Shown in pieces: positions 1 to 64,000 of a DNA stretch of 64,000 bases. Source of the DNA: an uncultured Actinomycetes bacterium (GTDB lineage Bacteria > Actinomycetota > Acidimicrobiia > Spongiisociales > DATADW01); contig CAVWWM010000025.1 in NCBI GenBank assembly GCA_963758695.1, positions 937 through 64,936 on the forward strand, in the 5' to 3' direction. A program made the translations under genes and the position numbers. A model generated the notes under the pieces. The model saw only the letters and a program-made list of their open reading frames with translations, had not been told where the DNA came from and did no database searches. Each line of letters begins with the position of its first letter. Within the stretch, counting starts at the first letter, position 1.

Positions 1-1193
1 CCGTCGCGCTGGGCGATGATCTTGACCATCCCTGGCTTCTGGCCGATGATCCTGCGCCCGCCCGACACCGACGAAGCTGGGCTTGTGGGTCTCGACCTCG
101 ATCCCGGCTTCGGCTGCCTGGGGCTCGGTGAGACCGACCTCGGCCATCTCGGGATGGGTGTAGGTGACCCGAGGGATGGCGCGGTAATCAACCGGCTTCT
201 CCTCACCGGTGGCGAGGTGCGTCACCGCGGCGATCGCCTCGGCGAACCCGGCATGGGCCAACTGAGGCGTGCCCGCCACGATGTCACCCACGGCGTAGAC
301 GCCCGGTGCCGCCAGCATCGTCTGCGGATCGACGGTGATGAAGCCTCGGTCCGGTGTGATCCCCACCGTGTCGAGCCCGATGTTCTCGGTGACCGGACCC
401 CTGCCCACCGCCATCAAGGCGGTGTCGGCCTCGACGGATGATCCGCCGGCGGTCACCATCACCGACGACTCGCCAATCTTGGGCGCCTCTACCGATGCTC
501 CAAGCGAGAACTTGACGCCCCGCTTGGAGAGCAGCTTTTGCAACTCCTTGGCGGCATCGGGATCGGCGCCGGGGATTATCTGTTCCATCAGTTCGAAGAC
601 GTGGACCTCGCTGCCGAGGTCGACCAGCAGCGAGGCGAACTCACAACCGATCACCCCGGCTCCAACGATGACGACCCGATCGGGCCTACTCGGCCAGTCG
701 AGGGCATGGTCGGAGCTGACGATCCGGTCCCCATCGATCTCCCACCCCGGGATCGACCGGGGATCGAGCCGGTGGCGACGATCACGTGTTGTCCCTCGAC
801 AACCTGCTCGACCGTTCTCGCCGCTCACCACCACCTTGCCGGCGCCGTCGAGCCGTCCAGTACCCCGATCACCTCGACCTTGCGCTGCTTGAGCAGCCCG
901 GCGAGCCCTCGGACCAATCGGTCGACGATGGCGTTCTTGCGTTTGAGCCCCGCCTCCCAGTCGAAGCCGGCCTCCCCGGGAAGCGTCACCCCGAATTGGG
1001 CGGCGCTCTTGACGGTGGTCATGACCTCCGCCGCCTGAAGCCAGGTCTTCGCCGGGATGCACCCCCGGAGGAGACAGGTCCCTCCGACCCGCTCCTCCTT
1101 CTCAACCAGTGCCACGGAGAGCCCGAAGTTGTGGGCGTACAGGGCAGCGCCGTAACCGGCAGGCCCGCCACCGATGATTACGACGTCGTGCAA
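1..1193 (-). pseudogene. lpd: dihydrolipoyl dehydrogenase (E3); 3' end runs off the window; frame broken at >=4 places (true pseudogene or assembly indels)
   Basis: ORF 825..1193 (TTG start) has the FAD fold VVIIGGGPAGY and the redox disulfide GGTCLLRGCIPAK. Further Lpd-like blocks (GTGRLDGAGKVVV, EQVVEGQHVIVATGS, VVIVGAGVIGCEFASL, GVYAVGDIV, PGMVKIIAQRDG) continue downstream in alternating minus frames. Frame switches lie near ~865, ~800, ~745 and ~55, mostly at G/C runs. Confidence 0.75.
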
Positions 1194-1303
1194 GATCCCC
1201 TCCGAATCGGCTGGACGCCGAGCCTAGTGAGACCCTGGATATTGGTCTTGATGCCCCGGGACGGCTACCCCACACCCTTGACTTCTCGACCCAGGGTTGG
1301 CAG

Positions 1304-2091
1304 CTACCCCGCCGGGGGTTGCTCGTCGAGGAAGCCGGTGATCATTGGGACCAGCCAGTTGTGACGGTCGAGCATCCCGAGGCCGGGGGACGAAGTGGGT
1401 GGTTCCTGGGAGGAATCGCCAGCCGGGCGTTCGACAACCCGACGAGGTCGCCCTGCCCGGCACCGCCGAGGAGGCGGTACATCTGGGACGGCGTGCTCGG
1501 GGCGGACCGCATCGGCGTCACCGATCACGACCATCGTCGGCGCCGAGATCCCCTGGATGTCGGCGTCCGGCCAAGTGAACGGGGTCAGGTCGAGCGTCTT
1601 GAGCTTCTCCACCAGAGTCGGGAAGTTGTCGGGGTCGGGGGCGACCTCTTGGGTAGGTGGTCTCGAACGGTGAGCCGGCGAACATCTCGGGCGTGATGGT
1701 GGGTATCAGCACGTGTGCAACTCGGGTTGCATGCCATCGCTGGTGTATGACGCCGAGATCGAAACCAGCTTTCGCACGACTCCGGGTGGCGAACCGCTAC
1801 CTGGATGGCGGCGGCACCACCCATGCTGTATCCGATCACGTCGGCGCTGTCGAGCCCGAGATGCTCGAGCAGGGCGGCCGAGTCATCGGCAAGTCCCTCG
1901 TATGTGATGGGCCGATCGACGTCGGCGGTTCGGCCGTGTGCCTGCATGTCGGCCACTATCACTCGGCGGGTTGCCGCCAGCTCCGATAGGAACGGCCCGA
2001 AGTCACCGGTGGTCATGTAGGCACCGTGCAGGAGCAGAACGGACGTGCCACCGGTGCCCTCGCCACCCCGCCCGTGGATCTCGTAGTACAT
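1304..2091 (-). pseudogene. alpha/beta-fold hydrolase, reading frame broken several times
   Basis: ORF 1585..2091 gives LLLHGAYMTTGDF and the nucleophile elbow GYSMGG. C-terminal blocks (LIPTITPEMFAGSPFETTY, DIQGISAPTMVVIGDADAV, LAILPGTTHF, LVPMITGFLDE) are spread over three minus-strand frames (ORFs 1518..1712, 1304..1612, 1224..1463). Confidence 0.65.
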
Positions 2092-2289
2092 CTGTAGCCC
2101 GTTGACAGGGGCGTACCCCGCTCCGGCGCCTGTCTGCTGCGGCTCGCATCTTCAGTCATTTCGGCTCCTCCGAGAGCACACGCAGATTAAGCCCGGTTCA
2201 TCTCTCGGACCCTTCAAGCCGTTTCGATCCGATGCCGATAGATCGACCAAGGGTGGGATCGAGTCGTATCAATTGAATGGAGCAGGGGA

Positions 2290-5200
2290 ATGTCTGTTCG
2301 CCGAGTATTGGTCTGTCTCGTCGCGCTCGCGATCGCTGTGGGCGTGCTCCCCGGGACCGCCATGGCGTCTTCGCCAACCGCCCCCAATACCCCAGCCCAG
2401 GCCTCCACTACCCCAGCTCAGACTTCCACTAGTCCACCTGCTGACCCGCTTCGGCTGGCGGACACCGACAGCACCAGCCCTTACGCCGCCCTTCGTGAGG
2501 CTCCGTCGATCGCACCGTTGGCGGTGACGGATCCCGAGTTCGAAGAGCAATCTGCCTTCACCGGGCTCGACTTGCCCACCGTCGTCCGCTTCGCCGCGGA
2601 CGGCCGTGTCTTCGTCGGGGAGAAGGCCGGGAAGGTCAAGGTGTTCGATTCGATCTCCGACACCACGGCCACCACCGTCATAGACATTTCTGCCGAGACC
2701 TACGGTTGGTGGGACCGGGGGATGCTCGGGATGGCGCTCGACCCGAACTTCCCTTCCGAGCCATGGGTCTACCTGCTCACCACGACCTACCGCGGCCGCG
2801 ATTATGCCGACGACTGTCCGTATGCCACCGACCTCGACGCCGGCTGCATGGCCGACGGGCGGGTGGTGCGCTATCAGGTGTCGCCGACCAACGTCGCCAG
2901 CAACCGTCAAGTGCTCCTCGAGGGCAACTGGTGCCAGCAGTACCCGAGCCACTCGATCGGGACCGTCGAGTTCGGAACCGCCGGCGAGCTCTATGTCGGC
3001 GCCGGCGATGGGGCCAGCTTCAACTTCAGCGACTACGGCCAGGGCGGGGGACGTAACACCGACACCCCGAAGAACCCGTGCGGTGATCCCCCAGTTCCTG
3101 TCGGTGGCACGCAGCAGCCGGCCACCGGTCAGGGAGGCGCGCTGCGCAGCCAGGACCTCCGCACCTCGGGCGACCCGGTCACCTGGAACGGCGCCATACT
3201 TCGTGTCGACCCGGACACCGGTCTGCCCCTACCGAACAATCCGCTCGTCGGGCAGGGAAGCGCAGACGACGACAGGATCGTGGCGTACGGCCTCCGCAAC
3301 CCATTCCGTTTCACCGTCCAGCCGGGCACCGGCGAGCTCTGGATCGGGGACGTCGGCTGGGGCACCTGGGAGGAGATAAACCGCCATCAGAACCCCACGC
3401 AGACGGTTCGCAATTTCGGCTGGCCCTGTTACGAGGGGAACGCCCGCCAGAGCGGGTATGACTCACTGAACAACAACGTGTGCGAGACCATGTACGGCGA
3501 CGCCACCGCCCACACCCCCCCGGTTCTTCCGTGGAACCACTCGAGCTCATTGGCGGGATGTGGCGGCGGCTCGAGCTCGGTTGCCGGGCTCGCCTTCTAC
3601 GAAGGCGGCAGCTACCCCGACGCCTACGACGGAGCGCTGTTCTTCTCCGACTTCTCCCGGCAGTGCATCTGGGTGATGTACCCCGGTAGCGGCGGTGTGC
3701 CCAATCCAGCGACCGTCGAGCTTTTCGCCAGCCAGGTGGGCACAGTCGGGCTCGAGATCGGGCCCGGCGGTGACCTCTTCGCAGTCGACCACTTCGGCGG
3801 CCGGATCATCCGATACCGCCACACGGTCGACCCTGAAAACACCGCTCCGATCGCCACTGCGTCGGCCAATCCCACTTCGGGCTCTTCCCCGCTCACCGTC
3901 AACTTCAGCGGCGCAGGATCCACCGACCCCGATGGCGATCCGCTCACCTATGACTGGGACCTCGACGGCGACGGCGCCTTCGACGACGCCTCGGGTGCGA
4001 CTCCGCAGTTCACCTATGTCACGCCGGGAATCCACACCGCGACCCTTCGGGTGAGCGATGGGCGCGGCGGGACCGACACCGCACAGACGGCCATCACCGT
4101 CACCCCGGCAAGCGGGTCCGGCGACGGCTACCTGACTCTCCCCGGGACCGCCGGGGTGGACATCTCGTCAGCGCCCTCGCCCACATTCGACATCACCGGG
4201 GATCTCGACCTGCGCGCCGATGTCGCCCTGAACGACTGGGACTCACCGTCGGGCAAGTTCGTCTCCAACCTGATCACCGGCACCGGCGCCCAGGGCTACG
4301 AGTTGATGCTCAACGGGACCACCAAAGGCCTCCGACTCGCCTGGGTGGACGGGGGTGGCACGGTCCGCGTGGCCAACTCGACCGTTGCCCTCCCCGTCAC
4401 CGACGGGCAGCGGCTCCAGATCCGCGGCGTGCTCGACGCCAACAACGGTGCGGGCGGCCACACAGTGACCTTCTTCTACCGGACCAACACCACGCCCGAC
4501 CTGAAAGCCGATTCCGGTTGGACCCAGCTCGGCGGTGTGGTCAACACCGGGACCGGGACCACGTCGGTCAACCCAGGGGACCAGGAAATGGTGCTCGGGG
4601 GGCGGGTCCTCCACGACGTCGAGTTCTGGTCGGGCCGTTACTACACGGCCTCGATCATCAGCGGTACGACCGGCGCCGGCCAGGTGCGGGCCGACCTCGA
4701 CTTCAGCACCACCGGCCAGCTCACCTCGACTCCACCCGATTACTCGGAGTGGACCGACACCGCGGGCAACGTTTGGAACGTAAACGGGACCGGTTGGGGA
4801 TACGTGCTCGGCGCCAACCAACCGCCGACCGCGGTGCTCGGGGCTGATCCTCTCTCGGGCCCGACCCCGCTCCTGGTGAACTTCACCGCCTCATCTTCCA
4901 CCGACCCGGATGGCGATCCGATCAGCTACGCATGGGACCTCGATGGCGACGGGCAGCTCGACGACTCCACGCTGGCCGCACCTGAGTTCACCTACACCAC
5001 ACCCGGTAGCTACCCGGTGACGGTCCGGGTCAGCGACGGACGCGGCGGGGTCGACACCGAGACGGTCATCATTGACGCTACGGACGGCAACACCGCCCCC
5101 ACCGCCACGATCGACACCCCCGACGGGAGCGTCCTCTGGAAGGTGGGCGACACCATCAGCTTCAGCGGCACGCCCTCCGACCCCAACGAGACGCTCGGTG

Positions 5201-8200
5201 CGGCGTCGATGAGCTGGCGGCTAGTGATACACCATTGCGCCCACAACGAGCCGACCGATTGTCACCAGCACGGCATCAACGACTGGAGTGGCATCGCCGG
5301 CGGCTCCTTCGTGGCTCCCGACCACGAGTATCCGTCCTATCTCGAGCTGTCGCTCACGGTGACGGACTCGGGTGGCAAGACCGGGACCGACTCGGTCCGC
5401 CTCGACCCTCGCACCGTCGAGCTCACCTTCGAGAGCGCCCCGGTCGCCGGGCTCGCCCTATCGGTGGGGGCATTTGCCGAACGGACGCCTTTCACCCGAG
5501 AGGTGATCGTCGGGTCGGCCAACTCGGTGACCGCAGTCAACCCACAGGCAAAAGAAGGCGTGGTCTACGGCTTCGACTCCTGGGCCGACGGTGGGGCCGA
5601 GAGCCGATTGATAGTCGCCCCGTCCGTCGACACCACATACCGGGCCGTGTTCCAGGGAGCGCCCCAGGAGCAGGACGGATATCTCACCCTCCCCGGAGCG
5701 GCAGGGACCGACATCACCGCTCCGGCGGGACCCAACTTCGACGCCATCACCGGGACACTCGACGTCAGGGCCGACGTTGCGCTCGACAACTGGTCCACAT
5801 CCAACGCCAAGTTGATCTCCAACCTGCGGACCTCGAGCCTCGGATCGGCCGAGGGCTATGAGCTCATCCTCGACGGGACCACACGCAGGCTCCGCCTCGC
5901 CTGGGTCAATTCGGCGGGCACGCTCCAGACGCGCACCTCGACCCTCGCCGTCCCGGTGGCCGACGGCCAGCGGATCCAGTTGCGCGCCACGCTCGAGGCA
6001 GACAACGGTGCTGGTGGCCACACCGTGACCTTCTTCACCAGGAGCGACGTGGAAAACGAGCTGTTCAATCACTCCGGCTGGACCGAGTTGGGCACCGCGG
6101 TCACGACCTCGGGGCTAACCACCGTCCGGCCCGGCGACAGGAACATGGTGCTCGGTTCCCGGTTCGACCATGTTGCCGGGTTCTGGTCGGGGCGGTACTA
6201 CGCGGCGATGCTTATCAACGGGATTGGCTTCTTCGGCCAGGTGGTGGCAAACCCCGACTTCAGGACGACCGCCCAGCAAGACACGATTCCACCGGACTAT
6301 TCCGGGTGGACCGACGGTGTCGGCAATCCCTGGACGGTGGCTGGCGACGGCTGGAGCTACACGATCGGCGGGCCAAACCGCAGCCCGGTCGCCACGCTCA
6401 CCGCCAATCCCAACCAGGGTGAGGCGCCGCTGACCGTCTCACTCGATGCAACGGCTTCCACCGATCCCGACGGACACTCCCTGCTTTATGACTGGGACCT
6501 CAACGGAGATGGACAGTTCGGCGATGGCGATGCATCTTCGATCCAGACCACCTACCCCGCAGGTACCCACAACCCTACGGTGCGGGTGGACGACGGACAT
6601 GGTGGCACGGACATCGCCTCGGTCACGGTCACCGTCACCGAGGCGCCGCCCGGAGGCGTCGGCCACATCCAACTGCCTGGCCTCGCCGGCACCAGGGTGC
6701 AGACGCCCGACACCGCCGCCCTCGACATCACCGGCGACATCGATCTGCGCGCCGATGTCGCCCTCGACAACTGGGCCACGGCCAACGCCAAGCTGGTGTC
6801 AAAGTTCCCAGGCGCCTACGAGTTGATGCTCAACGGGACCACCCGACAACTCCGGGTCGGGTTCGCCCGGGCAGTCGGTGGTGCACAGACGGTGAACTCG
6901 ACTGTCGCCCTGCCCGTCGCCAACGGCGACCGGCTCCAGGTGCGCGCCACAATCGACATTGACACCGCGGCCAAGAACACCAAGGTCACCTTCTGGTATC
7001 GGACCGATGTCACGGCCAACCTGACCAACTCCACCGGCTGGACCCAGCTTGGAGCGGTCGTCACCAGGAATGGCGCGGTCGCCATCGCCAACGGGGCCAA
7101 CGCCCTTTCGCTGGGCGCGGGACCCGATGGGGCTGGTCCCTGGGCGGGGGACTTCTACCAGGCCGCGGTCCTCTCCGGGATCGGAGGCACCCCAGTCGCC
7201 GCCCTCGACCTGCGGACACCGGCACAGGCGACCGAGCCCGACTTTTCGGCATGGGCGGATGGAGCCGGCCGCGCCTGGGACGTGCTCGGCACAGGCTGGG
7301 TGTACCGCCCGGGGGACCCGAACACGGCGCCCGACGCCATCCTCAGCGCCAACCCCCAGTCGGGGACGGCGCCGCTCAACGTGAGTTTCGATGCCTCCAC
7401 GTCCACCGACGCGGACGACGACCTGCTCACCTTCGCCTGGGACCTCGATGGCGACGGGCAGTTCGATGATGGCAGCGGACCCACCGCCTCCCGCATCTAT
7501 GCCGAGGGCACGCACCACCCCGCGGTGGAGGTGAACGACGGGCGGGGCGGGATCGACACCGCCACCGTCACCATCGTGGTCGACGCACCGACCGGGCCGG
7601 GCGGCGTGAGGTTCAACGGCGGCGCCGGGGCAGTCATCACTACCCCAGACCGAGCCCTGCTCGACATCGCCGGCGACCTCGACATCCGTGCCGACGTGGC
7701 GCTGGACGACTGGAACGACGACGTGGCGCGCCTCGTCTCGAAGGGGACCGCCTATGAGTTGTCTCTCAACGGCACCACCGGCGGGCTGCGTTTCGCTTGG
7801 ACCCGACGCAACGGGTCGCCGTCGGCGGTCACCTCCACGGTCCCGCTACCCGTCGCCGATGGGGGTCGGATCCAGGTGCGGGTCACCTTCGACGGGGTGA
7901 CACCCCCGCCGCGGTTGAGTGCGGTCACCTTCTGGTACCGGACGGCGACCTCCACCGAGCTCTCCTCGAACAGCGGGTGGACCCAGCTCGGTTCGGTGGT
8001 CACCGCCGCCCAGACCGGACAGTTGGCGGTCAACGCCACTGCCCTGGCCCTTGGAGCGACACCCGACGGCACCTCCGGCAACTGGGCGGGTGAGTACCAC
8101 GCCGCCCTGGTCCTCTCCGGTATCGCCGGGACCGCGGTGGCATCACCCGACTTCCGCGACCTCGACCAGTTGACCAGCACCCCGCCCGACTACTCGCGCT

Positions 8201-8265
8201 GGACCGACCCCAACACCAACGCCTGGACCATCACCGGTTCCGGCTGGGGGTACGTGGCGGGATAG
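2290..8265 (+). CDS. secreted multidomain protein (1991 aa): signal peptide + PQQ-dependent (GSDH/sorbosone-type) sugar dehydrogenase beta-propeller + PKD, Ig-like and LamG-like modules
   Basis: Uninterrupted 5976-nt ORF. ATG 2290 is preceded by GGAGCAGGGGA. The N-terminus MSVRRVLVCLVALAIAVGVLPGTAMA looks like a Sec signal. Propeller motifs are GLRNPFRF, GDVGWGTWEEIN and NFGWPCYEG. The PKD signature PL.V.F.....DPDGD...Y.WDLDGDG occurs four times. Confidence 0.9.
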   Translation: MSVRRVLVCLVALAIAVGVLPGTAMASSPTAPNTPAQASTTPAQTSTSPPADPLRLADTDSTSPYAALREAPSIAPLAVTDPEFEEQSAFTGLDLPTVVRFAADGRVFVGEKAGKVKVFDSISDTTATTVIDISAETYGWWDRGMLGMALDPNFPSEPWVYLLTTTYRGRDYADDCPYATDLDAGCMADGRVVRYQVSPTNVASNRQVLLEGNWCQQYPSHSIGTVEFGTAGELYVGAGDGASFNFSDYGQGGGRNTDTPKNPCGDPPVPVGGTQQPATGQGGALRSQDLRTSGDPVTWNGAILRVDPDTGLPLPNNPLVGQGSADDDRIVAYGLRNPFRFTVQPGTGELWIGDVGWGTWEEINRHQNPTQTVRNFGWPCYEGNARQSGYDSLNNNVCETMYGDATAHTPPVLPWNHSSSLAGCGGGSSSVAGLAFYEGGSYPDAYDGALFFSDFSRQCIWVMYPGSGGVPNPATVELFASQVGTVGLEIGPGGDLFAVDHFGGRIIRYRHTVDPENTAPIATASANPTSGSSPLTVNFSGAGSTDPDGDPLTYDWDLDGDGAFDDASGATPQFTYVTPGIHTATLRVSDGRGGTDTAQTAITVTPASGSGDGYLTLPGTAGVDISSAPSPTFDITGDLDLRADVALNDWDSPSGKFVSNLITGTGAQGYELMLNGTTKGLRLAWVDGGGTVRVANSTVALPVTDGQRLQIRGVLDANNGAGGHTVTFFYRTNTTPDLKADSGWTQLGGVVNTGTGTTSVNPGDQEMVLGGRVLHDVEFWSGRYYTASIISGTTGAGQVRADLDFSTTGQLTSTPPDYSEWTDTAGNVWNVNGTGWGYVLGANQPPTAVLGADPLSGPTPLLVNFTASSSTDPDGDPISYAWDLDGDGQLDDSTLAAPEFTYTTPGSYPVTVRVSDGRGGVDTETVIIDATDGNTAPTATIDTPDGSVLWKVGDTISFSGTPSDPNETLGAASMSWRLVIHHCAHNEPTDCHQHGINDWSGIAGGSFVAPDHEYPSYLELSLTVTDSGGKTGTDSVRLDPRTVELTFESAPVAGLALSVGAFAERTPFTREVIVGSANSVTAVNPQAKEGVVYGFDSWADGGAESRLIVAPSVDTTYRAVFQGAPQEQDGYLTLPGAAGTDITAPAGPNFDAITGTLDVRADVALDNWSTSNAKLISNLRTSSLGSAEGYELILDGTTRRLRLAWVNSAGTLQTRTSTLAVPVADGQRIQLRATLEADNGAGGHTVTFFTRSDVENELFNHSGWTELGTAVTTSGLTTVRPGDRNMVLGSRFDHVAGFWSGRYYAAMLINGIGFFGQVVANPDFRTTAQQDTIPPDYSGWTDGVGNPWTVAGDGWSYTIGGPNRSPVATLTANPNQGEAPLTVSLDATASTDPDGHSLLYDWDLNGDGQFGDGDASSIQTTYPAGTHNPTVRVDDGHGGTDIASVTVTVTEAPPGGVGHIQLPGLAGTRVQTPDTAALDITGDIDLRADVALDNWATANAKLVSKFPGAYELMLNGTTRQLRVGFARAVGGAQTVNSTVALPVANGDRLQVRATIDIDTAAKNTKVTFWYRTDVTANLTNSTGWTQLGAVVTRNGAVAIANGANALSLGAGPDGAGPWAGDFYQAAVLSGIGGTPVAALDLRTPAQATEPDFSAWADGAGRAWDVLGTGWVYRPGDPNTAPDAILSANPQSGTAPLNVSFDASTSTDADDDLLTFAWDLDGDGQFDDGSGPTASRIYAEGTHHPAVEVNDGRGGIDTATVTIVVDAPTGPGGVRFNGGAGAVITTPDRALLDIAGDLDIRADVALDDWNDDVARLVSKGTAYELSLNGTTGGLRFAWTRRNGSPSAVTSTVPLPVADGGRIQVRVTFDGVTPPPRLSAVTFWYRTATSTELSSNSGWTQLGSVVTAAQTGQLAVNATALALGATPDGTSGNWAGEYHAALVLSGIAGTAVASPDFRDLDQLTSTPPDYSRWTDPNTNAWTITGSGWGYVAG
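3845..8262 (+). repeat. in-frame module repeats inside the giant CDS: 4 PKD-like units (~3845-4100, ~4815-5085, ~6375-6640, ~7320-7590) alternating with 4 LamG/concanavalin-like units (~4105-4815, ~5665-6375, ~6640-7320, ~7590-8262)
   Basis: Each LamG-like unit repeats the pattern GYLTLPG..G.....P...DITGDLD.RADVAL..W......L.S......YEL.LNGTT..LR..W ... TFFYRT ... GW..LG ... PDYS.WTD...N.W...G.GW.Y. A 28-nt string, CTACGAGTTGATGCTCAACGGGACCACC, is identical at 4296..4323 and 6816..6843. Boundaries are approximate. Confidence 0.8.
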
Positions 8266-8488
8266 CCGAAGACGGAGGACGGAAGCAATTCTCTCTGTCC
8301 CCCCGCAGGGGGGAAGGGACCCGCCGCGGAGCAGCGGGTAGGGGGGAATGGTTCACTCCCAGGGGCGCCGATCGCGCCTGTCGCACCTTTGAACGTGAGC
8401 CTTTCCCCCCTCCCCCGACGCCTCCGGCGTCGGGTACTCCCCCCGCCGGGGGAGAGAGTCGTTGCTGCCGTCTGCCGTCTGCCGTCCT
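8266..8488. repeat. composite palindromic intergenic element, full copy
   Basis: Order: degenerate GACGGNN heptamers 8268..8286, module B (reverse) 8298..8346, centre 8347..8403, module A 8404..8454, (CTGCCGT)x3 8465..8485. It lies between convergent stops at 8265 and 8493. The same modules recur at 8 other loci. Confidence 0.85.
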
Positions 8489-8492
8489 CGGC

Positions 8493-9311
8493 TCATAAGA
8501 CCGGTATTGCCGCCGAGATGATCTTCCTGAAGTCGTCGTGGGAGCGGCGGGTGGTCTCGAGGACGCGGTCGAGAGCGATGGGGGCGGCGATCCCGGCTGA
8601 CATGGTGGAGACGAAGGTGAAGGCGACGATCGCCATCCCGGCGTGATATCCGGCCATCACCTCGGGGAGGAAGCTGTTCGATGACACCGAGCAACCGGCG
8701 GACTGCGCCAGCCTGATCTCGGCAGGGGTTTCGAAGCTGGGTCCCATCCAGTAGCCGGCCACTCCGGTTCCCAGCGGGACCCCGGCGTCGGTGGAGGCGG
8801 CACATACCGCGGCGGTGCGCTCTGCGTCGTACAACTCGGCCATCGAGAGGTAGGGCGTCGGCCACCCACCACCCTCGCGCTCTGTCGACAAGGGGTTGAA
8901 CCCGGAGAAGTTGATGTGGTCGCTGAAGGCGAGGAACTCGCCGGGACCGAGGTCGCCCCGCATCGATCCCGAGTTCGCCGAGTAGAGAAGGGCCCGGCAC
9001 CCGGTCCGGGCGAGGGTGCGGGCAGGGATCCCCGCCTGCTCCCAGGTTGCGCCGTCGCAGGGGAGGACCTTTGCCTTGACCGCCGCCACCACCCGCTCAC
9101 CAAGCCGGCCGACCTCGACTTCGTTGACGTGGCCCGGGATGGCGCTCGGTCGAAAACCGGGCAATTCCTCGAAGGGGATGGTGACCTTGTCGGCCAGGAC
9201 ATCTGTGCACTGGGCGAACCCTGTGCCACAGATCAGCCCGACATCCGGCCGGAAGCCCGCTCGCTCCACGATGACCCGGGCGGCGCGGTCGGCCGTCTCC
9301 AGGGTGTCCAT
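8493..9311 (-). CDS. purine nucleoside phosphorylase (PNP/UDP_1) family protein, divergent
   Basis: PNP-like blocks: LICGTGF, GFRPSAIPGH, FLAFSDHINFSGFNPL, GVAGYWMGPSFETPAEIR. Start chosen at ATG 9311 because the longer ORF would overlap the divergent start at 9364. Several canonical PNP motifs are substituted. Confidence 0.6.
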   Translation of the reverse strand: MDTLETADRAARVIVERAGFRPDVGLICGTGFAQCTDVLADKVTIPFEELPGFRPSAIPGHVNEVEVGRLGERVVAAVKAKVLPCDGATWEQAGIPARTLARTGCRALLYSANSGSMRGDLGPGEFLAFSDHINFSGFNPLSTEREGGGWPTPYLSMAELYDAERTAAVCAASTDAGVPLGTGVAGYWMGPSFETPAEIRLAQSAGCSVSSNSFLPEVMAGYHAGMAIVAFTFVSTMSAGIAAPIALDRVLETTRRSHDDFRKIISAAIPVL

Positions 9312-9363
9312 GAGGGCCCGGAGTGTATCGTGGCCGCCTTCGTCGATCCGGGGAGTAGGGACC

Positions 9364-11115
9364 ATGCGCAGGATCGGTTGGGCGTTGGCGTTGATGCTGG
9401 TAGCGGCGGCATGCACCGGCTCGGGGACCGGCGAGACGACCGGTTCGGAGAGCACGGTCGCGACGCCGACCGAGACCACTGCCGCAGCCACCGAGACCAC
9501 TCCCGGGGACACCGAGACGACGACCGACGTCACGGAGACCACGGTGGCAGCCACGGCGACCACTGCCGCCGAAGGCGAGGCGCAACAGGGCGGCAGCCTT
9601 CAGTTGGTGGCACTCAACGACCTGGCCTCGCTCGACAACAGCCAGGCGGTGTCCACCATCGACTACGACATGACGGCCGGCGCTCTTTATGAGGGTCTGT
9701 ACCACTTCAACTCGGCAGGCGAGTTGGAGACGGGGTTAGCCACCGGGCCCCCCGAGATCTCCGACGATGGGCTCGTCTACACGTTCACAATCGAGGAAGG
9801 TGCCATGTTCGCCGGTCCCGACTTCGAGCCACGGGCGGTGACCGCCGACGACGTCGCCTACGGGATGATCCGGGCGCTCGACCCCAACACGGTTCCAGCT
9901 CAGTCCTGGGGTGCGGGCTATTTGTTCCCCATCGAGGGCGCAGAGGCCTTTGCCAATGGCGAGGCCGATGAGGTGTCGGGGATCGAAGTGATCGACGACC
10001 AGACGCTCCAGGTGACGCTCGCCGCCCCAACCACCACGTTCATCTTCGGTCTCACCATTGCCACCAGTTGGCCGGTGCCCCAGGAGGCGGTCGAGGACCG
10101 TGGCGAGGACTTTGCCAGCCAACCGGTGGGAGCCGGCCCGTTCTACCTCCAGGAATGGAACCGCGGCTCGGACGTCACGATCGTGCGCAACCCCGGTTAC
10201 GTGGACCCCGATCTTCCCTACTTGGACGAGATCCGAATCGACCTCGGGGTGGACGAAAACACCCAGGTACTCCGTCTCGAGAACGGAGAGGCAGACGGCG
10301 TGTTCGAGCAGTTCTCGCTGTCGCCCCAGGCAATAAGGCAACTCGAGCAGAGCGACGCCATCACCATCTCCGAGTCGGTCGGACCGCGCATCTTCTACCT
10401 GGCATTGAACAACGACGGGATCTTCGGCTCCAAGGAACTGCGGATGGCGGTGGCGCATGCGCTCAACAAGGACTTCATCGCCCAGTTCGGTGATCTGGCC
10501 AAGCCATGGAACCAGCTGATGTCGTCGACCACCGCCCAGTCCGATCCGGAGGGGACGACGGTATACGAGCACGACCCGGCGGAGGCAGCCCGGCTGGTGG
10601 AGGAGTCCGACTACGACGGGACTCCAGTCAAGATCGTCTACGACGTCTCCGACCCGTACACCTCGGCCAACTCGACCTCGCTGGCGCAGGACCTCGAGGC
10701 GGCCGGCTTCACGGTTGACCTCCAGGGGTTACAGCAGACCGAGTTCTTCACCGCGATCTACGACCCGGCGCTGTACGACATCTCGTCGACCTACTGGAGC
10801 GCCGACTACCCCGACGCCCAGGACTACATCTCGACGAACTTCATCTGCGGCACCATCGACATCCTCAACATCTCCCGCTTCTGCGACGAGTCGATCGACG
10901 AGGAGTTCTTCGCCACCGAGTCGATGGAGTTCGGCCCGGAGCGTGATGCCGCCCTGCTCGACGTGCAGCAGCGGCTCATCGACGAGGTCGCCGGGGTTCC
11001 GGTGATGGAGGTGACGCCCCGGGTACTCCAGGGTGCCGGGGTTGGCGAGATCCCCACGTTGGCCACCTATGCACCTTTCGACTGGAAGCGTGCCTGGGTC
11101 CAAGCCGAAGGCTGA
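9364..11115 (+). CDS. ABC transporter substrate-binding lipoprotein, peptide/nickel (family 5) type
   Basis: Lipobox MRRIGWALALMLVAAAC, a Thr/Glu-rich linker, then a ~520-aa family-5 SBP-like body. It is followed by the cognate ATPase and permeases. Confidence 0.8.
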   Translation: MRRIGWALALMLVAAACTGSGTGETTGSESTVATPTETTAAATETTPGDTETTTDVTETTVAATATTAAEGEAQQGGSLQLVALNDLASLDNSQAVSTIDYDMTAGALYEGLYHFNSAGELETGLATGPPEISDDGLVYTFTIEEGAMFAGPDFEPRAVTADDVAYGMIRALDPNTVPAQSWGAGYLFPIEGAEAFANGEADEVSGIEVIDDQTLQVTLAAPTTTFIFGLTIATSWPVPQEAVEDRGEDFASQPVGAGPFYLQEWNRGSDVTIVRNPGYVDPDLPYLDEIRIDLGVDENTQVLRLENGEADGVFEQFSLSPQAIRQLEQSDAITISESVGPRIFYLALNNDGIFGSKELRMAVAHALNKDFIAQFGDLAKPWNQLMSSTTAQSDPEGTTVYEHDPAEAARLVEESDYDGTPVKIVYDVSDPYTSANSTSLAQDLEAAGFTVDLQGLQQTEFFTAIYDPALYDISSTYWSADYPDAQDYISTNFICGTIDILNISRFCDESIDEEFFATESMEFGPERDAALLDVQQRLIDEVAGVPVMEVTPRVLQGAGVGEIPTLATYAPFDWKRAWVQAEG

Positions 11116-12076
11116 GCCGGCGCCGCTCCTCGAGATCGACGGGCTGAGGGTCACCACCTCGTCGGGCGAGGTTCTCAGGGGGGTGGACCTCGCCCTCGAT
11201 CGCGGTGAGATCGTCGGGGTCGTCGGAGAATCAGGATCCGGGAAGACCACCCTCGGGTTGGCGGTCATGGGGCTTCTCGGGTCGGGCCGGCAGGTGGTTG
11301 GGGGCGAGATCCGGCTCGATGGTGAGGTCGTCGTCGCCCCCGGGGTGGACCGCACCGAGCCCCTCCGCGGGACCCGCATCGGGTACGTCCCCCAAGACCC
11401 GTTCACCTCCTTTGACCCGCTGCAGCGGGTGGGGGCCCAGATCGGCCGAAGCCTGCAACTCCATCGTGGGATGAGTCGGGCTGAGGCGACGGCTCGGGCG
11501 GTCGAGATGCTGGGTGCCCTTGGGATCCGCCGCCCCGACGAGGTCGCAGCCGGCTACCCACATCAGCTCTCTGGTGGGATGCTGCAGCGCGCGGTCGTGG
11601 TGGCTGCGGTCCTCGCCGAGCCCGAACTGCTCATCGCCGACGAGCCCACTACCGCTCTCGACACGATCGTGCGGGTCCGGGTGGCGGCGGAGCTGGTCAG
11701 GCTCGTCCGCCAGTTGGGGATTGCCATGGTGGTGGTCACCCATGAATTGGCTCTGCTGCGACGCGCCGCCGACCGGATGGCGGTGATGTATGCGGGGAGC
11801 GTCGTCGAGTTCGGGCCGATCGGGTCGCTGCTCGATCAGCCGCACCACCATTATTTGGCGGGACTGCTTCGAGCGAGCACCTCGCTCCACGGGCCGTTGG
11901 GGCGACTGACCGCTATCGAGGGCCACCCCCCTGCCCTCCCCGGTCCGCTGCTCCCCTGCGCGTTCGCCCCACGATGCCCGCGGGCAGACCATGTCTGTTT
12001 GGAGGAGCGTCCCGGCTATGTCTGGCCGGCTGAGGAGGGGTACGCCTGCCACCACCCGCTGGGTGAGGCATCGTGA
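11069..12076 (+). CDS. ABC transporter ATP-binding protein (DppD/OppD-like)
   Basis: Walker [10 protein letters not shown], signature LSGGMLQR, Walker B LLIADEPTTALD, and a C-terminal oligopeptide-type extension with Cys residues. The start is uncertain (ATG 11069 or GTG 11090). Confidence 0.85.
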   Translation: MHLSTGSVPGSKPKAEPAPLLEIDGLRVTTSSGEVLRGVDLALDRGEIVGVVGESGSGKTTLGLAVMGLLGSGRQVVGGEIRLDGEVVVAPGVDRTEPLRGTRIGYVPQDPFTSFDPLQRVGAQIGRSLQLHRGMSRAEATARAVEMLGALGIRRPDEVAAGYPHQLSGGMLQRAVVVAAVLAEPELLIADEPTTALDTIVRVRVAAELVRLVRQLGIAMVVVTHELALLRRAADRMAVMYAGSVVEFGPIGSLLDQPHHHYLAGLLRASTSLHGPLGRLTAIEGHPPALPGPLLPCAFAPRCPRADHVCLEERPGYVWPAEEGYACHHPLGEAS

Positions 12077-12921
12077 TCCCCCAGCCGCTCTCCCTTGACA
12101 GACCCTCTCGTCGCCCCGCCCTGGTGGCGGGGTGCCTCATCGTCGGTCTGGTGGCCGTGGTGACGATCGCGGCCCCGCTGCTCACCCCCTACGACCCCAC
12201 GTTCGAGACCATCGAGGGCCTCGCCCCTGACGGTGGGCCGTTGGATGCTGGGGCACCCGGCCACATCCTCGGCACCGACCCAAAGGGCCGCGACCTCTTC
12301 TCACGCATCATCTATGGGGGCCGGGTCACCTTTGTGGCCGCACTGGCCGCGGTGGGAATCGCCACGGTGGTTGGTCTCGCCATCGGTCTCACAGCGTCGG
12401 GTGCGCCCAACAGGCTCGGTGGAGCGCTGATGCGGGTGACCGACATCGGGCTGGCCATACCCGGGCTCCTACTAGCCGCGGCGATCGCCGCCGTGCTCGG
12501 TCGGGGACTGATTTCGCTGATCGTGGGGCTGGCAGGCGTGTTCTGGGCCCCGTTGGCGCGGGTCACATATGGCCAAGCGGTGGTCACCCGGAACCTCCCC
12601 TTCATCGACGCCTCAAAGGTCCTCGGTGCAACGCCGCGCTTCACCCTGGTTCGCCACGTGCTGCCTCACGTCCTCCCGGTGGTGGCCGCCTACGCCGCCC
12701 TTTCGGTGGGGTGGGCGGTCCTCTTCGAGAGCTCGCTCGGGTTCTTGGGAGCCGGGGTACAGGAGCCCACGCCGAGCATCGGCAACCTCCTCGGCTGCTG
12801 CCTGGTCTACTACCGGGACCACCCCGGGCTGATCCTGTTCCCGGCGATCTACCTGGGGTTGATGGTCGCCGGGGCCAACCTGCTCGGGGAGGCGCTCCGC
12901 CTCCCACCCGAGGCAGATTGA
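12073..12921 (+). CDS. ABC transporter permease (DppC/OppC-like)
   Basis: GTGA overlap with the upstream stop. Multi-TM protein containing a short conserved cytoplasmic-loop segment (VTRNLPFIDASKVLGATP). Confidence 0.85.
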   Translation: MIPQPLSLDRPSRRPALVAGCLIVGLVAVVTIAAPLLTPYDPTFETIEGLAPDGGPLDAGAPGHILGTDPKGRDLFSRIIYGGRVTFVAALAAVGIATVVGLAIGLTASGAPNRLGGALMRVTDIGLAIPGLLLAAAIAAVLGRGLISLIVGLAGVFWAPLARVTYGQAVVTRNLPFIDASKVLGATPRFTLVRHVLPHVLPVVAAYAALSVGWAVLFESSLGFLGAGVQEPTPSIGNLLGCCLVYYRDHPGLILFPAIYLGLMVAGANLLGEALRLPPEAD

Positions 12922-13844
12922 TGAGAAGGTATCTGCTTCGCAGGCTGGGATCGACCCTGATCACGCTGGCGCTGATCATCACGGCCGGTTTTCTATTGGT
13001 CGAGTTGATTCCGGGAGACCCGGCACCGAGCCTGGCCGGCCCGGGTGCATCCGAGCAGACGCTGGACCAGATCCGACAGGCCTACGAGTTCGACCAGCCC
13101 TTTCTGACCCGGTTCACCACCACCTTCACCCGGCTCGCCCAGGGTGATCTGGGATTCAGCTTCTCCCGCGGCGAGCCGGTGACCGAGGTCCTGATCCGGT
13201 CGCTGCCACCCACGCTGCTGTTGACCACGCTCTCCTTTCTGGTGGAGGTCGCCATCGGCATCCCGCTCGCCTTGTGGGTGATCAGCAGGCGGGGACGTTG
13301 GGCCGACCGGATGCTGGTCGCGGCTGCCGGTGCGACCAGCGCGATCCCCGCCTTCCTCGTCGGGCTGATCTTCATCTATCTGTTCGCCTTCGTCCTCGGA
13401 TGGTTCCCTCTCGGCGGGGGCGGTTCCATCTCCGGGTACGTCCTCCCGGTGTTTGCTGTTGGGATCCCATTTGGACTGGTGCTCGCCAGGCTGCTCCGCA
13501 ACACCTTGCTCGAGGAAGTCGACGAGGCCTATGTCGTCTTCGCCGCCGGCCGGGGCGAGCGCCGCCGGTCGATCAGGGTGCGCCACCTGTTGCCAAACGC
13601 CCTGCTCCCACTCTTCTCGGTGCTGGCACTCGACTTCGCCGGCCTCTTCTCCAGCGTGGCCGTGGTCGAGGCTGTGTTCTCGATGCCTGGACTCGGAGCC
13701 GACCTTCTCACCTCGCTCCGCCGACTCGACACCGCCCTCATCATCGGCATCGGTCTCGCCAGTGGACTGGTCGTCGCCGTGGTCAATCTCATCGCCGACG
13801 TGGCCGTGGTCGTGGTGGATCCCCGAGCCCGGGAACGCGTGTAG
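12921..13844 (+). CDS. ABC transporter permease (DppB/OppB-like)
   Basis: ATG overlaps the upstream TGA by 1 nt. The N-terminus MRRYLLRRLGSTLITLALI..ELIPGDPA is typical of DppB/OppB permeases. Confidence 0.85.
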   Translation: MRRYLLRRLGSTLITLALIITAGFLLVELIPGDPAPSLAGPGASEQTLDQIRQAYEFDQPFLTRFTTTFTRLAQGDLGFSFSRGEPVTEVLIRSLPPTLLLTTLSFLVEVAIGIPLALWVISRRGRWADRMLVAAAGATSAIPAFLVGLIFIYLFAFVLGWFPLGGGGSISGYVLPVFAVGIPFGLVLARLLRNTLLEEVDEAYVVFAAGRGERRRSIRVRHLLPNALLPLFSVLALDFAGLFSSVAVVEAVFSMPGLGADLLTSLRRLDTALIIGIGLASGLVVAVVNLIADVAVVVVDPRARERV

Positions 13845-13850
13845 TCAATG

Positions 13851-13905
13851 CCTCCCCCGGTGAGGGGACGAGGCTGCCGTCTGCCGGTGGGCTGCCGTCT
13901 GCCGT
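13851..13905. repeat. short hairpin (TCCCC-GGTGA-GGGGA) plus CTGCCGK heptamer array
   Basis: CTGCCGT 13874..13880, CTGCCGG 13881..13887, a 4-nt break, then CTGCCGT x2 at 13892..13905. It lies between convergent stops at 13844 and 13911. Confidence 0.8.
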
Positions 13906-13910
13906 CTGGA

Positions 13911-14855
13911 TCACCCTGGAAAGAAGCAGGCCACCGGATGACTCTGGCCGCGCTCGACCAGCGCCGGGCGCTCTGTTGCGCAGATGTCGGCGGCGCGTGG
14001 GCAGCGATCCCGGTATAGACAGGCGTCCCCGTAGGGAACCTCGCCTTCTTCGGCACCGGGGACCGCAGGCTCCGCCGGGTCGAGTGGATCGATGGCGGCA
14101 GCCGCCGCCAGCAGCGCTTCGGTGTACGGGTGCGCCGGGTGGTCGAAGATCTGGTCACGGGTTCCGGTCTCGACCACCCTCCCCCGGTGCATCACCGAGA
14201 CCCGGTTGGCGACGTGCCGGACCATCGCCAGGTCGTGGGCGACGAGCACATAGCTCAGCCCCAACTCCTCCTGGAGGTCGAGGAGGAGGTTGAGGATCTG
14301 GGCCTGGACAGAGAGGTCGAGCGACGAGACCGGTTCGTCGCAGACGATCAACGATGGCTCCAGCGCCAGAGCACGGGCGATCCCGATCCGCTGCCGCTGG
14401 CCCCCGGAGAACTTCGCCGGGAGCCGCCCCCCCAGCGCCGGATCGACCCCCACCTTGGCCAGCAACTCCTCGGCCCGTGCCCTGCGGTCCTCTGGCCGGT
14501 GGACACGGTGGACGTCCCACGGCTCGGCGACGCTCCGCCACACCGGTTGTCGGGGATCGAGCGACGAGTAGGGATCCTGGAAGATCATCTGGAGGTGGCG
14601 CCGTGCCCGGCGCATCTCGCCAGGCGCCAACGAGTTCAGGTCTTGGCCGCGGAACCTGGTGGAACCCGAATCGGGCTCGAGCAGCCGGACCAGCAGCCTC
14701 CCGGTGGTCGTCTTCCCCGACCCGGACTCACCCACAAGAGCGTGGGTCTCCGCCTCTCCTACCACGAGATCCACCTCGTCCACCGCGAGCACCGACGTGC
14801 CGTTCGGCCCCGGGAACCGCTTCACCAACCCGGTCGCTTCGAGGATCGCGCCCAT
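13911..14855 (-). CDS. ABC transporter ATP-binding protein (DppF/OppF-like), encoded convergently to the rest of the transporter
   Basis: Walker [10 protein letters not shown], signature FSGGQRQR, Walker [13 protein letters not shown], and the C-terminal tail HPYTEALL. Start is ATG 14855 ([14 protein letters not shown]). Confidence 0.85.
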
Positions 14856-14918
14856 CCCTGCAGGATGGCAGAAGCCGATGAGCTGCCATCGCCAGCGCCA
14901 AGCCCTCCTCAACGATCC

Positions 14919-15117
14919 CTCCCCCCGGCGGGGGGAGTACCCGACGCCGTAGGCGTCGGGGGAGGGGGGAATGGTCGACTCCCAAATGTGCGAACGGCGC
15001 GTATCAAGCACCGCTGGGAGGTCGCCAGCCCCCCTACCCGCTGCTCCGCAGCGGGGCCCTTCCCCCCTGCGGGGGAACGGACTGATTTGCTTCCGACTTC
15101 CGTCTTCCGACTTCCAT
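14919..15117. repeat. composite palindromic intergenic element, full copy
   Basis: Module A (reverse) 14919..14970, centre 14971..15028, module B 15029..15076, (CTTCCGN)x4 15090..15117. The array ends 4 nt before the stop at 15122. Confidence 0.85.
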
Positions 15118-15121
15118 CTGG

Positions 15122-16405
15122 CTAGAGCCCGAAGTGCTCGCTCTGCTCGCGGCGGAGTTGATCGACCAGACGATCCGGTGGCAGTGCGACATCGTCGATC
15201 GTGAGCATCGTGTCGGCGGCGACGGGGCGGGTGACCCGGGCGCCGGCGGTCAGGCCCATGGCGAGAGCTTTCTCCGCCTGGGCGACCTCGATGTTGTCGA
15301 TCATCCCGTAGACGGTGAACCCACCGATTCCGTCCAATTCGTCGCCCGGTTCGAGGTCTCGCTTTGCCACCGTCACAACCTCGCATGTGGGAGGGCCGGC
15401 GGGGGCGATTGTGGCGTCGTCGAAGAGCACGGCCCTGGCCACCGAGAGCGGTGCCTCGAGGTGGGTGAGGTGGAAGGGCCGATAGAAGAGGTAGAGCGGC
15501 CCGTCGCCCATCTTGAAATATGACATGTATGGGGAGAGGATCGGGTCGTCGTTGTATCCGATCACGAAGGCGCCTGAGCCGGGCTCGGCGCCGAGTACGA
15601 ACTCGACGATTCCCTGGTCGAGCAGTTCCTTGGGCTCGAGCATGGGCAGGAGGTCGCGCACGTGGTCGAGCTTGGGGCCTTCCATCCCCCGTTGCTTGAC
15701 CTTGAACCCGGTGGCATTGGCCAGGACGGCCGCCTCGAGCGACAGCTTTGTCCCGTCTGCAAACGACGTGACCATGATCGGGCGCTGGCCATGGGCGTCG
15801 GCGAAGCCGCGCTGTGTGTCTGGGGTGCGGTGGTGGTCGAGGAAGCCCTTGACGTTTCCTGCGAGCACCGGCCGGTACCCGATGGCGTCGACGAACCGGA
15901 ACAGGTTCATCGCCACACCCGGCTCGTCGCCATCGGAGTTGGTGATGACGACCCCGGCCCGGTCGGCGCGCACCTTGAGGATCGGTCCCACCGTTGCGTC
16001 TAGCTCGGCGTTGACCAGCAGCACGTGCTTTCCCCGGTCGATCGCCTCGACGACGACCCGAGCTGCCCCCTCGACCTCACCGGTGCACTCGATGATCGCC
16101 TCGATGCCGGCCGCTCTGGCGACGAGCATCGGGTCGCCGGTGATGGCCCGTCCACCGGCGGCGACGGTCCGGTCCATCGTCTCCTGGTCGGAAGCGAGCA
16201 CCGCCGAGTCAAACCCCGCGTCGGCGAAAGCCTGGTCGGCGTTCTCCACCGTCCGGTTGGCGATTGCGACGAGATCGATGCCAGTCATCGTCTCCATCGC
16301 CCGAGCCATACCTCGGCCCATGTATCCGGCACCCACCATCCCCACCTTGATGGGGCGCCCCTCCTGTTGGCGCCTCTCCAGCGCTCTATCAACGATCTGC
16401 ATCAT
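15122..16405 (-). CDS. NAD(P)-binding oxidoreductase with a C-terminal SAF-like domain (homoserine-dehydrogenase-like, COG4091-type)
   Basis: Rossmann N-terminus KVGMVGAGYMGRG and a long conserved body (NSDGDEPG, GAEPGSGAFV). ATGA overlap with the upstream gene. The family call is from memory of this architecture. Confidence 0.6.
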   Translation of the reverse strand: MMQIVDRALERRQQEGRPIKVGMVGAGYMGRGMARAMETMTGIDLVAIANRTVENADQAFADAGFDSAVLASDQETMDRTVAAGGRAITGDPMLVARAAGIEAIIECTGEVEGAARVVVEAIDRGKHVLLVNAELDATVGPILKVRADRAGVVITNSDGDEPGVAMNLFRFVDAIGYRPVLAGNVKGFLDHHRTPDTQRGFADAHGQRPIMVTSFADGTKLSLEAAVLANATGFKVKQRGMEGPKLDHVRDLLPMLEPKELLDQGIVEFVLGAEPGSGAFVIGYNDDPILSPYMSYFKMGDGPLYLFYRPFHLTHLEAPLSVARAVLFDDATIAPAGPPTCEVVTVAKRDLEPGDELDGIGGFTVYGMIDNIEVAQAEKALAMGLTAGARVTRPVAADTMLTIDDVALPPDRLVDQLRREQSEHFGL

Positions 16406-16947
16406 GCCTCCTTGGGAGCAGGCTCCCACAGGGGCCAGCTCCGATCCTGATAACTGATTACCGACACCGGCAGCGGCCAGGTGAGCCCGAAGGCGGGGTC
16501 ATCGGGGCCTGCCCCGGTGGCGGCCTCCTTGACAAAGGGGGTCGATGTGAAATAGGTGATCTCACTCTCGTCCTCCAGGGTCTGGTAGCCGTGGGCGCAT
16601 CCCTCCGGGATCCACAGTGCGGAACGGTTTTCGGCGGTGAGCTCTGCTCCGACCGACTGCAGGTAGGTGGGCGATTCGGGGCGCAGGTCGAGAGCTACGT
16701 CCCACACCGCTCCCAACGTGCACCGCACCAGCTTCACTTCGGCGTGCGGCGCCCGCTGATAGTGCATGCCACGGAGGGTTCCCGCCTTGATACTGAACCC
16801 GACGTTGGCCTGAACCCACGAAGCCTCGAGCCCTTCGGCAGCGAACTCGGCCCCGTCCCAGCTGCGGGCGAAGAAGCCCCGGTCGTCGCTGATCCGGTCA
16901 ACCTCGACCAGCACAACGCCATCGACGTCGGTTGGGGTGAACCTCAC
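16402..16947 (-). CDS. dTDP-4-dehydrorhamnose 3,5-epimerase-like cupin (RmlC family)
   Basis: DDRGFFARSW, GTLRGMHYQ, KLVRCTLGAVWDVALDLR, LWIPEGCAHGY. GTG start with a GTGA overlap onto the ugd stop. Confidence 0.8.
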   Translation of the reverse strand: MRFTPTDVDGVVLVEVDRISDDRGFFARSWDGAEFAAEGLEASWVQANVGFSIKAGTLRGMHYQRAPHAEVKLVRCTLGAVWDVALDLRPESPTYLQSVGAELTAENRSALWIPEGCAHGYQTLEDESEITYFTSTPFVKEAATGAGPDDPAFGLTWPLPVSVISYQDRSWPLWEPAPKEA

Positions 16948-18266
16948 CGGCCGATCCCTCGATAGCGCGAGACCGAATCGGGGTCCAGCATCCGTCGCCC
17001 GTCGACCACAAGCGGGGCAGGCTCGCCCACCATGCCGGGTAGGTCGAGGTAGTCCTTCCACCGGGTCACGATCACCACGGCATCGGCTCCCTTGACCGCC
17101 GTCTCCAGATCGTGCGTGTGCTCCACGCCGGGATAGTCGGCGATCGCAGCGGGACCGACCACCGGGTCGTGGACGGTGACATCGGCCCCGGCTTCGAGCA
17201 GCAGGCGGAGGACGGGGAATGCAGGCGATTCCCTGATGTCGTCGGTGTCGGGCTTGAAGGCGAGGCCGAGCACGGTGACCTTCCGCCCCTCCAGCCCATC
17301 GAGATCGTCGGCCACCATGTCGACCAACCGGTCGGCTCGCTGCCGGTTGACGGCGGCGACCGCGGTCAACAGCGGCACCGGAAGACCCGCCGACCTGCCA
17401 CGTGACGTCAGAGCGGCAACGTCCTTGGGGAGACAACTGCCCCCATACCCGCAACCGGCCTCAAGATAGGGGGCCAGACCAGCACGAACCCGTTCGCCGT
17501 TGGGAAGAGCCGTGGTCAGATAGCGCGAGGCGTGTACCCCCGCCATCACCTCGGCAACGTCGACATCCCCGATGGCCGAGCCCAGGTCGGCGATCTCGTT
17601 GGCGAAGGAGATGGCAGTGGCGAGAAGTGCGTTCGAGGCGTACTTGATCATCTCGGCGTTGCGCGTCGAGGTGGCGATGACGGGCACCCCGGCGAACGGG
17701 GCGTAGAGACGGCGAAGCACCTCGACGGTGCCGGCGTCACCTCCGATGACGATGCGATCGGGTCGGAGGAAGTCATCCACCGCCTGTCCCTCGGTGAGGA
17801 ACTCGGGGTTGACGCCAACCCCGATGTCCACCCCGACCGACCTCCCCGAGGCCCCTTCCACTGCCGGAATGACAACCGCGTCTGTGCTTCCCGGCACGAC
17901 CGTGCTTTTCACCACCACGGCGTGGAATCGCGTCTCCCCCGCCAGGGCCCCACCCACTTGGCGAGCGGCTCGCTCCACAAAGGAGAGATCGATGCTCCCG
18001 TCGGGGCGCGACGGGGTGCCGACGCATATCAGTGTCAGATCGGCGGCGCCGACCGCCGAGGCGAGATCGGCGGTGGCGTGAATCTTCTCGGAGTTGGCGG
18101 TGAGGAGCTCATCCAGCCCCGGTTCGTGGATCGGGGCTTCGCCGCGTTCCACCAAGGCGACCCGCGCCGGGTCGATGTCCACGCAGGTCACTTCGTGTCC
18201 CATTGCCGCAAGTCCGGCGGCGCTAACCAGGCCCACGTACCCCGTGCCGATGACTGCGACCTTCAT
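16944..18266 (-). CDS. ugd: UDP-glucose/GDP-mannose 6-dehydrogenase family (UDP-glucose 6-dehydrogenase likely)
   Basis: MKVAVIGTGYVGLVSAAGLA, catalytic-Cys block GGSCLPKD, 440 aa. Confidence 0.85.
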   Translation of the reverse strand: MKVAVIGTGYVGLVSAAGLAAMGHEVTCVDIDPARVALVERGEAPIHEPGLDELLTANSEKIHATADLASAVGAADLTLICVGTPSRPDGSIDLSFVERAARQVGGALAGETRFHAVVVKSTVVPGSTDAVVIPAVEGASGRSVGVDIGVGVNPEFLTEGQAVDDFLRPDRIVIGGDAGTVEVLRRLYAPFAGVPVIATSTRNAEMIKYASNALLATAISFANEIADLGSAIGDVDVAEVMAGVHASRYLTTALPNGERVRAGLAPYLEAGCGYGGSCLPKDVAALTSRGRSAGLPVPLLTAVAAVNRQRADRLVDMVADDLDGLEGRKVTVLGLAFKPDTDDIRESPAFPVLRLLLEAGADVTVHDPVVGPAAIADYPGVEHTHDLETAVKGADAVVIVTRWKDYLDLPGMVGEPAPLVVDGRRMLDPDSVSRYRGIGR

Positions 18267-18289
18267 CGCGGTGCCCCGTCCATCGAGAA

Positions 18290-18400
18290 TCGTTGGGAGT
18301 CAGCCAGCCCCCCTACCCGCTGCTTCGCAGCAGGGCCCTTCCCCCCTACGGGGGGACGGAGTTGAAGTGGCGCTTCCGTCTTCCGTCTTCCGTCTTCCGT
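18290..18400. repeat. partial composite element inside an operon
   Basis: Tail of the centre (CGTTGGGAGTCAGCCAG), module B 18308..18357, (CTTCCGT)x4 18373..18400. It occupies the 139-nt gap between the co-directional UXS-like stop (18406) and the ugd start (18266). Confidence 0.85.
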
Positions 18401-18405
18401 CTGGT

Positions 18406-19533
18406 TCATGCTTCCTCCCCCCCGGAGTTGCCGCCATACCAGAGCAGGGTCCGACGCAGCCCCTCCTCGAGACCGACCTTGGGGTCGAACCCGAGGTGGG
18501 TGCGGGCCTTGGTGATGTCGGGACTGCGCCGATTGGGGTTGTCGATGAGGTATTCCTTCTCGGGGCTCTCCCCGAGGACGACCTTCCCCTGGTATCCGAA
18601 GAGCTCGCGGCCCAGCCTGGCCACGGACTCGGCCAGATCAGCCATCGAGGTCTCAGGTCCATCGATACCGACGTTGTATGGCTCGCCGGACCCGCCCTTC
18701 CCGAGTACCAGGAAGTAGCCGGTGACGGCGTCGGCCACGTAGCAGAAGGTCCTGGTCGGCGATCCATCGGAGTAGAGGACCAGGTCATGCCCGGCGATCA
18801 TGTTGCGCGCCAGGTCGGCGATCACCCGGCCGTCGGTGATCTTCATCCCCGGCCCGTAGTTGTTGAAGGGCCGTGCCACCGCTACCGGGAGCCCGTGCTG
18901 CTGGGCGAAGTTGACGCATAGCGTCTCGCCGTAGCGCTTCGACTCGTCGTAACAGGCGCGGGGACCGGTACAGGAGACGTACCCCCGATAAGTCTCCGGA
19001 GTGGGGATGGCCTCAGCCACTGGGTCGCCGTAGATCTCAGAAGATGAGAAGAAGAGGAAGCCTCGCACCGGGGTCCCCGCCGCAGTCTGCGCCACCGCCT
19101 TGTCGAGCAGGTTGCGCAGCCCGTTGATGTTGGCATCCATGGTTTCGATCGGGTGCGCCCGGTAGTAGGTGGGCGAGGCGACGCCGGCGGCATGGATGAC
19201 CCACTCGAAATCCCCCATGTCTTCGGGAAGCGGGAGACGCATGTCGTGGGTGCGCAACTCCAAACCGTCGCGACCCTCGAGCTCGCCAAGCCAGCTGGGG
19301 ACACCGCGGAAGTAGTTGTCGAACACCGTCACCGAGATGGGGGCCTTGTCGGGGTTGGCGGCGTTCCAGGCGAGCGGCGCCTGGACCATGTAGTAGCCGA
19401 GGAAACCGGCGCCCCCGGTGATGAGGAGCCGCTCCCCCGACATCGCCGAGAAGACTTCGTCGAGGTCGGCGCCCATCATCGCCAGATCGGCGGAGACGAC
19501 TTCGGATGCCTTATCGGTGGCAGCAAGGGTCAT
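18406..19533 (-). CDS. NAD-dependent epimerase/dehydratase, UDP-glucuronate decarboxylase (UXS/ArnA-C)-like
   Basis: LLITGGAGFLG, SSSEIYGDP, PRACYDESKRYGETLC (close to the UXS CYDEGKRVAE block). ATGA overlap with the upstream LmbE gene. Confidence 0.75.
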   Translation of the reverse strand: MTLAATDKASEVVSADLAMMGADLDEVFSAMSGERLLITGGAGFLGYYMVQAPLAWNAANPDKAPISVTVFDNYFRGVPSWLGELEGRDGLELRTHDMRLPLPEDMGDFEWVIHAAGVASPTYYRAHPIETMDANINGLRNLLDKAVAQTAAGTPVRGFLFFSSSEIYGDPVAEAIPTPETYRGYVSCTGPRACYDESKRYGETLCVNFAQQHGLPVAVARPFNNYGPGMKITDGRVIADLARNMIAGHDLVLYSDGSPTRTFCYVADAVTGYFLVLGKGGSGEPYNVGIDGPETSMADLAESVARLGRELFGYQGKVVLGESPEKEYLIDNPNRRSPDITKARTHLGFDPKVGLEEGLRRTLLWYGGNSGGEEA

Positions 19534-20183
19534 AGCAACACCATCTTCATGCAGTGGAAGGCTTCTGCCATCCCGGAGGGAGCGCGGCTCTCGATCCCAC
19601 GCAACCGGAGCAACGCCCTGAAGGTTTCCTCGGTGAACCACTCACGCCGCTTCTGGCTGGGGAACCCGTCGATGATCCCCGCCAACTTCCCCTCGGCATG
19701 CCGCTCCTCGAGATGGACATACACAGAAGGCCGGCCGAGGTCGCCGTCGAACTTGGGGATCTCGTACTCGAGCACCAATTGGTCGCGGAAGGTGTTGCCA
19801 ACGAGTTCGGAGACGGTGCGGTGGTCCTGGTGGGCGTCGCCACGCCAGGGGCACAGCACCAGATCGGGCTCGATCCCCCGGCCGAGTTCGTCGAACCACT
19901 CCTTGAGTTCCGGCTGGTGGGGGAAGTAGCGCTCGCGGAAGTTCTCCACCCGGACCCGGGTGACACCGGCACCTGCCAGAAACCTCTCGGCACTGGCCGT
20001 CGCCTCGTCGGACCGTTCGCCGGGGGCGGTGAGGACCACCCAGTCGACCTCGATGCCGGGGCACGACTCGACAAGTTGCAGCACCGTCCCACCGCAGCCG
20101 ATCTCGATGTCGTCACTGTGAGCTCCGAGACAGAGCACCCGCCGGATCTGGGCGCCGAGCGGCGCCGCCCCAACCTTCAACAC
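19530..20183 (-). CDS. PIG-L/LmbE family deacetylase
   Basis: VLCLGAHSDDIEIGCGGT and a later HQDH motif, both typical of LmbE-like zinc deacetylases. Confidence 0.8.
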   Translation of the reverse strand: MLKVGAAPLGAQIRRVLCLGAHSDDIEIGCGGTVLQLVESCPGIEVDWVVLTAPGERSDEATASAERFLAGAGVTRVRVENFRERYFPHQPELKEWFDELGRGIEPDLVLCPWRGDAHQDHRTVSELVGNTFRDQLVLEYEIPKFDGDLGRPSVYVHLEERHAEGKLAGIIDGFPSQKRREWFTEETFRALLRLRGIESRAPSGMAEAFHCMKMVLL

Positions 20184-20190
20184 CTGGAGC

Positions 20191-20987
20191 TCAACTCGGC
20201 TCGGAGGACGGTTGCTTCCAGACCTCCCAGGGGGCGTCCCCCGCTCCGTAGCCCTCTTCGAGCGCTTGGCGGTCCTTGAAGGTGTCCATCGCCGTCCAGA
20301 AGCCGCGATAGCGGTGCGCCCACAGCTTGCGCTCAGCGATGAGTCGCTGGAACGGCTCGAACACGAGATCCTCGCCCTCGTGGAGGTGCTTGAAGATCTC
20401 CTTGCGAAACACGAAGTACCCGCCGTTGACCCAGAGGTCGGACTCGCTCAGCGGATCGATCGACCTCACCTCTCCGTTCTCTCCGATGTCAGTCACATGG
20501 AACGACTGGGTGGAATGGACGGCGAGGAACCCGGCAACCTTGTCGGGTTGAGCGAGGAAAGTGTCGACATAAGCGCCCAGGTCGAGATCGGTCAGCCCGT
20601 CGGAATAGTTGGCCAGGAAGACCTCCTCCTCGTCGAGGTAGGGCTCCACCGCCTTGAGCCGCTCGCCGATGCTCGAGCTGATCCCTGTCTCGGCGAAGGT
20701 GATCTTCCATTCGTCGATGTCGCGGCTCAGCAACTGGATGTCGTGCCCCCCTCAGACAGGACAAAGTCGTTGGAGACCCACTCGCGGTAGTCGAGGAAGT
20801 ACTCCTTGATCACCTGGCTCTTGTAACCGAGGCACAAGATGAACTCGGTGTGCCCGAAGTGGGCGTAATACCTCATCAGATGCCAGAGGATTGGCCGCGG
20901 GCCGATGGGCACCATCGGCTTGGGGACGGCATCGGAGTACTCGCGCAGCCTTGTACCCAACCCCCCACAGAAAAGGACAACCTTCAT
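20191..20987 (-). pseudogene. rfbF: glucose-1-phosphate cytidylyltransferase, one frameshift in a C6/G6 run at 20746..20751
   Basis: N-terminal ORF: MKVVLFCGGLGTRLREYSDAVPKPMVPIGPRPILWHLM. C-terminal ORF 20191..20733 continues HDIQLLSRDIDEWKITFAETG...WVNGGYFVF...GFWTAMDTFKD in another frame. Confidence 0.8.
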
Positions 20988-21124
20988 CCCGCCCTCCTTG
21001 GGACGCTCCCCGCCGTTGGCACGCACTTCACCTGGCAGGTCTGCGGCGCGCCTGATCTACACGTTCTCATCGGCCCGAGCCCACCCGATCTGAAGCGAAA
21101 CGACCACACCCGGTGGGACTGCCG

Positions 21125-21181
21125 AACCCTGGGTTCGAAGCGCGCCACCACGACCATTCGAACCCAGGGTTGGCAGCTACC
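21125..21181. promoter_or_regulatory. perfect 15-bp stem / 17-nt loop hairpin followed by a 20-nt motif shared with the lpd upstream region
   Basis: AACCCTGGGTTCGAA (21125..21139) pairs with TTCGAACCCAGGGTT (21157..21171). ACCCAGGGTTGGCAGCTACC (21162..21181) is identical to 1289..1308. Confidence 0.6.
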
Positions 21182-21213
21182 GCCGCGGTACTCACCAACC
21201 CTCGGTTGGCGGT

Positions 21214-21312
21214 CATGCGGAACCGAGCGCCAATGCGAACCACACGGCCCCTGCGGCGAGGATCACCAGCGCCGCCACCAGGGCGAGGATGATCAAGACC
21301 CGGGTCGGCATG
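21214..21312 (-). CDS. possible 32-aa single-TM micro-protein (MPTRVLIILALVAALVILAAGAVWFALALGSA)
   Basis: ATG 21312 lies 22 nt downstream of the sulfotransferase stop. The ORF is entirely hydrophobic after a basic N-terminus. It is below the ORF-track length cutoff, and there is no homology evidence. Confidence 0.3.
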
Positions 21313-21334
21313 CCGGCAAGCCCGCGCCCATCGG

Positions 21335-22264
21335 TCAGCGCTCGGCATCCGCTTCGAGCAGACGGTGGAGTGCCGTTGTTTCCGGGGCGTACATATCCTC
21401 GAGCAGTCGACGGTGCTCTTCGGGGATGGCGTCGGGACGCTGGCGCCCCACCACGTCAGCACCGCCGCCTACCCCCCGGTCGATGACCGACCCTGCGGGG
21501 AACTGTCCCCAATCGGCGGGGACCGAGACCCCGAGGTGGGTGAGCACCCGGGTCAAGAGTTCGAGCGGGCGATCCCGGATCTCGTCGTTGGAGACGACGA
21601 GCAGCCGCTCGGAGGGGTACTCGGCCCGCCACCGCTCGATCATCCCGGTGAAGTCGACATTGCTCCGGGTCGAGGTGCGACCGAAGAACTCGCGGTACTC
21701 CTCGGAGGGGACGTCAGACGGTTCCCGCGCCTGCTCCCTAGCGAGCTTCATTACGGCGTGCGACCACACCGTGTCGACCGGATCACGGACGACGAGGATC
21801 AGCCGGGCATCGGGCAGGAGCCGCCGCACCGCCGCCACCCGCTTCGGAGGAAGCAACGAGTACGCGGGAGTTATCTCGCCCCTGACCTTCCCGGCTCCGG
21901 CGGCGAAGTGCCCTGCGTACCAGTGGGGCGACTTGTGCCAGCGGCCGTCGAAGTAGTGGACCTCCTTCACATCGGGGAGGTACAGCTCTGGATGGGCCCG
22001 CAGGTTGTGGTGGAGCCATGTGGTCCCGGTCTTGGCAGCACCGATCCCGAGGAAGTCGGGCAGGTTGGCCGGGGGCTGTATCCATCCTCTGGCCATGGCC
22101 CACCGGATCGCATCAGAGGGGACGATCTCGGTGCGCTGCAACGAACGCAACGCCCTCTTGGCCCACGCTCCGCCCGGCACCTGCGACCAGCGGACCGTAC
22201 CTTTCGGCGGCCGGGCCGCCGCCTCGAGAGATCGCCGGGTAGACCCCAGGTCAGGCTCGGTCAC
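21335..22264 (-). CDS. sulfotransferase family protein
   Basis: 5'-PSB-like loop GIGAAKTGTTWL and 3'-PB-like LILVVRDPVDTVWS. GTGA overlap with the carrier-protein stop. Confidence 0.75.
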   Translation of the reverse strand: MTEPDLGSTRRSLEAAARPPKGTVRWSQVPGGAWAKRALRSLQRTEIVPSDAIRWAMARGWIQPPANLPDFLGIGAAKTGTTWLHHNLRAHPELYLPDVKEVHYFDGRWHKSPHWYAGHFAAGAGKVRGEITPAYSLLPPKRVAAVRRLLPDARLILVVRDPVDTVWSHAVMKLAREQAREPSDVPSEEYREFFGRTSTRSNVDFTGMIERWRAEYPSERLLVVSNDEIRDRPLELLTRVLTHLGVSVPADWGQFPAGSVIDRGVGGGADVVGRQRPDAIPEEHRRLLEDMYAPETTALHRLLEADAER

Positions 22265-22497
22265 CGGCGTTCCTCGACCAGGCGGGCTATGCCGGCAACA
22301 TTCTCGAAGTGCGAGAGGTCGACATCATCGGCGTTGATCTCGACACCGAACTCCTCTTCGAGGAACCCGATGAGTGTGAGCACCCCCATCGAGTCGATGA
22401 TCTCGGACGTGATCAGCGACGTGTCGTCGTCGATCTCCGACCCGGGCGCGAGCTCTTCGGAGATGTAACGGCGGATCGTCTGAGCAGTCGAGGTCAT
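22261..22497 (-). CDS. acyl/peptidyl carrier protein (DltC-like, 78 aa)
   Basis: Phosphopantetheine-site block SEIIDSMGVLTLIGFLEEEFGVEI, small acidic protein, first gene of the minus-strand operon. Confidence 0.75.
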   Translation of the reverse strand: MTSTAQTIRRYISEELAPGSEIDDDTSLITSEIIDSMGVLTLIGFLEEEFGVEINADDVDLSHFENVAGIARLVEERR

Positions 22498-22705
22498 GAG
22501 CTTTCCACGAAGGGGTTCGGTCGCGCGGTGTTGGCGCCGTGGCGGGGTCGATGGTACCGGGGCATGTCCCCATCGTTCGCACTGCAGTATCGACCCGCGG
22601 TGGCCGATATTTGAGCTGACACCGGGGCACGACTCGGTCGTCCGTACACTCCTGCGACCCGCCGCGGCCCTTTGGGCGAAGAGCGCGGCACCGAGGTAGA
22701 ACGTC

Positions 22706-23608
22706 ATGTTGGAGGTGAGGTCGATAGAGACGACCATGCTCGAGGAGGATGGCTCCCGGGCCGAGGCCTGTTTCGTCGAGACCGACCGGGGGGCCCTGTT
22801 CATGGTCACGCACCTACCCGCCGGACCGGCGCAGGGTGCAGTGGTCGTGTGCAGCCCGATCCAATCCGAATTGCTCAAGAACAACCGCCGCGAGGTGATG
22901 CTCGCCCGCCGTCTCGCCAGTCAAGGCTTGGCGGTGGCCCGCTTCCACTACATCGGCACCGGGAACAGCGACGGCGAGGTCAGCGACGTCACCATCGACG
23001 GCATGGCTGAGGACACTGCCGCGGTCGCCACCGCCCTTGCCGCCGACACCGACCGGATCGGGTTCGTCGCCACCAGGCTCGGCTCGCTGGCTGCGTCCCG
23101 CGTCGCATCTGGGCTACCCGGTTCGCCCCTCGCCTTCTGGGAGCCGGTGGTCTCGGGTCGCGGTTACCTCAAGGAGTTGATGCGTGTCAGGCTGATGGTT
23201 GGGATGCGACAGGGGACCGACGGGAGCAAGGCACCACCGGTGACCGACGAGATCGCAGACCAGCTCGCCCGGACGGGCTCGTTCGCGGTGATGGGATTCT
23301 CCATCGGAGGCGGACTCAAGGAAGACCTCGAACGAAGCGATCTCAGGATCGAGCAGCCCGCCGACCATGACGTGCTCGTTGTCCAGTTCGGTCAGCGTGC
23401 TGGGATACGCCGCGAACTCCGAGCGCTCGCCACGGATCTCGAACAACGAGGGGGCGCTCCAACGGTCGAGCAGGTGCCTTTTGACGAGGCCTGGTGGCTC
23501 CATGTCGATGTGGATGCGCTCACCCCCGAACGCGAGCTTGCTATGAACACCGATGTCGTCGGCCGCACCGAGCGGTGGCTGACCAGCGCTCTCGGGGTGG
23601 TCGTATGA
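22706..23608 (+). CDS. atypical alpha/beta-fold protein, type A copy 1 (Arg at the nucleophile-elbow position)
   Basis: VVVCSPIQSELLKNNRREVMLARRLASQGLAVARFHYIGTGNSDG; elbow-like FVATRLGS; WEPVVSGRGYL. Paralog of 24531..25406. Confidence 0.8.
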   Translation: MLEVRSIETTMLEEDGSRAEACFVETDRGALFMVTHLPAGPAQGAVVVCSPIQSELLKNNRREVMLARRLASQGLAVARFHYIGTGNSDGEVSDVTIDGMAEDTAAVATALAADTDRIGFVATRLGSLAASRVASGLPGSPLAFWEPVVSGRGYLKELMRVRLMVGMRQGTDGSKAPPVTDEIADQLARTGSFAVMGFSIGGGLKEDLERSDLRIEQPADHDVLVVQFGQRAGIRRELRALATDLEQRGGAPTVEQVPFDEAWWLHVDVDALTPERELAMNTDVVGRTERWLTSALGVVV

Positions 23609-24534
23609 CAGGGGCACTGCTCTCCACCGGTGTGCGCGAACGCCCCGTCTTCTTTCCATCCGATGGGAACACCCTGTTCGGTGTGCTCACCGAACCGGAG
23701 GGACCCAGCAACGGGGTCGGTGTCCTCCTCATCCAGGGCGGCGACACCGTCAATGTCTCGCTGCACCGCAACCGGCTCGCCGTCAGGCTGGCACGCAGCC
23801 TCGCCGCCGATGGGTATACCTGCCTCCGCTTTGACTACCACGGTTTGGGGGAGAGCTCGGGTGACATCGGGGCCTTGCACCTCCACAACCCCTTCACCGA
23901 GGACGCCGAGGCAGCGGCCGAGGTGATGCACCAGCTCGGGATCGATGACCTAGTGCTGGTCGGCGCCTGTTTCAGCGCCCGGACAGCTCTATCGGCAGCG
24001 CCGCTCATCGACGGAGTTCGCGCCGTCGTGATGGCCACGCCACCTGTGGCCGGCTACGGGCGGGACGACGCCATGGCCGAGCGGCTGTCGCGGGAATGGT
24101 CGTGGTCTGATTATGTGAAGAGGGCTGCTCGCCTCGAGACTCTCGCCAACCTGGCTCGGCCGTCGCACCGCCAGGCATACAGCCGGTTCGCTCGCTCCAA
24201 GCTGCGTGGCACACGCCGCCCCGGAGGAGGCGACCCCACATTGCGTTGGGTTAGCCCGATGTTGCTCGATCCGCTCGACACCATGGTGAAGAGGGGCGTG
24301 CCCGTGCTGGTCGTGTTCGGTGACAAAGACCCACTTCTCGGCGAATGGCAGCGGGCGTCCACAGGACGACTCGGCTCCATATTGGATAGGGCAGGTGACC
24401 AGGTCGAAGTGATCGACGATCTGCCCGGCGTGGTTCACGGCTTCCTCGGGATCGATGTCCAGGACCGGTTCCTCGCACTGACGACCGATTGGATCAGGGC
24501 AAGGGTGCCCACCGCCGTTCGGGATGTTCAGTGA
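23605..24534 (+). CDS. atypical alpha/beta-fold protein, type B copy 1 (Cys at the nucleophile-elbow position)
   Basis: ATGA overlap with the upstream gene. LRFDYHGLGESSG; elbow LVGACFSARTAL; PVLVVFGDKDP. Paralog of 25403..26308. Confidence 0.8.
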   Translation: MTGALLSTGVRERPVFFPSDGNTLFGVLTEPEGPSNGVGVLLIQGGDTVNVSLHRNRLAVRLARSLAADGYTCLRFDYHGLGESSGDIGALHLHNPFTEDAEAAAEVMHQLGIDDLVLVGACFSARTALSAAPLIDGVRAVVMATPPVAGYGRDDAMAERLSREWSWSDYVKRAARLETLANLARPSHRQAYSRFARSKLRGTRRPGGGDPTLRWVSPMLLDPLDTMVKRGVPVLVVFGDKDPLLGEWQRASTGRLGSILDRAGDQVEVIDDLPGVVHGFLGIDVQDRFLALTTDWIRARVPTAVRDVQ

Positions 24535-25406
24535 AAATGGCGGCCGTGGCGCCGAGACCATGGCGAAGAGATCCGACAACCGACATCACCGAAGAGGCCG
24601 GCTACGACGGTGACCGGTTCTGGGTCTCGCACCAGCCAGAGCGCCCCCGCGTGGGGGTTCTGGTCTGCAGTCCGCTCCACGCCGAGATGCAGCGCAACTA
24701 CCGCCGCGAGGTGTTGCTGAGCCGCCGGTTGGCAAGCGCCGGCGCCGCAGTCGAGCGATTCCACTACCGCGGCATCGGCAACAGTTCCGGGGAGCCCAGT
24801 CGCCTCGCTCTGGACACGATGATCGAAGACGGGATCGCCGCCGTTCGCCACCTCCAGCAACGGGTAGGGGGCGTGCCGTTGGTTGTCCTCGGGACCAGGG
24901 TTGGAGGATTGGTCGCCGCCGCCGTGGCTGCAAAGGAGAAGGCCGTCGGTCTCGCCCTGTGGCAACCGCTGGTCAAGGGATCTGCCTACATGCGTGAGGC
25001 GGAGCGCTCCGCCATGGCGAGGGCCATCACACGAACCGGTGATGAGCGTCCGCCGCCACTCCGAGACGTGCTCGCCTCCCAGGGATCGGCCGATGTGCTC
25101 GGGGAAAGGGTTTACGCCGCGCTGAGCACCAGCCTGGAGACCGCCCAGCTGAGAACGCTCATCGGCGACGAGCCGCGACCCATCCTGCTGGCGCAGGCCG
25201 GCGGTCCAGACGGACTGCGCGGCGAGCTGGCACGTTTGGCCGACGACCTCTCCGGGAGCGGGTTCACCGTCACCGCCCGTCCCACCGGGGACGCAGAGGT
25301 CTGGTGGGCCAACCCCGGCGGCGACCTCTTCCGCGAGGAGGACCACAAGCCCCTCACCGTCGAGCTTCTTCGTATCACTTCCGAATGGTTGGAGACGTTG
25401 TCGTGA
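24531..25406 (+). CDS. atypical alpha/beta-fold protein, type A copy 2
   Basis: GTGA overlap (alternative ATG 24537). VLVCSPLHAEMQRNYRREVLLSRRLASAGAAVERFHYRGIGNSSG; elbow-like VLGTRVGG; WQPLVKGSAYM. Confidence 0.8.
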   Translation: MKMAAVAPRPWRRDPTTDITEEAGYDGDRFWVSHQPERPRVGVLVCSPLHAEMQRNYRREVLLSRRLASAGAAVERFHYRGIGNSSGEPSRLALDTMIEDGIAAVRHLQQRVGGVPLVVLGTRVGGLVAAAVAAKEKAVGLALWQPLVKGSAYMREAERSAMARAITRTGDERPPPLRDVLASQGSADVLGERVYAALSTSLETAQLRTLIGDEPRPILLAQAGGPDGLRGELARLADDLSGSGFTVTARPTGDAEVWWANPGGDLFREEDHKPLTVELLRITSEWLETLS

Positions 25407-26308
25407 TCGAGCAACCCTTTTTCGTCGATTCCGGCGGGGAGGATCTCTTCGGGGTGGTCGCCCTGCCGGATGAGCCTGCACGGACCGTCGCCACCCTGCT
25501 ACCCGCGGGCGGCTACACGTTCTCGCCGCAACGAAATGGGTGGGGCACCAGGCTCACCCGGAGTCTGGCGGACTCCGGTTTGGCCGCCGTCCGCTTCGAC
25601 TGGCACGGCATCGGGGACAGTTCGGGACGGGCGGGCAACTTCGCCCTCGACCAGCCTTTCGCAGATGACGCCTTGGCGATGGTGGAGATGGCCCGGTCGG
25701 AGGGCTGGGAGCGACAGGTCCTCGTGGGACATTGCTTCGGGGCCCGCACCGCCCTCGCCATCGCACCACAGGTACCAGGTCTCGTCGGAGTCGCCCTCGT
25801 TTCCCCGCCGGTCCGGGACCATGCCCGTGGCGAGGGCGGGGCCAACCGGCTCGCCTACGACCTTGGGACCGCCGGGTACCTGCGCACCGCGGCGGGCAAG
25901 TTGCGCTGGAGCGCGCTGTCCGACCCGGCCGAGCGACGGCGCTACCTGCGGCTTGCCCGCTCTTTTGTGAAGATTCGGTGGGGCGCCGCCAAGCGCCGGG
26001 TTCAACAGTTGCGTGGCAGCGGCGTCGATCCCGTGCCATGGGTCAGCAGGCCGATGCTCAATCAGTTGGCGTGGCTCGCCGACCACGGCATCCCGGTCCT
26101 CTTCGTCTACGGGGACGAGGAAAACGACTTCGCCGAGTTCGGCGAGGCGCGCCAGGGCCGGCTGGGTGAGATCCTCGAGAAGAACGCCGAGAAGATCCGC
26201 ATAGAGGTGGTTCCGGGCTCGGTCCACGGGATGGACCGCACCGACACCCAGGACCGCGTTAAAGAAGTCGTCACTGCCTGGGCTACGGAGATAGGCGATC
26301 TCAGTTGA
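25403..26308 (+). CDS. atypical alpha/beta-fold protein, type B copy 2
   Basis: GTGA overlap. VRFDWHGIGDSSG; elbow LVGHCFGARTAL; PVLFVYGDEEN. Confidence 0.8.
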   Translation: MIEQPFFVDSGGEDLFGVVALPDEPARTVATLLPAGGYTFSPQRNGWGTRLTRSLADSGLAAVRFDWHGIGDSSGRAGNFALDQPFADDALAMVEMARSEGWERQVLVGHCFGARTALAIAPQVPGLVGVALVSPPVRDHARGEGGANRLAYDLGTAGYLRTAAGKLRWSALSDPAERRRYLRLARSFVKIRWGAAKRRVQQLRGSGVDPVPWVSRPMLNQLAWLADHGIPVLFVYGDEENDFAEFGEARQGRLGEILEKNAEKIRIEVVPGSVHGMDRTDTQDRVKEVVTAWATEIGDLS

Positions 26309-26319
26309 ACAATTCGGTA

Positions 26320-26412
26320 CCCCCCTGCCGCTGCTCCGCAGCGGGACCCTTCCCCTTCGAGTGGACGGAGAATCCGGCTGCCGTCTGCCGTCTGCCGTCT
26401 GCCGTCTGCCGT
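26320..26412. repeat. partial composite element: module B (second hairpin degenerate) + (CTGCCGT)x5
   Basis: CCCCCCTGCCGCTGCTCCGCAGCGGGACCCTTCCCC... followed by five perfect CTGCCGT units at 26378..26412. The array abuts the minus-strand stop codon at 26413. Confidence 0.85.
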
Positions 26413-27216
26413 CTAATTCTCCCGACGGAACAGCTCATACGCGGTGACGAACCTCTCGAGGAACTCGCCGCCTGCTTCGTCGAGCAGGCTTTCCCAACGA
26501 GGGTCGCCGCGGTAGCGGGTCACCTGCGAGACGTGGGCAGCGATCGCCGCTTCCTTTTGATCAAGCACCTCGGCCACCGGGACCGCCCAGGTGAACCCGG
26601 CGGTGGGCTCACCGGTCGCAGCGGCGGTGAGTGCCGTCTTCATCCGGCGGGCGAGCTTGCGCACCCCACCACGGCCGGTCACCGGGAGCGGGCCCCATGG
26701 CCAGTGCTGCCACCACCACACCGGGTACTCGACCACGGTGGCGTCGGAACCGACCGATGCGAGTGCTTGCCGAGCGATTCGATAGGCCGCCTCGTGGTCG
26801 GGATGGCCGTCGTCGGCCGCGGTGACGAACACCTCGGCGGGGCGGACCTCTTCGAGAATCGGGACTAGTTGGGCGACGGCAGCCGCTTCGTCCTGTCGCA
26901 GGGCGCCGTCGCGGAACCCGAGAAACCAGGCGCGGTGAGGGCCAACCCCGAGCTGGTCGAGCGATGCGATCTCCTCGCGGCCACGGAGAGCCGTCAACTC
27001 GGCGCGATCGATCAGGTCCCGATTGGCGAAGGCGCCGTCGGTGAGCACCGCCACGGCGACGTCGACGTCCAATCTCCTCTTACGGGCGATAGTCCCCCCG
27101 CACCCCAGAGTGTCGTCATCTGGGTGAGGCGCCACCACCAACGTGGTTCGCCGAAGTTGCTCATCGTCGGCCACCGACCATTCACGGGCAGCGCGCCGCC
27201 AGCGGCGGTCCCGCAC
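26413..27216 (-). CDS. PIG-L/LmbE family deacetylase (second copy)
   Basis: LVVAPHPDDDTLGCGGTI and HPDHEAAY motifs. Confidence 0.8.
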   Translation of the reverse strand: MRDRRWRRAAREWSVADDEQLRRTTLVVAPHPDDDTLGCGGTIARKRRLDVDVAVAVLTDGAFANRDLIDRAELTALRGREEIASLDQLGVGPHRAWFLGFRDGALRQDEAAAVAQLVPILEEVRPAEVFVTAADDGHPDHEAAYRIARQALASVGSDATVVEYPVWWWQHWPWGPLPVTGRGGVRKLARRMKTALTAAATGEPTAGFTWAVPVAEVLDQKEAAIAAHVSQVTRYRGDPRWESLLDEAGGEFLERFVTAYELFRREN

Positions 27217-27292
27217 CCGAGCGCGCCAACCGCGCTCCCTGAGAATCGACGGTCATTTTGGGCTCCTCGTCGGTATCAAGTTCGAGTAGAGG

Positions 27293-28491
27293 TCAAGGGT
27301 CAGCGGCAGTGACCTTGTCCCAGTCGTACGCCTGTGCCAACTGCCTGCCTGCTTCGCCCATGCGGCGGGCAAGTTCCGGGTCGCGGCGGATCTGGAGGAT
27401 GGCATCGGCCAACTCGGCCGGATCTTCCGGCTCGATGAGGACGCCGCTGGTCCCGTCGGCTACGAGATACTCCTGGCCACCGACCCGAGTGGCGATCACG
27501 GGCCTCCCCGACGCCATGGCCTCCACAACCGTCATCCCGAAGGACTCACTCAGGGAAGGATTCACCAGAACCGACGCCGCGCCGTATCTGACAGGCAGAT
27601 CCTGGTAGGGAACCACGCCGGCCCAATCGACTCGGGACCGCAACCCAGCGGGGATCCTCTGCTCGAGTTGTGCCCGGTATGGGGGTCCCCCATACCATCT
27701 GCCGAGTTCTCGGACTCGGGGGTCGGTCGAACCACGGACGACCGCCTCGGCCGGGAGGACGCTGTGCGGCCCGACCAGTGTGAGCTTCATCCGGTCATCA
27801 TCAGCCGCCAGAGCCACCACCGCATCGATCAGGGTGTGGACACCCTTTTCCGGGGAGACCCTCCCCACGAACAGCACGTTGAAGTCATCGCCGTCGTGCC
27901 TATCGACAGCGGAGAAGGTGAGGGCATCGACGCCGTTGGGAATGGTGTGGATTCGCCCGCGTGCGCTGGGTGGGCGAGCCGAGCGCGCCGCGTCACATGG
28001 TCGCTGCAGGTGACCACGGCATCGACCGCCCGGACAGCCGGGGCGGTCTGTGCCGGGGAGAGGTCGGAGAGCCACTCGTTGTGGAGATGGAGCACGATCG
28101 GCACCCGCCGGTTGAGCGCCCTGATGACGCGGGCGAAGGGGAACTGGCTCTGGATGTGGACCAGATCTGGGCGGCGGCGCCGGATGTCGATCGCCGCCTG
28201 GATGGCGAACCCGAGGTGGGTCCGCAAAGAGGTGAGACGGGGGCGGCGCGGATCCCTGCTCGATGGCAGGAACCGCAGCATCCGGGAAAGGAGGTTGTCG
28301 GGAAGCGTCGCCAGCAGCCGGTAGTCGACACCGTGGTGGATCTGGCGGGTGGTGCCGGTCCGTTCCCCGCTGGCATAGACAGTCACTTCGTGGCCGGCTG
28401 CGACCATGCGGCGGGCAACCTCGCCACTCCAGATCCCTATCGAGACTGTCGGGGTCGGTGGGCGGGAAGCGGCGCCGGGTTGGTTGACCAT
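27293..28491 (-). pseudogene. GT4-family glycosyltransferase, one frameshift near ~27975
   Basis: The N-terminal half lies in the frame of ORF 27829..28920 (MVNQPG...VTVYASGE...IVLHLHNEW...VVTCSDHV). The C-terminal half lies in ORF 27293..28075 (RIHTIPNGVD...FVGRVSPEKG...NPSLSESFGMTVVEAMASGRPVIATRVGG). Confidence 0.75.
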
Positions 28492-28539
28492 GGCGATTCG
28501 GAGCGGCCGGCGGGCGCCTTCCCGGTACGCTCCCTCGCC

Positions 28540-29440
28540 GTGGGCGAGATCTTCGAAGCCCTTCTCCGACCCGAGATGTTCGCCGGGCTTGCCGCCGGTG
28601 TCATTGCCGCCGTCGCTTGCGCCGTGGCTGCCCTCATCTTGCGCCGCCGCCCGCTCCCGGTCGCTGGGCTGGCGATCGCTGCCGCCTTCCTCGCCGTCCT
28701 CCGCCCCCCCACCCCCGTGCTCATCGCCGTGGGCTTGCTGGCGGCGATCGGGATAGCCGGTGATCTTCGGCCCAGTCTGATCCCCTTGGCCGGTGCGCTG
28801 GCTATCGGACCGGCGACGCTGTTGGTCTTCTCCGGGGATGTCTTCGAGCCGTTGTGGGGTCGGATCGCCGGTGTGGCGGCCATATCGATTGGTGGAGGAC
28901 TCGCCGCCTGGTCGGAGCAACGGCGCCCTTCGAGCTGGGCCGGTCCGATACTGGCCGCGGGCAGCGCTCTCGGTGTGTTCATCGTGGTTCCCGACACCGA
29001 GCGTGCCCTCGTCCTCCTCGGTGCGGCGCTGCCGGTCGCGCTCCTCGGCTGGCCTTTGCGGCTGGCCAGGCTGGGAACGGGCGGCGTGCTCTCCTTTGTA
29101 GGTGTTCTGGTGTGGGTCGTGCTCCGCGACGGCGCCACCCGCGACTCGGCCATCGTTGGCGGGCTTGCCGCCCTCGGCGTGCTCGTCGCCGAACCGGTGG
29201 CTGTGCTGTTGGGTCGCCTGTTCTCGGGCGCTTGGTCCCCTCCGGTTTCCGATTGGCTCCTCGTTGCCACTGATGCCGTGGTCGTCCTTCTCGCCGGCCG
29301 GCTGGCCGGGACACTCGACTCGGCCGAGGATGCCGTGCTGGTCGCCGGACTCGTCCTGGCGGGAGCGGTGGCGCTGCTGACCGCGGCGGAGCTGCGCCGA
29401 CCCGAGCCGCGAGGAAGTTTCCGGTCACGGGCCCCGGTAG
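28540..29440 (+). CDS. polytopic membrane protein of unknown function; 3' end unresolved
   Basis: The hydrophobic, helix-rich segment of ORF 27961..29952 fills the gap between the GT4 start (28491) and the deacetylase stop (29425). Possible starts are GTG 28540 or ATG 28576. The in-frame stop is only at 29952, deep inside the convergent gene. TAG 29438..29440 is in the +1 frame, so a 3' indel is suspected. Confidence 0.4.
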
Positions 29441-30223
29441 CCCCGCACCAGACGCCTCACTCGGTCCTCGAGCCGAAGGCCACCAACCATTCGGCGCCGG
29501 AAGAAGGTGGTCCCATCGCTCAGCTGGACCGGTACCCGGTTGAGCAGCAGCGGGTCGGTTGCACCCGTCACCGCCTTTCCGCTCCCCAGCGTGGCCGTCT
29601 CGTATGCCGATCGGACCACCCGGTCGGCCTGCGGCGACCAGTAGCCCCACGGATAGGTGAAGTGCCTCGGCTCGACCCCGAGCCGATCTTGATCAGCCCG
29701 TTGGAACGGCGACCTCCTCGGCGATCTCGGCTCGTCGAGTCGAACGGAGATCGGGGTGGGATGGGTATGGGCGCCAATGGTCACCAGGCCCTGCTCGGCC
29801 ATCTCCCCCACCTGGTCCCAAGTCAGCGGCTCGGCGCGTCCGTCTCGCGTAGGGGCGTTCTGCGTTTCGATCGGCCCACTGGTGAGGTAGAGCGTGAAGG
29901 CGAGCCCTCTCTCCCGGAGAAGTGGAAAGGCGTGGTGGAGACGTCGGCGTAACCGTCGTCGAAGGTGAGCACGAACATCCGTGAAGAGCTCGGGAGGATC
30001 GCGAGGCAACCGCGGTCTCGAGATCGACGACCTCACCGTTCTCACCGAGCCAGTCGAGCTGGCGGCGGAAGTCCTCGATGGTGACCTCCATCTCCAGCCC
30101 GGTTCCGGCTCCAACCTGGTGATAGATGAGGATTCGCGGCCCACGCAGTGGCCCGAGGACCTTGTCGCCCACGGCCGCCGCAAGCTTCACCGCCTGTTTG
30201 GCGGCTCTCGCCGCCGCGCTCAT
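29425..30223 (-). pseudogene. polysaccharide deacetylase (NodB homology), frame broken >=3 times
   Basis: Blocks in different minus frames: ILIYHQVG...FRRQLDWL (ORF 29693..30412), VLTFDDGYADV (third frame), FPLLRERGLAFTLYLT...VTIGAHTH and HFTYPWGYW (ORF 29425..30183). ATGA overlap with the upstream PCP gene. Confidence 0.7.
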
Positions 30224-32931
30224 TCGGCGGCGAGAGCGGAGAGTTCGTCCCAGGACGAGGACGGGGCCGCCAGCAGCCCGAGCCGCTGCAGCGGGGCCAG
30301 GTTGGGCCGCATCCCCTCGCTCAGCTCGGGCGCCCAACCCTGGGGCTGGTTTCGGTCGCCCCGCCACGGATAACGGATCCGTGCCTCTGGGTCGTGCCCT
30401 TCGTACAGCCACCCGAGGGTGATGTCGAAGGTGCGCAGCTCCTTCACCTGCGAGTCCAACGCGTCCACCTCGTCGCTGCGTCCCGCCTGGACGGCGTTGC
30501 GCAACAGGCGGTTGAGCCCGTCAATCTGATTGTGGAGCATCCCGGTGCGGAGATCATCGAGGTGGTCGCGGGTGCACTGCACCGCCGGGACGAGAGCCTC
30601 GAATGTCCCGTCACGGCTCCGAACCTGCCACACATCGGGGTGCTGGTCTGTCTCTGCTACATGGCGGGTGAAGAAGCTTCGCCTCACCCAACCGTCGATC
30701 CCTTCGGCACCGTCCTGGGAACCGAGCACCGAGGCGAGCTCTCGATCGAGAGCGCGCTGGCTTGCCGGATCGAGGTCGTCGCCGAGCCGCTGGAGCACCA
30801 GTTCGCCGATCGTGGGGTGGTCCTTGATCTCGACCAAGGGGACGAATCCCTCCCGGGTCACCTGTGCAGCCGGTTCGCCGGTCTCGGTGCCGGCGCCGGT
30901 GAGTAGAGCGAGGACCTGGGCGTAAAGCTCATCCTCGAGTTTGCCCCGACCCACGTCGACCCCGTCGAGCACTTCGGCGAGCATCGGAGATGCTTCGCCG
31001 TCGACCTCGGTCGGCTCGGGCGTTGCCACCGGGGCCTCGAGCAGGCCCCGTGCCGAGGGCCGGGCTGCCGACGAGGTCGCCAGCGCACCGACGGGCTCCG
31101 GTGCCGGTTCAGGCATCGCGACCGGTGGTGCTACAGGTGCCGGCGTAGGTGCAGCCTTGGGGAGAGGTGGCGGCGACGGCTCGACGATGATCTCGGGGAG
31201 TGGGCGATCGCTCTTGGATCCCCGCCGCTTGAACAGCCCTCGCAGCCCACGTGCCTCCGGGTTGACCAGGGTTGCCCCGAGAACGCTCACTCCACGCGAC
31301 GACAGGTCGCGGTACATCTCTTCGACGGCAGAGGCCGTGCTGGTCCCTGGCCTTATGCACATGACGGTTTGGTCCACGTCGTAGAGCAATGTCTGGGTCG
31401 TCGGGTCGGCTACGGCACCGGCAGCGACCACGACAGCGTCGAACCGCTCCTGGGCTGCATCGATCAACTGCACCGCCCGTCTAGCGGCGACGGCATCGGC
31501 CGGATCATCGAGACCGATGCCGACAGGGATGGCGCGCAGCCCCGGCCCGGTCTCGGTCGATTCGGAGAGCACCCACTCGACGAACCCGGCGACAGCGGTG
31601 TTGTCGCGCGCCATCGGGTCGATCACATCGGAAAGACTGGGCCCCAGGCCCTCATACTCCGGAAGATCGGAGGGATGGGCGAAGTCACCGTCGATCAGCA
31701 GGACCCGCTGCCCTGCGGTTGCCAGGCTCATCGCATAGTCGGCTGCCACGGCGTGGGCGTCGCGCGAGCTGACGTCCATGCCGGTGAACCCGAGCGCCAG
31801 ATGACGCTGGCGGGCGCGGCCGTCGATGGCGGCGCGCAGTGCCTGCACAGCCTGCTTGCGCGGCGAGCGGCGCACGGTCTGGTACCAGGGGCGTGGCCCG
31901 CTGGAGATCGGAGTCCTGGACGGCACCTCACCCAATGCGGGCACGGCATCGAGGTCTCCGGTGGTCCACACCGGCCGGCGTATCCGGTCGGCGACGATGA
32001 GCACCGCCAGCCCGAGCAGCAGTCCGGCAACCGCACCGAGCAACCCGTTGATCAGCAGGTTGGCCGCTTGGGGCGTGACGTCCTCGGTGACCGCGGTCCC
32101 AAACGACTGCTCCCCCTCGGGACCAGCGGTCGCCAGAGCGGTGTGCTGATCGAGGACGGCCTGGAACTCCTCCTCGAGCAGTTGCTTCTGCACCTGCTCG
32201 GCAGACTGTGGCGCCTCGCCTTCGGCTGGCAGGGCCTCGAGTTCGGCTTGGAGGACCTCGAGCGCATCCTCAACCTCGGCGATCTCGGCGTCGACATCCT
32301 CGGCCGTCCGCTCCTCTTCCGCTTGCGGGTTCTGGGTCGGGCCGAGGATGTCCTCCACCCTGAGTCCACTGAGCCTGTCCTCGAGGGCATCGATCGATTC
32401 CTGAATCTGCTCCCGATCACCGACGACCTCGGGGTCCTCTGCCAACTGGGCATCGATCCCCTCTATCTCGGCCCTGATCTCCTCGAGGCGTTCCTGCAGC
32501 GCGTCCAATTCCTCTTGCTTCTCTTGCGCCGCCTGGGTCTCTTCGTCCCTACCCGCCTGCCGGTAGGCCCGGACCATGCCGTTCAACTCTTGAGTTGCGG
32601 TGTCCTGGTCGGGGGCGAAGACCTGGAAGGTGAGAGTGCCTTCCTGGGTGTCACCGGTGATGCTGGCGGCCCCACCGAGCCGGGCCAGCGTCTCCTCGTT
32701 GGCATCTTCCGAATCGATCTGGGCTGCCTCGACCGCCGAACTTAGCCCTTCGCCGGTGCGGTCCGCCTCGCCTTGGGTGAAGGTGATGGTCCGCGTCGCC
32801 TGGAACACGGGTTGGATGGCGTCGTTGCGCCGTGACGTGATGACGACCGCTGGGATGGCGCCGAGCGCCGCCACCATGACAAGGACCCACCACCGGGCCT
32901 TGATCAGTCGTCCTATACGTGTCAGGTCCAC
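30220..32931 (-). CDS. polysaccharide co-polymerase (Wzz-like, 2 TM + acidic coiled coil) fused to a degenerate BY-kinase/ParA-like domain and a ~300-aa C-terminal domain of unknown function
   Basis: TM1 WWVLVMVAALGAIPAVVI. Long Glu/Gln-rich heptad-like stretch. TM2 LLGAVAGLLLGLAVLIV. VLLIDGDFAHPS (Walker A'-like) is present but no GxxxxGK[ST]. A Pro-rich linker precedes the novel C-terminal region. Confidence 0.7.
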   Translation of the reverse strand: MDLTRIGRLIKARWWVLVMVAALGAIPAVVITSRRNDAIQPVFQATRTITFTQGEADRTGEGLSSAVEAAQIDSEDANEETLARLGGAASITGDTQEGTLTFQVFAPDQDTATQELNGMVRAYRQAGRDEETQAAQEKQEELDALQERLEEIRAEIEGIDAQLAEDPEVVGDREQIQESIDALEDRLSGLRVEDILGPTQNPQAEEERTAEDVDAEIAEVEDALEVLQAELEALPAEGEAPQSAEQVQKQLLEEEFQAVLDQHTALATAGPEGEQSFGTAVTEDVTPQAANLLINGLLGAVAGLLLGLAVLIVADRIRRPVWTTGDLDAVPALGEVPSRTPISSGPRPWYQTVRRSPRKQAVQALRAAIDGRARQRHLALGFTGMDVSSRDAHAVAADYAMSLATAGQRVLLIDGDFAHPSDLPEYEGLGPSLSDVIDPMARDNTAVAGFVEWVLSESTETGPGLRAIPVGIGLDDPADAVAARRAVQLIDAAQERFDAVVVAAGAVADPTTQTLLYDVDQTVMCIRPGTSTASAVEEMYRDLSSRGVSVLGATLVNPEARGLRGLFKRRGSKSDRPLPEIIVEPSPPPLPKAAPTPAPVAPPVAMPEPAPEPVGALATSSAARPSARGLLEAPVATPEPTEVDGEASPMLAEVLDGVDVGRGKLEDELYAQVLALLTGAGTETGEPAAQVTREGFVPLVEIKDHPTIGELVLQRLGDDLDPASQRALDRELASVLGSQDGAEGIDGWVRRSFFTRHVAETDQHPDVWQVRSRDGTFEALVPAVQCTRDHLDDLRTGMLHNQIDGLNRLLRNAVQAGRSDEVDALDSQVKELRTFDITLGWLYEGHDPEARIRYPWRGDRNQPQGWAPELSEGMRPNLAPLQRLGLLAAPSSSWDELSALAAE

Positions 32932-34925
32932 TCTTCTTCACCTTCCTCCGAAACGCCCCCTTGTATTACATCTTGCGACCAGGAAGCACCCACGACCTCA
33001 CCGAGGAGGGCGCGGATCCCGGCCATGTCCCCGTCGCCGGCCAGCTTGGCCAGTTGGGGGACAGCGTCGCCGATGGCGCCACCCAGGGAGGCGCCGGTGC
33101 GAGCTACGTTGATCTTCGGGTTCGACGTTGGGACCAGCGGCTCGAGAGAGAGCTGCTCGGTCATCTTCTCACCCTCTCGCCTCCCGGTGACCTCGACCTT
33201 GATGTCACGGCCCGGGACCATCCCGGCCAGTCGGATCAGGCGGTGGGCTAGATCGCCGATCCGGACCGGCTCGGCCATGTCGAGCACGAAGATCTCACCG
33301 CCCATCGCGAGGGCGCCAGCCTGCAGCACCAATTGCACCGCCTCGTCGACCGTCATGAAGTATCGCCTCATGTCCGGGTCGGTGAGAGTCACCGGTCCCC
33401 CCGCCTTGATCTGACGGATGAACGTCGGCACCACACTCCCCCGGCTGCCCAGGACGTTGCCGAACCGGACCGAGGTATAGGTGCAGCCGTCGTCCTCGCA
33501 CGCCGCTTCCTGGACCATCAACTCCGCCACCCGCTTGGTGCTACCCATGACGCTGGTGGGGGCTACTGCCTTGTCGGTGGAGATGAGGACGAACCGCCGC
33601 ACGCCCGCGGCGCGTGCCGCATCGAGCACGTGACGGGTCCCGACGACATTCGTGGCCACCGCCTCCTCGGGACAGTCCTCCAGGATGGGGACGTGCTTCA
33701 ACGCTGCGGCGTGGAAGACAACCTCGGGCTTGGTCTCGAGAAAGACACGTCGCACACGTTCCCGGTCGCGTATGTCGCACAGGACCTGGAGCGGCTCGCG
33801 GCCTGTCTTCCTCCTCCAATCGAGGTTCGCCTCGAACAGGTGGGTCTCGTCATGGTCGACCACCACGATCTCGGCGGGCTCGAACTCGAGCAGCTGGCGG
33901 ACGATCTCCGAACCGATCGACCCGCCGGCACCGGTGACGAGCACCCGGCTTCCCCGGACCAGAGCGGCTACGGCGTCCAACTCGGTGGACACCGCAGGGC
34001 GTGGGAGGAGGTCGGTGATCTCCAGGTCGCGGATGTCGCCCGTCGGCTGCCCACCTGCGAGCACGGCTCCGAGCTCGGGGACGATGCGGAGGCGGGCATT
34101 GTTGTAGAGGCAGGCGTCGAGCACCTTGCGTGCCATGCGCTCGCCGCCTTCGGCGACGATCACCTGGTCGATCTCTTGCTCGTCTACCAACTCGGCGAGA
34201 TCGTCGACCGAGCCCAGCACCGGTAGACCGACCAGCCGGCGTGACGCCTCGTAGGCGCTGTCCGTGACGAAGCCCGCTACATCGCCGCCGTGTGTCGACG
34301 TGAGGCTGCGCGCCACCTCGGCGGCGGCGCGTCCGGTGCCGACGATGATCGTCCTTTCAACCCGCGATCCATCGGGATTCCGCTTGAAACTGAACAGACG
34401 TGACCGGAACCGCACCAGCCCCATGGCGAACAGGGTCAAGAGACCGCCGGTCACCACCACCGCCACCGGGATAGGACGCAGCCAAGGCTCCGCCACCGCC
34501 TCTGCCGGGCGACCGGGGGTTCCTGCCGGGGCCGGGGAGACGGCGGGGTCGATGAGGGTGTAGACGGCGAGGCCGACGAGGAGGATGGCGATGGCGGTGG
34601 CCGCAGCGAGTACCACCCGCTTGGCTTCGGCCACGCTGGCGTACTCCCAGACGTGCCCGTAGGCCCCGAAGACGATGTTGGTGGAAAGGTGAACGAGGAT
34701 GATGATCGGGAGCAGAACGAAAAGACTCTCGGTGAACTCGCCCCGCAACCGGGCTGTCTCGGGGTCGAGCAGCCGGAGCCCGAGGGCTGAGGAATAGGCG
34801 AGGACCACGAGGATGGCATCGATGAGTGCGAACGAAATATCGGCGCGCACATGTGCGGCCGTCCTCGATATTTTCACCCGCCAGTCAGAGCTCAACAGCT
34901 CCCCCTGTCGCCTCGGAAACAGCAC
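32922..34925 (-). CDS. CapD/WbpM/PglF-type membrane-anchored nucleotide-sugar 4,6-dehydratase
   Basis: N-terminal TM helices, two Rossmann-like regions (IIVGTGRAA; VLVTGAGGSIGSEI), then STDKAV.PTSVMG.TKR. Confidence 0.85.
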   Translation of the reverse strand: MLFPRRQGELLSSDWRVKISRTAAHVRADISFALIDAILVVLAYSSALGLRLLDPETARLRGEFTESLFVLLPIIILVHLSTNIVFGAYGHVWEYASVAEAKRVVLAAATAIAILLVGLAVYTLIDPAVSPAPAGTPGRPAEAVAEPWLRPIPVAVVVTGGLLTLFAMGLVRFRSRLFSFKRNPDGSRVERTIIVGTGRAAAEVARSLTSTHGGDVAGFVTDSAYEASRRLVGLPVLGSVDDLAELVDEQEIDQVIVAEGGERMARKVLDACLYNNARLRIVPELGAVLAGGQPTGDIRDLEITDLLPRPAVSTELDAVAALVRGSRVLVTGAGGSIGSEIVRQLLEFEPAEIVVVDHDETHLFEANLDWRRKTGREPLQVLCDIRDRERVRRVFLETKPEVVFHAAALKHVPILEDCPEEAVATNVVGTRHVLDAARAAGVRRFVLISTDKAVAPTSVMGSTKRVAELMVQEAACEDDGCTYTSVRFGNVLGSRGSVVPTFIRQIKAGGPVTLTDPDMRRYFMTVDEAVQLVLQAGALAMGGEIFVLDMAEPVRIGDLAHRLIRLAGMVPGRDIKVEVTGRREGEKMTEQLSLEPLVPTSNPKINVARTGASLGGAIGDAVPQLAKLAGDGDMAGIRALLGEVVGASWSQDVIQGGVSEEGEEEWT

Positions 34926-35176
34926 GGTTCCCGCTCGGGTGGGCAGCTTCAGAGCTTCGAGGCCAGTTGGGCCGTAACTCTTTGGATACCCCCCGCAGCA
35001 GGACCCTAATCACGCTGCGTGTTCAACTAGACACAGATCGGCGTATCGACGCGAGTTCTTGAGCAGGCACAACGCGCCCTGGGAGGCGGCGTTCCCACGC
35101 TGCGAACGGGCTTCAGATGCCGGTCCGGGGTGCCGATTCTATGCTCGTCAACCCGAACCCAAAGGGGTGTACTCCT

Positions 35177-36049
35177 ATGAAAGCTCTAGTCACTGGTGGC
35201 GCCGGTTTTCTCGGCCGCCAGGTCGCCCGCCACCTCACCGACAGCGGTTTTGAGGTCTCGATCTTCGATCGGATGGACGCAGCCGATCCAGACATCCCGA
35301 CCATCGTCGGTGATCTCGTTGACCCCGATGCGGTGCGCGCCGCCGTCGAAGGACACGACGTCGTTTGCCACATTGGCGCCATCGGTGACGTCTACCTCGC
35401 GGGCGAGCAGCCGGCTCTGGCGTCGTCGGTCAACGTCACCGGCACCGCTCTCGTCGCCGATGCCGCCATCACAACCGGTGCCCGGGTGGTCTACGCCTCC
35501 ACATGGGAGGTGTACGGCGAGCCGCAATACGAGCCGGTCGACGAGAACCATCCCACCGAGCCCGATCACCCGTACAGCATCACCAAGCTCGGCGGGGAGA
35601 GGATCCTGATCTCCGCAGCCCATCTGCGGGGCCTCTCGACGGTCGCCCTCCGGCTGGGCACCGCCTACGGTCCGGGTCTCCGGCCCAACTCGGTGTTCCG
35701 CATCTTCATCGACCGGGCGAGGCGCGGCGAGCCCATCACCATCCAGGGTGGCGGGTCGCAGGGACGTCAGTTCACCCACTCCTCGGACATCGCCCGCGCC
35801 TTCGAGCTGGCGGCAAGGTCCGACGTGAGCGGTCAGGTCTTCAACACCGTCGCCGACGAGACGGTTTCGATCAAGCAGCTCGCCGAACTGGTGGTCGAGC
35901 GCATCCCCACCGAGCTCACCTTTGGTGATCCCCGGCCGGGCGACGTGCCGCCCGCATTGGTGTCGTCGCAGAAGATCGCCGATGTCCTCGGGTGGCGCCC
36001 CGAGATGCCGTTCGAGCAAGGTCTGCGCCACCTGATCGACGAGGGCTGA
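35177..36049 (+). CDS. NAD-dependent epimerase/dehydratase (UDP-glucose 4-epimerase-like)
   Basis: MKALVTGGAGFLGRQV, catalytic YSITK, 290 aa. Confidence 0.8.
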   Translation: MKALVTGGAGFLGRQVARHLTDSGFEVSIFDRMDAADPDIPTIVGDLVDPDAVRAAVEGHDVVCHIGAIGDVYLAGEQPALASSVNVTGTALVADAAITTGARVVYASTWEVYGEPQYEPVDENHPTEPDHPYSITKLGGERILISAAHLRGLSTVALRLGTAYGPGLRPNSVFRIFIDRARRGEPITIQGGGSQGRQFTHSSDIARAFELAARSDVSGQVFNTVADETVSIKQLAELVVERIPTELTFGDPRPGDVPPALVSSQKIADVLGWRPEMPFEQGLRHLIDEG

Positions 36050-36096
36050 CAGTGCCCACCTCCGGGCCCACCCCCCAGGGCGGGCCCGAGGGCCCG

Positions 36097-37194
36097 ATGA
36101 CCGCCCGTAGCCAAGTCCTTGTTCTCATCAAGGGCCTGGGCATTGGTGGAGCCGAGAGGCTCATCGCCGAGTCCGCCGGCTTCTGGGACCGCCGGTCTTT
36201 CGAATACTCGGTGGTGTACGTGCTCCCGTGGAAGGACCAGTTGGTCCCAGAGTTGCGCGCCCAGGACGTGGATGTGACCTGCATCGGAGGAACACGGGGA
36301 ACCTCCCCGGCAACACCGGTAAGGCTGCGCCGGATCATCCGAGAACGCGGTATCGACCTGGTCCACGCCCACCTCCCCAGCACGGGGATCATGGCGAGGA
36401 TCGTCTCGTCGGTTCCTGTCGTATACACCGAGCACAACGTCGCCCACTCGTATCGGGAGCCCACCCGGACTCTCAACCGGCTCACCTACCGGCGCAACCG
36501 GGCGACCATCGCCGTCTCCGACGCCGTGGCCGAGAGCCTCGCCGGGTACGGGACCGAAGTCGAGGTGATCCCCAACGGGGTCTCGGTGAGTGTTTCCGAG
36601 GCCGAGACCGATGCGGTGCGCGCCGAACTCGGCTTGGGCCGCGCGGACCCTTTGGTTGTCCATGTCGGCAACATCCGGCCGCACAAGGGGCACCGCAATC
36701 TGCTCGCCGCCTCCGGCGCGGTGCTCGCCCACCACCCCGAAGCCACAATCGTGTCGGTCGGAGGAGAGAAGCATCCCGGAGACCTGGCTGCCCTCGAGAC
36801 GGCAGCGGTCGAGGCCGGTGTTTCCGAAAGGGTGCGCTTCCTCGGACGCCGCGGCGATGCCCTCGCCTTCATCGCAGCCGCCGACGTCGTGGTCAATCCC
36901 TCCGATCACGAGGGTCTCCCCGTGGCGCTCCTCGAGGCGCTCGCCCTGGCCCGTCCGGTTGCCGCCACAGATGTTGGGGGGGTTTCATCGGTGATCCACC
37001 AAGGCGAGACCGGGCTCCTCGTGCCCGCCGGAGACCCAGCGGCGCTGGCGGACGCGGTCAGCCGGCTGCTCGAGGACCGCGAGATGGCCACTGGGATGGG
37101 CAAGGCGGGGCGTGCCCTCGTCGAGGCGAAGCACGGCCTCGCCACGATGGTGAACGAAGTGGAGGACGTCTACCGCCGGGTCCTCGGGTGGTGA
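36097..37194 (+). CDS. GT4-family glycosyltransferase
   Basis: GIGGAERL near the N-terminus. FLGRRGD...NPSDHEGLPVALLEALALARPVAATDVGG (E-x7-E region). Confidence 0.8.
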   Translation: MTARSQVLVLIKGLGIGGAERLIAESAGFWDRRSFEYSVVYVLPWKDQLVPELRAQDVDVTCIGGTRGTSPATPVRLRRIIRERGIDLVHAHLPSTGIMARIVSSVPVVYTEHNVAHSYREPTRTLNRLTYRRNRATIAVSDAVAESLAGYGTEVEVIPNGVSVSVSEAETDAVRAELGLGRADPLVVHVGNIRPHKGHRNLLAASGAVLAHHPEATIVSVGGEKHPGDLAALETAAVEAGVSERVRFLGRRGDALAFIAAADVVVNPSDHEGLPVALLEALALARPVAATDVGGVSSVIHQGETGLLVPAGDPAALADAVSRLLEDREMATGMGKAGRALVEAKHGLATMVNEVEDVYRRVLGW

Positions 37195-38153
37195 GCGGTT
37201 TGAACGAGACCATCACCCTCCGCCCGTTCCGCGAAGACGATCTCGACGCGGTTCTCGGGCTGCTTCGCTCCTCGCTCGGCGAGACCTCCCTTCTCCAGAG
37301 GACGCCCGAGTTGTTCGCTTGGAAGCACCTCGACAACCCGTTCGGCCGTTCCATCATCCTGGTAGCCGACGCTGAGGGGACTATCGCCGGGCTGCGCGCC
37401 TTCATGCGCTGGGAGCTGACCACGCCCCAAGGCGAGACGCTCCGCTGCGTGCGTGCGGTCGACACAGCCACCCACCCTGATTTCCAGCGCCGGGGAATCT
37501 TCAGCACGCTCACCGAAGCTGCAGTCGAGGCGGCCAGGGAGGATGGGGTGCATCTCATCTTCAACACCCCCAACGAGAAGTCGGGCGCCGGATACCTCAA
37601 GATGGGTTGGCAGCAGGTCGGACCCATCGGTGTGATGATGCGCCCCGGGATTGGGCTGCTGCGGAAAGGCACCGGAGATGGCATCCCCCAGACCGGAGAC
37701 CTGGTTCCCGGAAGTGAGCCGCTGATGGACTTCCCCCCGGTCACCGCCCGCCTGCCGCGGGGCCTGCGCACCGCACGCACTCCCGATTACCTCCGCTGGC
37801 GGTTCACCGCCCACCCAACCGCCAGATATGCAGCGGTGGAAGCTGCCGACGGGATCGCCGTGGTCCGCCCCAACCTGCGCAGCGGCCGCCGCGAGCTCGT
37901 GCTCTCCGAGTTGATCGGCCCGGGTTCTGCTGCCGCCGCCAGGGAGACGGCTCGCCGCTCGCGTGCCGACTACATGGTTGGCTGGTTCTCCAAAGGAAGC
38001 CCCGAGCGTTCCGCCGCCGTCTCCGCCGGGCTGATCCCGCTACCCAAGGTCACCGCACTGACCCTGGTGGCGCGCCCGCTGCGCGACCTGCCCGTGGACG
38101 TCACCTCGCCCGCAAGCTGGGACCTGGCTATGGGCGACCTGGAGTTACTGTGA
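37191..38153 (+). CDS. GNAT-family N-acetyltransferase with a C-terminal extension
   Basis: GTGA overlap. ITLRPFREDDLDAV...VDTATHPDFQRRGIFSTL (acetyl-CoA binding Q/RxxGxG/A-like). Confidence 0.7.
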   Translation: MSGLNETITLRPFREDDLDAVLGLLRSSLGETSLLQRTPELFAWKHLDNPFGRSIILVADAEGTIAGLRAFMRWELTTPQGETLRCVRAVDTATHPDFQRRGIFSTLTEAAVEAAREDGVHLIFNTPNEKSGAGYLKMGWQQVGPIGVMMRPGIGLLRKGTGDGIPQTGDLVPGSEPLMDFPPVTARLPRGLRTARTPDYLRWRFTAHPTARYAAVEAADGIAVVRPNLRSGRRELVLSELIGPGSAAAARETARRSRADYMVGWFSKGSPERSAAVSAGLIPLPKVTALTLVARPLRDLPVDVTSPASWDLAMGDLELL

Positions 38154-38163
38154 GCGACGGGCG

Positions 38164-39525
38164 ATGAAGCAGGAATGGCTCTGGATCGGTTTCGCTGCGG
38201 CGCTGGCGGCTGCGGTTGGGGTGGCGCTCGGGTTCGGCGTCGCCGCCGAGGTGCTTGTGATCTCCATCCTGTTCCTCCCCCTCTTCGCCTGGATGGGTCA
38301 GAGGCTGTCAGACGATGACGATGCCCACGTTCTCCCGCTGCTGCTCCCCGCCGCCTATCTGGCCAAGATCGTCGGCGGCGGCGCCAGGTATCTGGTCCTC
38401 CAGTTGCTCTACGGTGGGATCGGCGACTCGGTCGGCTACCACAACGCCGGGCTCGACTACGCCGCCACGCTCCGGGACCTGGCCATACCCGACACCTCTG
38501 GTGTCCGGGTCGGTTTCGGGACCATCGTCACCAGGCTGATCACCGCCGGGGTCTATGCCATCTACAGCCCGGAGACGTTGCTCGGCGGGTTCATCATCTT
38601 CTCCATCATCTGCTTCGCCGGCCAGTTGCTCTTCTATCTGGCGGTGCGCCACGCGGTCCCCCGCAACCGGCGTTTCTGGCTCGGGCTCGGCATCTTCTTC
38701 CTCCCCACCATGGTCTTCTGGCCCTCGAGCGTGGGGAAGGACGCCCTCATGGTGTTCGGGATCGGGCTGGCGACCTTTGGTCTGAGCAAGCTCTACCGAC
38801 GACTCACTCTGGGCCCGATGGTGCTGGCACTGACAGCCCTCACCATGCTGGCTTTGATCCGGGCACACGTCGCCGCTCTCATCGTCGGCGCCTTCGTGGT
38901 CGGCCTCCTCTTCAACCGGCGCTCCGGTAGGAAGCTCTCGCTGGGAAGGGCGACGGTATCGCTGGTGCTCGCCATGGGGTTGATGGGTGGCGCCGCCTGG
39001 GCGCTCACCTCCACCCTCCGGCTCGACCTCTCCGAAGAGGGTCTCGAAGAGCTGGCCTCCACCGCCGAGTCCCAAACCGATACCGGTGGCTCATCGGTCG
39101 AGGGTTCTGCGGTGCGTGGACCTCAAGACCTCCCCGAGGCGACGCTTCGGGTGCTCTTCCGGCCGCTGATCCACGAGGCGTCGGGTGCCCAGCTCGCCAG
39201 CGGCGTCGAGGGCACCGTCCTGCTGCTGGTGTTCATCTGGCGATTACCGACGCTGGGGCGCAACTTCTTTCGGATGCGACACAAACCGATCCTGCTCATG
39301 TCGGCCGCATACACATTTGGGTTCATCATCGTGTTCAGCCCGTTCCTCAACCTGGGCATCCTCGCCCGGCAGCGCAGTCAGCTGATGCCGTTCCTCATCG
39401 CATGGCTCATCGGCGCCGGCTGGGGAGAGATCACCGCACCCGGCGAGGAACAAGCCGACGTGCCTCAGGCCGAGTTGCCCGATGCCGGGGAGCCCCGACC
39501 CGAGTCACTGCCCGCCCAGGTCTGA
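38164..39525 (+). CDS. polytopic membrane protein, possible O-antigen polymerase/ligase-like (Wzy/WaaL-type)
   Basis: 453 aa with ~10 hydrophobic segments and one larger loop, within a glycan locus. Function is inferred from context only. Confidence 0.5.
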   Translation: MKQEWLWIGFAAALAAAVGVALGFGVAAEVLVISILFLPLFAWMGQRLSDDDDAHVLPLLLPAAYLAKIVGGGARYLVLQLLYGGIGDSVGYHNAGLDYAATLRDLAIPDTSGVRVGFGTIVTRLITAGVYAIYSPETLLGGFIIFSIICFAGQLLFYLAVRHAVPRNRRFWLGLGIFFLPTMVFWPSSVGKDALMVFGIGLATFGLSKLYRRLTLGPMVLALTALTMLALIRAHVAALIVGAFVVGLLFNRRSGRKLSLGRATVSLVLAMGLMGGAAWALTSTLRLDLSEEGLEELASTAESQTDTGGSSVEGSAVRGPQDLPEATLRVLFRPLIHEASGAQLASGVEGTVLLLVFIWRLPTLGRNFFRMRHKPILLMSAAYTFGFIIVFSPFLNLGILARQRSQLMPFLIAWLIGAGWGEITAPGEEQADVPQAELPDAGEPRPESLPAQV

Positions 39526-39534
39526 AACCCAGTT

Positions 39535-39579
39535 TTTGGCGTCACCAAACGCGGTAGGAGCCCATTGCGTGACGCCAAA
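39535..39579. terminator. bidirectional terminator-like hairpin between convergent genes
   Basis: TTTGGCGTCAC (39535..39545) pairs with GTGACGCCAAA (39569..39579). The segment is relatively A/T-rich with T/A runs on both sides (AGTTTTTGG, CGGTTTTGG). Confidence 0.45.
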
Positions 39580-39589
39580 GCGGTTTTGG

Positions 39590-40555
39590 TCAGCCGGCGA
39601 GCCGGGGGCGGACAAACCCGAGAGCCGCCAGCCCGCCCAGCACGGCGACGGCTAGGACGGCGAGAACCGCAACCGCCGACCAGCCCTCCATGGTGGCGTC
39701 CACACCAATGACGATGGCGGCCCATACCACCTGGGCGGCTGCGGCGAGGAGTGCCACCCTGCGGATGGTCATCCCTCGATCGTGGAGTTGGTCGTAGAGG
39801 TGGCTGCGGTCGCCGATGAACAACCGCGCTCCCGACAGCCGCCTCCGCAACAAGGCCACGATGAGGTCGAACGCGGGGATCCCGAGTAGGAATGCCGCCA
39901 CTGTCAGCCGCGGTGCGCTCTCGAGACCTGCCGAAACCGTCGCCATCCCGTATACGAAGACGAGGCCAACGACGTAGGCGCCGTTGTCGCCAAAGAAGAC
40001 ACGGGCCGGGTGCCAATTGAGAACGAGCACCCCGGCGCAGGTCGCCGCAAGCAGGAGCGGTACGAAGGCGCCAACCTCCCGCATCGATCCCATGAGAAAG
40101 AGCGCCACCCCGGTCACCAATGCGACCGAGCCGAGCAACCCGTCGAGCCCGTCGAACAGGTTGACCGCATTCACCGCCGCCACCACCAGGATCACCACCA
40201 CCAGCCGCTCGACGGGCCCAAAGCCGCCGGGGACGGCGCCGAGCGCCAGCACCACACCTGCCACCGCCTCCACCAGGAGCCGAACACGTGGGTCGAGCCC
40301 GGTCCGGTCGTCGACCAACCCGAGAGCCAGCAGGATCGCCATCGCCACCGCCAGCCACGGCGAGATGAACCCCTCCACCACCGAGCCGGCCAACACCCCC
40401 AGAAAGACACCCACTCCGCCGAGAGGCACCGCAGGTGTGCGATGCGTCTTGAGGACGTCGTCCGGCCGGTCTACGAAACCGAGCGCCGGGCCCAGCCAGA
40501 GCGAGAGGACGCACCAGGCGAGAGCCACCGCAAAGGCAATGACTACTCCGACCAC
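39590..40555 (-). CDS. polyprenyl-phosphate N-acetylhexosamine-1-phosphate transferase (WecA/MraY family)
   Basis: AVNAVNLFDGLDGL motif, ~10 TM helices. Start taken as GTG 40555 (VVGVVIAFAVAL), overlapping the upstream stop by 13 nt. The start is uncertain. Confidence 0.75.
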   Translation of the reverse strand: MVGVVIAFAVALAWCVLSLWLGPALGFVDRPDDVLKTHRTPAVPLGGVGVFLGVLAGSVVEGFISPWLAVAMAILLALGLVDDRTGLDPRVRLLVEAVAGVVLALGAVPGGFGPVERLVVVILVVAAVNAVNLFDGLDGLLGSVALVTGVALFLMGSMREVGAFVPLLLAATCAGVLVLNWHPARVFFGDNGAYVVGLVFVYGMATVSAGLESAPRLTVAAFLLGIPAFDLIVALLRRRLSGARLFIGDRSHLYDQLHDRGMTIRRVALLAAAAQVVWAAIVIGVDATMEGWSAVAVLAVLAVAVLGGLAALGFVRPRLAG

Positions 40556-42300
40556 ACCAGTTCCACCGACGGCTCCCCGGGATGGACCGCCACCTCGTCT
40601 GCGTCCACGAACCCGGCCGAGCGGAACAGAGCGAGTGATGCCGTGTTGTCGGCTCCGACCACGACACGGACCGATGGGAGCCGGCGGCGGCGGTAGCACG
40701 ACTCCATCTCGGCGAGCAGCCGGCCACCGACCCCCCTCCCCCTGACCTCGGCGCTCACCGCCACGGCGAGAAGCTCGGCCGGGATGGCGCTCGAGTCTCC
40801 GCCCCCGTAGCGGAGGGTCTCCAACGCCCGCCGCAGCACCGATGGCCGCACCAGCCGGGGCAGAGCGGCGAATGCGGCGAACAGACCATGACGTCTGAGG
40901 AAGTACCTGTAAAAGGCCGACGTGTCACCGGTGGCGGCGGCGAAACCCACGGGTCCTGCTTGGTCCTCCGCCACGAGCACGTCGGCGCCGGGCCATTCGA
41001 TCAGCGCCCTGTAAAGGCGGCGTAGGAATCCCCGACCGAGCCGGGGCAGGAACCCGGTGGCTATCTCGGCATGGAGACCGGCGACAACCGGGGCGTCCTC
41101 GGGCCTGGCCGGGCGGATCGGTGGAGGTGAGCCGGGGGTCGCCTCGGGGAGCAACCGGGCCAGACCCTTGCTCCGCCCGACGCGCCGGTAGGTGTCGAGG
41201 ACGATCTGGACGACGCGCCGCTCGTCGAACTCGGCCTCTGCCTTGCGGCGCGCCTCGACACCCATCTCGCGCCGCCGGTCGCCGCTATCGCCGATGGCGA
41301 TGATCGCCGCACGAAGTGCCTCGGGATCCTCGACCGGAACGAGGAGGCCGGTCTCACCGTCGGCCACAACCTGGCGGCACCCTCTGATGTCGGTCGCCAC
41401 CACTGGGAGCCCGGTCGCCGCCGCCTCCATGGCCGAGCGGGGGAAACCCTCGCGGTGTGACGGGAGCACGAAGATGTCCATGGCGGCGTAGAGCCGGTCG
41501 ACGTCGTCGCGCATGCCGAGGAAACGCACCCCGGTCGCCTCGGCTGCGGCGACCATCTCACGGGGAAGGGCATCTGGCTTGTCGGGCTCGTCGGGTCCTA
41601 TGGCGAGCACCAGGTACCGGTCGTCGAGCCCCTCGGCTGCTGCGAAGAGCTCGGGGTAACCCTTCTCGGCCACCAGTCTCCCCACGACACCGACCACAAC
41701 GTCGTCCGGTCGAGCACCGATCTCTTCCCTGATCCGGGCCCGCTCGTCGGCGTCGAATCTCGCCGGGTTGAACCTCTCCAGGTCCACACCGTTGCCGAGA
41801 AGGCCGGTCTTCTGCGGGGCAGAGATGTGCCACCTGGTGAGCAGTTCCAGGTCCTCGGGGTTCTGGACCAACTCGGCGTCGGAGCAGCGCGAGGCAATGG
41901 CCTCCAACAGGTAGACCACGAGACGCTTGGTGGGTCGGTCTTCCTCGGTGGCGTAGAGCCCATGGACCGTGTTGACCACCAGCGGAACCCCGGCGAGCCG
42001 GCCGACGATTCGCCCGTACACCCCCGGCTTGGGGTTGTGGGTGTGGAGGACGTCGGGGCGGATCTTGCGGAGGATGCTCCACAACGCCCTGGCGGCGCGC
42101 AGGTCCTCGCTGAGGCTCCACCCCCTCGTCGACCCCTCCAAAGGGATGAAACGGACGCCGGCGGCAACTATCTCCTCGACGAAGGGCCCTTCCGCCGAGA
42201 TCCCATATGCCTCGCCCCCCAGGTCCACCACGGACGTGAGTTGGGGAAGCACCAGGAAGCGGAGGCTCATGTCCACGGTGGTGAGGTGAGCCACCTTCAT
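40543..42300 (-). CDS. GT4 glycosyltransferase fused to a C-terminal GNAT acetyltransferase domain (585 aa)
   Basis: MKVAHLTTVDMSLRFL...SHREGFPRSAMEAAATGLPVVATDIRG, then IRPARPEDAPVVAGLH...AVSAEVRGRGVGGRLL. ATGA overlap with the upstream GT. Confidence 0.8.
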   Translation of the reverse strand: MKVAHLTTVDMSLRFLVLPQLTSVVDLGGEAYGISAEGPFVEEIVAAGVRFIPLEGSTRGWSLSEDLRAARALWSILRKIRPDVLHTHNPKPGVYGRIVGRLAGVPLVVNTVHGLYATEEDRPTKRLVVYLLEAIASRCSDAELVQNPEDLELLTRWHISAPQKTGLLGNGVDLERFNPARFDADERARIREEIGARPDDVVVGVVGRLVAEKGYPELFAAAEGLDDRYLVLAIGPDEPDKPDALPREMVAAAEATGVRFLGMRDDVDRLYAAMDIFVLPSHREGFPRSAMEAAATGLPVVATDIRGCRQVVADGETGLLVPVEDPEALRAAIIAIGDSGDRRREMGVEARRKAEAEFDERRVVQIVLDTYRRVGRSKGLARLLPEATPGSPPPIRPARPEDAPVVAGLHAEIATGFLPRLGRGFLRRLYRALIEWPGADVLVAEDQAGPVGFAAATGDTSAFYRYFLRRHGLFAAFAALPRLVRPSVLRRALETLRYGGGDSSAIPAELLAVAVSAEVRGRGVGGRLLAEMESCYRRRRLPSVRVVVGADNTASLALFRSAGFVDADEVAVHPGEPSVELVWSE

Positions 42301-43413
42301 GCTGGACCATCCTGATCCCTGGTCAGCAAGCGGTCGAACACGGTGGCAAACCGGTCGACGGCAGCATCGAGGGTGAACCGGGAGAGGGCAAGGCGGCGCG
42401 CCTCTTCGCCCATGGCGAGCGTTCGGTCCCGATCGGTGGCCATCTCCACCAGGACCGCTGATAGTGCATCGATGTCGCCTCGGTTGACCAGTCGCCCTGT
42501 TGTTCCGTCGACCACCGCCTCGCTCACTCCTCCGACATCGAACCCGGCGGTAGGAACCCCGGCGAACGCCGCCTCGAGGACAGCTCCGGGTAGTCCTTCG
42601 GTAGCCGAGGTGAGTATCAGGACGTCTGCCCACTGAAGGTGCGGAAGAACATCGGCAACAACGCCGATCAACTCGACCGTTCCGGTGAGACCGCGCCGCT
42701 CCACCTCCTCGCTCAGTGACTTCTCCTGGGCGCCGCCCCCCACCACTCGCACCCGGACCGGGACAGACCGACCGGCCCGCTCCACGGTCTCCAGCGCCGC
42801 CAGCGGGTCCTTCTCGGTGGTGAGGCTGCCCAGAAAAAGGATCCGAAGCTCGGGGTGGTGGTCTTCATCCTCGATGACCTCGGACAATTGCGGTGCGGCG
42901 CCGATCGGCGACACCTCGACCCGATCCGGAGGAACCCCGAGTCCCAACAACTGGCCGCGGGTGGCGGTGGAGACGGCGGTTACGAAGTCGGCCATTCGGA
43001 GCTGGATCGAGAGGAGACGGCGCGAGAGCGGCGTGCGGGCCCAGTGCGCCGGTTCTCCGATGCTCCCGTAAACCAGAAGAGGACGGCGGCGTCGGAAACG
43101 GGTGGCGGCGATGCCGTAGCGCAACGTTGCGCCACCGTTGGCGAAGACGATGCCGGGACGAAACTCACCGATCCTGCGACGCAAAGGCACCACCACGTCA
43201 GCGACTGAGTCGCCCCAGCCGAGCACGCTCCCGGTCGCCCACGACTTCCGCATCCACCGTCGCCCCGCCAACAGCGGATGCCGGCGCCGATGAGAGCGCC
43301 ACAAGATCCGTCTCCCAACCGCGCGCCGCCAGGCCGCCGGCCAACTGGCTCCCGAAAACCTCGGCTCCGCGCCGCTGGTTGGAGGTGATGAGCACCATTA
43401 CCCGATGCGGCAT
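42297..43413 (-). pseudogene. GT4-family glycosyltransferase, frameshift near ~43250
   Basis: The N-terminus MPHRVMVLITSNQRRGAEVFGSQLAGGLAARGWETDLVAL is in the frame of ORF 43198..43824. The rest (FRPGIVFANGG...ILTSATEGLPGAVLEAAFAGVPTAGFDVGG) is in ORF 42297..43304. Confidence 0.7.
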
Positions 43414-43415
43414 GT

Positions 43416-43787
43416 TCAGCCGAGTTCGTTGAGGGGTCGCCGGCCGGCATAGCCCGTATCGACGTCGTGCCACCACTCGATGTCGTCCTCGCCCTGCTGC
43501 CAGCAAAGGAGCACTACGCGACCACCGGCACGGTGGGGGAAGTCGATCAGAAGGGGGTCGAATCCTTTGATCTCGATCCCTTGGCGGCGGAACCACTCGA
43601 GATCGGCCCTCACCGAGAGCGTCCCGTCGAGTGCCGCCGGGTCGTGTCCATTTCCCCCGGCCACCTCTGCCAGGTCGTCGATGCCCGCCCGCACCTCGTC
43701 CAAGCCGGCGGCTATGCGATCGGCACGGGTACGTGCCTCGGGAAGCAGGGTCCGAGCTTCGTCCACCGAGAACAGTCTCGACATCAC
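43416..43787 (-). CDS. DUF2203-like protein
   Basis: RLFSVDEARTLLPE...IEIKGFDPLLIDFP...VLLCWQQGEDDIEWWHD matches my recollection of DUF2203. The start overlaps the upstream stop. Confidence 0.6.
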   Translation of the reverse strand: MMSRLFSVDEARTLLPEARTRADRIAAGLDEVRAGIDDLAEVAGGNGHDPAALDGTLSVRADLEWFRRQGIEIKGFDPLLIDFPHRAGGRVVLLCWQQGEDDIEWWHDVDTGYAGRRPLNELG

Positions 43788-44656
43788 CCGGTTCCCGGGG
43801 CGGCTGCCTCGCCGTCCAGGCCAAATATCCGGGCCGCGTTGTCGTGGAGCACGGCCCGTGTCACCTCATCGGGCATTTCAAGATGTTCCCAATCGCCCAG
43901 CCACTTGTCGGGAGTGATGAACGGGTAGTCGCTCCCGAACAGCGTCCGGTCGGCAAGAGGACCCCGCACCGCCTCGATGAGTTGAGGCGGGAAAAGCCGC
44001 GGCGACCATCCGGACAGCTCGAGGTAGACGTTTGTCTTGTGGCGGGCGACGGCGAGCGCCTCGTCCTGCCACGGCCACGAGGGATGGGCCATGATGATGG
44101 TCAGGCGGGGGAACTCGGCGGCGATCTCGTCGAGGTACATCGGGTTGGCGTTCCCCAACCGGATTCCCGATCCGCCCGGGACGCCGGCGCCGAGACCCGT
44201 GGTCCCCGTGTGGAACAGCAGGACGAGCCCATGACCCTGCGCCGCCTCCCATACCGGGAAGTAGCGGCGATTCGTAGGGTTGAACGCCTGGGCGGGTGGA
44301 TGAAGCTTGAGACCGAGAAGACCAAGCCGGGCCGCTTCGTGTACCCCCGCCAGCGCAGCCGATCCCTTTTGGGGGTCCACGCTCCCAAACCCGAGGAAGA
44401 CGTCTGGGTGGGCATTGACCAGTTCCGCCACCTCGGCGTTGCGGAACGGGGGACGCCGCGTCGCCGTCTGGGCGTCCCACCCGAGCAGCACCGCCCGCCC
44501 ATCCCTCTCCCTGTAGTGCGCCGCCACCTCGTCGCCGCTCATAACGGGGAGTGGACGACCGAAATAGCTCTCCAGCTGCTCCCGGTAGGGAGCAAAGGCA
44601 CCTTCAAGAAAGGCGGGCACAGGCGGGTGGACGTGGACGTCTATGAACCGGGTCAC
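43784..44656 (-). CDS. amidohydrolase-2 family metal-dependent hydrolase
   Basis: MTRFIDVHVHPP, a later HTG and MAHPSWPW, and a terminal DN motif. Confidence 0.75.
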   Translation of the reverse strand: MTRFIDVHVHPPVPAFLEGAFAPYREQLESYFGRPLPVMSGDEVAAHYRERDGRAVLLGWDAQTATRRPPFRNAEVAELVNAHPDVFLGFGSVDPQKGSAALAGVHEAARLGLLGLKLHPPAQAFNPTNRRYFPVWEAAQGHGLVLLFHTGTTGLGAGVPGGSGIRLGNANPMYLDEIAAEFPRLTIIMAHPSWPWQDEALAVARHKTNVYLELSGWSPRLFPPQLIEAVRGPLADRTLFGSDYPFITPDKWLGDWEHLEMPDEVTRAVLHDNAARIFGLDGEAAAPGTG

Positions 44657-44688
44657 GGGATGAGCCTAAGCGGGAACGGGGATATGGC

Positions 44689-44931
44689 TCAGGAAAGCTC
44701 GGGCTCGACCGTGGCGGGGCGGGGCGTGGGCCGGAACCCGCGGTTTTCCGCCTCGACCAGGGTGTCGGGTGCGAACGAGGAGAGCAGGCACCTCGTCAGC
44801 AGGTCGTCCTCGGCTACCCGGCCCTCGAGTGCTGCGGCGTCGTCGTCATCGTCACAGTCGTACACGAGCATCGTGTCCCTCGTCCCCACGAACCGATGGT
44901 GTTCGAACCTGCGAAGCCTGGCCAACCTCAC
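44689..44931 (-). CDS. hypothetical acidic small protein
   Basis: 80-aa ORF filling the gap between the LLM oxidoreductase and the amidohydrolase, on the same strand. No recognisable motif. Confidence 0.3.
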   Translation of the reverse strand: MRLARLRRFEHHRFVGTRDTMLVYDCDDDDDAAALEGRVAEDDLLTRCLLSSFAPDTLVEAENRGFRPTPRPATVEPELS

Positions 44932-44938
44932 TCCGTCC

Positions 44939-45844
44939 TCAACCGAATGGTGCCGCGGCCGCCACCGCCGCCCCCACCCCGGCGTCTCCGACCGGGACCG
45001 GGCGCACCACTAATTCATCGATCGGGAGGTGACGATACTCCTCGAGCCTCTGACTCACTCCTTCCGGATCGCCGGCTATCCCGACCGCGCCTGGGTCCAC
45101 CGCCGAGGGGTCGAACCCTTGCCTCTCCATGTGGCTGCGGTAGTCGGGGAGGCGGAGGTACGAGGCCAGTTCGGCGGCCAGCGCATCCCTCGCTCTGGAC
45201 CCGTCGGGATGGCAAGCGACGCGGACATAGGCGGCTATCCGAAATGGTCGCTCCCCCACCTGTGCCCGCAACTCCTGTGCGGTGGTGGTGAGATGATCGA
45301 GGCTCGACCAGTTGAGGAGGACCCCGTCGGCTGATCTGGCTGCCACCCCGGCCATGAGAGGCCCAAGTGCTGCCAGCACCACCGGGATCTCGCCTGTTGC
45401 GGGTAGCCCCAGTCGGGCGCCGTCGAGGTGGATGTGTTTCCCGTCGAATTCGACCGTCTCCCCGGAGAGCAGATCCTTGACCACGGCTAGGTACTCCTCG
45501 ACGCCGGCCACTCCCGATATCCGATCGTTGCCGAACTGACGTCCCAACGCTGAGTGACCGGCACCGATCCCGAGCACCACCCTCCCAGCGCCCACCGCCT
45601 CGGCAAGCGTCGCTGCAGCCATGGCCGCGGTCAAAGGAGGGCGGTTGTAGATCGGGCAAACGCCGGTGCCAAGCCGGGCCTCTGACGTGGCGTGCCCCCA
45701 TCCGGTGAGGGTGACGAACGCATCCCGTCCGGTGGACTCGTTGGTCCACAGAGAGGTGAACCCGAGCCCTACGGCCTCGACAGCGACCCGGGTCAGTTCG
45801 CTCGGGGCCAGTTTCGGGTCGACCAGCGAAACCCCGAGGTCCAT
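44939..45844 (-). CDS. LLM-class (luciferase-like) F420-dependent oxidoreductase
   Basis: 301 aa with FTSLWTNES, VVLGIGAGH and other LLM-typical TIM-barrel blocks. Confidence 0.75.
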   Translation of the reverse strand: MDLGVSLVDPKLAPSELTRVAVEAVGLGFTSLWTNESTGRDAFVTLTGWGHATSEARLGTGVCPIYNRPPLTAAMAAATLAEAVGAGRVVLGIGAGHSALGRQFGNDRISGVAGVEEYLAVVKDLLSGETVEFDGKHIHLDGARLGLPATGEIPVVLAALGPLMAGVAARSADGVLLNWSSLDHLTTTAQELRAQVGERPFRIAAYVRVACHPDGSRARDALAAELASYLRLPDYRSHMERQGFDPSAVDPGAVGIAGDPEGVSQRLEEYRHLPIDELVVRPVPVGDAGVGAAVAAAAPFG

Positions 45845-45848
45845 GTGG

Positions 45849-46049
45849 TCAGCGGGCAGCGGCGCCCCGAGATGCGAATGCGGCGAGCGAGACGACGGGA
45901 TCGCCGACGACGAGCATCAGGGCAGGTGGTGAACCCGGGTCGAGACGGCCGACCGGCACCGTGCTCGGTGCGACCGCCATGAAGGCTGCAAAACCCCAGC
46001 GACGCGCAACAACGCGCCATCCGGGTCTCTCCTCGGGTCTATCCGCCAT
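45849..46049 (-). CDS. hypothetical small protein (66 aa)
   Basis: ATG overlaps the zinc-ribbon stop by 1 nt (TGATG), and the ORF ends 4 nt before the LLM gene start. No motif. Confidence 0.35.
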   Translation of the reverse strand: MADRPEERPGWRVVARRWGFAAFMAVAPSTVPVGRLDPGSPPALMLVVGDPVVSLAAFASRGAAAR

Positions 46050-46330
46050 CACCGTGTCCCGGCACCAGTCGTCACCGAGGTCCCGCAGTTTGGGCACGTC
46101 GCCACGTCGATGTCTCCCACGATGAAGGAGAAGGAGCAGTCCGGGCATACCAGGCGGGGTGATGGTGGATCCGGTGGTTGAGGCGTGGGTCGCGGCGGTA
46201 CCTCGGGTGGTGGCCCAGGGGCCCCGCCGTTGTCCCGGACCTCGTTGACAGATCCGCACCGGGCGCACCGGTAGCGTCCGGGGCCGGTCACATCGAATTC
46301 GGTGCGGCAGGCGCCGCATCGCACCCTCAC
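46049..46330 (-). CDS. double zinc-ribbon protein (MJ0042-type fingers joined by a Pro-rich linker)
   Basis: CGAC..(13)..CARC and CPDC..(16)..CPNC pairs. GTGA overlap with the upstream gene. Confidence 0.65.
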   Translation of the reverse strand: MRVRCGACRTEFDVTGPGRYRCARCGSVNEVRDNGGAPGPPPEVPPRPTPQPPDPPSPRLVCPDCSFSFIVGDIDVATCPNCGTSVTTGAGTR

Positions 46331-46824
46331 CTCTGCTCACCTCCATGCGGGTCGTTGCCGATGGTATTGGGGCCGATGGTATCGGGGCTGTCGACCGTGG
46401 GTGATTCCGCATCGGTCACCGGTTGTCCCACCGCCCCGATGGCGAGGAGGTACTCGGCCTCGAGACGCAGCACTGCGGCAACATCCTCGCGGCTGTGTTC
46501 CACCCGGTTCCGCTCCCGGATCCCATCGACCACGAAGTCGATTGCCACCTCGTCCCCCCCGGCGATGGTGTCCTGGGGCCGGGCATGCGCCAGGCCCTGC
46601 AGGTAGTAGACCTCCCATTCCAGGATCCGCCGCACCTTGGCGTCGTCGAGGCGGGAGGCGATGTCATCGGGGAGACGCTGACGCACAAACGAAACCGCGT
46701 CGTTGATCACGTAGACCCTGGGCTCACGTTGTGCCCGTCTTTTCGCCTCCTGCCACACCAGGGCCGCCACCATCACCATCAGTAAGGCGGCGAGCAAGGC
46801 AGCGACGACCACCTCAGCGGCCAT
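46327..46824 (-). CDS. N-terminally membrane-anchored hypothetical protein
   Basis: MAAEVVVAALLAALLMVMVAALVW followed by a soluble ~130-aa domain. First gene of a translationally coupled trio. Confidence 0.55.
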   Translation of the reverse strand: MAAEVVVAALLAALLMVMVAALVWQEAKRRAQREPRVYVINDAVSFVRQRLPDDIASRLDDAKVRRILEWEVYYLQGLAHARPQDTIAGGDEVAIDFVVDGIRERNRVEHSREDVAAVLRLEAEYLLAIGAVGQPVTDAESPTVDSPDTIGPNTIGNDPHGGEQR

Positions 46825-46842
46825 TGAACGACACGGTAGGGC

Positions 46843-47268
46843 TCAGGCGACGGGGCGGCGTACTCGACCGAGCAGGGCGCCATGGCCAGCTTCCAATTGC
46901 AGACCCGGGTCGTCGAGATGGAGCCACGACAGCCTGCGCACCGTTCCCCCATCGGAGACGGCGGGGTGGTCCCAGGGATCTTGGGGCGAATTCACCGGCG
47001 GCTCGAGTTGGAAGACATGCCGCTCCCGCACCTCGGCCCGCCCGTAATTGCTCATGTCGTACTCGGCGACGCCCAGGTACCCGTTGATGCTGGCGGAGAG
47101 TCCTGTCTCCTCCGTGACTTCTCGCACCACTGCCTCACGGATGTCCTCGCCATCTCCGATGGGACCATATGGGACGTGGCGGCCCCGTATCGGCCCATCC
47201 GACCGCTCCACCACGAGCAGATGGTCGCCACGCAGCACATATGCGAGCACTTCGATCGTCCGGATCAC
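46843..47268 (-). CDS. NUDIX hydrolase
   Basis: Nudix box GPIGDGEDIREAVVREVTEETGL. Confidence 0.8.
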   Translation of the reverse strand: MIRTIEVLAYVLRGDHLLVVERSDGPIRGRHVPYGPIGDGEDIREAVVREVTEETGLSASINGYLGVAEYDMSNYGRAEVRERHVFQLEPPVNSPQDPWDHPAVSDGGTVRRLSWLHLDDPGLQLEAGHGALLGRVRRPVA

Positions 47269-47329
47269 AGTGAGCGAACGCTAGACGGACGGCCCAGCGT
47301 CGAGCGTGTCGCCTTGGGGCCAGCCATGC

Positions 47330-48454
47330 TCACAGCCCGAGGCGGCCGGCGAGGATCTCGCGGTGATAGACCGGGTCGCCGAACAACAGCTCCGAGCTCT
47401 TGGCGCGCTTGAAGTAGAGATGGGCGTCGTGCTCCCAGGTGAAGCCGATCCCACCGTGGATCTGAATGTTCTCGGCGGCACAGTGGAAGAAGGCTTCGGT
47501 GCAGTACGACTTGGCCAGAGGAGCCACCACCGCCAGTTCATCCGGGTCCTCTTGAGCGGCCCAACCGGCGTATGCGGATGCCGACTTGGCCGACTCCACC
47601 TCGAGCAGCATGTCGGCGCACTTGTGTTTGATCGCCTGAAAAGACCCGATGGGACGGCCGAACTGGACCCGGGTCTTGGCGTACTCCACCGACATCTCCA
47701 GACAGCGCTCAGCACCGCCCACCGCCTCGGCGGCCAGCGCCACCGAAGCCAGGTCGAGGACCCGGGTGAGGATCGGCCACCCTCCGCCCTCCACACCGAG
47801 CAGGGCATCACCGGGGAGCCTCAACGAGTCGAATGTGACCTCGGCCAGTTTGCGTGTGGTGTCCATCGTCTCGAGCGCCCGGCGGGTTGCATCTTCACTA
47901 GAGACCACGAACAGGCTGATGCCGCCCGGACCCGGCGAGGTCCGTGCTGCGACGATCAGCGTCTCGGCGGTGTGCCCGTCGACCACGAACGACTTGGTCC
48001 CCCTCAGCACCCATTCCTCCGAGTCAGGCAGGGCCTCTAGTTCGATTCCCTGGTCGTCCCAGCGGCCCGCCTGCTCGGTGATTGCCAGCGCCACACGGTG
48101 CTCGCCAGATGCGATCCCGGGTAACAGCTTCTCCTTGTGTTCCTCGTCACTCGACTCGAGCAGCGTGTACGCCCCCAGAATCACCGACGAGAAGAAGGGG
48201 GACGGGTACAGCGCCCTCCCCATCTCCTGGAGGAGCACGACCAGTTCGATGAAGCCGAAACCGGCCCCGCCGTACCGCTCTGGGATGGCCATCGCCTGCC
48301 AGCCCATGGCGGCATTTTCGTCCCATAGCGACCCATCGAAACCTTCGTCGCTCTCCATGATCCGCCGCACGACGGCGGAAGGCGCCTTCTGTTCGAGGAA
48401 GCGGCGCGCCGTGGCCCGCAACTCCTCCTGCTCCTCGCTGAAGGCGAAGTTCAT
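47330..48454 (-). CDS. acyl-CoA dehydrogenase
   Basis: 374 aa with typical ACAD blocks, including GGIGFTWEHD at the C-terminal catalytic region. Confidence 0.85.
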   Translation of the reverse strand: MNFAFSEEQEELRATARRFLEQKAPSAVVRRIMESDEGFDGSLWDENAAMGWQAMAIPERYGGAGFGFIELVVLLQEMGRALYPSPFFSSVILGAYTLLESSDEEHKEKLLPGIASGEHRVALAITEQAGRWDDQGIELEALPDSEEWVLRGTKSFVVDGHTAETLIVAARTSPGPGGISLFVVSSEDATRRALETMDTTRKLAEVTFDSLRLPGDALLGVEGGGWPILTRVLDLASVALAAEAVGGAERCLEMSVEYAKTRVQFGRPIGSFQAIKHKCADMLLEVESAKSASAYAGWAAQEDPDELAVVAPLAKSYCTEAFFHCAAENIQIHGGIGFTWEHDAHLYFKRAKSSELLFGDPVYHREILAGRLGL

Positions 48455-48552
48455 CGCCGGGTGGGCTTCCTCATGGGCGCCGGGATGCTAGGCGACCCGA
48501 TGCCTTCGCACCCGAGAGCACAATGTCCGGCACATGGCGAGGAGGAGACACC

Positions 48553-48942
48553 ATGGACTGGAAGCTCGAGGTCGTCCCCGTTCCGGTGGAGGACATCGAT
48601 AGGGCGCTGGCCTTCTACCGGGACCAGTTCGGGTTCGCCGTCGACCTCGACGATCAGGTGTCCGACGAGGTACGGCTGGTGCAGCTCACCCCGCCGGGAT
48701 CGGGTTGCTCCATCCAATTCGACACGACCGAGATGCCTCCAGGTTCGCTGCGCGGGCTACAGATCGTTGTGGACGACATCGCCGCCGCCCGCGCCGACCT
48801 GGTCGAGCGCGGCGTGGAGGTCACCCCAATCCGCCACTTCGATGCCGGCAAGTGGGTCGATGGACCGGGAGGCCGATGGAACTCGTTTGTCTTCCTCAGC
48901 GATCCAGATGGCAACACCTGGGTGCTACAAGAGCGCGGATAG
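48553..48942 (+). CDS. glyoxalase/bleomycin-resistance (VOC) family protein
   Basis: ATG 48553 lies 5 nt after GGAGGAG. VPVEDIDRALAFYRDQFGF... and a C-terminal FLSDPDGNTWVLQE. Confidence 0.8.
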   Translation: MDWKLEVVPVPVEDIDRALAFYRDQFGFAVDLDDQVSDEVRLVQLTPPGSGCSIQFDTTEMPPGSLRGLQIVVDDIAAARADLVERGVEVTPIRHFDAGKWVDGPGGRWNSFVFLSDPDGNTWVLQERG

Positions 48943-49221
48943 ACGGCAGACGGCAGACGGCAGACGGCAGCCAATCCGAATCCGTCCCCCCGGAGGGGAG
49001 GGGGGCCCGCTGCGGAGCAGGGGATAGTGGGGCTGTTGATCTCCCAAACCGTGCCCGACACACGGTTATCGCACCTTTGGGTGCGAACCAGCCCCCCTCC
49101 CCCGACGCCTCCGGCGTCTGGTACTCCCCCCGCCGGGGGGAGCGAGAGTGGTCCTCCGTCCCACCGCCAGGGCGACCACGCTCCTCGTACTAAGTACCAA
49201 GTACTAAGTACCAAGTACTCA
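48943..49221. repeat. composite palindromic intergenic element, full copy, with an extra A/T-rich heptamer array
   Basis: (ACGGCAG)x4 at 48943..48970 starts directly after the stop at 48942. Module B (reverse) 48981..49032, centre, module A 49092..49141, then (GTACYAA)x5 at 49187..49221. Confidence 0.85.
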
Positions 49222-49224
49222 GAT

Positions 49225-51025
49225 TTAGAAAGCCGCGTCCTCGAGCAGCATGAGTGACCCGTCCTCGGCTTCTGCCAACGCTCGCCGGGCGGTGACTTGG
49301 GGTGCGCTGTGGTGGACGAACCACCTGGCTGCAGCGATTTTGCCCTCGTAGAAGGGTCGCTCATCGGTGTGTCGCCAGCGCGGCGGTCGCCACTTCGGCG
49401 TGCCGGAGCAATTGCCATGAGATCACCAATTCGGCAAGCGAGTCGAGCAACCCATTGGTGTGCAGACCCACCGCGTAGATCCTCTCGGGATCGCCACCCA
49501 GCGACGCCATGAGGTGGTCCACCATGACACCGAGGTGCGCCTCGACGTCGTCGAGCATCCCCACCAGTCGGTCGCGATCCGCGGTCAGTTCGTCGTCACG
49601 TCCACCCTTGCCGAACGCCCTGATCTCGCCGAGCAGTTCCTGGATGGCGCGTCCCTGGTCGCGGGCGATCTTGCGGAAGAAGAGATCGAGAGCCTGGATC
49701 CCCGTGGTGCCCTCGTAGACCGTGTCGATCTTGGAGTCGCGGATGTACTGCTCGAGCGGGTAGTCCTGGGTGTAGCCCGATCCGCCTAGAACCTGGAGAG
49801 ACTCGGACAAGACCTCATACGCCTTCTCGGAGGCGTACCCCTTGACCAGCGGAAGTAGCAGGTCTCCACGCGCCGCCATCGCCAGGTCGTCTGGTGCCGT
49901 CTCGGAGTACCCCTGCACAGTGGCGGCATACAACACCAGGGCGCGCAGTCCCTCGGCTGTCGCCTTCTGCTCCATGAGCATGCGGCGCACGTCCGGGTGC
50001 CTGATGATGGGGATCCGCGGCGCCGACTTGTCGCCGGCTTCGGCCAGGTCGGCGCCCTGGACCCGCTCGGTTGCGTAGGCGAGGGCGTTGAGATATCCGG
50101 TGGACATAGTGGCTGCTGACTTGGTCCCGATCGTCATCCGGGCGTGCTCGACCACACGGAACATCTGTCTGATCCCGTCATGGACCCCGCCGACCAGGTA
50201 ACCGACGCAGGGGGCTCCGGCGCCGAGGGTGAGCTCACAGGTTGTGGACCCCTTGAGACCCATCTTGTGCTCGACCCGGGTGGCGAAGATCCCGTTGCGC
50301 TCGCCGAGCGAGCCATCCGGTTCGATGAGCCGCTTGGGGACCATGAAGAGCGACAGACCCTTGGTCCCGGGACCGGCCCCCACCGGGCGGGCGAGCACCA
50401 GGTGGACGATGTTCTCCGCCCCGTCGTGTTCGCCGCCGGTGATGAAGCGCTTGACCCCCTCCAGGTGCCACATGTCGCCCCCGATGTGGGTGGCGCGCGT
50501 GGTCCCGGCACCGACGTCGGAGCCGGCATCGGGCTCGGTGAGGACCATGCTCCCTGCCCAGCCCCGCTCGATCATGAGCGCCGCGACCCGGCGTTGCTCG
50601 GGAGTACCTTCGTCGTGCAGAAGGCGGGCGGACAGTGGTCCGGAGGAGTAGAAAACGGCGGTGGGATTGGCGCCGAGCAGGAGCTCCTGGGTCGCCCAGA
50701 AGACGGCACGCGGCACCCGGTTTCCGCCTAGTTCCTCGGGGAGCCCGAAACGGTCCCAACCGCCATCGCGCAGCGCCGCCAGGCTGCTCTTCATCTCGTC
50801 GGGAAGGACGACCTCCCCGTCATTCAGGACCAGATCGATGCGGTCGGCAACTTCGAAGCTGGCGGCCCACTCGTTCCGAGCCAGTCGCTCGATCTCGGCC
50901 AGGGCGGCACGCAAAGTGCCCTCGTCGAGATCGGTGAAGGGAGGCCGGTCAAGCTGATCTTGGATCCGGTGCACTTCAAAGAGGTTGAACTCGATGTCGC
51001 GAAGGTTCGACCGGTAGTGCCCCAT
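49225..51025 (-). pseudogene. long-type acyl-CoA dehydrogenase (FadE-like), frameshift near ~49365
   Basis: ORF 49361..51088 carries the ACAD body (start MGHYRSNLRDIEFNLFEV at 51025). The expected C-terminal tail DERPFYEGKIAAARWFVHH...LMLLEDAAF* continues in another frame to TAA at 49225..49227. Confidence 0.75.
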
Positions 51026-51099
51026 CTGCTCCCGTCTCCATGGCCCTGGAACCTTGAGTATAACGTCAAAGTTTGAGTGCCCACTCAAGGATTGAGGCG

Positions 51100-51657
51100 T
51101 CAGTGGGCCGACACTGCCTCACTCGCCACAAGGCGCTCGGCATGCATCGCAAAGTCGAAACCTGGATCGAGCAGAGATTGAAGTGCATACCCATTTAGCG
51201 CCGCCACCAGTGCCTCCGCCCGCAGCGGATTCGCCGCGCCGGGTGAGACGCGGTCCATCGCTTTGGCGAAGCGGGTCACCCTGGCTTGGTGATGACGGAG
51301 GACTCGACCCGCCATCGCCTGGTCGGTGAGCGCCCCGCCGACCGCCATCCTGAGGTAGACGCGGGCGAGCGGCTTCTCCTCGGTGATGAACCGGACATAG
51401 GCGGAGACCAGGTCGGACACCGTGTCCGACCCGGTGCCGCTTGGATCGGGGTCTACCGCAGTTATCGCCTGACGGACCACGGTGAGGACCACCTCTTCCT
51501 TCGACCCGAAGAGGTTGTAGAAGCTCCCCGGCTGGATCCCCGCCAAAGCGCAGATCGCCTTGAGAGTTGCTGCCTCGAGCCCGCCCTCGGCGAGGAGGTC
51601 GCGGGTGGCGGCGAGTATCCGGTCACGGGTTTCGAGACCGACGCGGTACCTTGCCAT
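51100..51657 (-). CDS. TetR family transcriptional regulator
   Basis: N-terminal HTH ILAATRDLLAEGGLEAATLKAICALAGIQPGSFYNLF. Confidence 0.85.
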   Translation of the reverse strand: MARYRVGLETRDRILAATRDLLAEGGLEAATLKAICALAGIQPGSFYNLFGSKEEVVLTVVRQAITAVDPDPSGTGSDTVSDLVSAYVRFITEEKPLARVYLRMAVGGALTDQAMAGRVLRHHQARVTRFAKAMDRVSPGAANPLRAEALVAALNGYALQSLLDPGFDFAMHAERLVASEAVSAH

Positions 51658-51710
51658 GAGGCTGCAAGGTAATGCCCGGCCGGCCCGGCGGGCACTACGG
51701 TCCCCCGTCC

Positions 51711-52322
51711 ATGTCTTCTCTGGTGCTCCTCGACGAGCCGGACAGGTATTTGGTGCGGCTGGCGCTCGGCCCGTACGACAACAGGGTCTACCTGGTGGGC
51801 GACCCCGAGACCCGCGCCATGGTGATCATCGACGCAGCCACCGAAGCGCCGTCGATCCTCGAGGCCGCAGCAGGCTGGACGGTCAGTGCCATCCTCACCA
51901 CCCACGGGCACCACGATCACATCGGTGCCGTCGATGAGGTGCGGGAAGCGCTCGGCATCCCATTCCGGATGCACCCCGCAGACACCGATATCGCCGAGAT
52001 GGCTCCCGACGTCCCCCTGAGCGACGGTGAGGAGATAACGGTGGGCCGGCTTCGGCTCCGGACCGAGCACACCCCCGGCCATACACCCGGCTCGTGCTGC
52101 TTCGTCATGCCACCGCAACTCTTCTCGGGCGACACGCTCTTCCCCGGTGGTCCGGGCGCGACCCGCTGGGACTACTCGAGTTTTCCCGAGATCATGGACA
52201 GCCTCGATAGCCGGCTCTTCGTGCTCCCCGACACGACGATCGTCCTACCCGGCCACGGGGAGGGGACCACTATCGGTACCGAGCGCCCCCACATCGAGGA
52301 TTGGCGACAACGCGGCTGGTAG
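51711..52322 (+). CDS. MBL-fold metallo-hydrolase (glyoxalase II-like)
   Basis: THGHHDH motif, HTPGHTPGS, GDTLFPGG. Start is ATG 51711 or the upstream 51672. Confidence 0.8.
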   Translation: MSSLVLLDEPDRYLVRLALGPYDNRVYLVGDPETRAMVIIDAATEAPSILEAAAGWTVSAILTTHGHHDHIGAVDEVREALGIPFRMHPADTDIAEMAPDVPLSDGEEITVGRLRLRTEHTPGHTPGSCCFVMPPQLFSGDTLFPGGPGATRWDYSSFPEIMDSLDSRLFVLPDTTIVLPGHGEGTTIGTERPHIEDWRQRGW

Positions 52323-52330
52323 CTGGCCTG

Positions 52331-52355
52331 CGTCCTCGTCTGCCGTCTGCCGTCA
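52331..52355. repeat. short CCGTCTG-type heptamer remnant
   Basis: CGTCCTCGTCTGCCGTCTGCCGTCA directly downstream of the stop at 52322. A separate small hairpin CAGGGA-ATACTC-TCCCTG lies at 52371..52388. Confidence 0.6.
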
Positions 52356-52410
52356 TACGCCCGTTCGCGACAGGGAATACTCTCCCTGCGCCCGACCTCA
52401 GGAGTTGACC

Positions 52411-53328
52411 ATGGAGCTCGCGCTGATGACCGAGCCGCAGATCGGCGGCAGCTACGAGCAGTTGCTGGCGGCGGTCCGCTGGGCGGAAGCGGCAGGGATG
52501 CGCTCGTTTGCCCGCTCGGATCACTACGGCAACGCCGATGGGCGGTCGGCGCCGACCACCGACGCCTTCGTGTCGCTCGGAGGGCTCGCCCGGGAGACCG
52601 ACCGAATCAGGCTGGGGATCCTGGTGAGCCCGATCACCTTCCGCCACCCCGCGGTCATTGCCAAAAGCGCCGCGACGATCGATGAGATGTCCGGCGGCCG
52701 GCTCGACCTCGGGATCGGGACCGGATGGCAGGAGCATGAGCACTCTGCATTCGGGCTCGGCTTCCCATCGACCGGCGAGAGGTTCGACCTGCTGGAAGAG
52801 GCGCTCGGATACGTGCGGGCCGCCTTCGACGGCGGGTCGTTCCAAGGCGAACACTTCAGCTTCTCGGGTGATGCCGAGCCCCGACCACGTGGAGTCAGGC
52901 TCATGGTCGGTGGTGGCGGACCCCGGCGCACCCCGTCGCTCGCCGGTCGCTACGCCGACGAGTTCAACCACGGGCTGGCATCGGCTGACGAGATCGGGCC
53001 GAAGATCGCCACGATGCGCGCCGCCGCCGAGGAAGCGGGGCGGGATCCCGGGTCGATCACCGTCTCAGTGATGGGGCCGGTCGTCACCGGCGCCGACCCT
53101 GGCGCCTACAAGGCGGTGCTCGAGGCGACGGCAAAGGCGATGGGGAGGCCACCTGAGCGGATCGAGGAGAGATGGAAGGCGGCGGGGCTACCGATCGGAA
53201 CTCCCGATGAGGTGCGGGAGACGATCTCATCTCTCGAGAGGGTCGGAGTCGAAAAGCTCTACCTGCAGCACCTCGACCTAACCGACCTGGCGCCGCTGGA
53301 GGCTGTCGTCGCCGTGCTCGAGGGCTGA
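52411..53328 (+). CDS. LLM-class F420-dependent oxidoreductase
   Basis: MELALMTEPQIGGSYEQLL...FARSDHY...LDLGIGTGW, 305 aa. Confidence 0.75.
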   Translation: MELALMTEPQIGGSYEQLLAAVRWAEAAGMRSFARSDHYGNADGRSAPTTDAFVSLGGLARETDRIRLGILVSPITFRHPAVIAKSAATIDEMSGGRLDLGIGTGWQEHEHSAFGLGFPSTGERFDLLEEALGYVRAAFDGGSFQGEHFSFSGDAEPRPRGVRLMVGGGGPRRTPSLAGRYADEFNHGLASADEIGPKIATMRAAAEEAGRDPGSITVSVMGPVVTGADPGAYKAVLEATAKAMGRPPERIEERWKAAGLPIGTPDEVRETISSLERVGVEKLYLQHLDLTDLAPLEAVVAVLEG

Positions 53329-53332
53329 GACC

Positions 53333-53809
53333 TCAAGTCACCGGTGCCCAGACGGCACCAGCCGCTTCGACCAGCACCGTGGGGTCGATCGGGAAGACCG
53401 TGTCGGGCGTCCCACCCGCCGCCCACACCGTGGCGTGCCGCTGTAGCCCGGGGTCGGCAACCACCTGGACCGGCCCCGGGTAACCGAAAGGAGGCGTCCC
53501 CCCGGCTGCATAGCCCGTTGCGGCCCGCGCTTCCTCGAGTGTTGCCCTGCGGACGTCACTCCCTGCCACCACCTTGGCCAGGGCGGTCGGGTCGAGCCGC
53601 CGGTCGCCCGGCACCAGGGCCACCACCGGTCGGTCGTCCACTATGAACACCAGCGACTTCACGATGGCACTCACCTCGCAGCCGACCGCAGCGGCGGCGT
53701 CGGCAGCAGTTCGGGTGCCCTGTGGGTACCGCTCGATTCCGATCTCGATCCCGAGTTCCCGGGCCCGGTCGAGGACCCGGCGGCTGGCGGCAGGCAACGG
53801 TTCGGCCAC
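53333..53809 (-). CDS. YbaK/EbsC-type aminoacyl-tRNA editing (deacylase) domain protein
   Basis: 158 aa with IVKSLVF..DDRPVVALVPGDRRLD and GGTPPFG blocks. Confidence 0.7.
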   Translation of the reverse strand: MAEPLPAASRRVLDRARELGIEIGIERYPQGTRTAADAAAAVGCEVSAIVKSLVFIVDDRPVVALVPGDRRLDPTALAKVVAGSDVRRATLEEARAATGYAAGGTPPFGYPGPVQVVADPGLQRHATVWAAGGTPDTVFPIDPTVLVEAAGAVWAPVT

Positions 53810-53872
53810 TGCTGGGAACCTACCGACCGGCCCTACACTCGCACCACTCCTCCCCCCTTTCGAGGTCTTGGC

Positions 53873-54919
53873 ATGCGCATTTCAAGGTTCGTAGTCATGG
53901 GTTGTCTCGTGGTGGCAGCTGCTTGCGGCGGCTCTGCCGGCGGCGAGTCGGCGACCACCGTCCCCGCCTCGCTCGGCGAGCTCAGCTACGGGTACGAACC
54001 GGGCTCGACGTACACATACGACGTGATCTCCACGCAGACGGTGTCACTCGATGGAACCGTCGCCGGCGACCTCTCCGCCGAGGATTCCCCCATCCCGGAG
54101 AACGCTGACGTCACCACCACCCGGGAGGGAACCGTGGCGTACGACGTGGCGGCGGGCGAGGAGGAGGGGACCATCGAACTCACCATCACCAGCTCGATGG
54201 AGACCGTGGATGTGAGCGGCACACTCGACGGCGAGGACCTCGGCGAAGACATACCCCCGGAGCTGCAGATGTCGGAGGGCGAGCTCCCCCCCGTCACCGT
54301 GGTCATGGATCTCCAGGGCAATGTCGTCGAGGCTGCGCCGGATGCAGGTGGTTTGGAGGGATTGGCCAACCCTCTGGCCTCGCTCGAGGGACTCATCCCG
54401 GGTGATCCCCTTCGAGGGCCGCTTGGCCCGACGTTCCCCGACAACGAGTTGGCCGTGGGTGACGAATGGAGCAACGAGCAGACGCTCGACCTCCTCGGTG
54501 AGGAAGTGTCATACACCACCGCCAATCAGATCACCGGTATGGAGAACACTTTGGTCGTGATCGACTCGACCACCACCGTTTCCGCGTTCGACATCTCGCT
54601 CACCGAGATGCTCGCCGAGCTGTTCGGGGCGGCGGCTGGCGGTGACCCAGAGGCCGAGGAGGTGCTCGAGCAGCTGGAGTTCACGGTTAGCGGCGACCCT
54701 GCCGACCTCGGCACCACAAACCGATTCGACCCCGAACAGGGACTGATCACCGCATCGGAGAGCGATGGCACCGTCGCTGCCACCATCGTCGTCCGGCTTC
54801 CCAATGAGGGCGGAACCGAAATGGCGGGATTCGACGCCGATGCCTCGGTCACCAGCGAGTACGAGGTGACGCTGGCGGAGCCTGGTGAGTCACCTGCCGC
54901 CACCACAGCCGGCAGTTGA
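53873..54919 (+). CDS. acidic secreted lipoprotein of unknown function
   Basis: Lipobox MRISRFVVMGCLVVAAAC followed by GGS. The body is Asp/Glu/Thr-rich. It ends ~22 nt before sufC. Confidence 0.65.
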   Translation: MRISRFVVMGCLVVAAACGGSAGGESATTVPASLGELSYGYEPGSTYTYDVISTQTVSLDGTVAGDLSAEDSPIPENADVTTTREGTVAYDVAAGEEEGTIELTITSSMETVDVSGTLDGEDLGEDIPPELQMSEGELPPVTVVMDLQGNVVEAAPDAGGLEGLANPLASLEGLIPGDPLRGPLGPTFPDNELAVGDEWSNEQTLDLLGEEVSYTTANQITGMENTLVVIDSTTTVSAFDISLTEMLAELFGAAAGGDPEAEEVLEQLEFTVSGDPADLGTTNRFDPEQGLITASESDGTVAATIVVRLPNEGGTEMAGFDADASVTSEYEVTLAEPGESPAATTAGS

Positions 54920-54941
54920 ATCCGGGGTTTCCACTAGCCTG

Positions 54942-55709
54942 ATGGTGGAAATGGAACCCCCCCTTCTCCGCATCGAGGGCCTGCGCGCCAGCATGGGCGA
55001 CCACGAGATTCTCAAGGGAGTGGACCTCACCGTCAATCGAGGCGAGGTTCATGCCCTGATGGGCCCGAACGGCTCGGGCAAGTCCACGCTGGCCAACGTC
55101 CTGATGGGCCACCCCGGTTACAAGGTCACAGGAGGTGCCATCACCTTCAAGGGCGAGGACATCACGGTCATGCCCTCCAATAAGAGGGCGACCCGCGGGC
55201 TGTTCCTCGCCTTCCAGTACCCCGAGGAAGTCCCCGGGGTCTCGGTGGTGCAGTTCCTCCGCACCGCACTAAAGAATCGCGACGGGGTGGACTACACCGT
55301 GCTCGAACTGCGTCTCCGTGTCATGGAGGCGATGCGCACCCTGGGCATGGATGCCACCTTTGCCGACAGGTACCTCAACGAGGGCTTCTCGGGCGGTGAG
55401 CGCAAGCGCAATGAGGTGCTCCAACTCGCGGTGCTCCAGCCGGAACTGGCGGTGATGGACGAGACCGATTCAGGGCTCGATATCGACGCTCTCCGCACCG
55501 TTGCCGAAGGGGTGAAGGAACTCACCGGGCCTGAGCGTGGATTCCTCATCATCACGCACTATCAGCGGCTCCTCGAGCACATCACTCCGGACCACGTCCA
55601 CATCTTCGTCGATGGGAGGGTGGTGGAGAGCGGTGACGCCGAGTTGGCCAAGCATCTCGAGGTCGAGGGGTACGAGGCGTTCCGTGATGGGGTGACCGCC
55701 ACGGCATGA
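54942..55709 (+). CDS. sufC: Fe-S cluster assembly ATPase SufC
   Basis: LLRIEGLRASMGDHEILKGVDL, GPNGSGKSTLANVLMGHP, FSGGERKRNEVLQ, MDETDSGLDIDAL. Start is ATG 54942 or 54951. Confidence 0.9.
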   Translation: MVEMEPPLLRIEGLRASMGDHEILKGVDLTVNRGEVHALMGPNGSGKSTLANVLMGHPGYKVTGGAITFKGEDITVMPSNKRATRGLFLAFQYPEEVPGVSVVQFLRTALKNRDGVDYTVLELRLRVMEAMRTLGMDATFADRYLNEGFSGGERKRNEVLQLAVLQPELAVMDETDSGLDIDALRTVAEGVKELTGPERGFLIITHYQRLLEHITPDHVHIFVDGRVVESGDAELAKHLEVEGYEAFRDGVTATA

Positions 55710-56935
55710 CCGACCTCTCCGCCCGGCGCGCCGACTTCCCGCTTCTGGCGCAGCCGAGCAACGGAAGGCGCCTCGTTTTCCTCGACTCGGCGGCCTCGGC
55801 ACAGAAGCCCGACGTTGTCATCGACGCGATGGACGAGTTCCTCCGGACCAGGTACGCCAACGTGCATCGCGGTGCGTATCGACTGTCACTGGCGGCCACC
55901 GAGGCGTACGAGCATGCTCGAGACTCGGTGGCACAGTTCATCGGTAGCGGCACCCCCCAACAGGTCGTCTTCACCCGTGGGACCACGTCGGCTCTGAACT
56001 CGGTGGCGTTCGGGTGGGGTTTACGGCGTCTTCGTCCAGGTGACCGGGTCCTGCTCACCATGATGGAGCACCACGCCAACATCGTCCCCTGGCACATGGT
56101 CGCCGGGCTCACCGGAGCCGAAGTCATTTGGGCACCGCTCGATGGCGATGGTGAGCTCGATATGGACGCAACTCTCGGTCTCATCGACCAGACGGTGAAG
56201 GTCGTCGGGGTCACCGGGATGTCCAACGTGTTGGGGACGATCCCAGACCTGGGCTCCATTGCCGATAGGGCGCACTCAGTCGGCGCCCGGGTGGTTGTCG
56301 ACGGGGCCCAGCTGATCGCCCACCGCCCGGTTGCCGTCGAGTCGATGGGCGCCGATTTCTTCGCCTTCTCCTCGCACAAGCTCCTGGGCCCCACCGGGAT
56401 CGGCGTTCTCTGGGGCCGCCGGGAGGCGCTCGAGGAGCTAGAGCCCTTCGAGGGTGGTGGCGAGATGATCAGCGACGTGACGCTCGAAGGAGCCACCTGG
56501 GCGCCCATCCCCCACCGATTCGAGGCGGGTACGCCGCCCATCACCGAAGCCATCGGACTGGCAGCGGCGATCGGTTACCTCGAAGAAATCGGTATGGAAG
56601 TGGTCGCCGAGCACGACCGCGCCCTCACCACCTACGCCGTGGAACAGCTGTGTGGCACCCCTGGCGTGGCGATACAGGGCCCGACCGACGCCGACAAACG
56701 GGGAGGGGCGGTGAGCTTCACCATGGGGGACGTGCACCCTCATGACCTGGCAACGATCCTCGACGAGCAGGGTGTGGCGATACGCGCCGGGCACCATTGC
56801 GCCAAGCCCTTGATGCGGGCCCTCGGTGTCCCCGCCACAGCCCGCGCCTCATTCTCGGTCTACAACGGCACCGATGACATCGACGCCCTCATCGCCGGCC
56901 TCGCCACCGCCGCCGATCTTTTCGGCGTCAAGTAA
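55706..56935 (+). CDS. sufS: cysteine desulfurase SufS (group II)
   Basis: ATGA overlap with sufC. HHANIVPW, FSSHKLLGPTGIGVLWG, RAGHHCAKPL. Confidence 0.9.
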   Translation: MTDLSARRADFPLLAQPSNGRRLVFLDSAASAQKPDVVIDAMDEFLRTRYANVHRGAYRLSLAATEAYEHARDSVAQFIGSGTPQQVVFTRGTTSALNSVAFGWGLRRLRPGDRVLLTMMEHHANIVPWHMVAGLTGAEVIWAPLDGDGELDMDATLGLIDQTVKVVGVTGMSNVLGTIPDLGSIADRAHSVGARVVVDGAQLIAHRPVAVESMGADFFAFSSHKLLGPTGIGVLWGRREALEELEPFEGGGEMISDVTLEGATWAPIPHRFEAGTPPITEAIGLAAAIGYLEEIGMEVVAEHDRALTTYAVEQLCGTPGVAIQGPTDADKRGGAVSFTMGDVHPHDLATILDEQGVAIRAGHHCAKPLMRALGVPATARASFSVYNGTDDIDALIAGLATAADLFGVK

Positions 56936-57240
56936 GAGACGGCGGACGGCGACCGAGGACGGAAAGCAGGGTGGTAGGTGTAGTTGGTAAGTGAAACAGC
57001 CGACTACCTACTGCTGCTCCGAAGCGGGTCCCTTTACATCCGTTCCCTCCCCCCGGCGGGGGGAGTACCCGACGCTGGAGGCGTCGGGGGAGGGGGGCTG
57101 GTTCACTCTCCAAGGTTCGAAATCCGCGTGCCGACACCGTTGGGAGATTCGGTAGCCCCCACCCGCTGCTCCGCAGCATGTCCCATCCCCCTGCGGGGGA
57201 CGGACACGTACTTCCGTCTTCCGTCTTCCGTCTTCCGTCT
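56936..57240. repeat. composite palindromic element, longest copy, splitting sufS from sufU
   Basis: Degenerate GACGG heptamers 56936..56963, GGT-rich stretch 56970..56993, partial module B 57004..57035, module A (reverse) 57047..57097, centre, module B 57156..57200, (CTTCCGT)x4 57211..57238. Confidence 0.85.
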
Positions 57241-57315
57241 TGATTCGAGACCCAAAACCCAACACTGCGAGCGAAGCGAGCGATATGTGCGAGCCCCGGT
57301 TACCTTGTTCTCCGC

Positions 57316-57750
57316 ATGGCGCTGGACGAGCTCTATCGACAAGTGATCCTCGACCACTACCGCAACCCGAGGCACCGGGATGAGATAGTGGACCCTGACG
57401 GGCACGCCGAAGGGGTGAACCCTCTGTGCGGTGACGAGGTGCAGGTGGACCTCCAGATTGCCGACGGAGTGGTTTCTGACGTGGCGGTACGGGGCCAGGG
57501 CTGCTCTATCAGCCAATCTTCTGCCTCGATGATGGGCGACGCCATCGTCGGCAAATCGGTGGAAGAGATCACGTCGTTGGCGGAGCGCTTCCACCAGATG
57601 ATGTCTTCGGAGGACGGCGGCGAACCCGACCTCGAACTCGGTGATCTCAGCGCCCTCCAGGGAGTCCGCAAGTTCCCGGTCCGCATCAAGTGCGCCGGGC
57701 TCCCGTGGGCGACGCTCGAACAAGCTCTTGCCTCGGTCAACGGCGGCTGA
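57316..57750 (+). CDS. sufU: SufU/IscU-type Fe-S cluster scaffold / sulfur acceptor
   Basis: LYRQVILDHYRNPRH, NPLCGDEVQVDL, GQGCSISQSSASMM, KCAGLPW. Confidence 0.9.
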   Translation: MALDELYRQVILDHYRNPRHRDEIVDPDGHAEGVNPLCGDEVQVDLQIADGVVSDVAVRGQGCSISQSSASMMGDAIVGKSVEEITSLAERFHQMMSSEDGGEPDLELGDLSALQGVRKFPVRIKCAGLPWATLEQALASVNGG

Positions 57751-57833
57751 GACATGACATCTCGTTGATTTCTCTCTGACGCGTCCGCAAGGGACCGCAT
57801 GCGACGGTGGCGGTCCCATACCAGGAGGACAGC

Positions 57834-58706
57834 GTGAAGAGAGTCGCACTGATCGCACTCGCCGCGGTCGCCGTGCTGGCGATACTCGGCGTCGGCATCA
57901 GCCAGGCGCTCCAGGACGACGACGATGGCGCGGCGACAACCGACGCCAATGAGCAGAGCTTTGCCGTTGCCGAGGCGGGCGCCGTGACAGTCACCGTGCA
58001 GAGCGGCCGCATATCGGTCGTTTCGATCCAGCGGGTCGAGGGCTGGACCCCGAAGGTCGTCCGCCAATCCGGTCCCAGAGTCCGCGTGGAGTTCGTCAAC
58101 GGAGCCGCTCGCCGGGTTTTCGTCGCCGAGTTCGCCGGGGGCGAATTGGTCACCCGGGTACGGCGCAGCAATGGCCAGACGACGTCCTCGTCGGTCAGTT
58201 CCTCGTCGGTGAGTTCCTCATCGGTCACGTCATCCTCTGTGACGTCATCGACCGGGGCCACCTCGTCGACCGTGGACGATGACGCCACCTCGACGACGTT
58301 CGATGGCGACAACACTTCGACCACGATCGACGACGATGGCACGTCCACCACCTTCGACGACGACGACACGACGAGCACGACATTCGACGACGATGTCACG
58401 TCAACCACGTTCGACGAAAACACCTCAACCACCTTCGACGACGACACGACGAGCACGACGGTGCGCGAAGAGACCCCACCGACCGACCGCTCGGTGACTT
58501 ATCAGGTTGCGAATGCCGGCAGTGTCACCGTGAGGATCTCCGACTCGCAGCTCGAGTTGCTCGACGTCACCGCCAACGCCGGCTGGGACTTCGAGGTGGA
58601 CGACGCCGGGGGCGACCGTGTGCGGGTGGAGTTCGAGCGGGGAGACGACGACGTCGAGTTCCGTCTCCAGTTCCACGGTTCCGAGCTCCGCCTCGAGATC
58701 GGTTAG
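57834..58706 (+). CDS. secreted/membrane-anchored Ser/Thr/Asp-rich repeat protein with two copies of a small conserved beta-type domain
   Basis: GTG 57834 lies 5 nt after AGGAGGA. Signal/anchor VKRVALIALAAVAVLAILGVG. (SSSVx)x4 at ~58185..58250 and (TSTTFDDDx)x6 at ~58287..58460. The C-terminal domain is shared with 61744..62325. Confidence 0.75.
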   Translation: MKRVALIALAAVAVLAILGVGISQALQDDDDGAATTDANEQSFAVAEAGAVTVTVQSGRISVVSIQRVEGWTPKVVRQSGPRVRVEFVNGAARRVFVAEFAGGELVTRVRRSNGQTTSSSVSSSSVSSSSVTSSSVTSSTGATSSTVDDDATSTTFDGDNTSTTIDDDGTSTTFDDDDTTSTTFDDDVTSTTFDENTSTTFDDDTTSTTVREETPPTDRSVTYQVANAGSVTVRISDSQLELLDVTANAGWDFEVDDAGGDRVRVEFERGDDDVEFRLQFHGSELRLEIG

Positions 58707-58716
58707 CGCCAGGGTT

Positions 58717-58758
58717 CTTCCTTCCGACTTCCGACTTCCGTCTTCCGTCTTCTACCGT
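58717..58758. repeat. CCGWCTT heptamer array (about 6 units)
   Basis: CTTCCTT CCGACTT CCGACTT CCGTCTT CCGTCTT CTACCGT between the stop at 58706 and the start at 58765. Confidence 0.8.
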
Positions 58759-58764
58759 CACCAG

Positions 58765-59709
58765 ATGACCGTTTCCGCACCCCGAGGACCGACTGGGATC
58801 GCCCACAGCACCCCTGTGCGGTGGATGCGGCGCCAGATCAACACCCGACGGGCGCTCCGCCGCAACCCGATCATTGTCCACCAGATGGGGAAGGTGGGGT
58901 CGCAGTCGGTGTTGCGCTCGCTCGCCGCCGAACCGCGCATCTCGGACAGACGCTCTGTGATCCACACCCACTTCCTGACCCGCAACCAATTGGAAAGGGA
59001 GAAGAGGTTGCTGGCGAATTCCCGGACCGCTTACCAGGGGACGCCCCTCCCCGAGATCTGGTGGAATCCCCCGTTCATCTGGGACGGGCAGATCGTCGGC
59101 GCCGCCGTGACGAGACAACTGGACAAGCGGTGGGACGTCATCACGCTGGCGCGCGACCCCGTGGCACGCAATGTCTCGCTCTTCTTCGAGAAGCTCGAGG
59201 TACCGATCGGGTACGACTGGTTCGAGCGCCGGCAACAGCTGTCCGACGACGAGCTCATCGCTGACCTGACCCCGCTCTTCGAGCAGTATGTTCTCCAGCC
59301 GGGAGGTCTGGCCCGACTCGACGTCGACCCCACACGCTGGTTCGACCTGGAGATGGCTCCCGTGTTCGGTATCGACATATTCGCCTCTCCCTTCTCGCCC
59401 GAGCGGGGGTGGCAGATCTACGAGGGCGAGCGGGCGCGGCTCCTGCTGATCCGCACCGCCGACCTCGATCGGGTCGGGCCCCAGGCTCTCGAGGAGTTCC
59501 TCGGCGTGCCCGGGATCAAACTCGCCTCGGGGAACGTCGCCGACCGGAGAGAGCACGCCTCGGTTTACGGCCTATTCCGGGAAAGGCTCCGCTTGTCCCC
59601 CGACCAACTCGAAGCGGTGTACGGGTCCCGCCTGGTGACGCATCTCTTCACGCCGCAGGAGATCGAGGCGATGCGGTCACGCTGGGAGACGGTGTCGGCG
59701 ACTGACTGA
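58765..59709 (+). CDS. sulfotransferase-fold protein (Stf0/capsule-type), function uncertain
   Basis: P-loop-like VHQMGKVGSQSV and 3'-PB-like ITLARDPVARNVS, parallel to the motifs of 21335..22264. Confidence 0.55.
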   Translation: MTVSAPRGPTGIAHSTPVRWMRRQINTRRALRRNPIIVHQMGKVGSQSVLRSLAAEPRISDRRSVIHTHFLTRNQLEREKRLLANSRTAYQGTPLPEIWWNPPFIWDGQIVGAAVTRQLDKRWDVITLARDPVARNVSLFFEKLEVPIGYDWFERRQQLSDDELIADLTPLFEQYVLQPGGLARLDVDPTRWFDLEMAPVFGIDIFASPFSPERGWQIYEGERARLLLIRTADLDRVGPQALEEFLGVPGIKLASGNVADRREHASVYGLFRERLRLSPDQLEAVYGSRLVTHLFTPQEIEAMRSRWETVSATD

Positions 59710-60962
59710 CGAGACGGACCTCGACCCTCGCCCCGCCGAGGGGCGACCTCCCCACGGCGAGGGTCCCGTCGCTTTCCTCGGCAAACCGGCGGGCTATGTC
59801 CAGCCCGAGACCGGTGGATCCAGCTCTGCTCTCCCCTCGCCCGATCACCGCTTGGTCCGGAAACCCGGGACCAGCGTCGTCCACAGACAAGATGGCCGTT
59901 TCGTTCTCGGCCCGAACCTCGAGCTCGAAATCGGTTCCCGGCGGGGTATGGGAGAAGACGTTTCCAACCAAGGCGTCGATTACAGCCGCAACCTCGGATG
60001 CGTCGGCTTCCACCACCACCGGTGATGCCGGCAGGTCGATGTGAAAGTTGCGGCCCTGCTCGTCGGCGAGCACCAGCCAGAAGTCCGATTGGTTGCGCGC
60101 CACCAGACCCAGGTCGACACCTGTAATGGTCCTGCTGCCGCGCCTGGCCGTGCTTATCAGCTCGTCCACGGCCCACTCCAACCGGTCCACCTGAGCGAGC
60201 AACGCAGTGGCGGCCTCAGGGTCGTCGATCGCCTCGGCGCGCGAGCCGCAACGCGGTGAGAGGTGTCCTGAGCCGGTGGGACAGGTCGGCGACCGACTCC
60301 CGCTCGGCGGCCAGCAGCATCTCCACCCTCCCGGCAAGCTGGTTGAGAGCCTCGCCTACCTCGATCACCTCGGGTGGACCCTCGGGGCGGACCCGCGCTT
60401 CCATCTCACCTGCACCAAGCCGCTCGGCGGTGACCGCCAGCTCCCCTACCGGCCGGACGAACGAGCGTCCCAGCCGGTCGGCAACGACCACAGCAAGCAC
60501 GATCATCCCCAACCCGAGGAGCCCGAGGACGAGCCAGGCACGACCGACTCCCTCGGTCAGGTCGGCGGAGCCGAGGCCGACCCGCACTACCGCCGTTCCC
60601 TCACCGGTGACCACGGGGACGACGACCTCGCCGGTGTCCGCCCGGAACGCCAACCCCTGTCGTGCCCGGGCGACGGCGGCAGTGACCGGGACCGGGACCC
60701 CGACGACCTCGTCGTCGGGGAGGACCACCGAGAGCTCGCCTACCCCTTCCGACGAGAGCACCACCTCGTCGATCGCGGCGCGGTCCAGTTCGGGTCCCGC
60801 AGCCACCGCCACGTCGGCTGCCACCGCTTGCGCCCGCCGCTCGGCGGCAACCACGGCCCGATCCTCCGCCTGGCGCTTGTAGAGCAACGCCAACGGCAAG
60901 GTGAAAGCCACAACGACCAACGAGGTCACCGCAAGGCTCACCAACGCCAGCTGCTTGCGCAT
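59648..60962 (-). pseudogene. sensor histidine kinase, frameshift near ~60238
   Basis: ORF 60216..60962 has 2 TM segments, a HAMP-like region and the H-box ADLSHRLRTPLTAL. ORF 59648..60337 continues AEAIDDPEA...NVFSHTP...DDAGPGF...GSTGLGLDIA (N, G1, G2 boxes) in another frame. Confidence 0.8.
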
Positions 60963-61643
60963 TCAGCCGCCCGGGTCGACCAGCTTGATGCCAACTCCGT
61001 GGACGGTGCGCAAGTAATGGGGGTCGGCGGCACTCTCCCCCAACTTCTTGCGCAGCCAAGAGAGGTGGACGTCGATGGTCCGATCGGCGCCGCCATACGG
61101 CTCCCGCCACACCTCGGCCAGGATCTCCCGCTTGGTCACCACCTCGCCGGCACGCTCCGCCAGGAAGAGCAGTAGGTCGAACTCCTTGGGCGTGAGCTCG
61201 AGCTCCTCCTCGTTGAGGCGTGCCTGGCGGGAACGGGGGTCGATGGTGAGGCCACCCACGACCGTCACCGGCTCGGGGTCTTCGCCACGGCGCCGGAGTA
61301 CGGCTCTCACCCTTGCCTCGAGTTGGCGGGCGCCAAACGGTTTGACCAGGTAGTCGTCGGCTCCGGCATCGAGAGTCCGGATGATGTCCTCCTCGACGCC
61401 TCGGGCGGTGGCGACGATCACCGGGACCGCGCTGACCGCCCTGATCATCTTGAGCAGCTCGAAACCGTCGAGGTCGGGAAGCCCCAGGTCGAGGATCACG
61501 AGGTCGGGAGCCCCCTTCACCGCCGCTTCCAGACCCTCCATGGCGGTGGCTGCCGAGACAACATCGTGGCCGTGACCGGCGAGGACGCGCGCCACCAGGT
61601 TGCGTATCTCGAGGTCGTCCTCGACCAGCACCACAGCGGCCAT
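60963..61643 (-). CDS. OmpR/PhoB-family response regulator
   Basis: The receiver domain has VLVEDD and DLVILDLGLPDLDG. The winged-helix C-terminus has LTPKEFDLLLFLA...RTIDVHLSWLRKKL. Its stop abuts the kinase start. Confidence 0.9.
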   Translation of the reverse strand: MAAVVLVEDDLEIRNLVARVLAGHGHDVVSAATAMEGLEAAVKGAPDLVILDLGLPDLDGFELLKMIRAVSAVPVIVATARGVEEDIIRTLDAGADDYLVKPFGARQLEARVRAVLRRRGEDPEPVTVVGGLTIDPRSRQARLNEEELELTPKEFDLLLFLAERAGEVVTKREILAEVWREPYGGADRTIDVHLSWLRKKLGESAADPHYLRTVHGVGIKLVDPGG

Positions 61644-61681
61644 GTCACCAGGTTATCGGTGAGGTTCCCCTTCGCTGGGCC

Positions 61682-61711
61682 CCTTGACGAGACATTGATC
61701 TTTCCTTGACG
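61682..61711. promoter_or_regulatory. direct repeat CCTTGACG x2 (22-nt spacing) in the divergent promoter region
   Basis: CCTTGACG at 61682..61689 and 61704..61711, between the response-regulator start (61643) and the Ser/Thr-rich gene start (61744). Each repeat contains a TTGACG -35-like hexamer. Confidence 0.35.
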
Positions 61712-61743
61712 TCGTTGCCACCGCCAACTGGGACACTGATGCG

Positions 61744-62325
61744 ATGCGCCGCCTCGGCCTCGTCCTGTTGTGGCTGATCGTGACAGCCGCCGCCACATTC
61801 GTGGCATGGCGCGCCGTTGACGCCGCCGACAACGACGTCTCGGAGCAGCCGGTGTTCCCGGTGGAGGCCGTGGCCGATGAATCGGAGTCGGTGACCAGCA
61901 GTTCGACCGGCCGGCCGGGCAACAGCAGCACTACCAACACCTCGGCAAACCGGCGACGCCGGACCACCACCACCGATGCCAGCTCGGGCTCCTCTTCCTC
62001 GACCCCATCTACCTCTGGCTCCTCCTCGACTTCCTCAACCTCGACGACCTCGACATCGTCCCCCTCGACATCGACCTCGACCACCTCGACATCAACTCCG
62101 ACAACCGAGCGGCGCACAGTGTCGGTGTCGGGGGGAACAGTGGTCGTGGAGGCGTCGGGAGGCGCGGTGTCGCTGGTCTCTGCCGTCCCCAATCCCGGCT
62201 ATGAGGTAGAGGTGGACGATGCGGGTCCCGACGAGGTGAGGGTCGAGTTCGAAAGCGACGATTCAAAGTCCGAGGTGAGAGTCCAATGGGACGGCGGCTG
62301 GGACATCGAGGAGCGCGAGGACTGA
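61744..62325 (+). CDS. secreted/membrane-anchored Ser/Thr-rich protein, paralog of 57834..58706
   Basis: Anchor MRRLGLVLLWLIVTAAATFVAW and a ~70-aa Ser/Thr tract. The C-terminal domain GGTVVVEASGGAVSLVSAVPNPGYEVEVDDAGPDEVRVEFESDD aligns with both domains of the paralog. Confidence 0.75.
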   Translation: MRRLGLVLLWLIVTAAATFVAWRAVDAADNDVSEQPVFPVEAVADESESVTSSSTGRPGNSSTTNTSANRRRRTTTTDASSGSSSSTPSTSGSSSTSSTSTTSTSSPSTSTSTTSTSTPTTERRTVSVSGGTVVVEASGGAVSLVSAVPNPGYEVEVDDAGPDEVRVEFESDDSKSEVRVQWDGGWDIEERED

Positions 62326-62339
62326 ATGTCCGCGCCGGC

Positions 62340-63729
62340 TCAGAGCACCCCGCCCTCGGTCATCCTTTTCAGATCGAGGATGTCATCGAGCTCATCCTCG
62401 GATAGGAGACCCCGTTCCAGGACCACATCACGGACGCTGCGACCGGTGGCCAGCGCCTCCTTGGCGACGAGCGCACCATTGTCGTAGCCGATGTGCGGGT
62501 TGAGGGCGGTCACCACGATCACGTTCCGTTCGACCAGTTCGGTCGCTCGGTCCTCGTTGGCAGTGATCCCCGCCACGCACCGGTCGCGTAGCCCGGAACT
62601 CGCCGACGCCAGCAACTCGATCGACTGCAGCAGGTTGTAGGCAAGCACAGGCATCATCACGTTGAGCTCGAAATTGCCGTTGGCCGCCGCCCATGTGACC
62701 GTCGCGTCGTTCCCCACCACCTGGGCGGCCACCTGCATCACCATCTCGGGAATCACCGGGTTCACCTTGCCCGGCATGATCGACAACCGGGCTGCAGGTC
62801 GGGGAGCTGGATCTCGGCCAGCCCCAGGTGGGCCCGATCCGAGCCAGCGCAGGTCGTTGGCGATCTTGAACATCGATACGGCCACCGTCTTGATTGCTCC
62901 CGAGGACATCACCGCGGCGTCCTTTGCCGCTTGCGCCTCGAAGTGGTCCTCCGCTTCGCGAAAGGCGAGCCCGGTTCGCTCAGCCAACAACGCGATGACC
63001 GCCTGGGCGAAACCCTCCGGTGCGTTGATCCCCGTCCCGACGGCGGTGCCTCCCAGCGGGAGCTCCTCGAGCTCGGGCAGCGCCTTGCGTAGACGTTCTG
63101 CACCCTTGCGTATCTGCGTGGCGTAGCCATTGAATTCCTGACCGAGGGTGACCGGCGTGGCGTCCATCAGGTGCGTCCGCCCCGACTTGACCACGTGGCT
63201 GAATTCCTCGGCCTTGGCGCGCAGTGCGCCAGCGAGCGCCTCCAGCTCGGGGATCAGATCCTCGGCGATGGCGGCGGCGGCGGCGACGTGGATGGCCGTG
63301 GGGATGACGTCGTTAGACGACTGCCCAACGTTGACGTGATCGTTGGGATGGACCCGGCGGCCCTCGACCTCGCCGAGCAGTTCTCGTCGCCCGGCCGGCG
63401 ATCACCTCGTTGGCGTTGGTGTTGGTCGATGTGCCCGAGCCGGTCTGGAAGACGTCCAACGGGAAGTGGTCGTCGAGCGCCCCTTCCATAACCTCGTCGG
63501 CGGCGGCACGGATGGCCCGCGCCTCCTCTACCGGGAGGTGCCCTTGGTCGGCGGCGACGGTGGCTGCCGAGCCCTTGATAAGCCCCAGAGCCCAGATGAA
63601 ACGGCGGCTGAAACGGATCCCGGAGACGGGGAAGTTGTCCACGGCGCGACGGGTGGACGCCCCGTAGTAGGCGCCGGCAGGAACCTCCACCTCTCCCATC
63701 GAGTCGCGCTCAACGCGAGACTGTTCCAT
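62340..63729 (-). pseudogene. aspA: aspartate ammonia-lyase (class II fumarase/aspartase family), three indels
   Basis: N-terminus [17 protein letters not shown] and [14 protein letters not shown] (ORF 63313..63729). After a shift at ~63390: [14 protein letters not shown]...[18 protein letters not shown]. The SS-loop region is read out of frame between ~62835 and ~62795, then [12 protein letters not shown] resumes. Confidence 0.8.
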
Positions 63730-63768
63730 GGCTCTCCTTCTGGCTCATCCAGGGTACGCAGGACCGTG

Positions 63769-64000
63769 TCACTCCAGGAACTGCTCGATCTCGGCCATGA
63801 ACGCCGGAAACTCGTCGCGGTGCATCGAGTGGCTGGATCCTGGGATCGACACGAAACGAATGTGGTTGTTGAGCCCGACGAGACTCTCGCCAAGCGCCGG
63901 TGGGACGAGCGCGCCCAGCTCGGGGTCAGCGCCGAGGACCAGCGTCGGGATGGTGAGCGCAGCCAGTTCTGCCATGACGTTCCACGGGTCGTTCTGCCGG
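63769..64000 (-). CDS. alpha/beta hydrolase, C-terminal part only (5' end off the window)
   Basis: IPTLVLGADPE...IPGSSHSMHRDEFPAF is typical of the catalytic-His region of the alpha/beta fold. The ORF is open to the window edge. Confidence 0.6.
   Translation of the reverse strand, partial: RQNDPWNVMAELAALTIPTLVLGADPELGALVPPALGESLVGLNNHIRFVSIPGSSHSMHRDEFPAFMAEIEQFLE

Follow-up and report, generated by a model that had tools for sequence, protein, structure and literature searches.

Organization of the locus

The stretch of DNA which we have analysed (the window) has a length of 64 kb and belongs to an uncultured member of the Acidimicrobiia, so that the host is indeed actinobacterial, as it had been supposed in a preliminary description of the sequence. 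It contains four consecutive genes on the plus strand, in which two types of protein, A and B, alternate. A1 (22706–23608) codes for an alpha/beta-fold protein whose nucleophile elbow (A-T-R-L-G) bears Arg124, B1 (23605–24534) for an alpha/beta hydrolase with Cys122 (G-A-C-F-S), Asp242 and His278. They are followed by their paralogues A2 (24531–25406), with Arg123 in G-T-R-V-G, and B2 (25403–26308), with Cys111 (G-H-C-F-G), Glu240 in the acid position and His275. The junctions A1/B1, B1/A2 and A2/B2 read ATGA, GTGA and GTGA, in agreement with the overlaps described before: the genes are translationally coupled by 4-nt overlaps. Their GC3 is 0.77–0.82 in the annotated frames. The start is uncertain for A2, with an alternative ATG at 24537, and for B2 (alternative ATG at 25385). 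No N-terminal signal sequence is apparent by eye in any of the four proteins.

The paralogy proposed earlier for the first and third genes and for the second and fourth holds: A1 and A2 are 36% identical over 271 aa (E 6e-42), B1 and B2 39% over 294 aa (E 7e-61). The likeness of A to B is confined to the N-terminal 100 aa or so (31–34%). The motifs listed for each pair are all present, with one exception: B2 has V in place of the L of LRFD. At the DNA level the similarity between the two copies has nearly vanished. Homologues are plentiful: 97 clusters for B in a word-indexed search, 218 representatives for A at E<=1e-30.

On the minus strand we find a carrier protein of the PP-binding type with 78 aa (22261–22497; PF00550, 36 bits, cut-off 20.8), with Ser36 in D-S-M. 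Its gene is the first of a minus-strand operon and is separated from A1 by a divergent intergenic region of 208 bp (22498–22705), close to the 210 bp estimated before, in which we found no sigma-70-like site and no Rfam match. The next gene codes for a PAPS-type sulfotransferase (21335–22264, minus strand; PF13469 62.5 bits, PF00685 43 bits); its GTG start overlaps the stop of the carrier gene as GTGA, which bears out the coupling of the two genes. Among solved structures, the sulfotransferase comes closest to the 3-O- and N-sulfotransferases which act on heparan sulfate glucosamine (E 1.7e-12). On the other side a PIG-L family de-N-acetylase (26413–27216, minus strand; PF02585, 99 bits) is convergent with B2, and a second PIG-L gene is found at 19530–20183. 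The former is a context gene, a possible supplier of free sugar amine. The locus also has glycosyltransferases, a polysaccharide deacetylase, a UDP-glucose dehydrogenase, epimerases and a Polysacc_synt_2 gene. As already noticed in the preliminary description, the 64 kb of the window contain no ligase, decarboxylase or exosortase; an aaRS-like ligase was not found there either.

The two types of protein

Type B proteins have a cysteine triad: in their relatives the Cys is present in 92 out of 92, the Asp and the His in 85 each. The best match of both proteins is TIGR03100, with 72 bits for B1 and 55 for B2 (cut-off 168). B1 also matches PF00561 and PF12697. Its predicted structure has a pLDDT of 88.8, with a helical cap formed by residues 153–229, and its Foldseek matches are generic esterases; the CurM thioesterase is found no higher than rank 37.

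Type A proteins lack the catalytic His and the triad, yet they form a strongly conserved family, with a nucleophile elbow G-T-R-x-G in which the Arg is found in 138 of 140 relatives. In A1 the position of the catalytic His is occupied by W263-W264. Here the best match is TIGR03101, with 95 bits (A1) and 79 bits (A2) for a cut-off of 203. The structure predicted for A1 (pLDDT 93.6) places the elbow between strand 118–123 and helix 126–134; its Foldseek matches are again generic esterases, with TM values of about 0.6–0.7. The Pfam and PDB matches of the A and B proteins are, as a whole, generic esterase and lipase families.

Pairs and neighbours in other genomes

We have studied the neighbourhood of B in 78 loci. 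In 63 of them A is found immediately upstream, so that the A/B pairing which had been set as a test is conserved in related genomes. Fusions are found both ways, A-B and B-A, and the A and B trees are congruent. At times B has no adjacent A, as in the solo B of locus L004. A carrier protein (ACP) is present within 10 kb of B in 48 loci and an adenylating ligase in 34; the other 30 loci have no ACP within that distance, some of them on short contigs. In other Acidimicrobiia, too, ACP and sulfotransferase are found as a couple next to A-B, with about 52–53% identity (in L004, 53% for the ACP and 52% for the sulfotransferase), so the co-conservation of the carrier with the pair, also set as a test, is observed. 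Our carrier protein is about 36% identical to the ligase-linked ACPs of L001 and L006. The divergent layout of carrier gene and A1 recurs in L003, L004, L008–L012, L018 and L019.

The doubled A-B-A-B set is real, but it does not correspond to a recent tandem event, as the earlier idea of a duplicated unit might suggest. By sequence comparison the duplication is ancient, because other Acidimicrobiia have separate orthologues of the two pairs: pair 1 corresponds to the pair beside the sulfotransferase-linked ACP, pair 2 to the pair beside the ligase and a first ACP. A2 groups with the second A of L019 in a neighbour-joining tree and, among the L019 and L004 copies, scores highest against it (38.7% vs 34.8% identity), although one L035 copy outscores it overall. 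B2 is closest to the second B of L019, with 42%, and to the B which adjoins the ligase in L004, with 41%. Neither is the doubling unique, since 11 of the 78 loci hold at least two pairs; single clusters may contain two to three diverged pairs and two carrier proteins.

The loading enzymes found in other loci point to a cargo derived from amino acids, rather than a generic acyl group, as far as their sequences tell. The ligases of L001, L004 and L006 pass the amino-acid adenylation model (391–401 bits, cut-off 317) and retain the F-D-L-S motif with Asp235; TIGR03098 is the second-best match of the ligases linked to A-B. The acyl-CoA-dehydrogenase-like proteins which accompany them have prolyl-[PCP] dehydrogenases as top match (L006 has 421 bits against PigA, cut-off 500). 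In L075 a fused A-B is accompanied by an ACP and by an aaRS-like amino acid–[ACP] ligase (440 bits, cut-off 357), while in L071 and L074 NRPS modules (C-A-T) with no thioesterase lie directly upstream of A-B. In Variovorax paradoxus VAI-C, A and B are found together with an NRPS (C-A-T-C-T, likewise devoid of a thioesterase), a PPTase and the export genes Wza/Wzc; the A-B module is carried by EPS clusters of both Shinella and Variovorax.

Possible function of the pairs

From these neighbourhoods it seems that the pair takes groups derived from amino acids away from carrier proteins and probably places them on surface glycans. We give about an even chance to the specific reading that A and B form a heteromeric transferase of carrier-protein thioesters which decorates a sulfated glycan. 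The carrier-dependent glycan acylation module of the preliminary description is thus supported in its linkage to an ACP; the cargo appears to be amino-acid-derived instead, and the glycan step stays conditional.

In this mechanism A and B would be the two subunits of an enzyme which removes acyl or aminoacyl groups from phosphopantetheinyl carrier proteins. B would be the catalyst: its Cys would attack the carrier-protein thioester to give an acyl-S-enzyme intermediate, assisted by His and Asp or Glu, and the group would be handed to the acceptor by a ping-pong reaction, by analogy with SyrC/CmaE and CloN2/CloN7. A would be a catalytically dead paralogue, whose invariant Arg, placed where the nucleophile used to be, and conserved pocket might form the binding site of an anionic part, be it of the substrate, of the acceptor or of the carrier protein. 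A sulfated glycan of the cell envelope would receive the cargo of the 78-aa ACP on one of its sugars, perhaps on an amine which the PIG-L deacetylases nearby have set free. As to the two pairs, which are old and have diverged, they might carry out two transfers, successive or parallel: from its orthology pair 2 may shuttle the group from carrier to carrier, while pair 1 may transfer it from carrier to glycan. Several observations count against this reading: structure searches with A1 and B1 return only generic esterases, which would also suit hydrolysis; B is at times found with no adjacent A, and 30 of the 78 loci have no ACP nearby; and no ACP-loading enzyme is found in the 64-kb window, nor within 10 kb of the orthologous loci L008–L012 or of the third A-B locus of the lineage.

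The generic matches would also fit a free-standing type II or releasing thioesterase, which hydrolyses acyl- or aminoacyl-S-carriers for editing or release of the free acid, with no transfer to a glycan. B has the fold and the complete triad required, its closest solved structures are esterases (CurM, a thioesterase, ranks low among them), and A-B occupies the place of a terminal thioesterase after NRPS modules which lack one. However, a Cys nucleophile with an obligatory inactive partner is unusual among simple hydrolytic thioesterases, the module lies within glycan and EPS loci of different phyla, and editing hardly explains two or three diverged pairs with two carriers per cluster; we consider this rather unlikely. 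It is quite improbable that the four proteins are ordinary esterases or deacylases which trim O-acyl groups of the glycan, next to a carrier protein that serves an unrelated step by coincidence. The family matches, the deacetylases already present in the locus and the lack of a nearby ACP loader agree with it, but it leaves aside the strong conservation of an A family devoid of nucleophile and His, the frequency of ACPs near B, the widespread linkage to ligases, aaRS-like ligases or NRPS, and the co-conserved ACP and sulfotransferase couple; the proteins also lack evident signal sequences.

PHA synthases (PhaC) use a Cys-His-Asp triad, equal to that of B. B might then be a polymerising synthase which joins carrier-bound monomers into a polyester or polyamide, and A would be its accessory, similar to PhaE or PhaR; the heteromeric pair and the partners in other loci which activate amino acids or hydroxy acids would fit. 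We give this the smallest chance, hardly any: B, with its 300 aa or so, is devoid of the long domain which PhaC has at the N-terminus, neither the PDB sequence matches at E<=0.01 nor the first 50 structural matches include a PHA synthase, and the context is glycan biosynthesis.

Comparison with known systems

The best HMM matches of A and B, TIGR03101 and TIGR03100, are hypothetical equivalogs named hydrolase 2 and hydrolase 1 of the exosortase A system, as the preliminary description had anticipated. There, too, A precedes B, and the bona fide pair of Rubrivivax (L072; hydr2_PEP 271 bits, hydr1_PEP 286 bits) has the corresponding Arg and Cys elbows, G-A-R-T-G and G-I-C-G-A, respectively. However, the scores of the window proteins lie under half of the curated cut-offs; they are therefore distant relatives, not members, of these families. 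The known pair belongs to Proteobacteria and the window to Acidimicrobiia, where the pair is doubled and faces a sulfotransferase-coupled ACP, and where the exosortase, PEP-CTERM ligase and PLP decarboxylase of the exosortase-A loci are absent. The biochemistry of the pair appears undescribed, as had been stated: the one paper found to cite TIGR03100 does so only as a predicted hydrolase.

OlsI, from planctomycete ornithine-lipid synthesis, is an alpha/beta-hydrolase O-acyltransferase (PMC12493201). The best NCBIfam match of our carrier protein, ACP_for_OlsHI, is tied to this pathway, but it has only 56.9 bits with a cut-off of 130. A and B have no match to any OlsI-related model at E<=1, and tblastn with ligase queries and Pfam scans found no GH3-like OlsH in the window. 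In the Dlt system (DltA, DltC), too, an amino acid reaches a glycopolymer of the cell envelope by way of a small carrier dedicated to it. The ligases found with A-B in other loci score 277–288 bits with DltA models and have the motifs F-D-L-S and F-x-G-E-V in common with DltA; however, our ACP has 22 bits on the DltC model (cut-off 68), the transfer enzymes have another fold and the window has no DltB (MBOAT) or DltD homologue.

The fold of SyrC and CmaE is alpha/beta, and their active-site Cys lies in a G-x-C-x-G box, like that of B; CouN7 has the same fold with an active-site Ser. Free-standing enzymes of this kind pass aminoacyl groups between carrier proteins (PMC8748450, which describes CouN7, CmaE and SyrC; PMC7966384, on CysB). 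These enzymes act singly, with no Arg-type inactive partner, and serve NRPS natural-product lines, whereas A-B sits in glycan loci.

In aminocoumarin synthesis CloN4/N5/N3 build a pyrrolyl-S-carrier protein from proline, CloN2 passes the pyrrolyl group on to CloN1, which is a second carrier, and CloN7 attaches it to the 3'-OH of a sugar (PMC11218499). The parts list of this pyrrolyl-2-carboxyl transfer (CloN1-N7/CouN1-N7) matches the fuller Acidimicrobiia clusters L004 and L019, which share with it an adenylating enzyme that stands alone, a carrier and an oxidase similar to acyl-CoA dehydrogenases; the analogous later steps would be the passage of the group to another carrier and, in the end, its attachment to the hydroxyl of a sugar. 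In the aminocoumarins the group ends on a small-molecule antibiotic instead of a polymer, and CloN2/CloN7 are not known as an Arg/Cys pair. By this analogy, the window would contain only the second-carrier half of such a system.

The four genes and the carrier protein

Four coupled genes on the plus strand form an A-B-A-B set: A1 (22706–23608), B1 (23605–24534), A2 (24531–25406) and B2 (25403–26308). Each gene overlaps the next one, with the sequences ATGA at A1/B1, GTGA at B1/A2 and GTGA at A2/B2. Their GC3 values in the annotated frames are 0.77–0.82. A1 and A2 have 36% identity (E 6e-42), B1 and B2 have 39% (E 7e-61); the likeness between types A and B is confined to the N-terminal third. 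No record with the exact sequence of A1 or of B1 turned up in look-ups. By eye no signal sequence is found in any of the four proteins, and their hydropathy maxima are at the level expected for core strands and helices.

Facing A1 across a gap of 208 bp there is the gene of a carrier protein of 78 amino acids (22261–22497, minus strand), which we will call ACP. The stop codon of the ACP gene and the start codon of a sulfotransferase ORF overlap. Further along the minus strand we find a cytidylyltransferase-like gene, a PIG-L deacetylase, an epimerase/dehydratase and a UDP-glucose dehydrogenase. The preliminary description of the four genes and of the carrier protein facing them is correct save for trivial details. 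Rfam and promoter scans of the region gave no match, and its terminator-like sites are no more frequent than in shuffled sequence. The ACP is recognized by PF00550 (36.0 bits, cut-off 20.8), with Ser36 inside the motif I-D-S-M-G, and a homologue search gave near-identical relatives only. Two more specific assignments fail: as DltC it has 22.2 bits against a curated NCBIfam cut-off of 68, and as a part of the OlsH/OlsI ornithine-lipid pathway (ACP_for_OlsHI) it has 56.9 bits against 130.

Family assignment and active-site residues

The best NCBIfam family is TIGR03101 (hydrolase 2, exosortase A-associated; hydr2_PEP) for A1 (95.0 bits) and A2 (79.1 bits), and TIGR03100 (hydrolase 1; hydr1_PEP) for B1 (72.0 bits) and B2 (54.6 bits). 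The kinship with the exosortase-A hydrolase 2/1 pair, which had been proposed earlier, is therefore real, but all four scores are far under the curated cut-offs of 202.75 bits (TIGR03101) and 168.45 bits (TIGR03100). A1, A2, B1 and B2 are remote relatives of these families, not members. Pfam gives generic abhydrolase families alone, and next to nothing for A1. The predicted models of A1 and B1 (pLDDT 93.6 and 88.8) have the canonical sheet-helix core of the alpha/beta hydrolase fold, with a strand-elbow-helix at the nucleophile position. Foldseek relates them with probability 1.00 to feruloyl esterases, TTL lipase and PET46. Together with sequence profile searches of the PDB it gives generic esterases and lipases only, aligned mainly over the N-terminal half.

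Type B has the motif G-x-C-x-G/S, with Cys in all 92 relatives compared, and both Asp and His in 85 of them. Type A has the motif G-T-R-x-G: 138 of 140 relatives have Arg where the nucleophile would be, and the His loop is replaced by W-W. It thus has neither a Ser, Cys or Asp nucleophile nor the catalytic His of a competent hydrolase. Type A also conserves Cys49 in the oxyanion loop (127/140), Arg160 and a helix with E...N..R. The A1 model places Arg124 exactly between the strand 118–123 and the helix 126–134. The elbows of the window are all true to type: A-T-R-L-G in A1, G-T-R-V-G in A2, G-A-C-F-S in B1 and G-H-C-F-G in B2.

A Rubrivivax MAG (locus L072) has a bona fide exosortase-type set, with hydr2 at 271 bits, hydr1 at 286 and ligase_PEP_1 at 773, all above cut-off. 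The elbow of its A is G-A-R-T-G and that of its B is G-I-C-G-A, so that the proteins of the window have the Arg and Cys of bona fide members. Since the same elbows are found in both, the Arg/Cys signature is ancestral to the entire superfamily pair. We consider the pair a clear example of a conserved pseudoenzyme partner in the alpha/beta hydrolase fold. A fused protein on plasmid p1 of Shinella zoogloeoides XJ20 (L086, 8143–9915) has a normal serine box, G-H-S-I-G, in its N-terminal domain where the Arg elbow would be, while the C-terminal domain retains the Cys; this may be type A in an intermediate or reverted state. Our literature searches found no description of the Arg/Cys signature and no functional study of the exosortase-A hydrolase 1/2 pair, which is catalogued as HMM families; this agrees with the earlier statement that its biochemistry is uncharacterised.

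Distribution of the pair and history of the doubling

A genome scan was run with an alignment of 13 B sequences. The 78 loci carrying B which were compared come from GTDB species representatives and metagenome contigs; partners were sought within 10 kb. In 63 of the 78 loci A is found immediately upstream of B on the same strand; the other 15 are mostly A-B fusions or truncated contigs. Fusions exist in the order A-B (P0179, P0195, P0201, P0144) and in the order B-A (P0145, P0160). At least two pairs are present in 11 of the 78 loci. The A family has 218 representatives at E<=1e-30 and 2008 cluster representatives at E<=1e-10. The hosts are chiefly uncultured Actinomycetota, followed by Armatimonadota, Rokubacteria, Acidobacteriaceae, Pirellulaceae, Polyangiales, Burkholderiales and more. 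The pair is found far beyond the exosortase context, as the 2008 representatives of A show. The host of the window, which had been thought to look actinobacterial, is indeed an uncultured Acidimicrobiia bacterium, and a locus with a 98% identical B1 is present in two MAGs.

The locus L019, from Acidimicrobiia SZUA-232, has a sulfotransferase and an ACP on one side and a divergent row of genes on the other: a first A and B, two dehydrogenase-like genes, a second A and B, a ligase and an ACP. The layout of the window is the same, except that it lacks both dehydrogenases, the ligase and the further ACP. Neighbour-joining trees of A and of B, calculated without support values, are congruent. In them A1 and B1 are placed beside the first L019 pair, together with L001 and L004; A2 and B2 fall beside the second L019 pair and that pair of L004 which adjoins the ligase. 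The identities with the first and second L019 copies are 55% and 28% for B1, 35% and 42% for B2, 40% and 30% for A1, and 35% and 39% for A2. We reject a recent tandem duplication: the paralogues of the window have no more than 36–39% identity, and other genomes contain separate orthologues of each of them. Because each pair has its own orthologous copy in L019, the two-gene unit was duplicated as a unit, as had been noticed from the sequence, and this happened long ago. From such comparisons it appears that the two pairs have diverged in function since this old duplication.

Multiple pairs are also found elsewhere. An Actinomycetota MAG (L035, 5155–10951) has A-B-A-B-A-B in tandem; its paralogues are 43–51% identical and cluster together, therefore this triplication is independent. 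In MAGs of the lineage of the window there is a third A-B pair on another contig (L056, L060, L063 and L077, at about 8300–10900). It has two divergently arranged ACPs ahead, and an ABC-transporter ATPase, a GT4 glycosyltransferase, a sulfotransferase and a sugar C-methyltransferase: its setting is a glycan locus of the ABC-transporter type. No ligase is found within 10 kb of it. The doubling is less special than it first appeared; the greater value lies in the Arg/Cys signature and its recurrent wiring to amino-acid-loading machinery.

Genes associated with the pair

Within 10 kb of the 78 loci we have found an ACP-like gene in 48 cases, an AMP-forming ligase in 34, an acyl-CoA-dehydrogenase-like gene in 25 and a sulfotransferase in 23. 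The ligases of L001, L004 and L006 have 391–401 bits on an amino-acid adenylation model (cut-off 317), with TIGR03098 second best. They retain F-D-L-S, which includes Asp235, the binder of the alpha-amino group, F-A-G-E-V and N-L-Y-G-P-T-E-T-N-V-C, and in these motifs they are like DltA-type stand-alone A domains. A rough extraction of the Stachelhaus code of the linked ligases gives D-L-x-?-L-A-L-V-C-K. The linked dehydrogenases have their best match in L-prolyl-[PCP] dehydrogenases of the RedW/PigA type (421 bits in L006, cut-off 500).

Other putative loaders are found elsewhere. In a Pseudomonadota MAG (L075, 7973–11728) a fused A-B of 596 amino acids comes directly after an ACP and an amino acid–[ACP] ligase of the aaRS-like type (440 bits against an NCBIfam cut-off of 357); in L070 the same ligase and ACP are found about 6 kb from its fused A-B. 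In MAGs of Acidobacteriaceae and Pirellulaceae NRPS C-A-T modules without thioesterase are followed by A-B. Variovorax paradoxus VAI-C has an NRPS (C-A-T-C-T, also without thioesterase), a PPTase, A, B, Wza, Wzc and a sugar transferase, in this order, with the elbows G-A-R-L-G in A and G-M-C-S-G in B. The EPS cluster in which the fused protein of Shinella zoogloeoides is found also contains asnB, an adenylate-forming enzyme and an ACP. The exosortase-type hydr2/hydr1/ligase set of Rubrivivax (L072, 6688–13080) adjoins SbnA/SbnB, for the synthesis of L-2,3-diaminopropionate; we noted no PLP decarboxylase in the ORFs inspected there. The theme shared by these loci is a carrier-protein thioester with a cargo derived from amino acids, often in a polysaccharide locus. 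In one clade of Acidimicrobiia a gene coding for some 400 amino acids, with only a weak SLH match, is repeatedly divergent from A-B (L001, L002, L004, L014, L015, L020–L022 and L025); it is not present in the window.

The glycan locus of the window

The glycan locus extends from about 15.1 to 43.4 kb. It contains UDP-glucose dehydrogenase, epimerases, two PIG-L de-N-acetylases, a polysaccharide deacetylase, GT4 glycosyltransferases, a Polysacc_synt_2 dehydratase and a family-4 initiating transferase. The sulfotransferase coupled to the ACP is nearest to heparan sulfate glucosamine 3-O- and N-sulfotransferases. No ligase is found in the window by tblastn with three ligases and one aaRS-like ligase as queries, and Pfam scans of about 40 ORFs gave no exosortase, AMP-binding or decarboxylase domain, in agreement with what had been read from the sequence. 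The loader missing in this lineage is the main weakness of our explanation.

Two other readings of these surroundings have been discarded. A sulfotransferase and a hydrolase fold could form an olefin module like that of CurM, with its sulfotransferase and thioesterase; the sulfotransferase resembles the heparan sulfate enzymes, the CurM thioesterase is merely the rank-37 structural match (TM 0.51), and the Arg of type A is also invariant in loci which have no sulfotransferase. The two acyl-CoA dehydrogenases of the window (47333–48487 and 49361–51118) could be parts of the system, like the cluster-linked ones; they have only about 25% identity with the latter and are more than 21 kb distant.

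Several other ORFs deserve a comment. The glucose-1-phosphate cytidylyltransferase-like gene (NTP_transferase; 20191–21026, minus strand) is in two frames, with a break near 20727–20733. It is also split in L008, while both halves are in one frame in L009, L010 and L011; the cause is either a frameshift common to both or an error of long reads in a homopolymer. A GT4 gene (27293–28920, minus strand) is also split over two frames, with the N-terminal Glyco_transf_4 at 27829–28920 and the C-terminal Glycos_transf_1 at 27293–28075; related MAGs are also untidy at this position. A long ORF on the plus strand (27961–29952), with a very hydrophobic middle, a strongly negative AT skew (-0.20) and no Pfam match, could code for a so far unrecognised membrane protein of this locus, such as a polymerase or flippase. 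An ORF of 903 amino acids (30220–32931, minus strand) is placed where a chain-length regulator/tyrosine kinase would sit and has no Pfam match at E<=1e-3. Outside the locus, a protein of 2008 amino acids (2242–8265, plus strand) has several PKD domains and a beta-propeller like that of glucose/sorbosone dehydrogenases; it is probably secreted or found on the surface.

Proposed mechanism and comparison with known systems

The interpretation of the preliminary description, a module for carrier-dependent acylation or transfer on glycans, stands, and the finding is real. The pair gives it a concrete, testable mechanism, with a fixed Arg/Cys signature and a repeated wiring to amino-acid loaders and carrier proteins. 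The Cys of B would attack the thioester of the loaded carrier protein, giving an acyl-S-enzyme, and the group would then pass to an acceptor. A would be an inactive partner, produced in equal amounts by translational coupling, and its Arg pocket would bind an anionic feature: the Ppant phosphate, a carboxylate or a sulfate. We consider it probable that the pair acts on carrier-protein thioesters; for the transfer of the bound group to a glycan rather than its hydrolysis the chances are about even.

A wider proposal, which we offer tentatively, is that the Arg/Cys pair might be a widespread and hitherto unrecognised two-subunit transferase, in Actinomycetota, Proteobacteria, Acidobacteriota, Planctomycetota and other phyla. 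It would couple NRPS-like carrier chemistry to surface polysaccharides and give glycans decorated with amino acids, oxidised amino acids (for example pyrrolyl) or short peptides. In this lineage of Acidimicrobiia the cargo or acceptor would also be sulfated by the ACP-coupled sulfotransferase, and the invariant Arg would recognise an anionic substrate. Variovorax paradoxus VAI-C and Shinella zoogloeoides XJ20, which have the module on sequenced replicons, are culturable models.

The closest worked-out analogy to the pair is the biosynthesis of clorobiocin and coumermycin. There CloN4 activates proline, which is bound to CloN5 and undergoes oxidation by CloN3; the resulting group is shifted by CloN2 to CloN1, a second carrier, and then by CloN7 to a sugar hydroxyl (PMC11218499). 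By analogy with CloN, one may speculate that pair 2 (A2/B2) shuttles the cargo between carriers and that pair 1 (A1/B1) takes it from the ACP linked to the sulfotransferase and hands it to the glycan, where an amine uncovered by PIG-L may be the acceptor. Aminoacyl shuttles between carriers are also known: SyrC and CmaE (PMC8748450) and CysB (PMC7966384). Type B would be like the SyrC/CmaE type by its active-site Cys, which all 92 relatives have: the residue belongs to an alpha/beta fold and to a G-x-C-x-G box, and SyrC and CmaE share this box. If groups derived from amino acids and bound to carriers are indeed transferred to exopolysaccharides, this could help to explain why the EPS of bacteria from soil and sludge has substituents that are not sugars, and it would be a route distinct from Dlt and from the membrane O-acyltransferases.

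Follow-up and report, generated by a model that had tools for sequence, protein, structure and literature searches.

A family of quasi-palindromic intergenic repeats with heptamer tips in soil Acidimicrobiia resembles REP, BIME and REPIN sequences

The REP/BIME sequences of Enterobacteria and the REPINs of Pseudomonas are high-copy extragenic imperfect palindromes, in which two inverted copies lie around a spacer and a long hairpin is predicted in single-stranded DNA or mRNA. The BOX elements of Streptococcus pneumoniae have the order boxA-boxB(n)-boxC and vary by the copy number of an internal 45-bp module, and the small non-coding repeats (SNRs) of Deinococcus radiodurans are C/G-rich mosaic repeats in a high-GC genome. 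Correia elements (NEMIS) of Neisseria are MITEs with 26-bp terminal inverted repeats (TIRs); they duplicate a TA target and contain an IHF site, and their transcribed hairpins can be processed or affect neighbouring genes. In Pseudomonas, REPINs are REP doublets that form hairpins and are mobilised by REP-associated tyrosine transposases, RAYT (PMC3116915, PMC3337134, bioRxiv 10.1101/2021.07.10.451892); they are vertically inherited, long-lived and dependent on a single-copy enzyme that is not necessarily nearby (PMC3116915; bioRxiv 10.1101/2021.07.10.451892). Short arrays of one heptanucleotide form another class of non-coding repeat, such as the STRRs of cyanobacteria, TAACTGA in Beggiatoaceae, cyanobacteria and Bacteroidetes (PMC4679880) and GGGNATC in Xanthomonas and Nostoc (PMC4692102).

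The 64,000-nt stretch of soil Acidimicrobiia DNA that we analysed (the window) contains quasi-palindromic, self-complementary intergenic elements of about 200 bases, whose tips are 7-base tandem repeats. There are four full elements (8266-8486, 14914-15121, 48941-49219 and 56936-57241), two half elements (18282-18402 and 26297-26414) and, in addition, three loci with a heptamer array alone. This makes about one site per 7 kb; the number expected by chance is about zero. A full element begins with (AGACGGN)n and arm rc(B), has a palindromic core of 55 nt in its middle, and continues with arm A and (NCCGTCT)n. In each arm an inner hairpin of 8-9 bp is followed by an outer C6-N3-G6 hairpin and a short tail, and the heptamer TCCGTCT at the tip is multiplied into a small array. 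A preliminary description of the window had placed A and B in inverted orientation around a centre of about 55 nt with CTCCCAA...TTGGGAG and had taken them for diverged copies of one unit. Both points hold: all four full elements have this layout and carry CTCCCAA...TTGGGAG in the core, the rc(B)-core-A order was seen in 19 copies, and the arms, although consistently distinct, are homologous out through the tail and the heptamer.

Module A (49 nt, up to 3 mismatches allowed) matched at 8405, 14921(-), 49092 and 57049(-) with one mismatch each, and no matches are expected from 100 shuffles. The 29-nt core of B (up to 3 mismatches) likewise gave four matches, at 8310(-), 15037, 18316 and 26327, with none expected. 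An nhmmer profile built from the four full copies recovered all four full and both half elements (E values 1e-16 to 1e-59), including more diverged B copies at 48985 and 57156. The dense family of composite palindromes is thus real, and all six module-bearing copies in the window are intergenic. Most rc(B) arms keep GGGTAGGGGGG, which stands between the inner hairpin on its 5' side and the central stem on its 3' side, with GTAG in at least 14 of the 19 copies; arm A has GGTAC instead.

The element at 56936-57241 (e56) begins at the base right after the sufS stop codon (TAA, 56933-56935). Its left array of degenerate AGACGGC-type heptamers (56936-56967), recognised in the sequence, pairs in the minimum free energy (MFE) fold with the right array, (CTTCCGT)x4.4, which Tandem Repeats Finder (TRF) placed at 57211-57241, 75 nt upstream of the sufU start. 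An extra left piece (56968-57043) combines a GGTAGGT-type heptamer hairpin (56968-57008) and a degenerate B-type hairpin, B* (57009-57043). The related locus L104 has a homologous arrangement of GGTAGGT hairpin plus B without rc(A) or core, and L102, L103 and L106 do not have the extra piece. Arm A (57044-57099, minus strand, nhmmer profile) differs from the A consensus by one mismatch and has an outer hairpin C6-GCC-G6 and an inner hairpin GACGCC-TCC-(A)GCGTC. The palindromic core, CTCTCCAA ... TTGGGAG, occupies 57100-57155. Arm B and its short tail (57156-57210, plus strand, profile and sequence) have an inner hairpin CGCTGC-TCC-GCAGC and an outer hairpin C5-TGC-G5, followed by ACGGA.

The other full elements differ in orientation and ends. 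The element at 8266-8486 (e8, plus strand; profile, module A match and sequence, with its orthologous site compared) has the order (AGACGGA)2, rc(B) at 8289-8346, core at 8347-8404, A at 8405-8453, tail and (CTGCCGT)3. The convergent spacer that it occupies in full separates the gene of a 1991-aa PKD-repeat protein from a purine-nucleoside phosphorylase (PNP) gene. On the minus strand, the element at 14914-15121 (e14; profile and sequence) runs rc(A), core, B, tail, (CTTCCGW)4, with the stop of a DRL-type oxidoreductase gene on one side (15122, minus strand) and the start of the gene for an ABC ATPase on the other. The element at 48941-49219 (e48, plus strand; profile, TRF and sequence) starts with (AGACGGC)4, which overlaps the TAG stop of a glyoxalase-family gene. 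Next come rc(B), core and A, and a tail region of 44 nt then leads to heptamers of a second family, (GTACTAA/GTACCAA)x4.6.

Both half elements lie on the minus strand and were identified by profile and sequence. The one at 18282-18402 (half core, B, tail, (CTTCCGT)4.3) sits between two co-directional minus-strand genes, and L109 has the same half element. The other, at 26297-26414 (e26), consists of a core remnant, B, tail and (CTGCCGT)5.9; the array overlaps the stop codon of a PIG-L gene (CTA = TAG), and the hydrolase ORF upstream now terminates within the core remnant. At the orthologous site L092 carries a full element, with the unique linker GAGAATCCG in common.

Nine loci had been said to share these building blocks, which is true of the four full and two half elements. 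The remaining three, at 13874, 52337 and 58721, have neither A, B nor core; taken earlier for partial module copies at 13851, 52331 and 58717, they are only tandem heptamers (CTKCCGW)n, the first with a small C5/G4 hairpin at 13851-13873. TRF identified all three. The first (13851-13908), with its hairpin and an interrupted (CTGCCGT) array, lies in a convergent spacer. The second, (CTGCCGT)x2.6 at 52337-52354, begins 14 nt past a stop codon, and relatives carry (CTTCCGT)x3-4 at this site. The third, (CTTCCGA/CTTCCGT)x4.6 at 58721-58752, is also 14 nt past a stop codon, and what relatives have there ranges from nothing through a plain hairpin to GGTAGGT/ACTTACC arrays or to both types of array.

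The preliminary description had the hairpin modules right and missed the heptamer arrays, which form the outer ends of both arms and close the folded structure. TRF found ten period-7 arrays in the window, all ten intergenic, and CCGTCTKCCGTCT (up to 1 mismatch) occurred 25 times against 0.55 expected. The array unit is the conserved arm boundary motif TCCGTC(T). Heptamer families found on hairpins are AGACGGN, GGTAGGT and AGTACTN, with GTCGCCN in a cousin. Array length and unit variant differ at the two ends of one element (the left array of e8 is AGACGGA-type and the right GCCGTCT-type, and e56 is the reverse), and unit count and variant differ between close relatives. In the half and lone arrays of the window, CTKCCGT was on the plus strand in 5/5 cases.

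Like STRR, TAACTGA and GGGNATC repeats, these arrays contain two to six units of one specific heptamer, are scattered through non-coding DNA, are over-represented and vary by 7-nt-step indels between close strains. Like GGGNATC, they are rarer between divergent genes and enriched within about 50 bp of stop codons (PMC4692102), whereas in the Guaymas Beggiatoaceae genome the majority of TAACTGA repeats are found immediately before start codons and not after stops (PMC4679880). The Acidimicrobiia arrays differ from the known heptamer repeats in being attached to hairpin modules, in forming inverted pairs that could make a closing stem, and in a unit that is the arm boundary motif and has no G-tracts of three or more. 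This physical link of hairpins and heptamers could help to explain heptanucleotide over-representation in some bacteria.

The idea that the whole element could fold into one long hairpin or cruciform is upheld by predicted folds, in which the full copies outdo shuffled sequence by a wide margin, with z about -5 for RNA and for DNA. Identity of a whole element to its own reverse complement is 0.62-0.72. The inner-B loops are GNA, closed by C-G, in 18 of 21 copies, and all loops have 3 nt. C-GNA-G is the motif of extraordinarily stable DNA mini-hairpins (PMC13037366, PMC3201870), so these loops point to hairpins which would act at the DNA rather than the RNA level.

The A stems were also said to be conserved under differing loops, as if structure were selected. 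The stems are indeed conserved. However, the four A hairpins have a constant loop length and differ by one loop substitution and one stem substitution, and the apparent TGGAG loop at 57075 is a TCC loop with one mismatched closing pair. Covariation over 19 copies gave double changes in 5 of 47 pairs against 3.5 ± 1.3 in shuffles. RNAalifold returned ambiguous long-range pairing of C-runs and G-runs with a covariation term of about zero, and under a local-hairpin model 90% of the structure was paired with covariation barely above shuffles. For these reasons we make no claim of selection on structure from covariation; the stems are conserved mainly as sequence, and the hint of structural selection is weak. 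Stem mismatches (G-T versus A-C) identified no preferred strand.

A wider search with the 18-mer CCCCCCTCCCCCGACGCC, which is of low complexity, returned 101 loci, about 80 of them chance matches in unrelated phyla; blastn on the retrieved loci left 17 true loci. The preliminary description had proposed that relatives be scanned; 15 further full-length copies were found in five other Acidimicrobiia MAGs, at unrelated loci and about 75-89% identity, so that at least five other MAGs have the family. Carriers include CAWACT01, CAWGRK01, CAVTEU01, CAWGYV01, DATADW01 and the assemblies behind ERZ25039536 and ERZ25039591. At least six genomes contain the same A/core/B unit, at over 20 loci whose flanks are unrelated. 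Half elements occur here too, as do tandem chains A-rc(B)-core (L061, L064, L081). Copies form a star-like cloud, with identity of 0.79 within genomes and 0.74 between them. JGI metagenome contigs gave one match, a cousin with different heptamers. The family does appear to be an undescribed one: Rfam gave no match in the whole window at the gathering threshold, and we found no description of it in the literature on REP, RAYT or MITE elements of Acidimicrobiia or Actinobacteria.

Exact-sequence look-ups of the window's SufU and SufS proteins gave no match, and a homologue search led to relatives with 99% SufU identity. Close relatives have different module mixes in the same intergenic spacers (85-96% identical flanks). 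The reshuffling includes arm loss, inversion, tandem chaining, replacement, and gain or loss of heptamers. Where the window carries rc(B)-core-A with arrays (e8), L034, with flanks 92% identical, carries an inverted element that lacks arrays, and L115 (PNP 96% identical in amino acids) has only a GGTAGGT/ACTTACC heptamer hairpin. The L034 element is 0.80 identical to e8 in the same orientation and 0.67 when flipped, in neither case more than random pairs are (mean 0.81). As to inversion in situ in L034, only the outer-loop triplets hint at positional descent. At the e14 site arm A is absent from L109 and L110. Six of seven relatives, window included, have different module mixes in the sufS-sufU spacer (L102 and L106 share one), and module content there differs between relatives that are 93-96% identical. 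In more distant Acidimicrobiia sufS and sufU abut or have only a HIT gene between them, so the spacer is, judged from these gene orders, a derived state.

In the closest relative, element identity is 0.84 against 0.89-0.93 at third codon positions, and it is still 0.84 where third positions have fallen to 0.55-0.65. Individual copies thus change faster than synonymous sites in the short term, and the family consensus survives saturated synonymous divergence. This fits constraint at the level of the family, for example by a conserved recognition factor, with unstable individual copies; fast locus turnover with a lasting consensus is what a family defined by a conserved trans-acting factor would be expected to show.

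These properties are best explained by lineage-specific non-coding, non-autonomous quasi-palindromic repeats of the REPIN/BIME kind in 3'-proximal intergenic spacers of a soil Acidimicrobiia clade, an explanation that we consider probable though far from secure. Like REP/BIME and REPIN sequences, the elements are many extragenic imperfect palindromes built as an inverted doublet around a spacer, with a long predicted hairpin. They also occur as singlets (the half elements) and in tandem clusters with alternating orientation and linkers, have no enzyme gene adjoining the copies, persist vertically with a star-like cloud of variants, and are biased to gene 3' ends and convergent spacers. They differ in several respects. 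A REP is one unit of about 20-35 nt, whereas the arms here are about 50-75 nt with two hairpins and a tail and consistently come as two distinct paralogues, A and B; the spacer between them is palindromic and conserved in its own right; and the termini are expandable heptamer arrays, which to our knowledge are not a feature of REP/BIME. The GTAG tetranucleotide, at the 5' foot of the hairpin in REP, lies here outside that position, in arm B. The host belongs to an actinobacterial class for which we found no report of REP/RAYT systems. The elements are an undescribed relative of the REP/BIME/REPIN palindromes and not a new kind of biology. They extend the phenomenon to an uncultured soil Acidimicrobiia clade, with an unusually informative anatomy in which the two paralogous arms are fixed, the core is palindromic, the GNA triloops are of DNA type and the heptamer termini can expand.

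Other intergenic families are less close. Like BOX and SNR repeats, the elements are modular mosaics with variable module number, a stable predicted fold and no known mobilising enzyme; this likeness is one of architecture. BOX does not vary by terminal 7-mers, and the A/B/core arrangement is specific to the Acidimicrobiia family. With Correia elements they share a non-coding length of 100-300 bp, inverted termini and many intergenic copies. Unlike Correia elements, they showed no target-site duplication at the copies inspected, end in tandem heptamers of variable length and vary mainly by module-level mosaicism.

For a family of the REPIN/BIME kind, a trans-acting enzyme that recognises folded single-stranded DNA hairpins would have spread the unit; the obvious model for this putative enzyme is a RAYT or IS200-type HUH enzyme. 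Template switching at quasi-palindromes, recombination between modules and replication slippage in the terminal heptamers would then produce the observed variants. As the preliminary description stated, there is no transposase in the window: Pfam scans of its roughly 60 ORFs found no transposase, integrase or HUH domain. Since close relatives offered neither a clean filled-versus-empty site nor a target-site duplication, recent transposition is something that we infer. An element transcribed at a gene end would probably act as a 3' hairpin, as an exonuclease barrier or attenuator, and this role would be a side-effect or secondary benefit and not the reason for spread.

The constant hairpin occupancy of 3' spacers would also fit host function. 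Under that explanation, which we rate as possible but clearly less probable than a REPIN/BIME-like family, the elements would be bidirectional terminators independent of a U-tract, 3'-end stabilisers or RNase III sites, and the repeat would be a favoured sequence solution. E. coli REP/BIMEs, after all, attenuate transcription and stabilise upstream mRNA. None of the nine window sites is more than 30 nt away from a stop codon, and of the spacers of at least 60 nt, 4/7 convergent, 5/13 tandem and 0/8 divergent ones are occupied. Every relative keeps some long hairpin per slot, be it an A/B element, a GGTAGGT hairpin or a plain hairpin, and palindromic symmetry would give transcripts from either side the same structure. 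Between 48 and 59 kb, canonical stem-plus-T-run terminator sites number 4 against 4.1 expected from shuffles and none is at an element; the elements there end in heptamers and lack the GC-rich hairpin followed by a T-run that characterises Rho-independent terminators. Termination at e56 would, however, be harmful, because this element lies within the suf operon between genes that abut in distant relatives. The variation of module content at the same site between 93-96% identical relatives also speaks against host hairpins, as do the weak covariation, with sequence and not pairing conserved, and the 3-nt GNA loops, which favour DNA over RNA hairpins. A need for any hairpin would leave the strict conservation of a 49-nt arm across genomes unexplained. 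Host function and a REPIN/BIME-like origin are not exclusive.

More speculatively, modules and arrays may be two products of one dedicated DNA-processing system, and alternatively or additionally the elements may be genome-wide bidirectional terminators free of a U-tract; we consider this doubtful. The enzyme of such a system would recognise C-GNA-G hairpins in single-stranded DNA and copy TCCGTC repeatedly by templated slippage or fold-back synthesis, which would explain why AGACGGN, GGTAGGT, AGTACTN and GTCGCCN occur as inverted pairs on hairpins right after stops. If true, it would for the first time offer a mechanistic approach to the bacterial heptamer repeats (STRR, TAACTGA, GGGNATC), which have long gone unexplained.

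Of the two comparisons made in the preliminary description, that with REP/BIME stands and that with MITEs is disfavoured. A classical MITE would be a deletion derivative of a cut-and-paste transposon, with arms and arrays as transposase-binding TIRs and a full-length IS elsewhere in the genome. In some eukaryotic elements and some of the Tn7 or Mu type, transposases bind to short subterminal repeats, and the terminal inverted structure, small size, high copy number, intergenic location and different occupancy of the same site in close relatives are all MITE-like. Nevertheless, the presence/absence polymorphism and target-site duplication for which the preliminary description had suggested a search were not found: the copies and junctions inspected had no fixed-length target-site duplication, sequences beyond the arrays being unrelated, and no clean empty site occurred among six orthologous spacers in relatives with 79-96% flank identity. 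All six spacers hold family-related sequence in close relatives, with differences at module level, and the empty state was seen in distant relatives only, apart from one heptamer array missing in L107. Array length and unit variant are unequal at the two ends of an element, half elements and tandem chains are common, and no parent IS or transposase with the same termini was present in the window or noticed in the loci, nor was there a match to plasmids or phages (blastn) or to viral contigs. We therefore regard a MITE as improbable.

About as improbable is an origin without any mobility, in which post-stop hairpins would grow in situ by heptamer slippage and fold-back template switching, and gene conversion would keep them similar. 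The orthologous sites at 58706 do form a graded series: L107 has no array, L106 a plain 45-nt hairpin, and in L102 and L103 a hairpin of the L106 type is interrupted by a palindrome that (GGTAGGT)n and (ACTTACC)n arrays form in inverted arrangement; L105 adds a CTTCCGA array to that structure, and the window has a CTTCCGN array beside a native TACCGTC. Unit number and unit variant change between close relatives, and in e8 the left half of the core looks as if converted into the reverse complement of the right half. Some array variation therefore clearly arises in situ and needs no mobility. This accounts for the arrays but not for a 49-nt arm A, an arm B and a 55-nt core in six genomes, at over 20 loci that are unrelated in their flanks; gene conversion would be insufficient there, because a homologous copy must pre-exist at each locus.

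Structured small-RNA genes or cis-regulatory RNAs are very improbable. Strong predicted folds and intergenic position would suit them, but permissive Rfam thresholds gave only generic long-hairpin models of the miRNA-precursor type, at e8 and e56 and far below gathering scores. The elements have no promoter-like or terminator-like signals, take both orientations relative to neighbouring genes (e14 and e56 are opposite to each other with respect to transcription, and half elements lie either way round), and combine weak covariation with module-level indels between close relatives. The assembly artefact that had been raised, from collapsed or chimeric low-complexity sequence, can be dismissed: C6/G6 homopolymers and microsatellites are error-prone and several related assemblies have the fragmented gene calls typical of long-read indels, but the elements stand at orthologous positions, between intact and collinear flanking genes, in independent long-read and short-read assemblies of different samples and assembler signatures (ENA ERZ25039xxx long contigs, ERZ27274788 k133, SMAG k141 contigs and a JGI contig).

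CRISPR (no spacer arrays), integron attC sites (no integrase found), riboswitches or attenuators (both orientations occur) and G-quadruplexes (G-runs engaged in hairpins) were rejected on architecture. Their hypervariability between genomes that are 93-96% identical means that the elements could be used as strain markers. In these MAGs they are hotspots of assembly and gene-calling error as well, because ORFs run into or end inside them.

The window, with a G+C content of about 67%, carries four full elements, e8 (8266-8486), e14 (14914-15121), e48 (48941-49219) and e56 (56936-57241), and the layout that the preliminary description gave for e56 and the other three, two distinct hairpin arms (A and B) inverted around a palindromic core of about 55 nt, matches the sequence there. 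The 49-nt module-A consensus had four window matches with one mismatch each and the 29-nt B core also had four, against none expected for either. In an nhmmer search, a profile made from the four full elements recovered all of them plus two half elements, e18 and e26 (E values from 1e-16 to 1e-59). Nine loci had been said to share the modules; six of them do, whereas those at 13874, 52337 and 58721 are heptamer arrays only. The modules had been described correctly but the tandem heptamers left out, and the supposed TGGAG loop at 57075 is really a TCC loop in which one closing pair is mismatched.

The unit was derived from an alignment of 19 full-length copies, of which the window contributed four and other genomes 15. 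Read as rc(B)-core-A (rc, reverse complement), it begins with (AGACGGN)n, the linker AGCAAnTC and TCCGT, followed by the outer hairpin of rc(B), C6-GNA-G6, and its inner part, made up of AAGGGnCC, the inner hairpin CGCTGC-GGA-GCAGCG and GG-TAG-G6. The core contains CTCCCAAcggtgc-loop-gcaccTTTGGGAG. Arm A has an inner part of C6TC5, the inner hairpin GACGCC-TCC-GGCGTC and GGGTACT, and an outer hairpin C6-GCC-G6; the right end is AGGGAATCGTTGCT and (TCCGTCT)n. Since the homology between the arms reaches up to and including tail and heptamer, the whole element is a quasi-palindrome, 0.62-0.72 identical to its own reverse complement, and the A/B difference is identical across all copies and all genomes. 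In tandem chains (L061, L064 and L081; L numbers denote loci or contigs from other genomes or metagenomes) the A tail passes directly into the TCCGTC-C6 of the following rc(B); the heptamer is thus the boundary motif of the arms in expanded form.

TRF found ten period-7 arrays in the window, every one intergenic. One family, CTKCCGW (AGACGGN on the opposite strand), accounts for nine of the ten, and CCGTCTKCCGTCT with at most one mismatch has 25 window matches against 0.55 expected. Two more heptamer families, AGTACTN and GGTAGGT/ACCTACC, lie at element edges. The AGTACTN family occurs at window 49187-49219, as (GTACTAA/GTACCAA)n, whose AGTACT core is palindromic, outside the A/B element, and at about 3985-4020 of L090 in minus orientation, immediately outside an AGACGGC array; heptamer families are therefore stackable at element edges. 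Arrays of GGTAGGT paired with ACCTACC/ACTTACC (window 56968-57008, L102:11395-11470, L103:11395-11465 and L115:3330-3400, also L104 and L105) make stand-alone hairpins directly 3' of stop codons. In the half elements and lone arrays at 13874, 18373, 26378, 52337 and 58721 the plus strand has the pyrimidine-rich CTKCCGT in five of five; it is the C-rich strand, as cumulative GC skew declines along the window, and this preference (n = 5) may be a replication-strand bias. Cyanobacteria, Beggiatoaceae and Xanthomonas are known to have heptamer arrays scattered through their non-coding DNA (PMC4679880, PMC4692102). New in the present family are the joining of such arrays, as inverted pairs, to the ends of hairpin modules and a heptamer unit equal to the arm boundary motif. 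The constant asymmetry between arms A and B, the palindromic and conserved spacer and the host clade are likewise new. Literature searches found no published description of the element family.

Genes were mapped by GC3 and checked against Pfam; on this map all nine window sites lie within 30 nt of a stop codon, and two arrays each overlap a TAG stop. None of eight divergent spacers is occupied, compared with four of seven convergent and five of 13 co-directional spacers of at least 60 nt; by a crude call, loci outside the window are about eight convergent, seven tandem and three low-confidence divergent. Orientation relative to transcription is not kept, e14 being opposite to e56 and half elements lying both ways. 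The window alpha/beta-hydrolase ORF at 25385-26308 terminates within an element-core remnant (26250-26308), and at L092:4790-4864 a PIG-L ORF appears to continue for about 20 codons inside the element before it stops at the TAG of GGGTAGGGGGG. No transposase, integrase or HUH domain was found among about 60 ORFs scanned, and none of the elements coincides with a promoter-like signal or a T-run terminator signal.

Candidate loci outside the window came from an 18-mer of low specificity, from which true homologues were sorted by local blastn and nhmmer. Full-length homologues are present in five MAGs, MFD00962.bin.2.16 (eight loci), MFD05747.bin.2.155, MFD09267.bin.2.26, Acidimicrobiia SMAG_U6761 and Acidimicrobiia MFD02360.bin.2.54; homologues of the window SufU have the source name 'Acidimicrobiia bacterium'. 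No Rfam family matches the elements, and neither do IMG/VR viral contigs, plasmids or phages. JGI metagenome contigs gave a single match, a cousin element at L108:2600-2790 (contig Ga0256865_1007717), in which a (GTCGCCN)n array adjoins a C6-TAA-G6-AGTACCCGAC module and G-rich runs; its architecture is like that of the window family but heptamer and inner hairpin differ.

Orthologous spacers were compared in relatives with flanks 79-96% identical. At the e8 site, L034 (flanks 92% identical in nucleotides, third-codon identity 0.87-0.88) has the element in opposite orientation and without heptamers, and the two copies are 0.80 identical, against a mean of 0.81 for random pairs. L115 (PNP 96% identical in amino acids) lacks A, B and core there and has instead a hairpin of inverted GGTAGGT/ACTTACC arrays. 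The sufS-sufU spacer shows six module mixes among seven genomes. With H for an AGACGGN-type array, G7 for a GGTAGGT-type heptamer hairpin and B* for a degenerate extra B-type hairpin, the window reads H, G7 hairpin, B*, rc(A), core, B, H. The order in L103 is half core, rc(A), core, B, H, and in L102 and L106, which have one mix in common, it is half core, B, H. L104 has G7 hairpin, B and a degenerate H, L107 has rc(A), part of the core and H, and L105 is degenerate. What distinguishes L102 from L103 is a 107-nt block of rc(A)+core lying between 16-nt direct repeats of half core. In more distant Acidimicrobiia (SufU 67-69% identical) sufS and sufU abut or have a HIT gene alone between them, so that the element-bearing spacer is the derived state. 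At the e14 site L109 and L110 are without arm A. The half or full elements occupying the e18 and e26 sites are clearly orthologous. L092 matches e26 in an unusual outer loop and in the unique linker GAGAATCCG, although their flanks are only 79% identical. The 58706 site forms a graded series, from no array (L107) through a plain 45-nt hairpin (L106), the same hairpin with an inserted palindromic piece of inverted heptamer arrays (L102 and L103) and this form plus a CTTCCGA array (L105), to the window, which has a CTTCCGN array only, next to a native TACCGTC.

Identity of orthologous elements was set against third-codon-position identity of flanking genes: 0.84 against 0.89-0.93 in L103, 0.79-0.835 against 0.60-0.79 in L109, and 0.84 against 0.55-0.65 in L092. 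The copies form a star-like cloud (mean identity 0.79 within and 0.74 between genomes), those of the window being no closer among themselves than to foreign ones. Single copies thus outpace neutral sites in the short term, yet the family consensus is stable in the long term.

Whole elements have a folding z of about -5 as RNA or DNA, and in the predicted fold of e56 a multi-hairpin structure is closed by pairing between the two heptamer arrays. A local-hairpin model is 90.4% paired, falling to about 55% when slid. Double changes affect 5 of 47 pairs (shuffles 3.5 +/- 1.3), the covariation score is 0.058 against 0.048 in shuffles and RNAalifold gives a covariation term of about 0, so that support for selection on pairing as such is weak. 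A few compensatory changes are convincing: the inner B stem has C:G in place of T:A in L061b, L079 and L090, and L104 has CCTCC/GGAGG in place of CCCCC/GGGGG. Loops are 3 nt long throughout. In 18 of 21 copies the inner-B loop is GGA, GCA or GAA, with a C-G closing pair and the variable base central; these loops have the d(C-GNA-G) mini-hairpin motif, which has extraordinary stability in DNA (PMC13037366, PMC3201870). Together with the lack of orientation preference, such loops favour a DNA-level role (single-strand or cruciform) over an RNA-level one.

Some insertion process is required to place one defined unit at more than 20 loci whose flanks are unrelated. We rank first, at slightly better than even chances, a REPIN-like, trans-mobilised, quasi-palindromic repeat family, because unit design, location, persistence and family constraint fit REPIN/BIME (PMC3116915; bioRxiv 10.1101/2021.07.10.451892): a doublet around a spacer, singlets, alternating clusters, 3'-proximal location, no enzyme gene nearby, long persistence and family-level constraint. 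Variants would arise by quasi-palindrome template switching, inter-module recombination and heptamer slippage. Membership of REP/RAYT is not claimed, the system-defining enzyme having been sought among the roughly 60 window ORFs only. That the elements serve the host as 3' hairpins (terminator, stabiliser or processing site) would agree with the REPIN-like reading, and both may hold, but such a function is rather unlikely as the explanation, since e56 lies inside an operon junction where the genes abut in relatives, and sequence, not pairing, is conserved. A classical MITE is improbable, as neither a target-site duplication nor a clean empty site was found among the close relatives compared. 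Growth in situ alone, which accounts for the arrays but leaves the shared arms unexplained, is quite improbable; an sRNA gene is very unlikely, and an artefact hardly credible.

Some other features of the window were recorded. No element or heptamer array occurs between 27 and 48 kb. Genes for dTDP-sugar epimerase, UDP-glucose dehydrogenase, several GT4 glycosyltransferases, Polysacc_synt_2 and sulfotransferase belong to a large gene cluster for polysaccharide or cell-envelope sugars at 16400-45000. An 855-nt segment (1339-2192), which codes for an alpha/beta hydrolase fragment (ORF 1585-2091, minus strand) and contains no mobile-element gene, is missing from the 92%-identical L034 (L034:7384-7387). 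The 1991-aa ORF at 2290-8265, with internal repeats of roughly 940-1560 nt and PKD/Big_9 domains in its L115 orthologue, probably encodes a large secreted or cell-surface repeat protein. ORF 57807-58706, whose 299-aa product has no Pfam match, contains at 58275-58460 about six in-frame tandem copies of a 27-nt repeat that is rich in the codons GAC and ACC (Asp/Thr). On the minus strand at 59565-60962 a sensor kinase appears as two ORFs (59565-60176 and 60216-60962), while in L102 and L103 it is one 437-aa HAMP-HisKA-HATPase gene; the split is either a frameshift/pseudogene or a sequencing error. Synteny with L102 and L103 (95% identical) stops at about 51120, where the window has acyl-CoA dehydrogenase genes and L103:1-3860 has LacI, a TacA-like antitoxin and GNAT acetyltransferase pair, and DUF1801.
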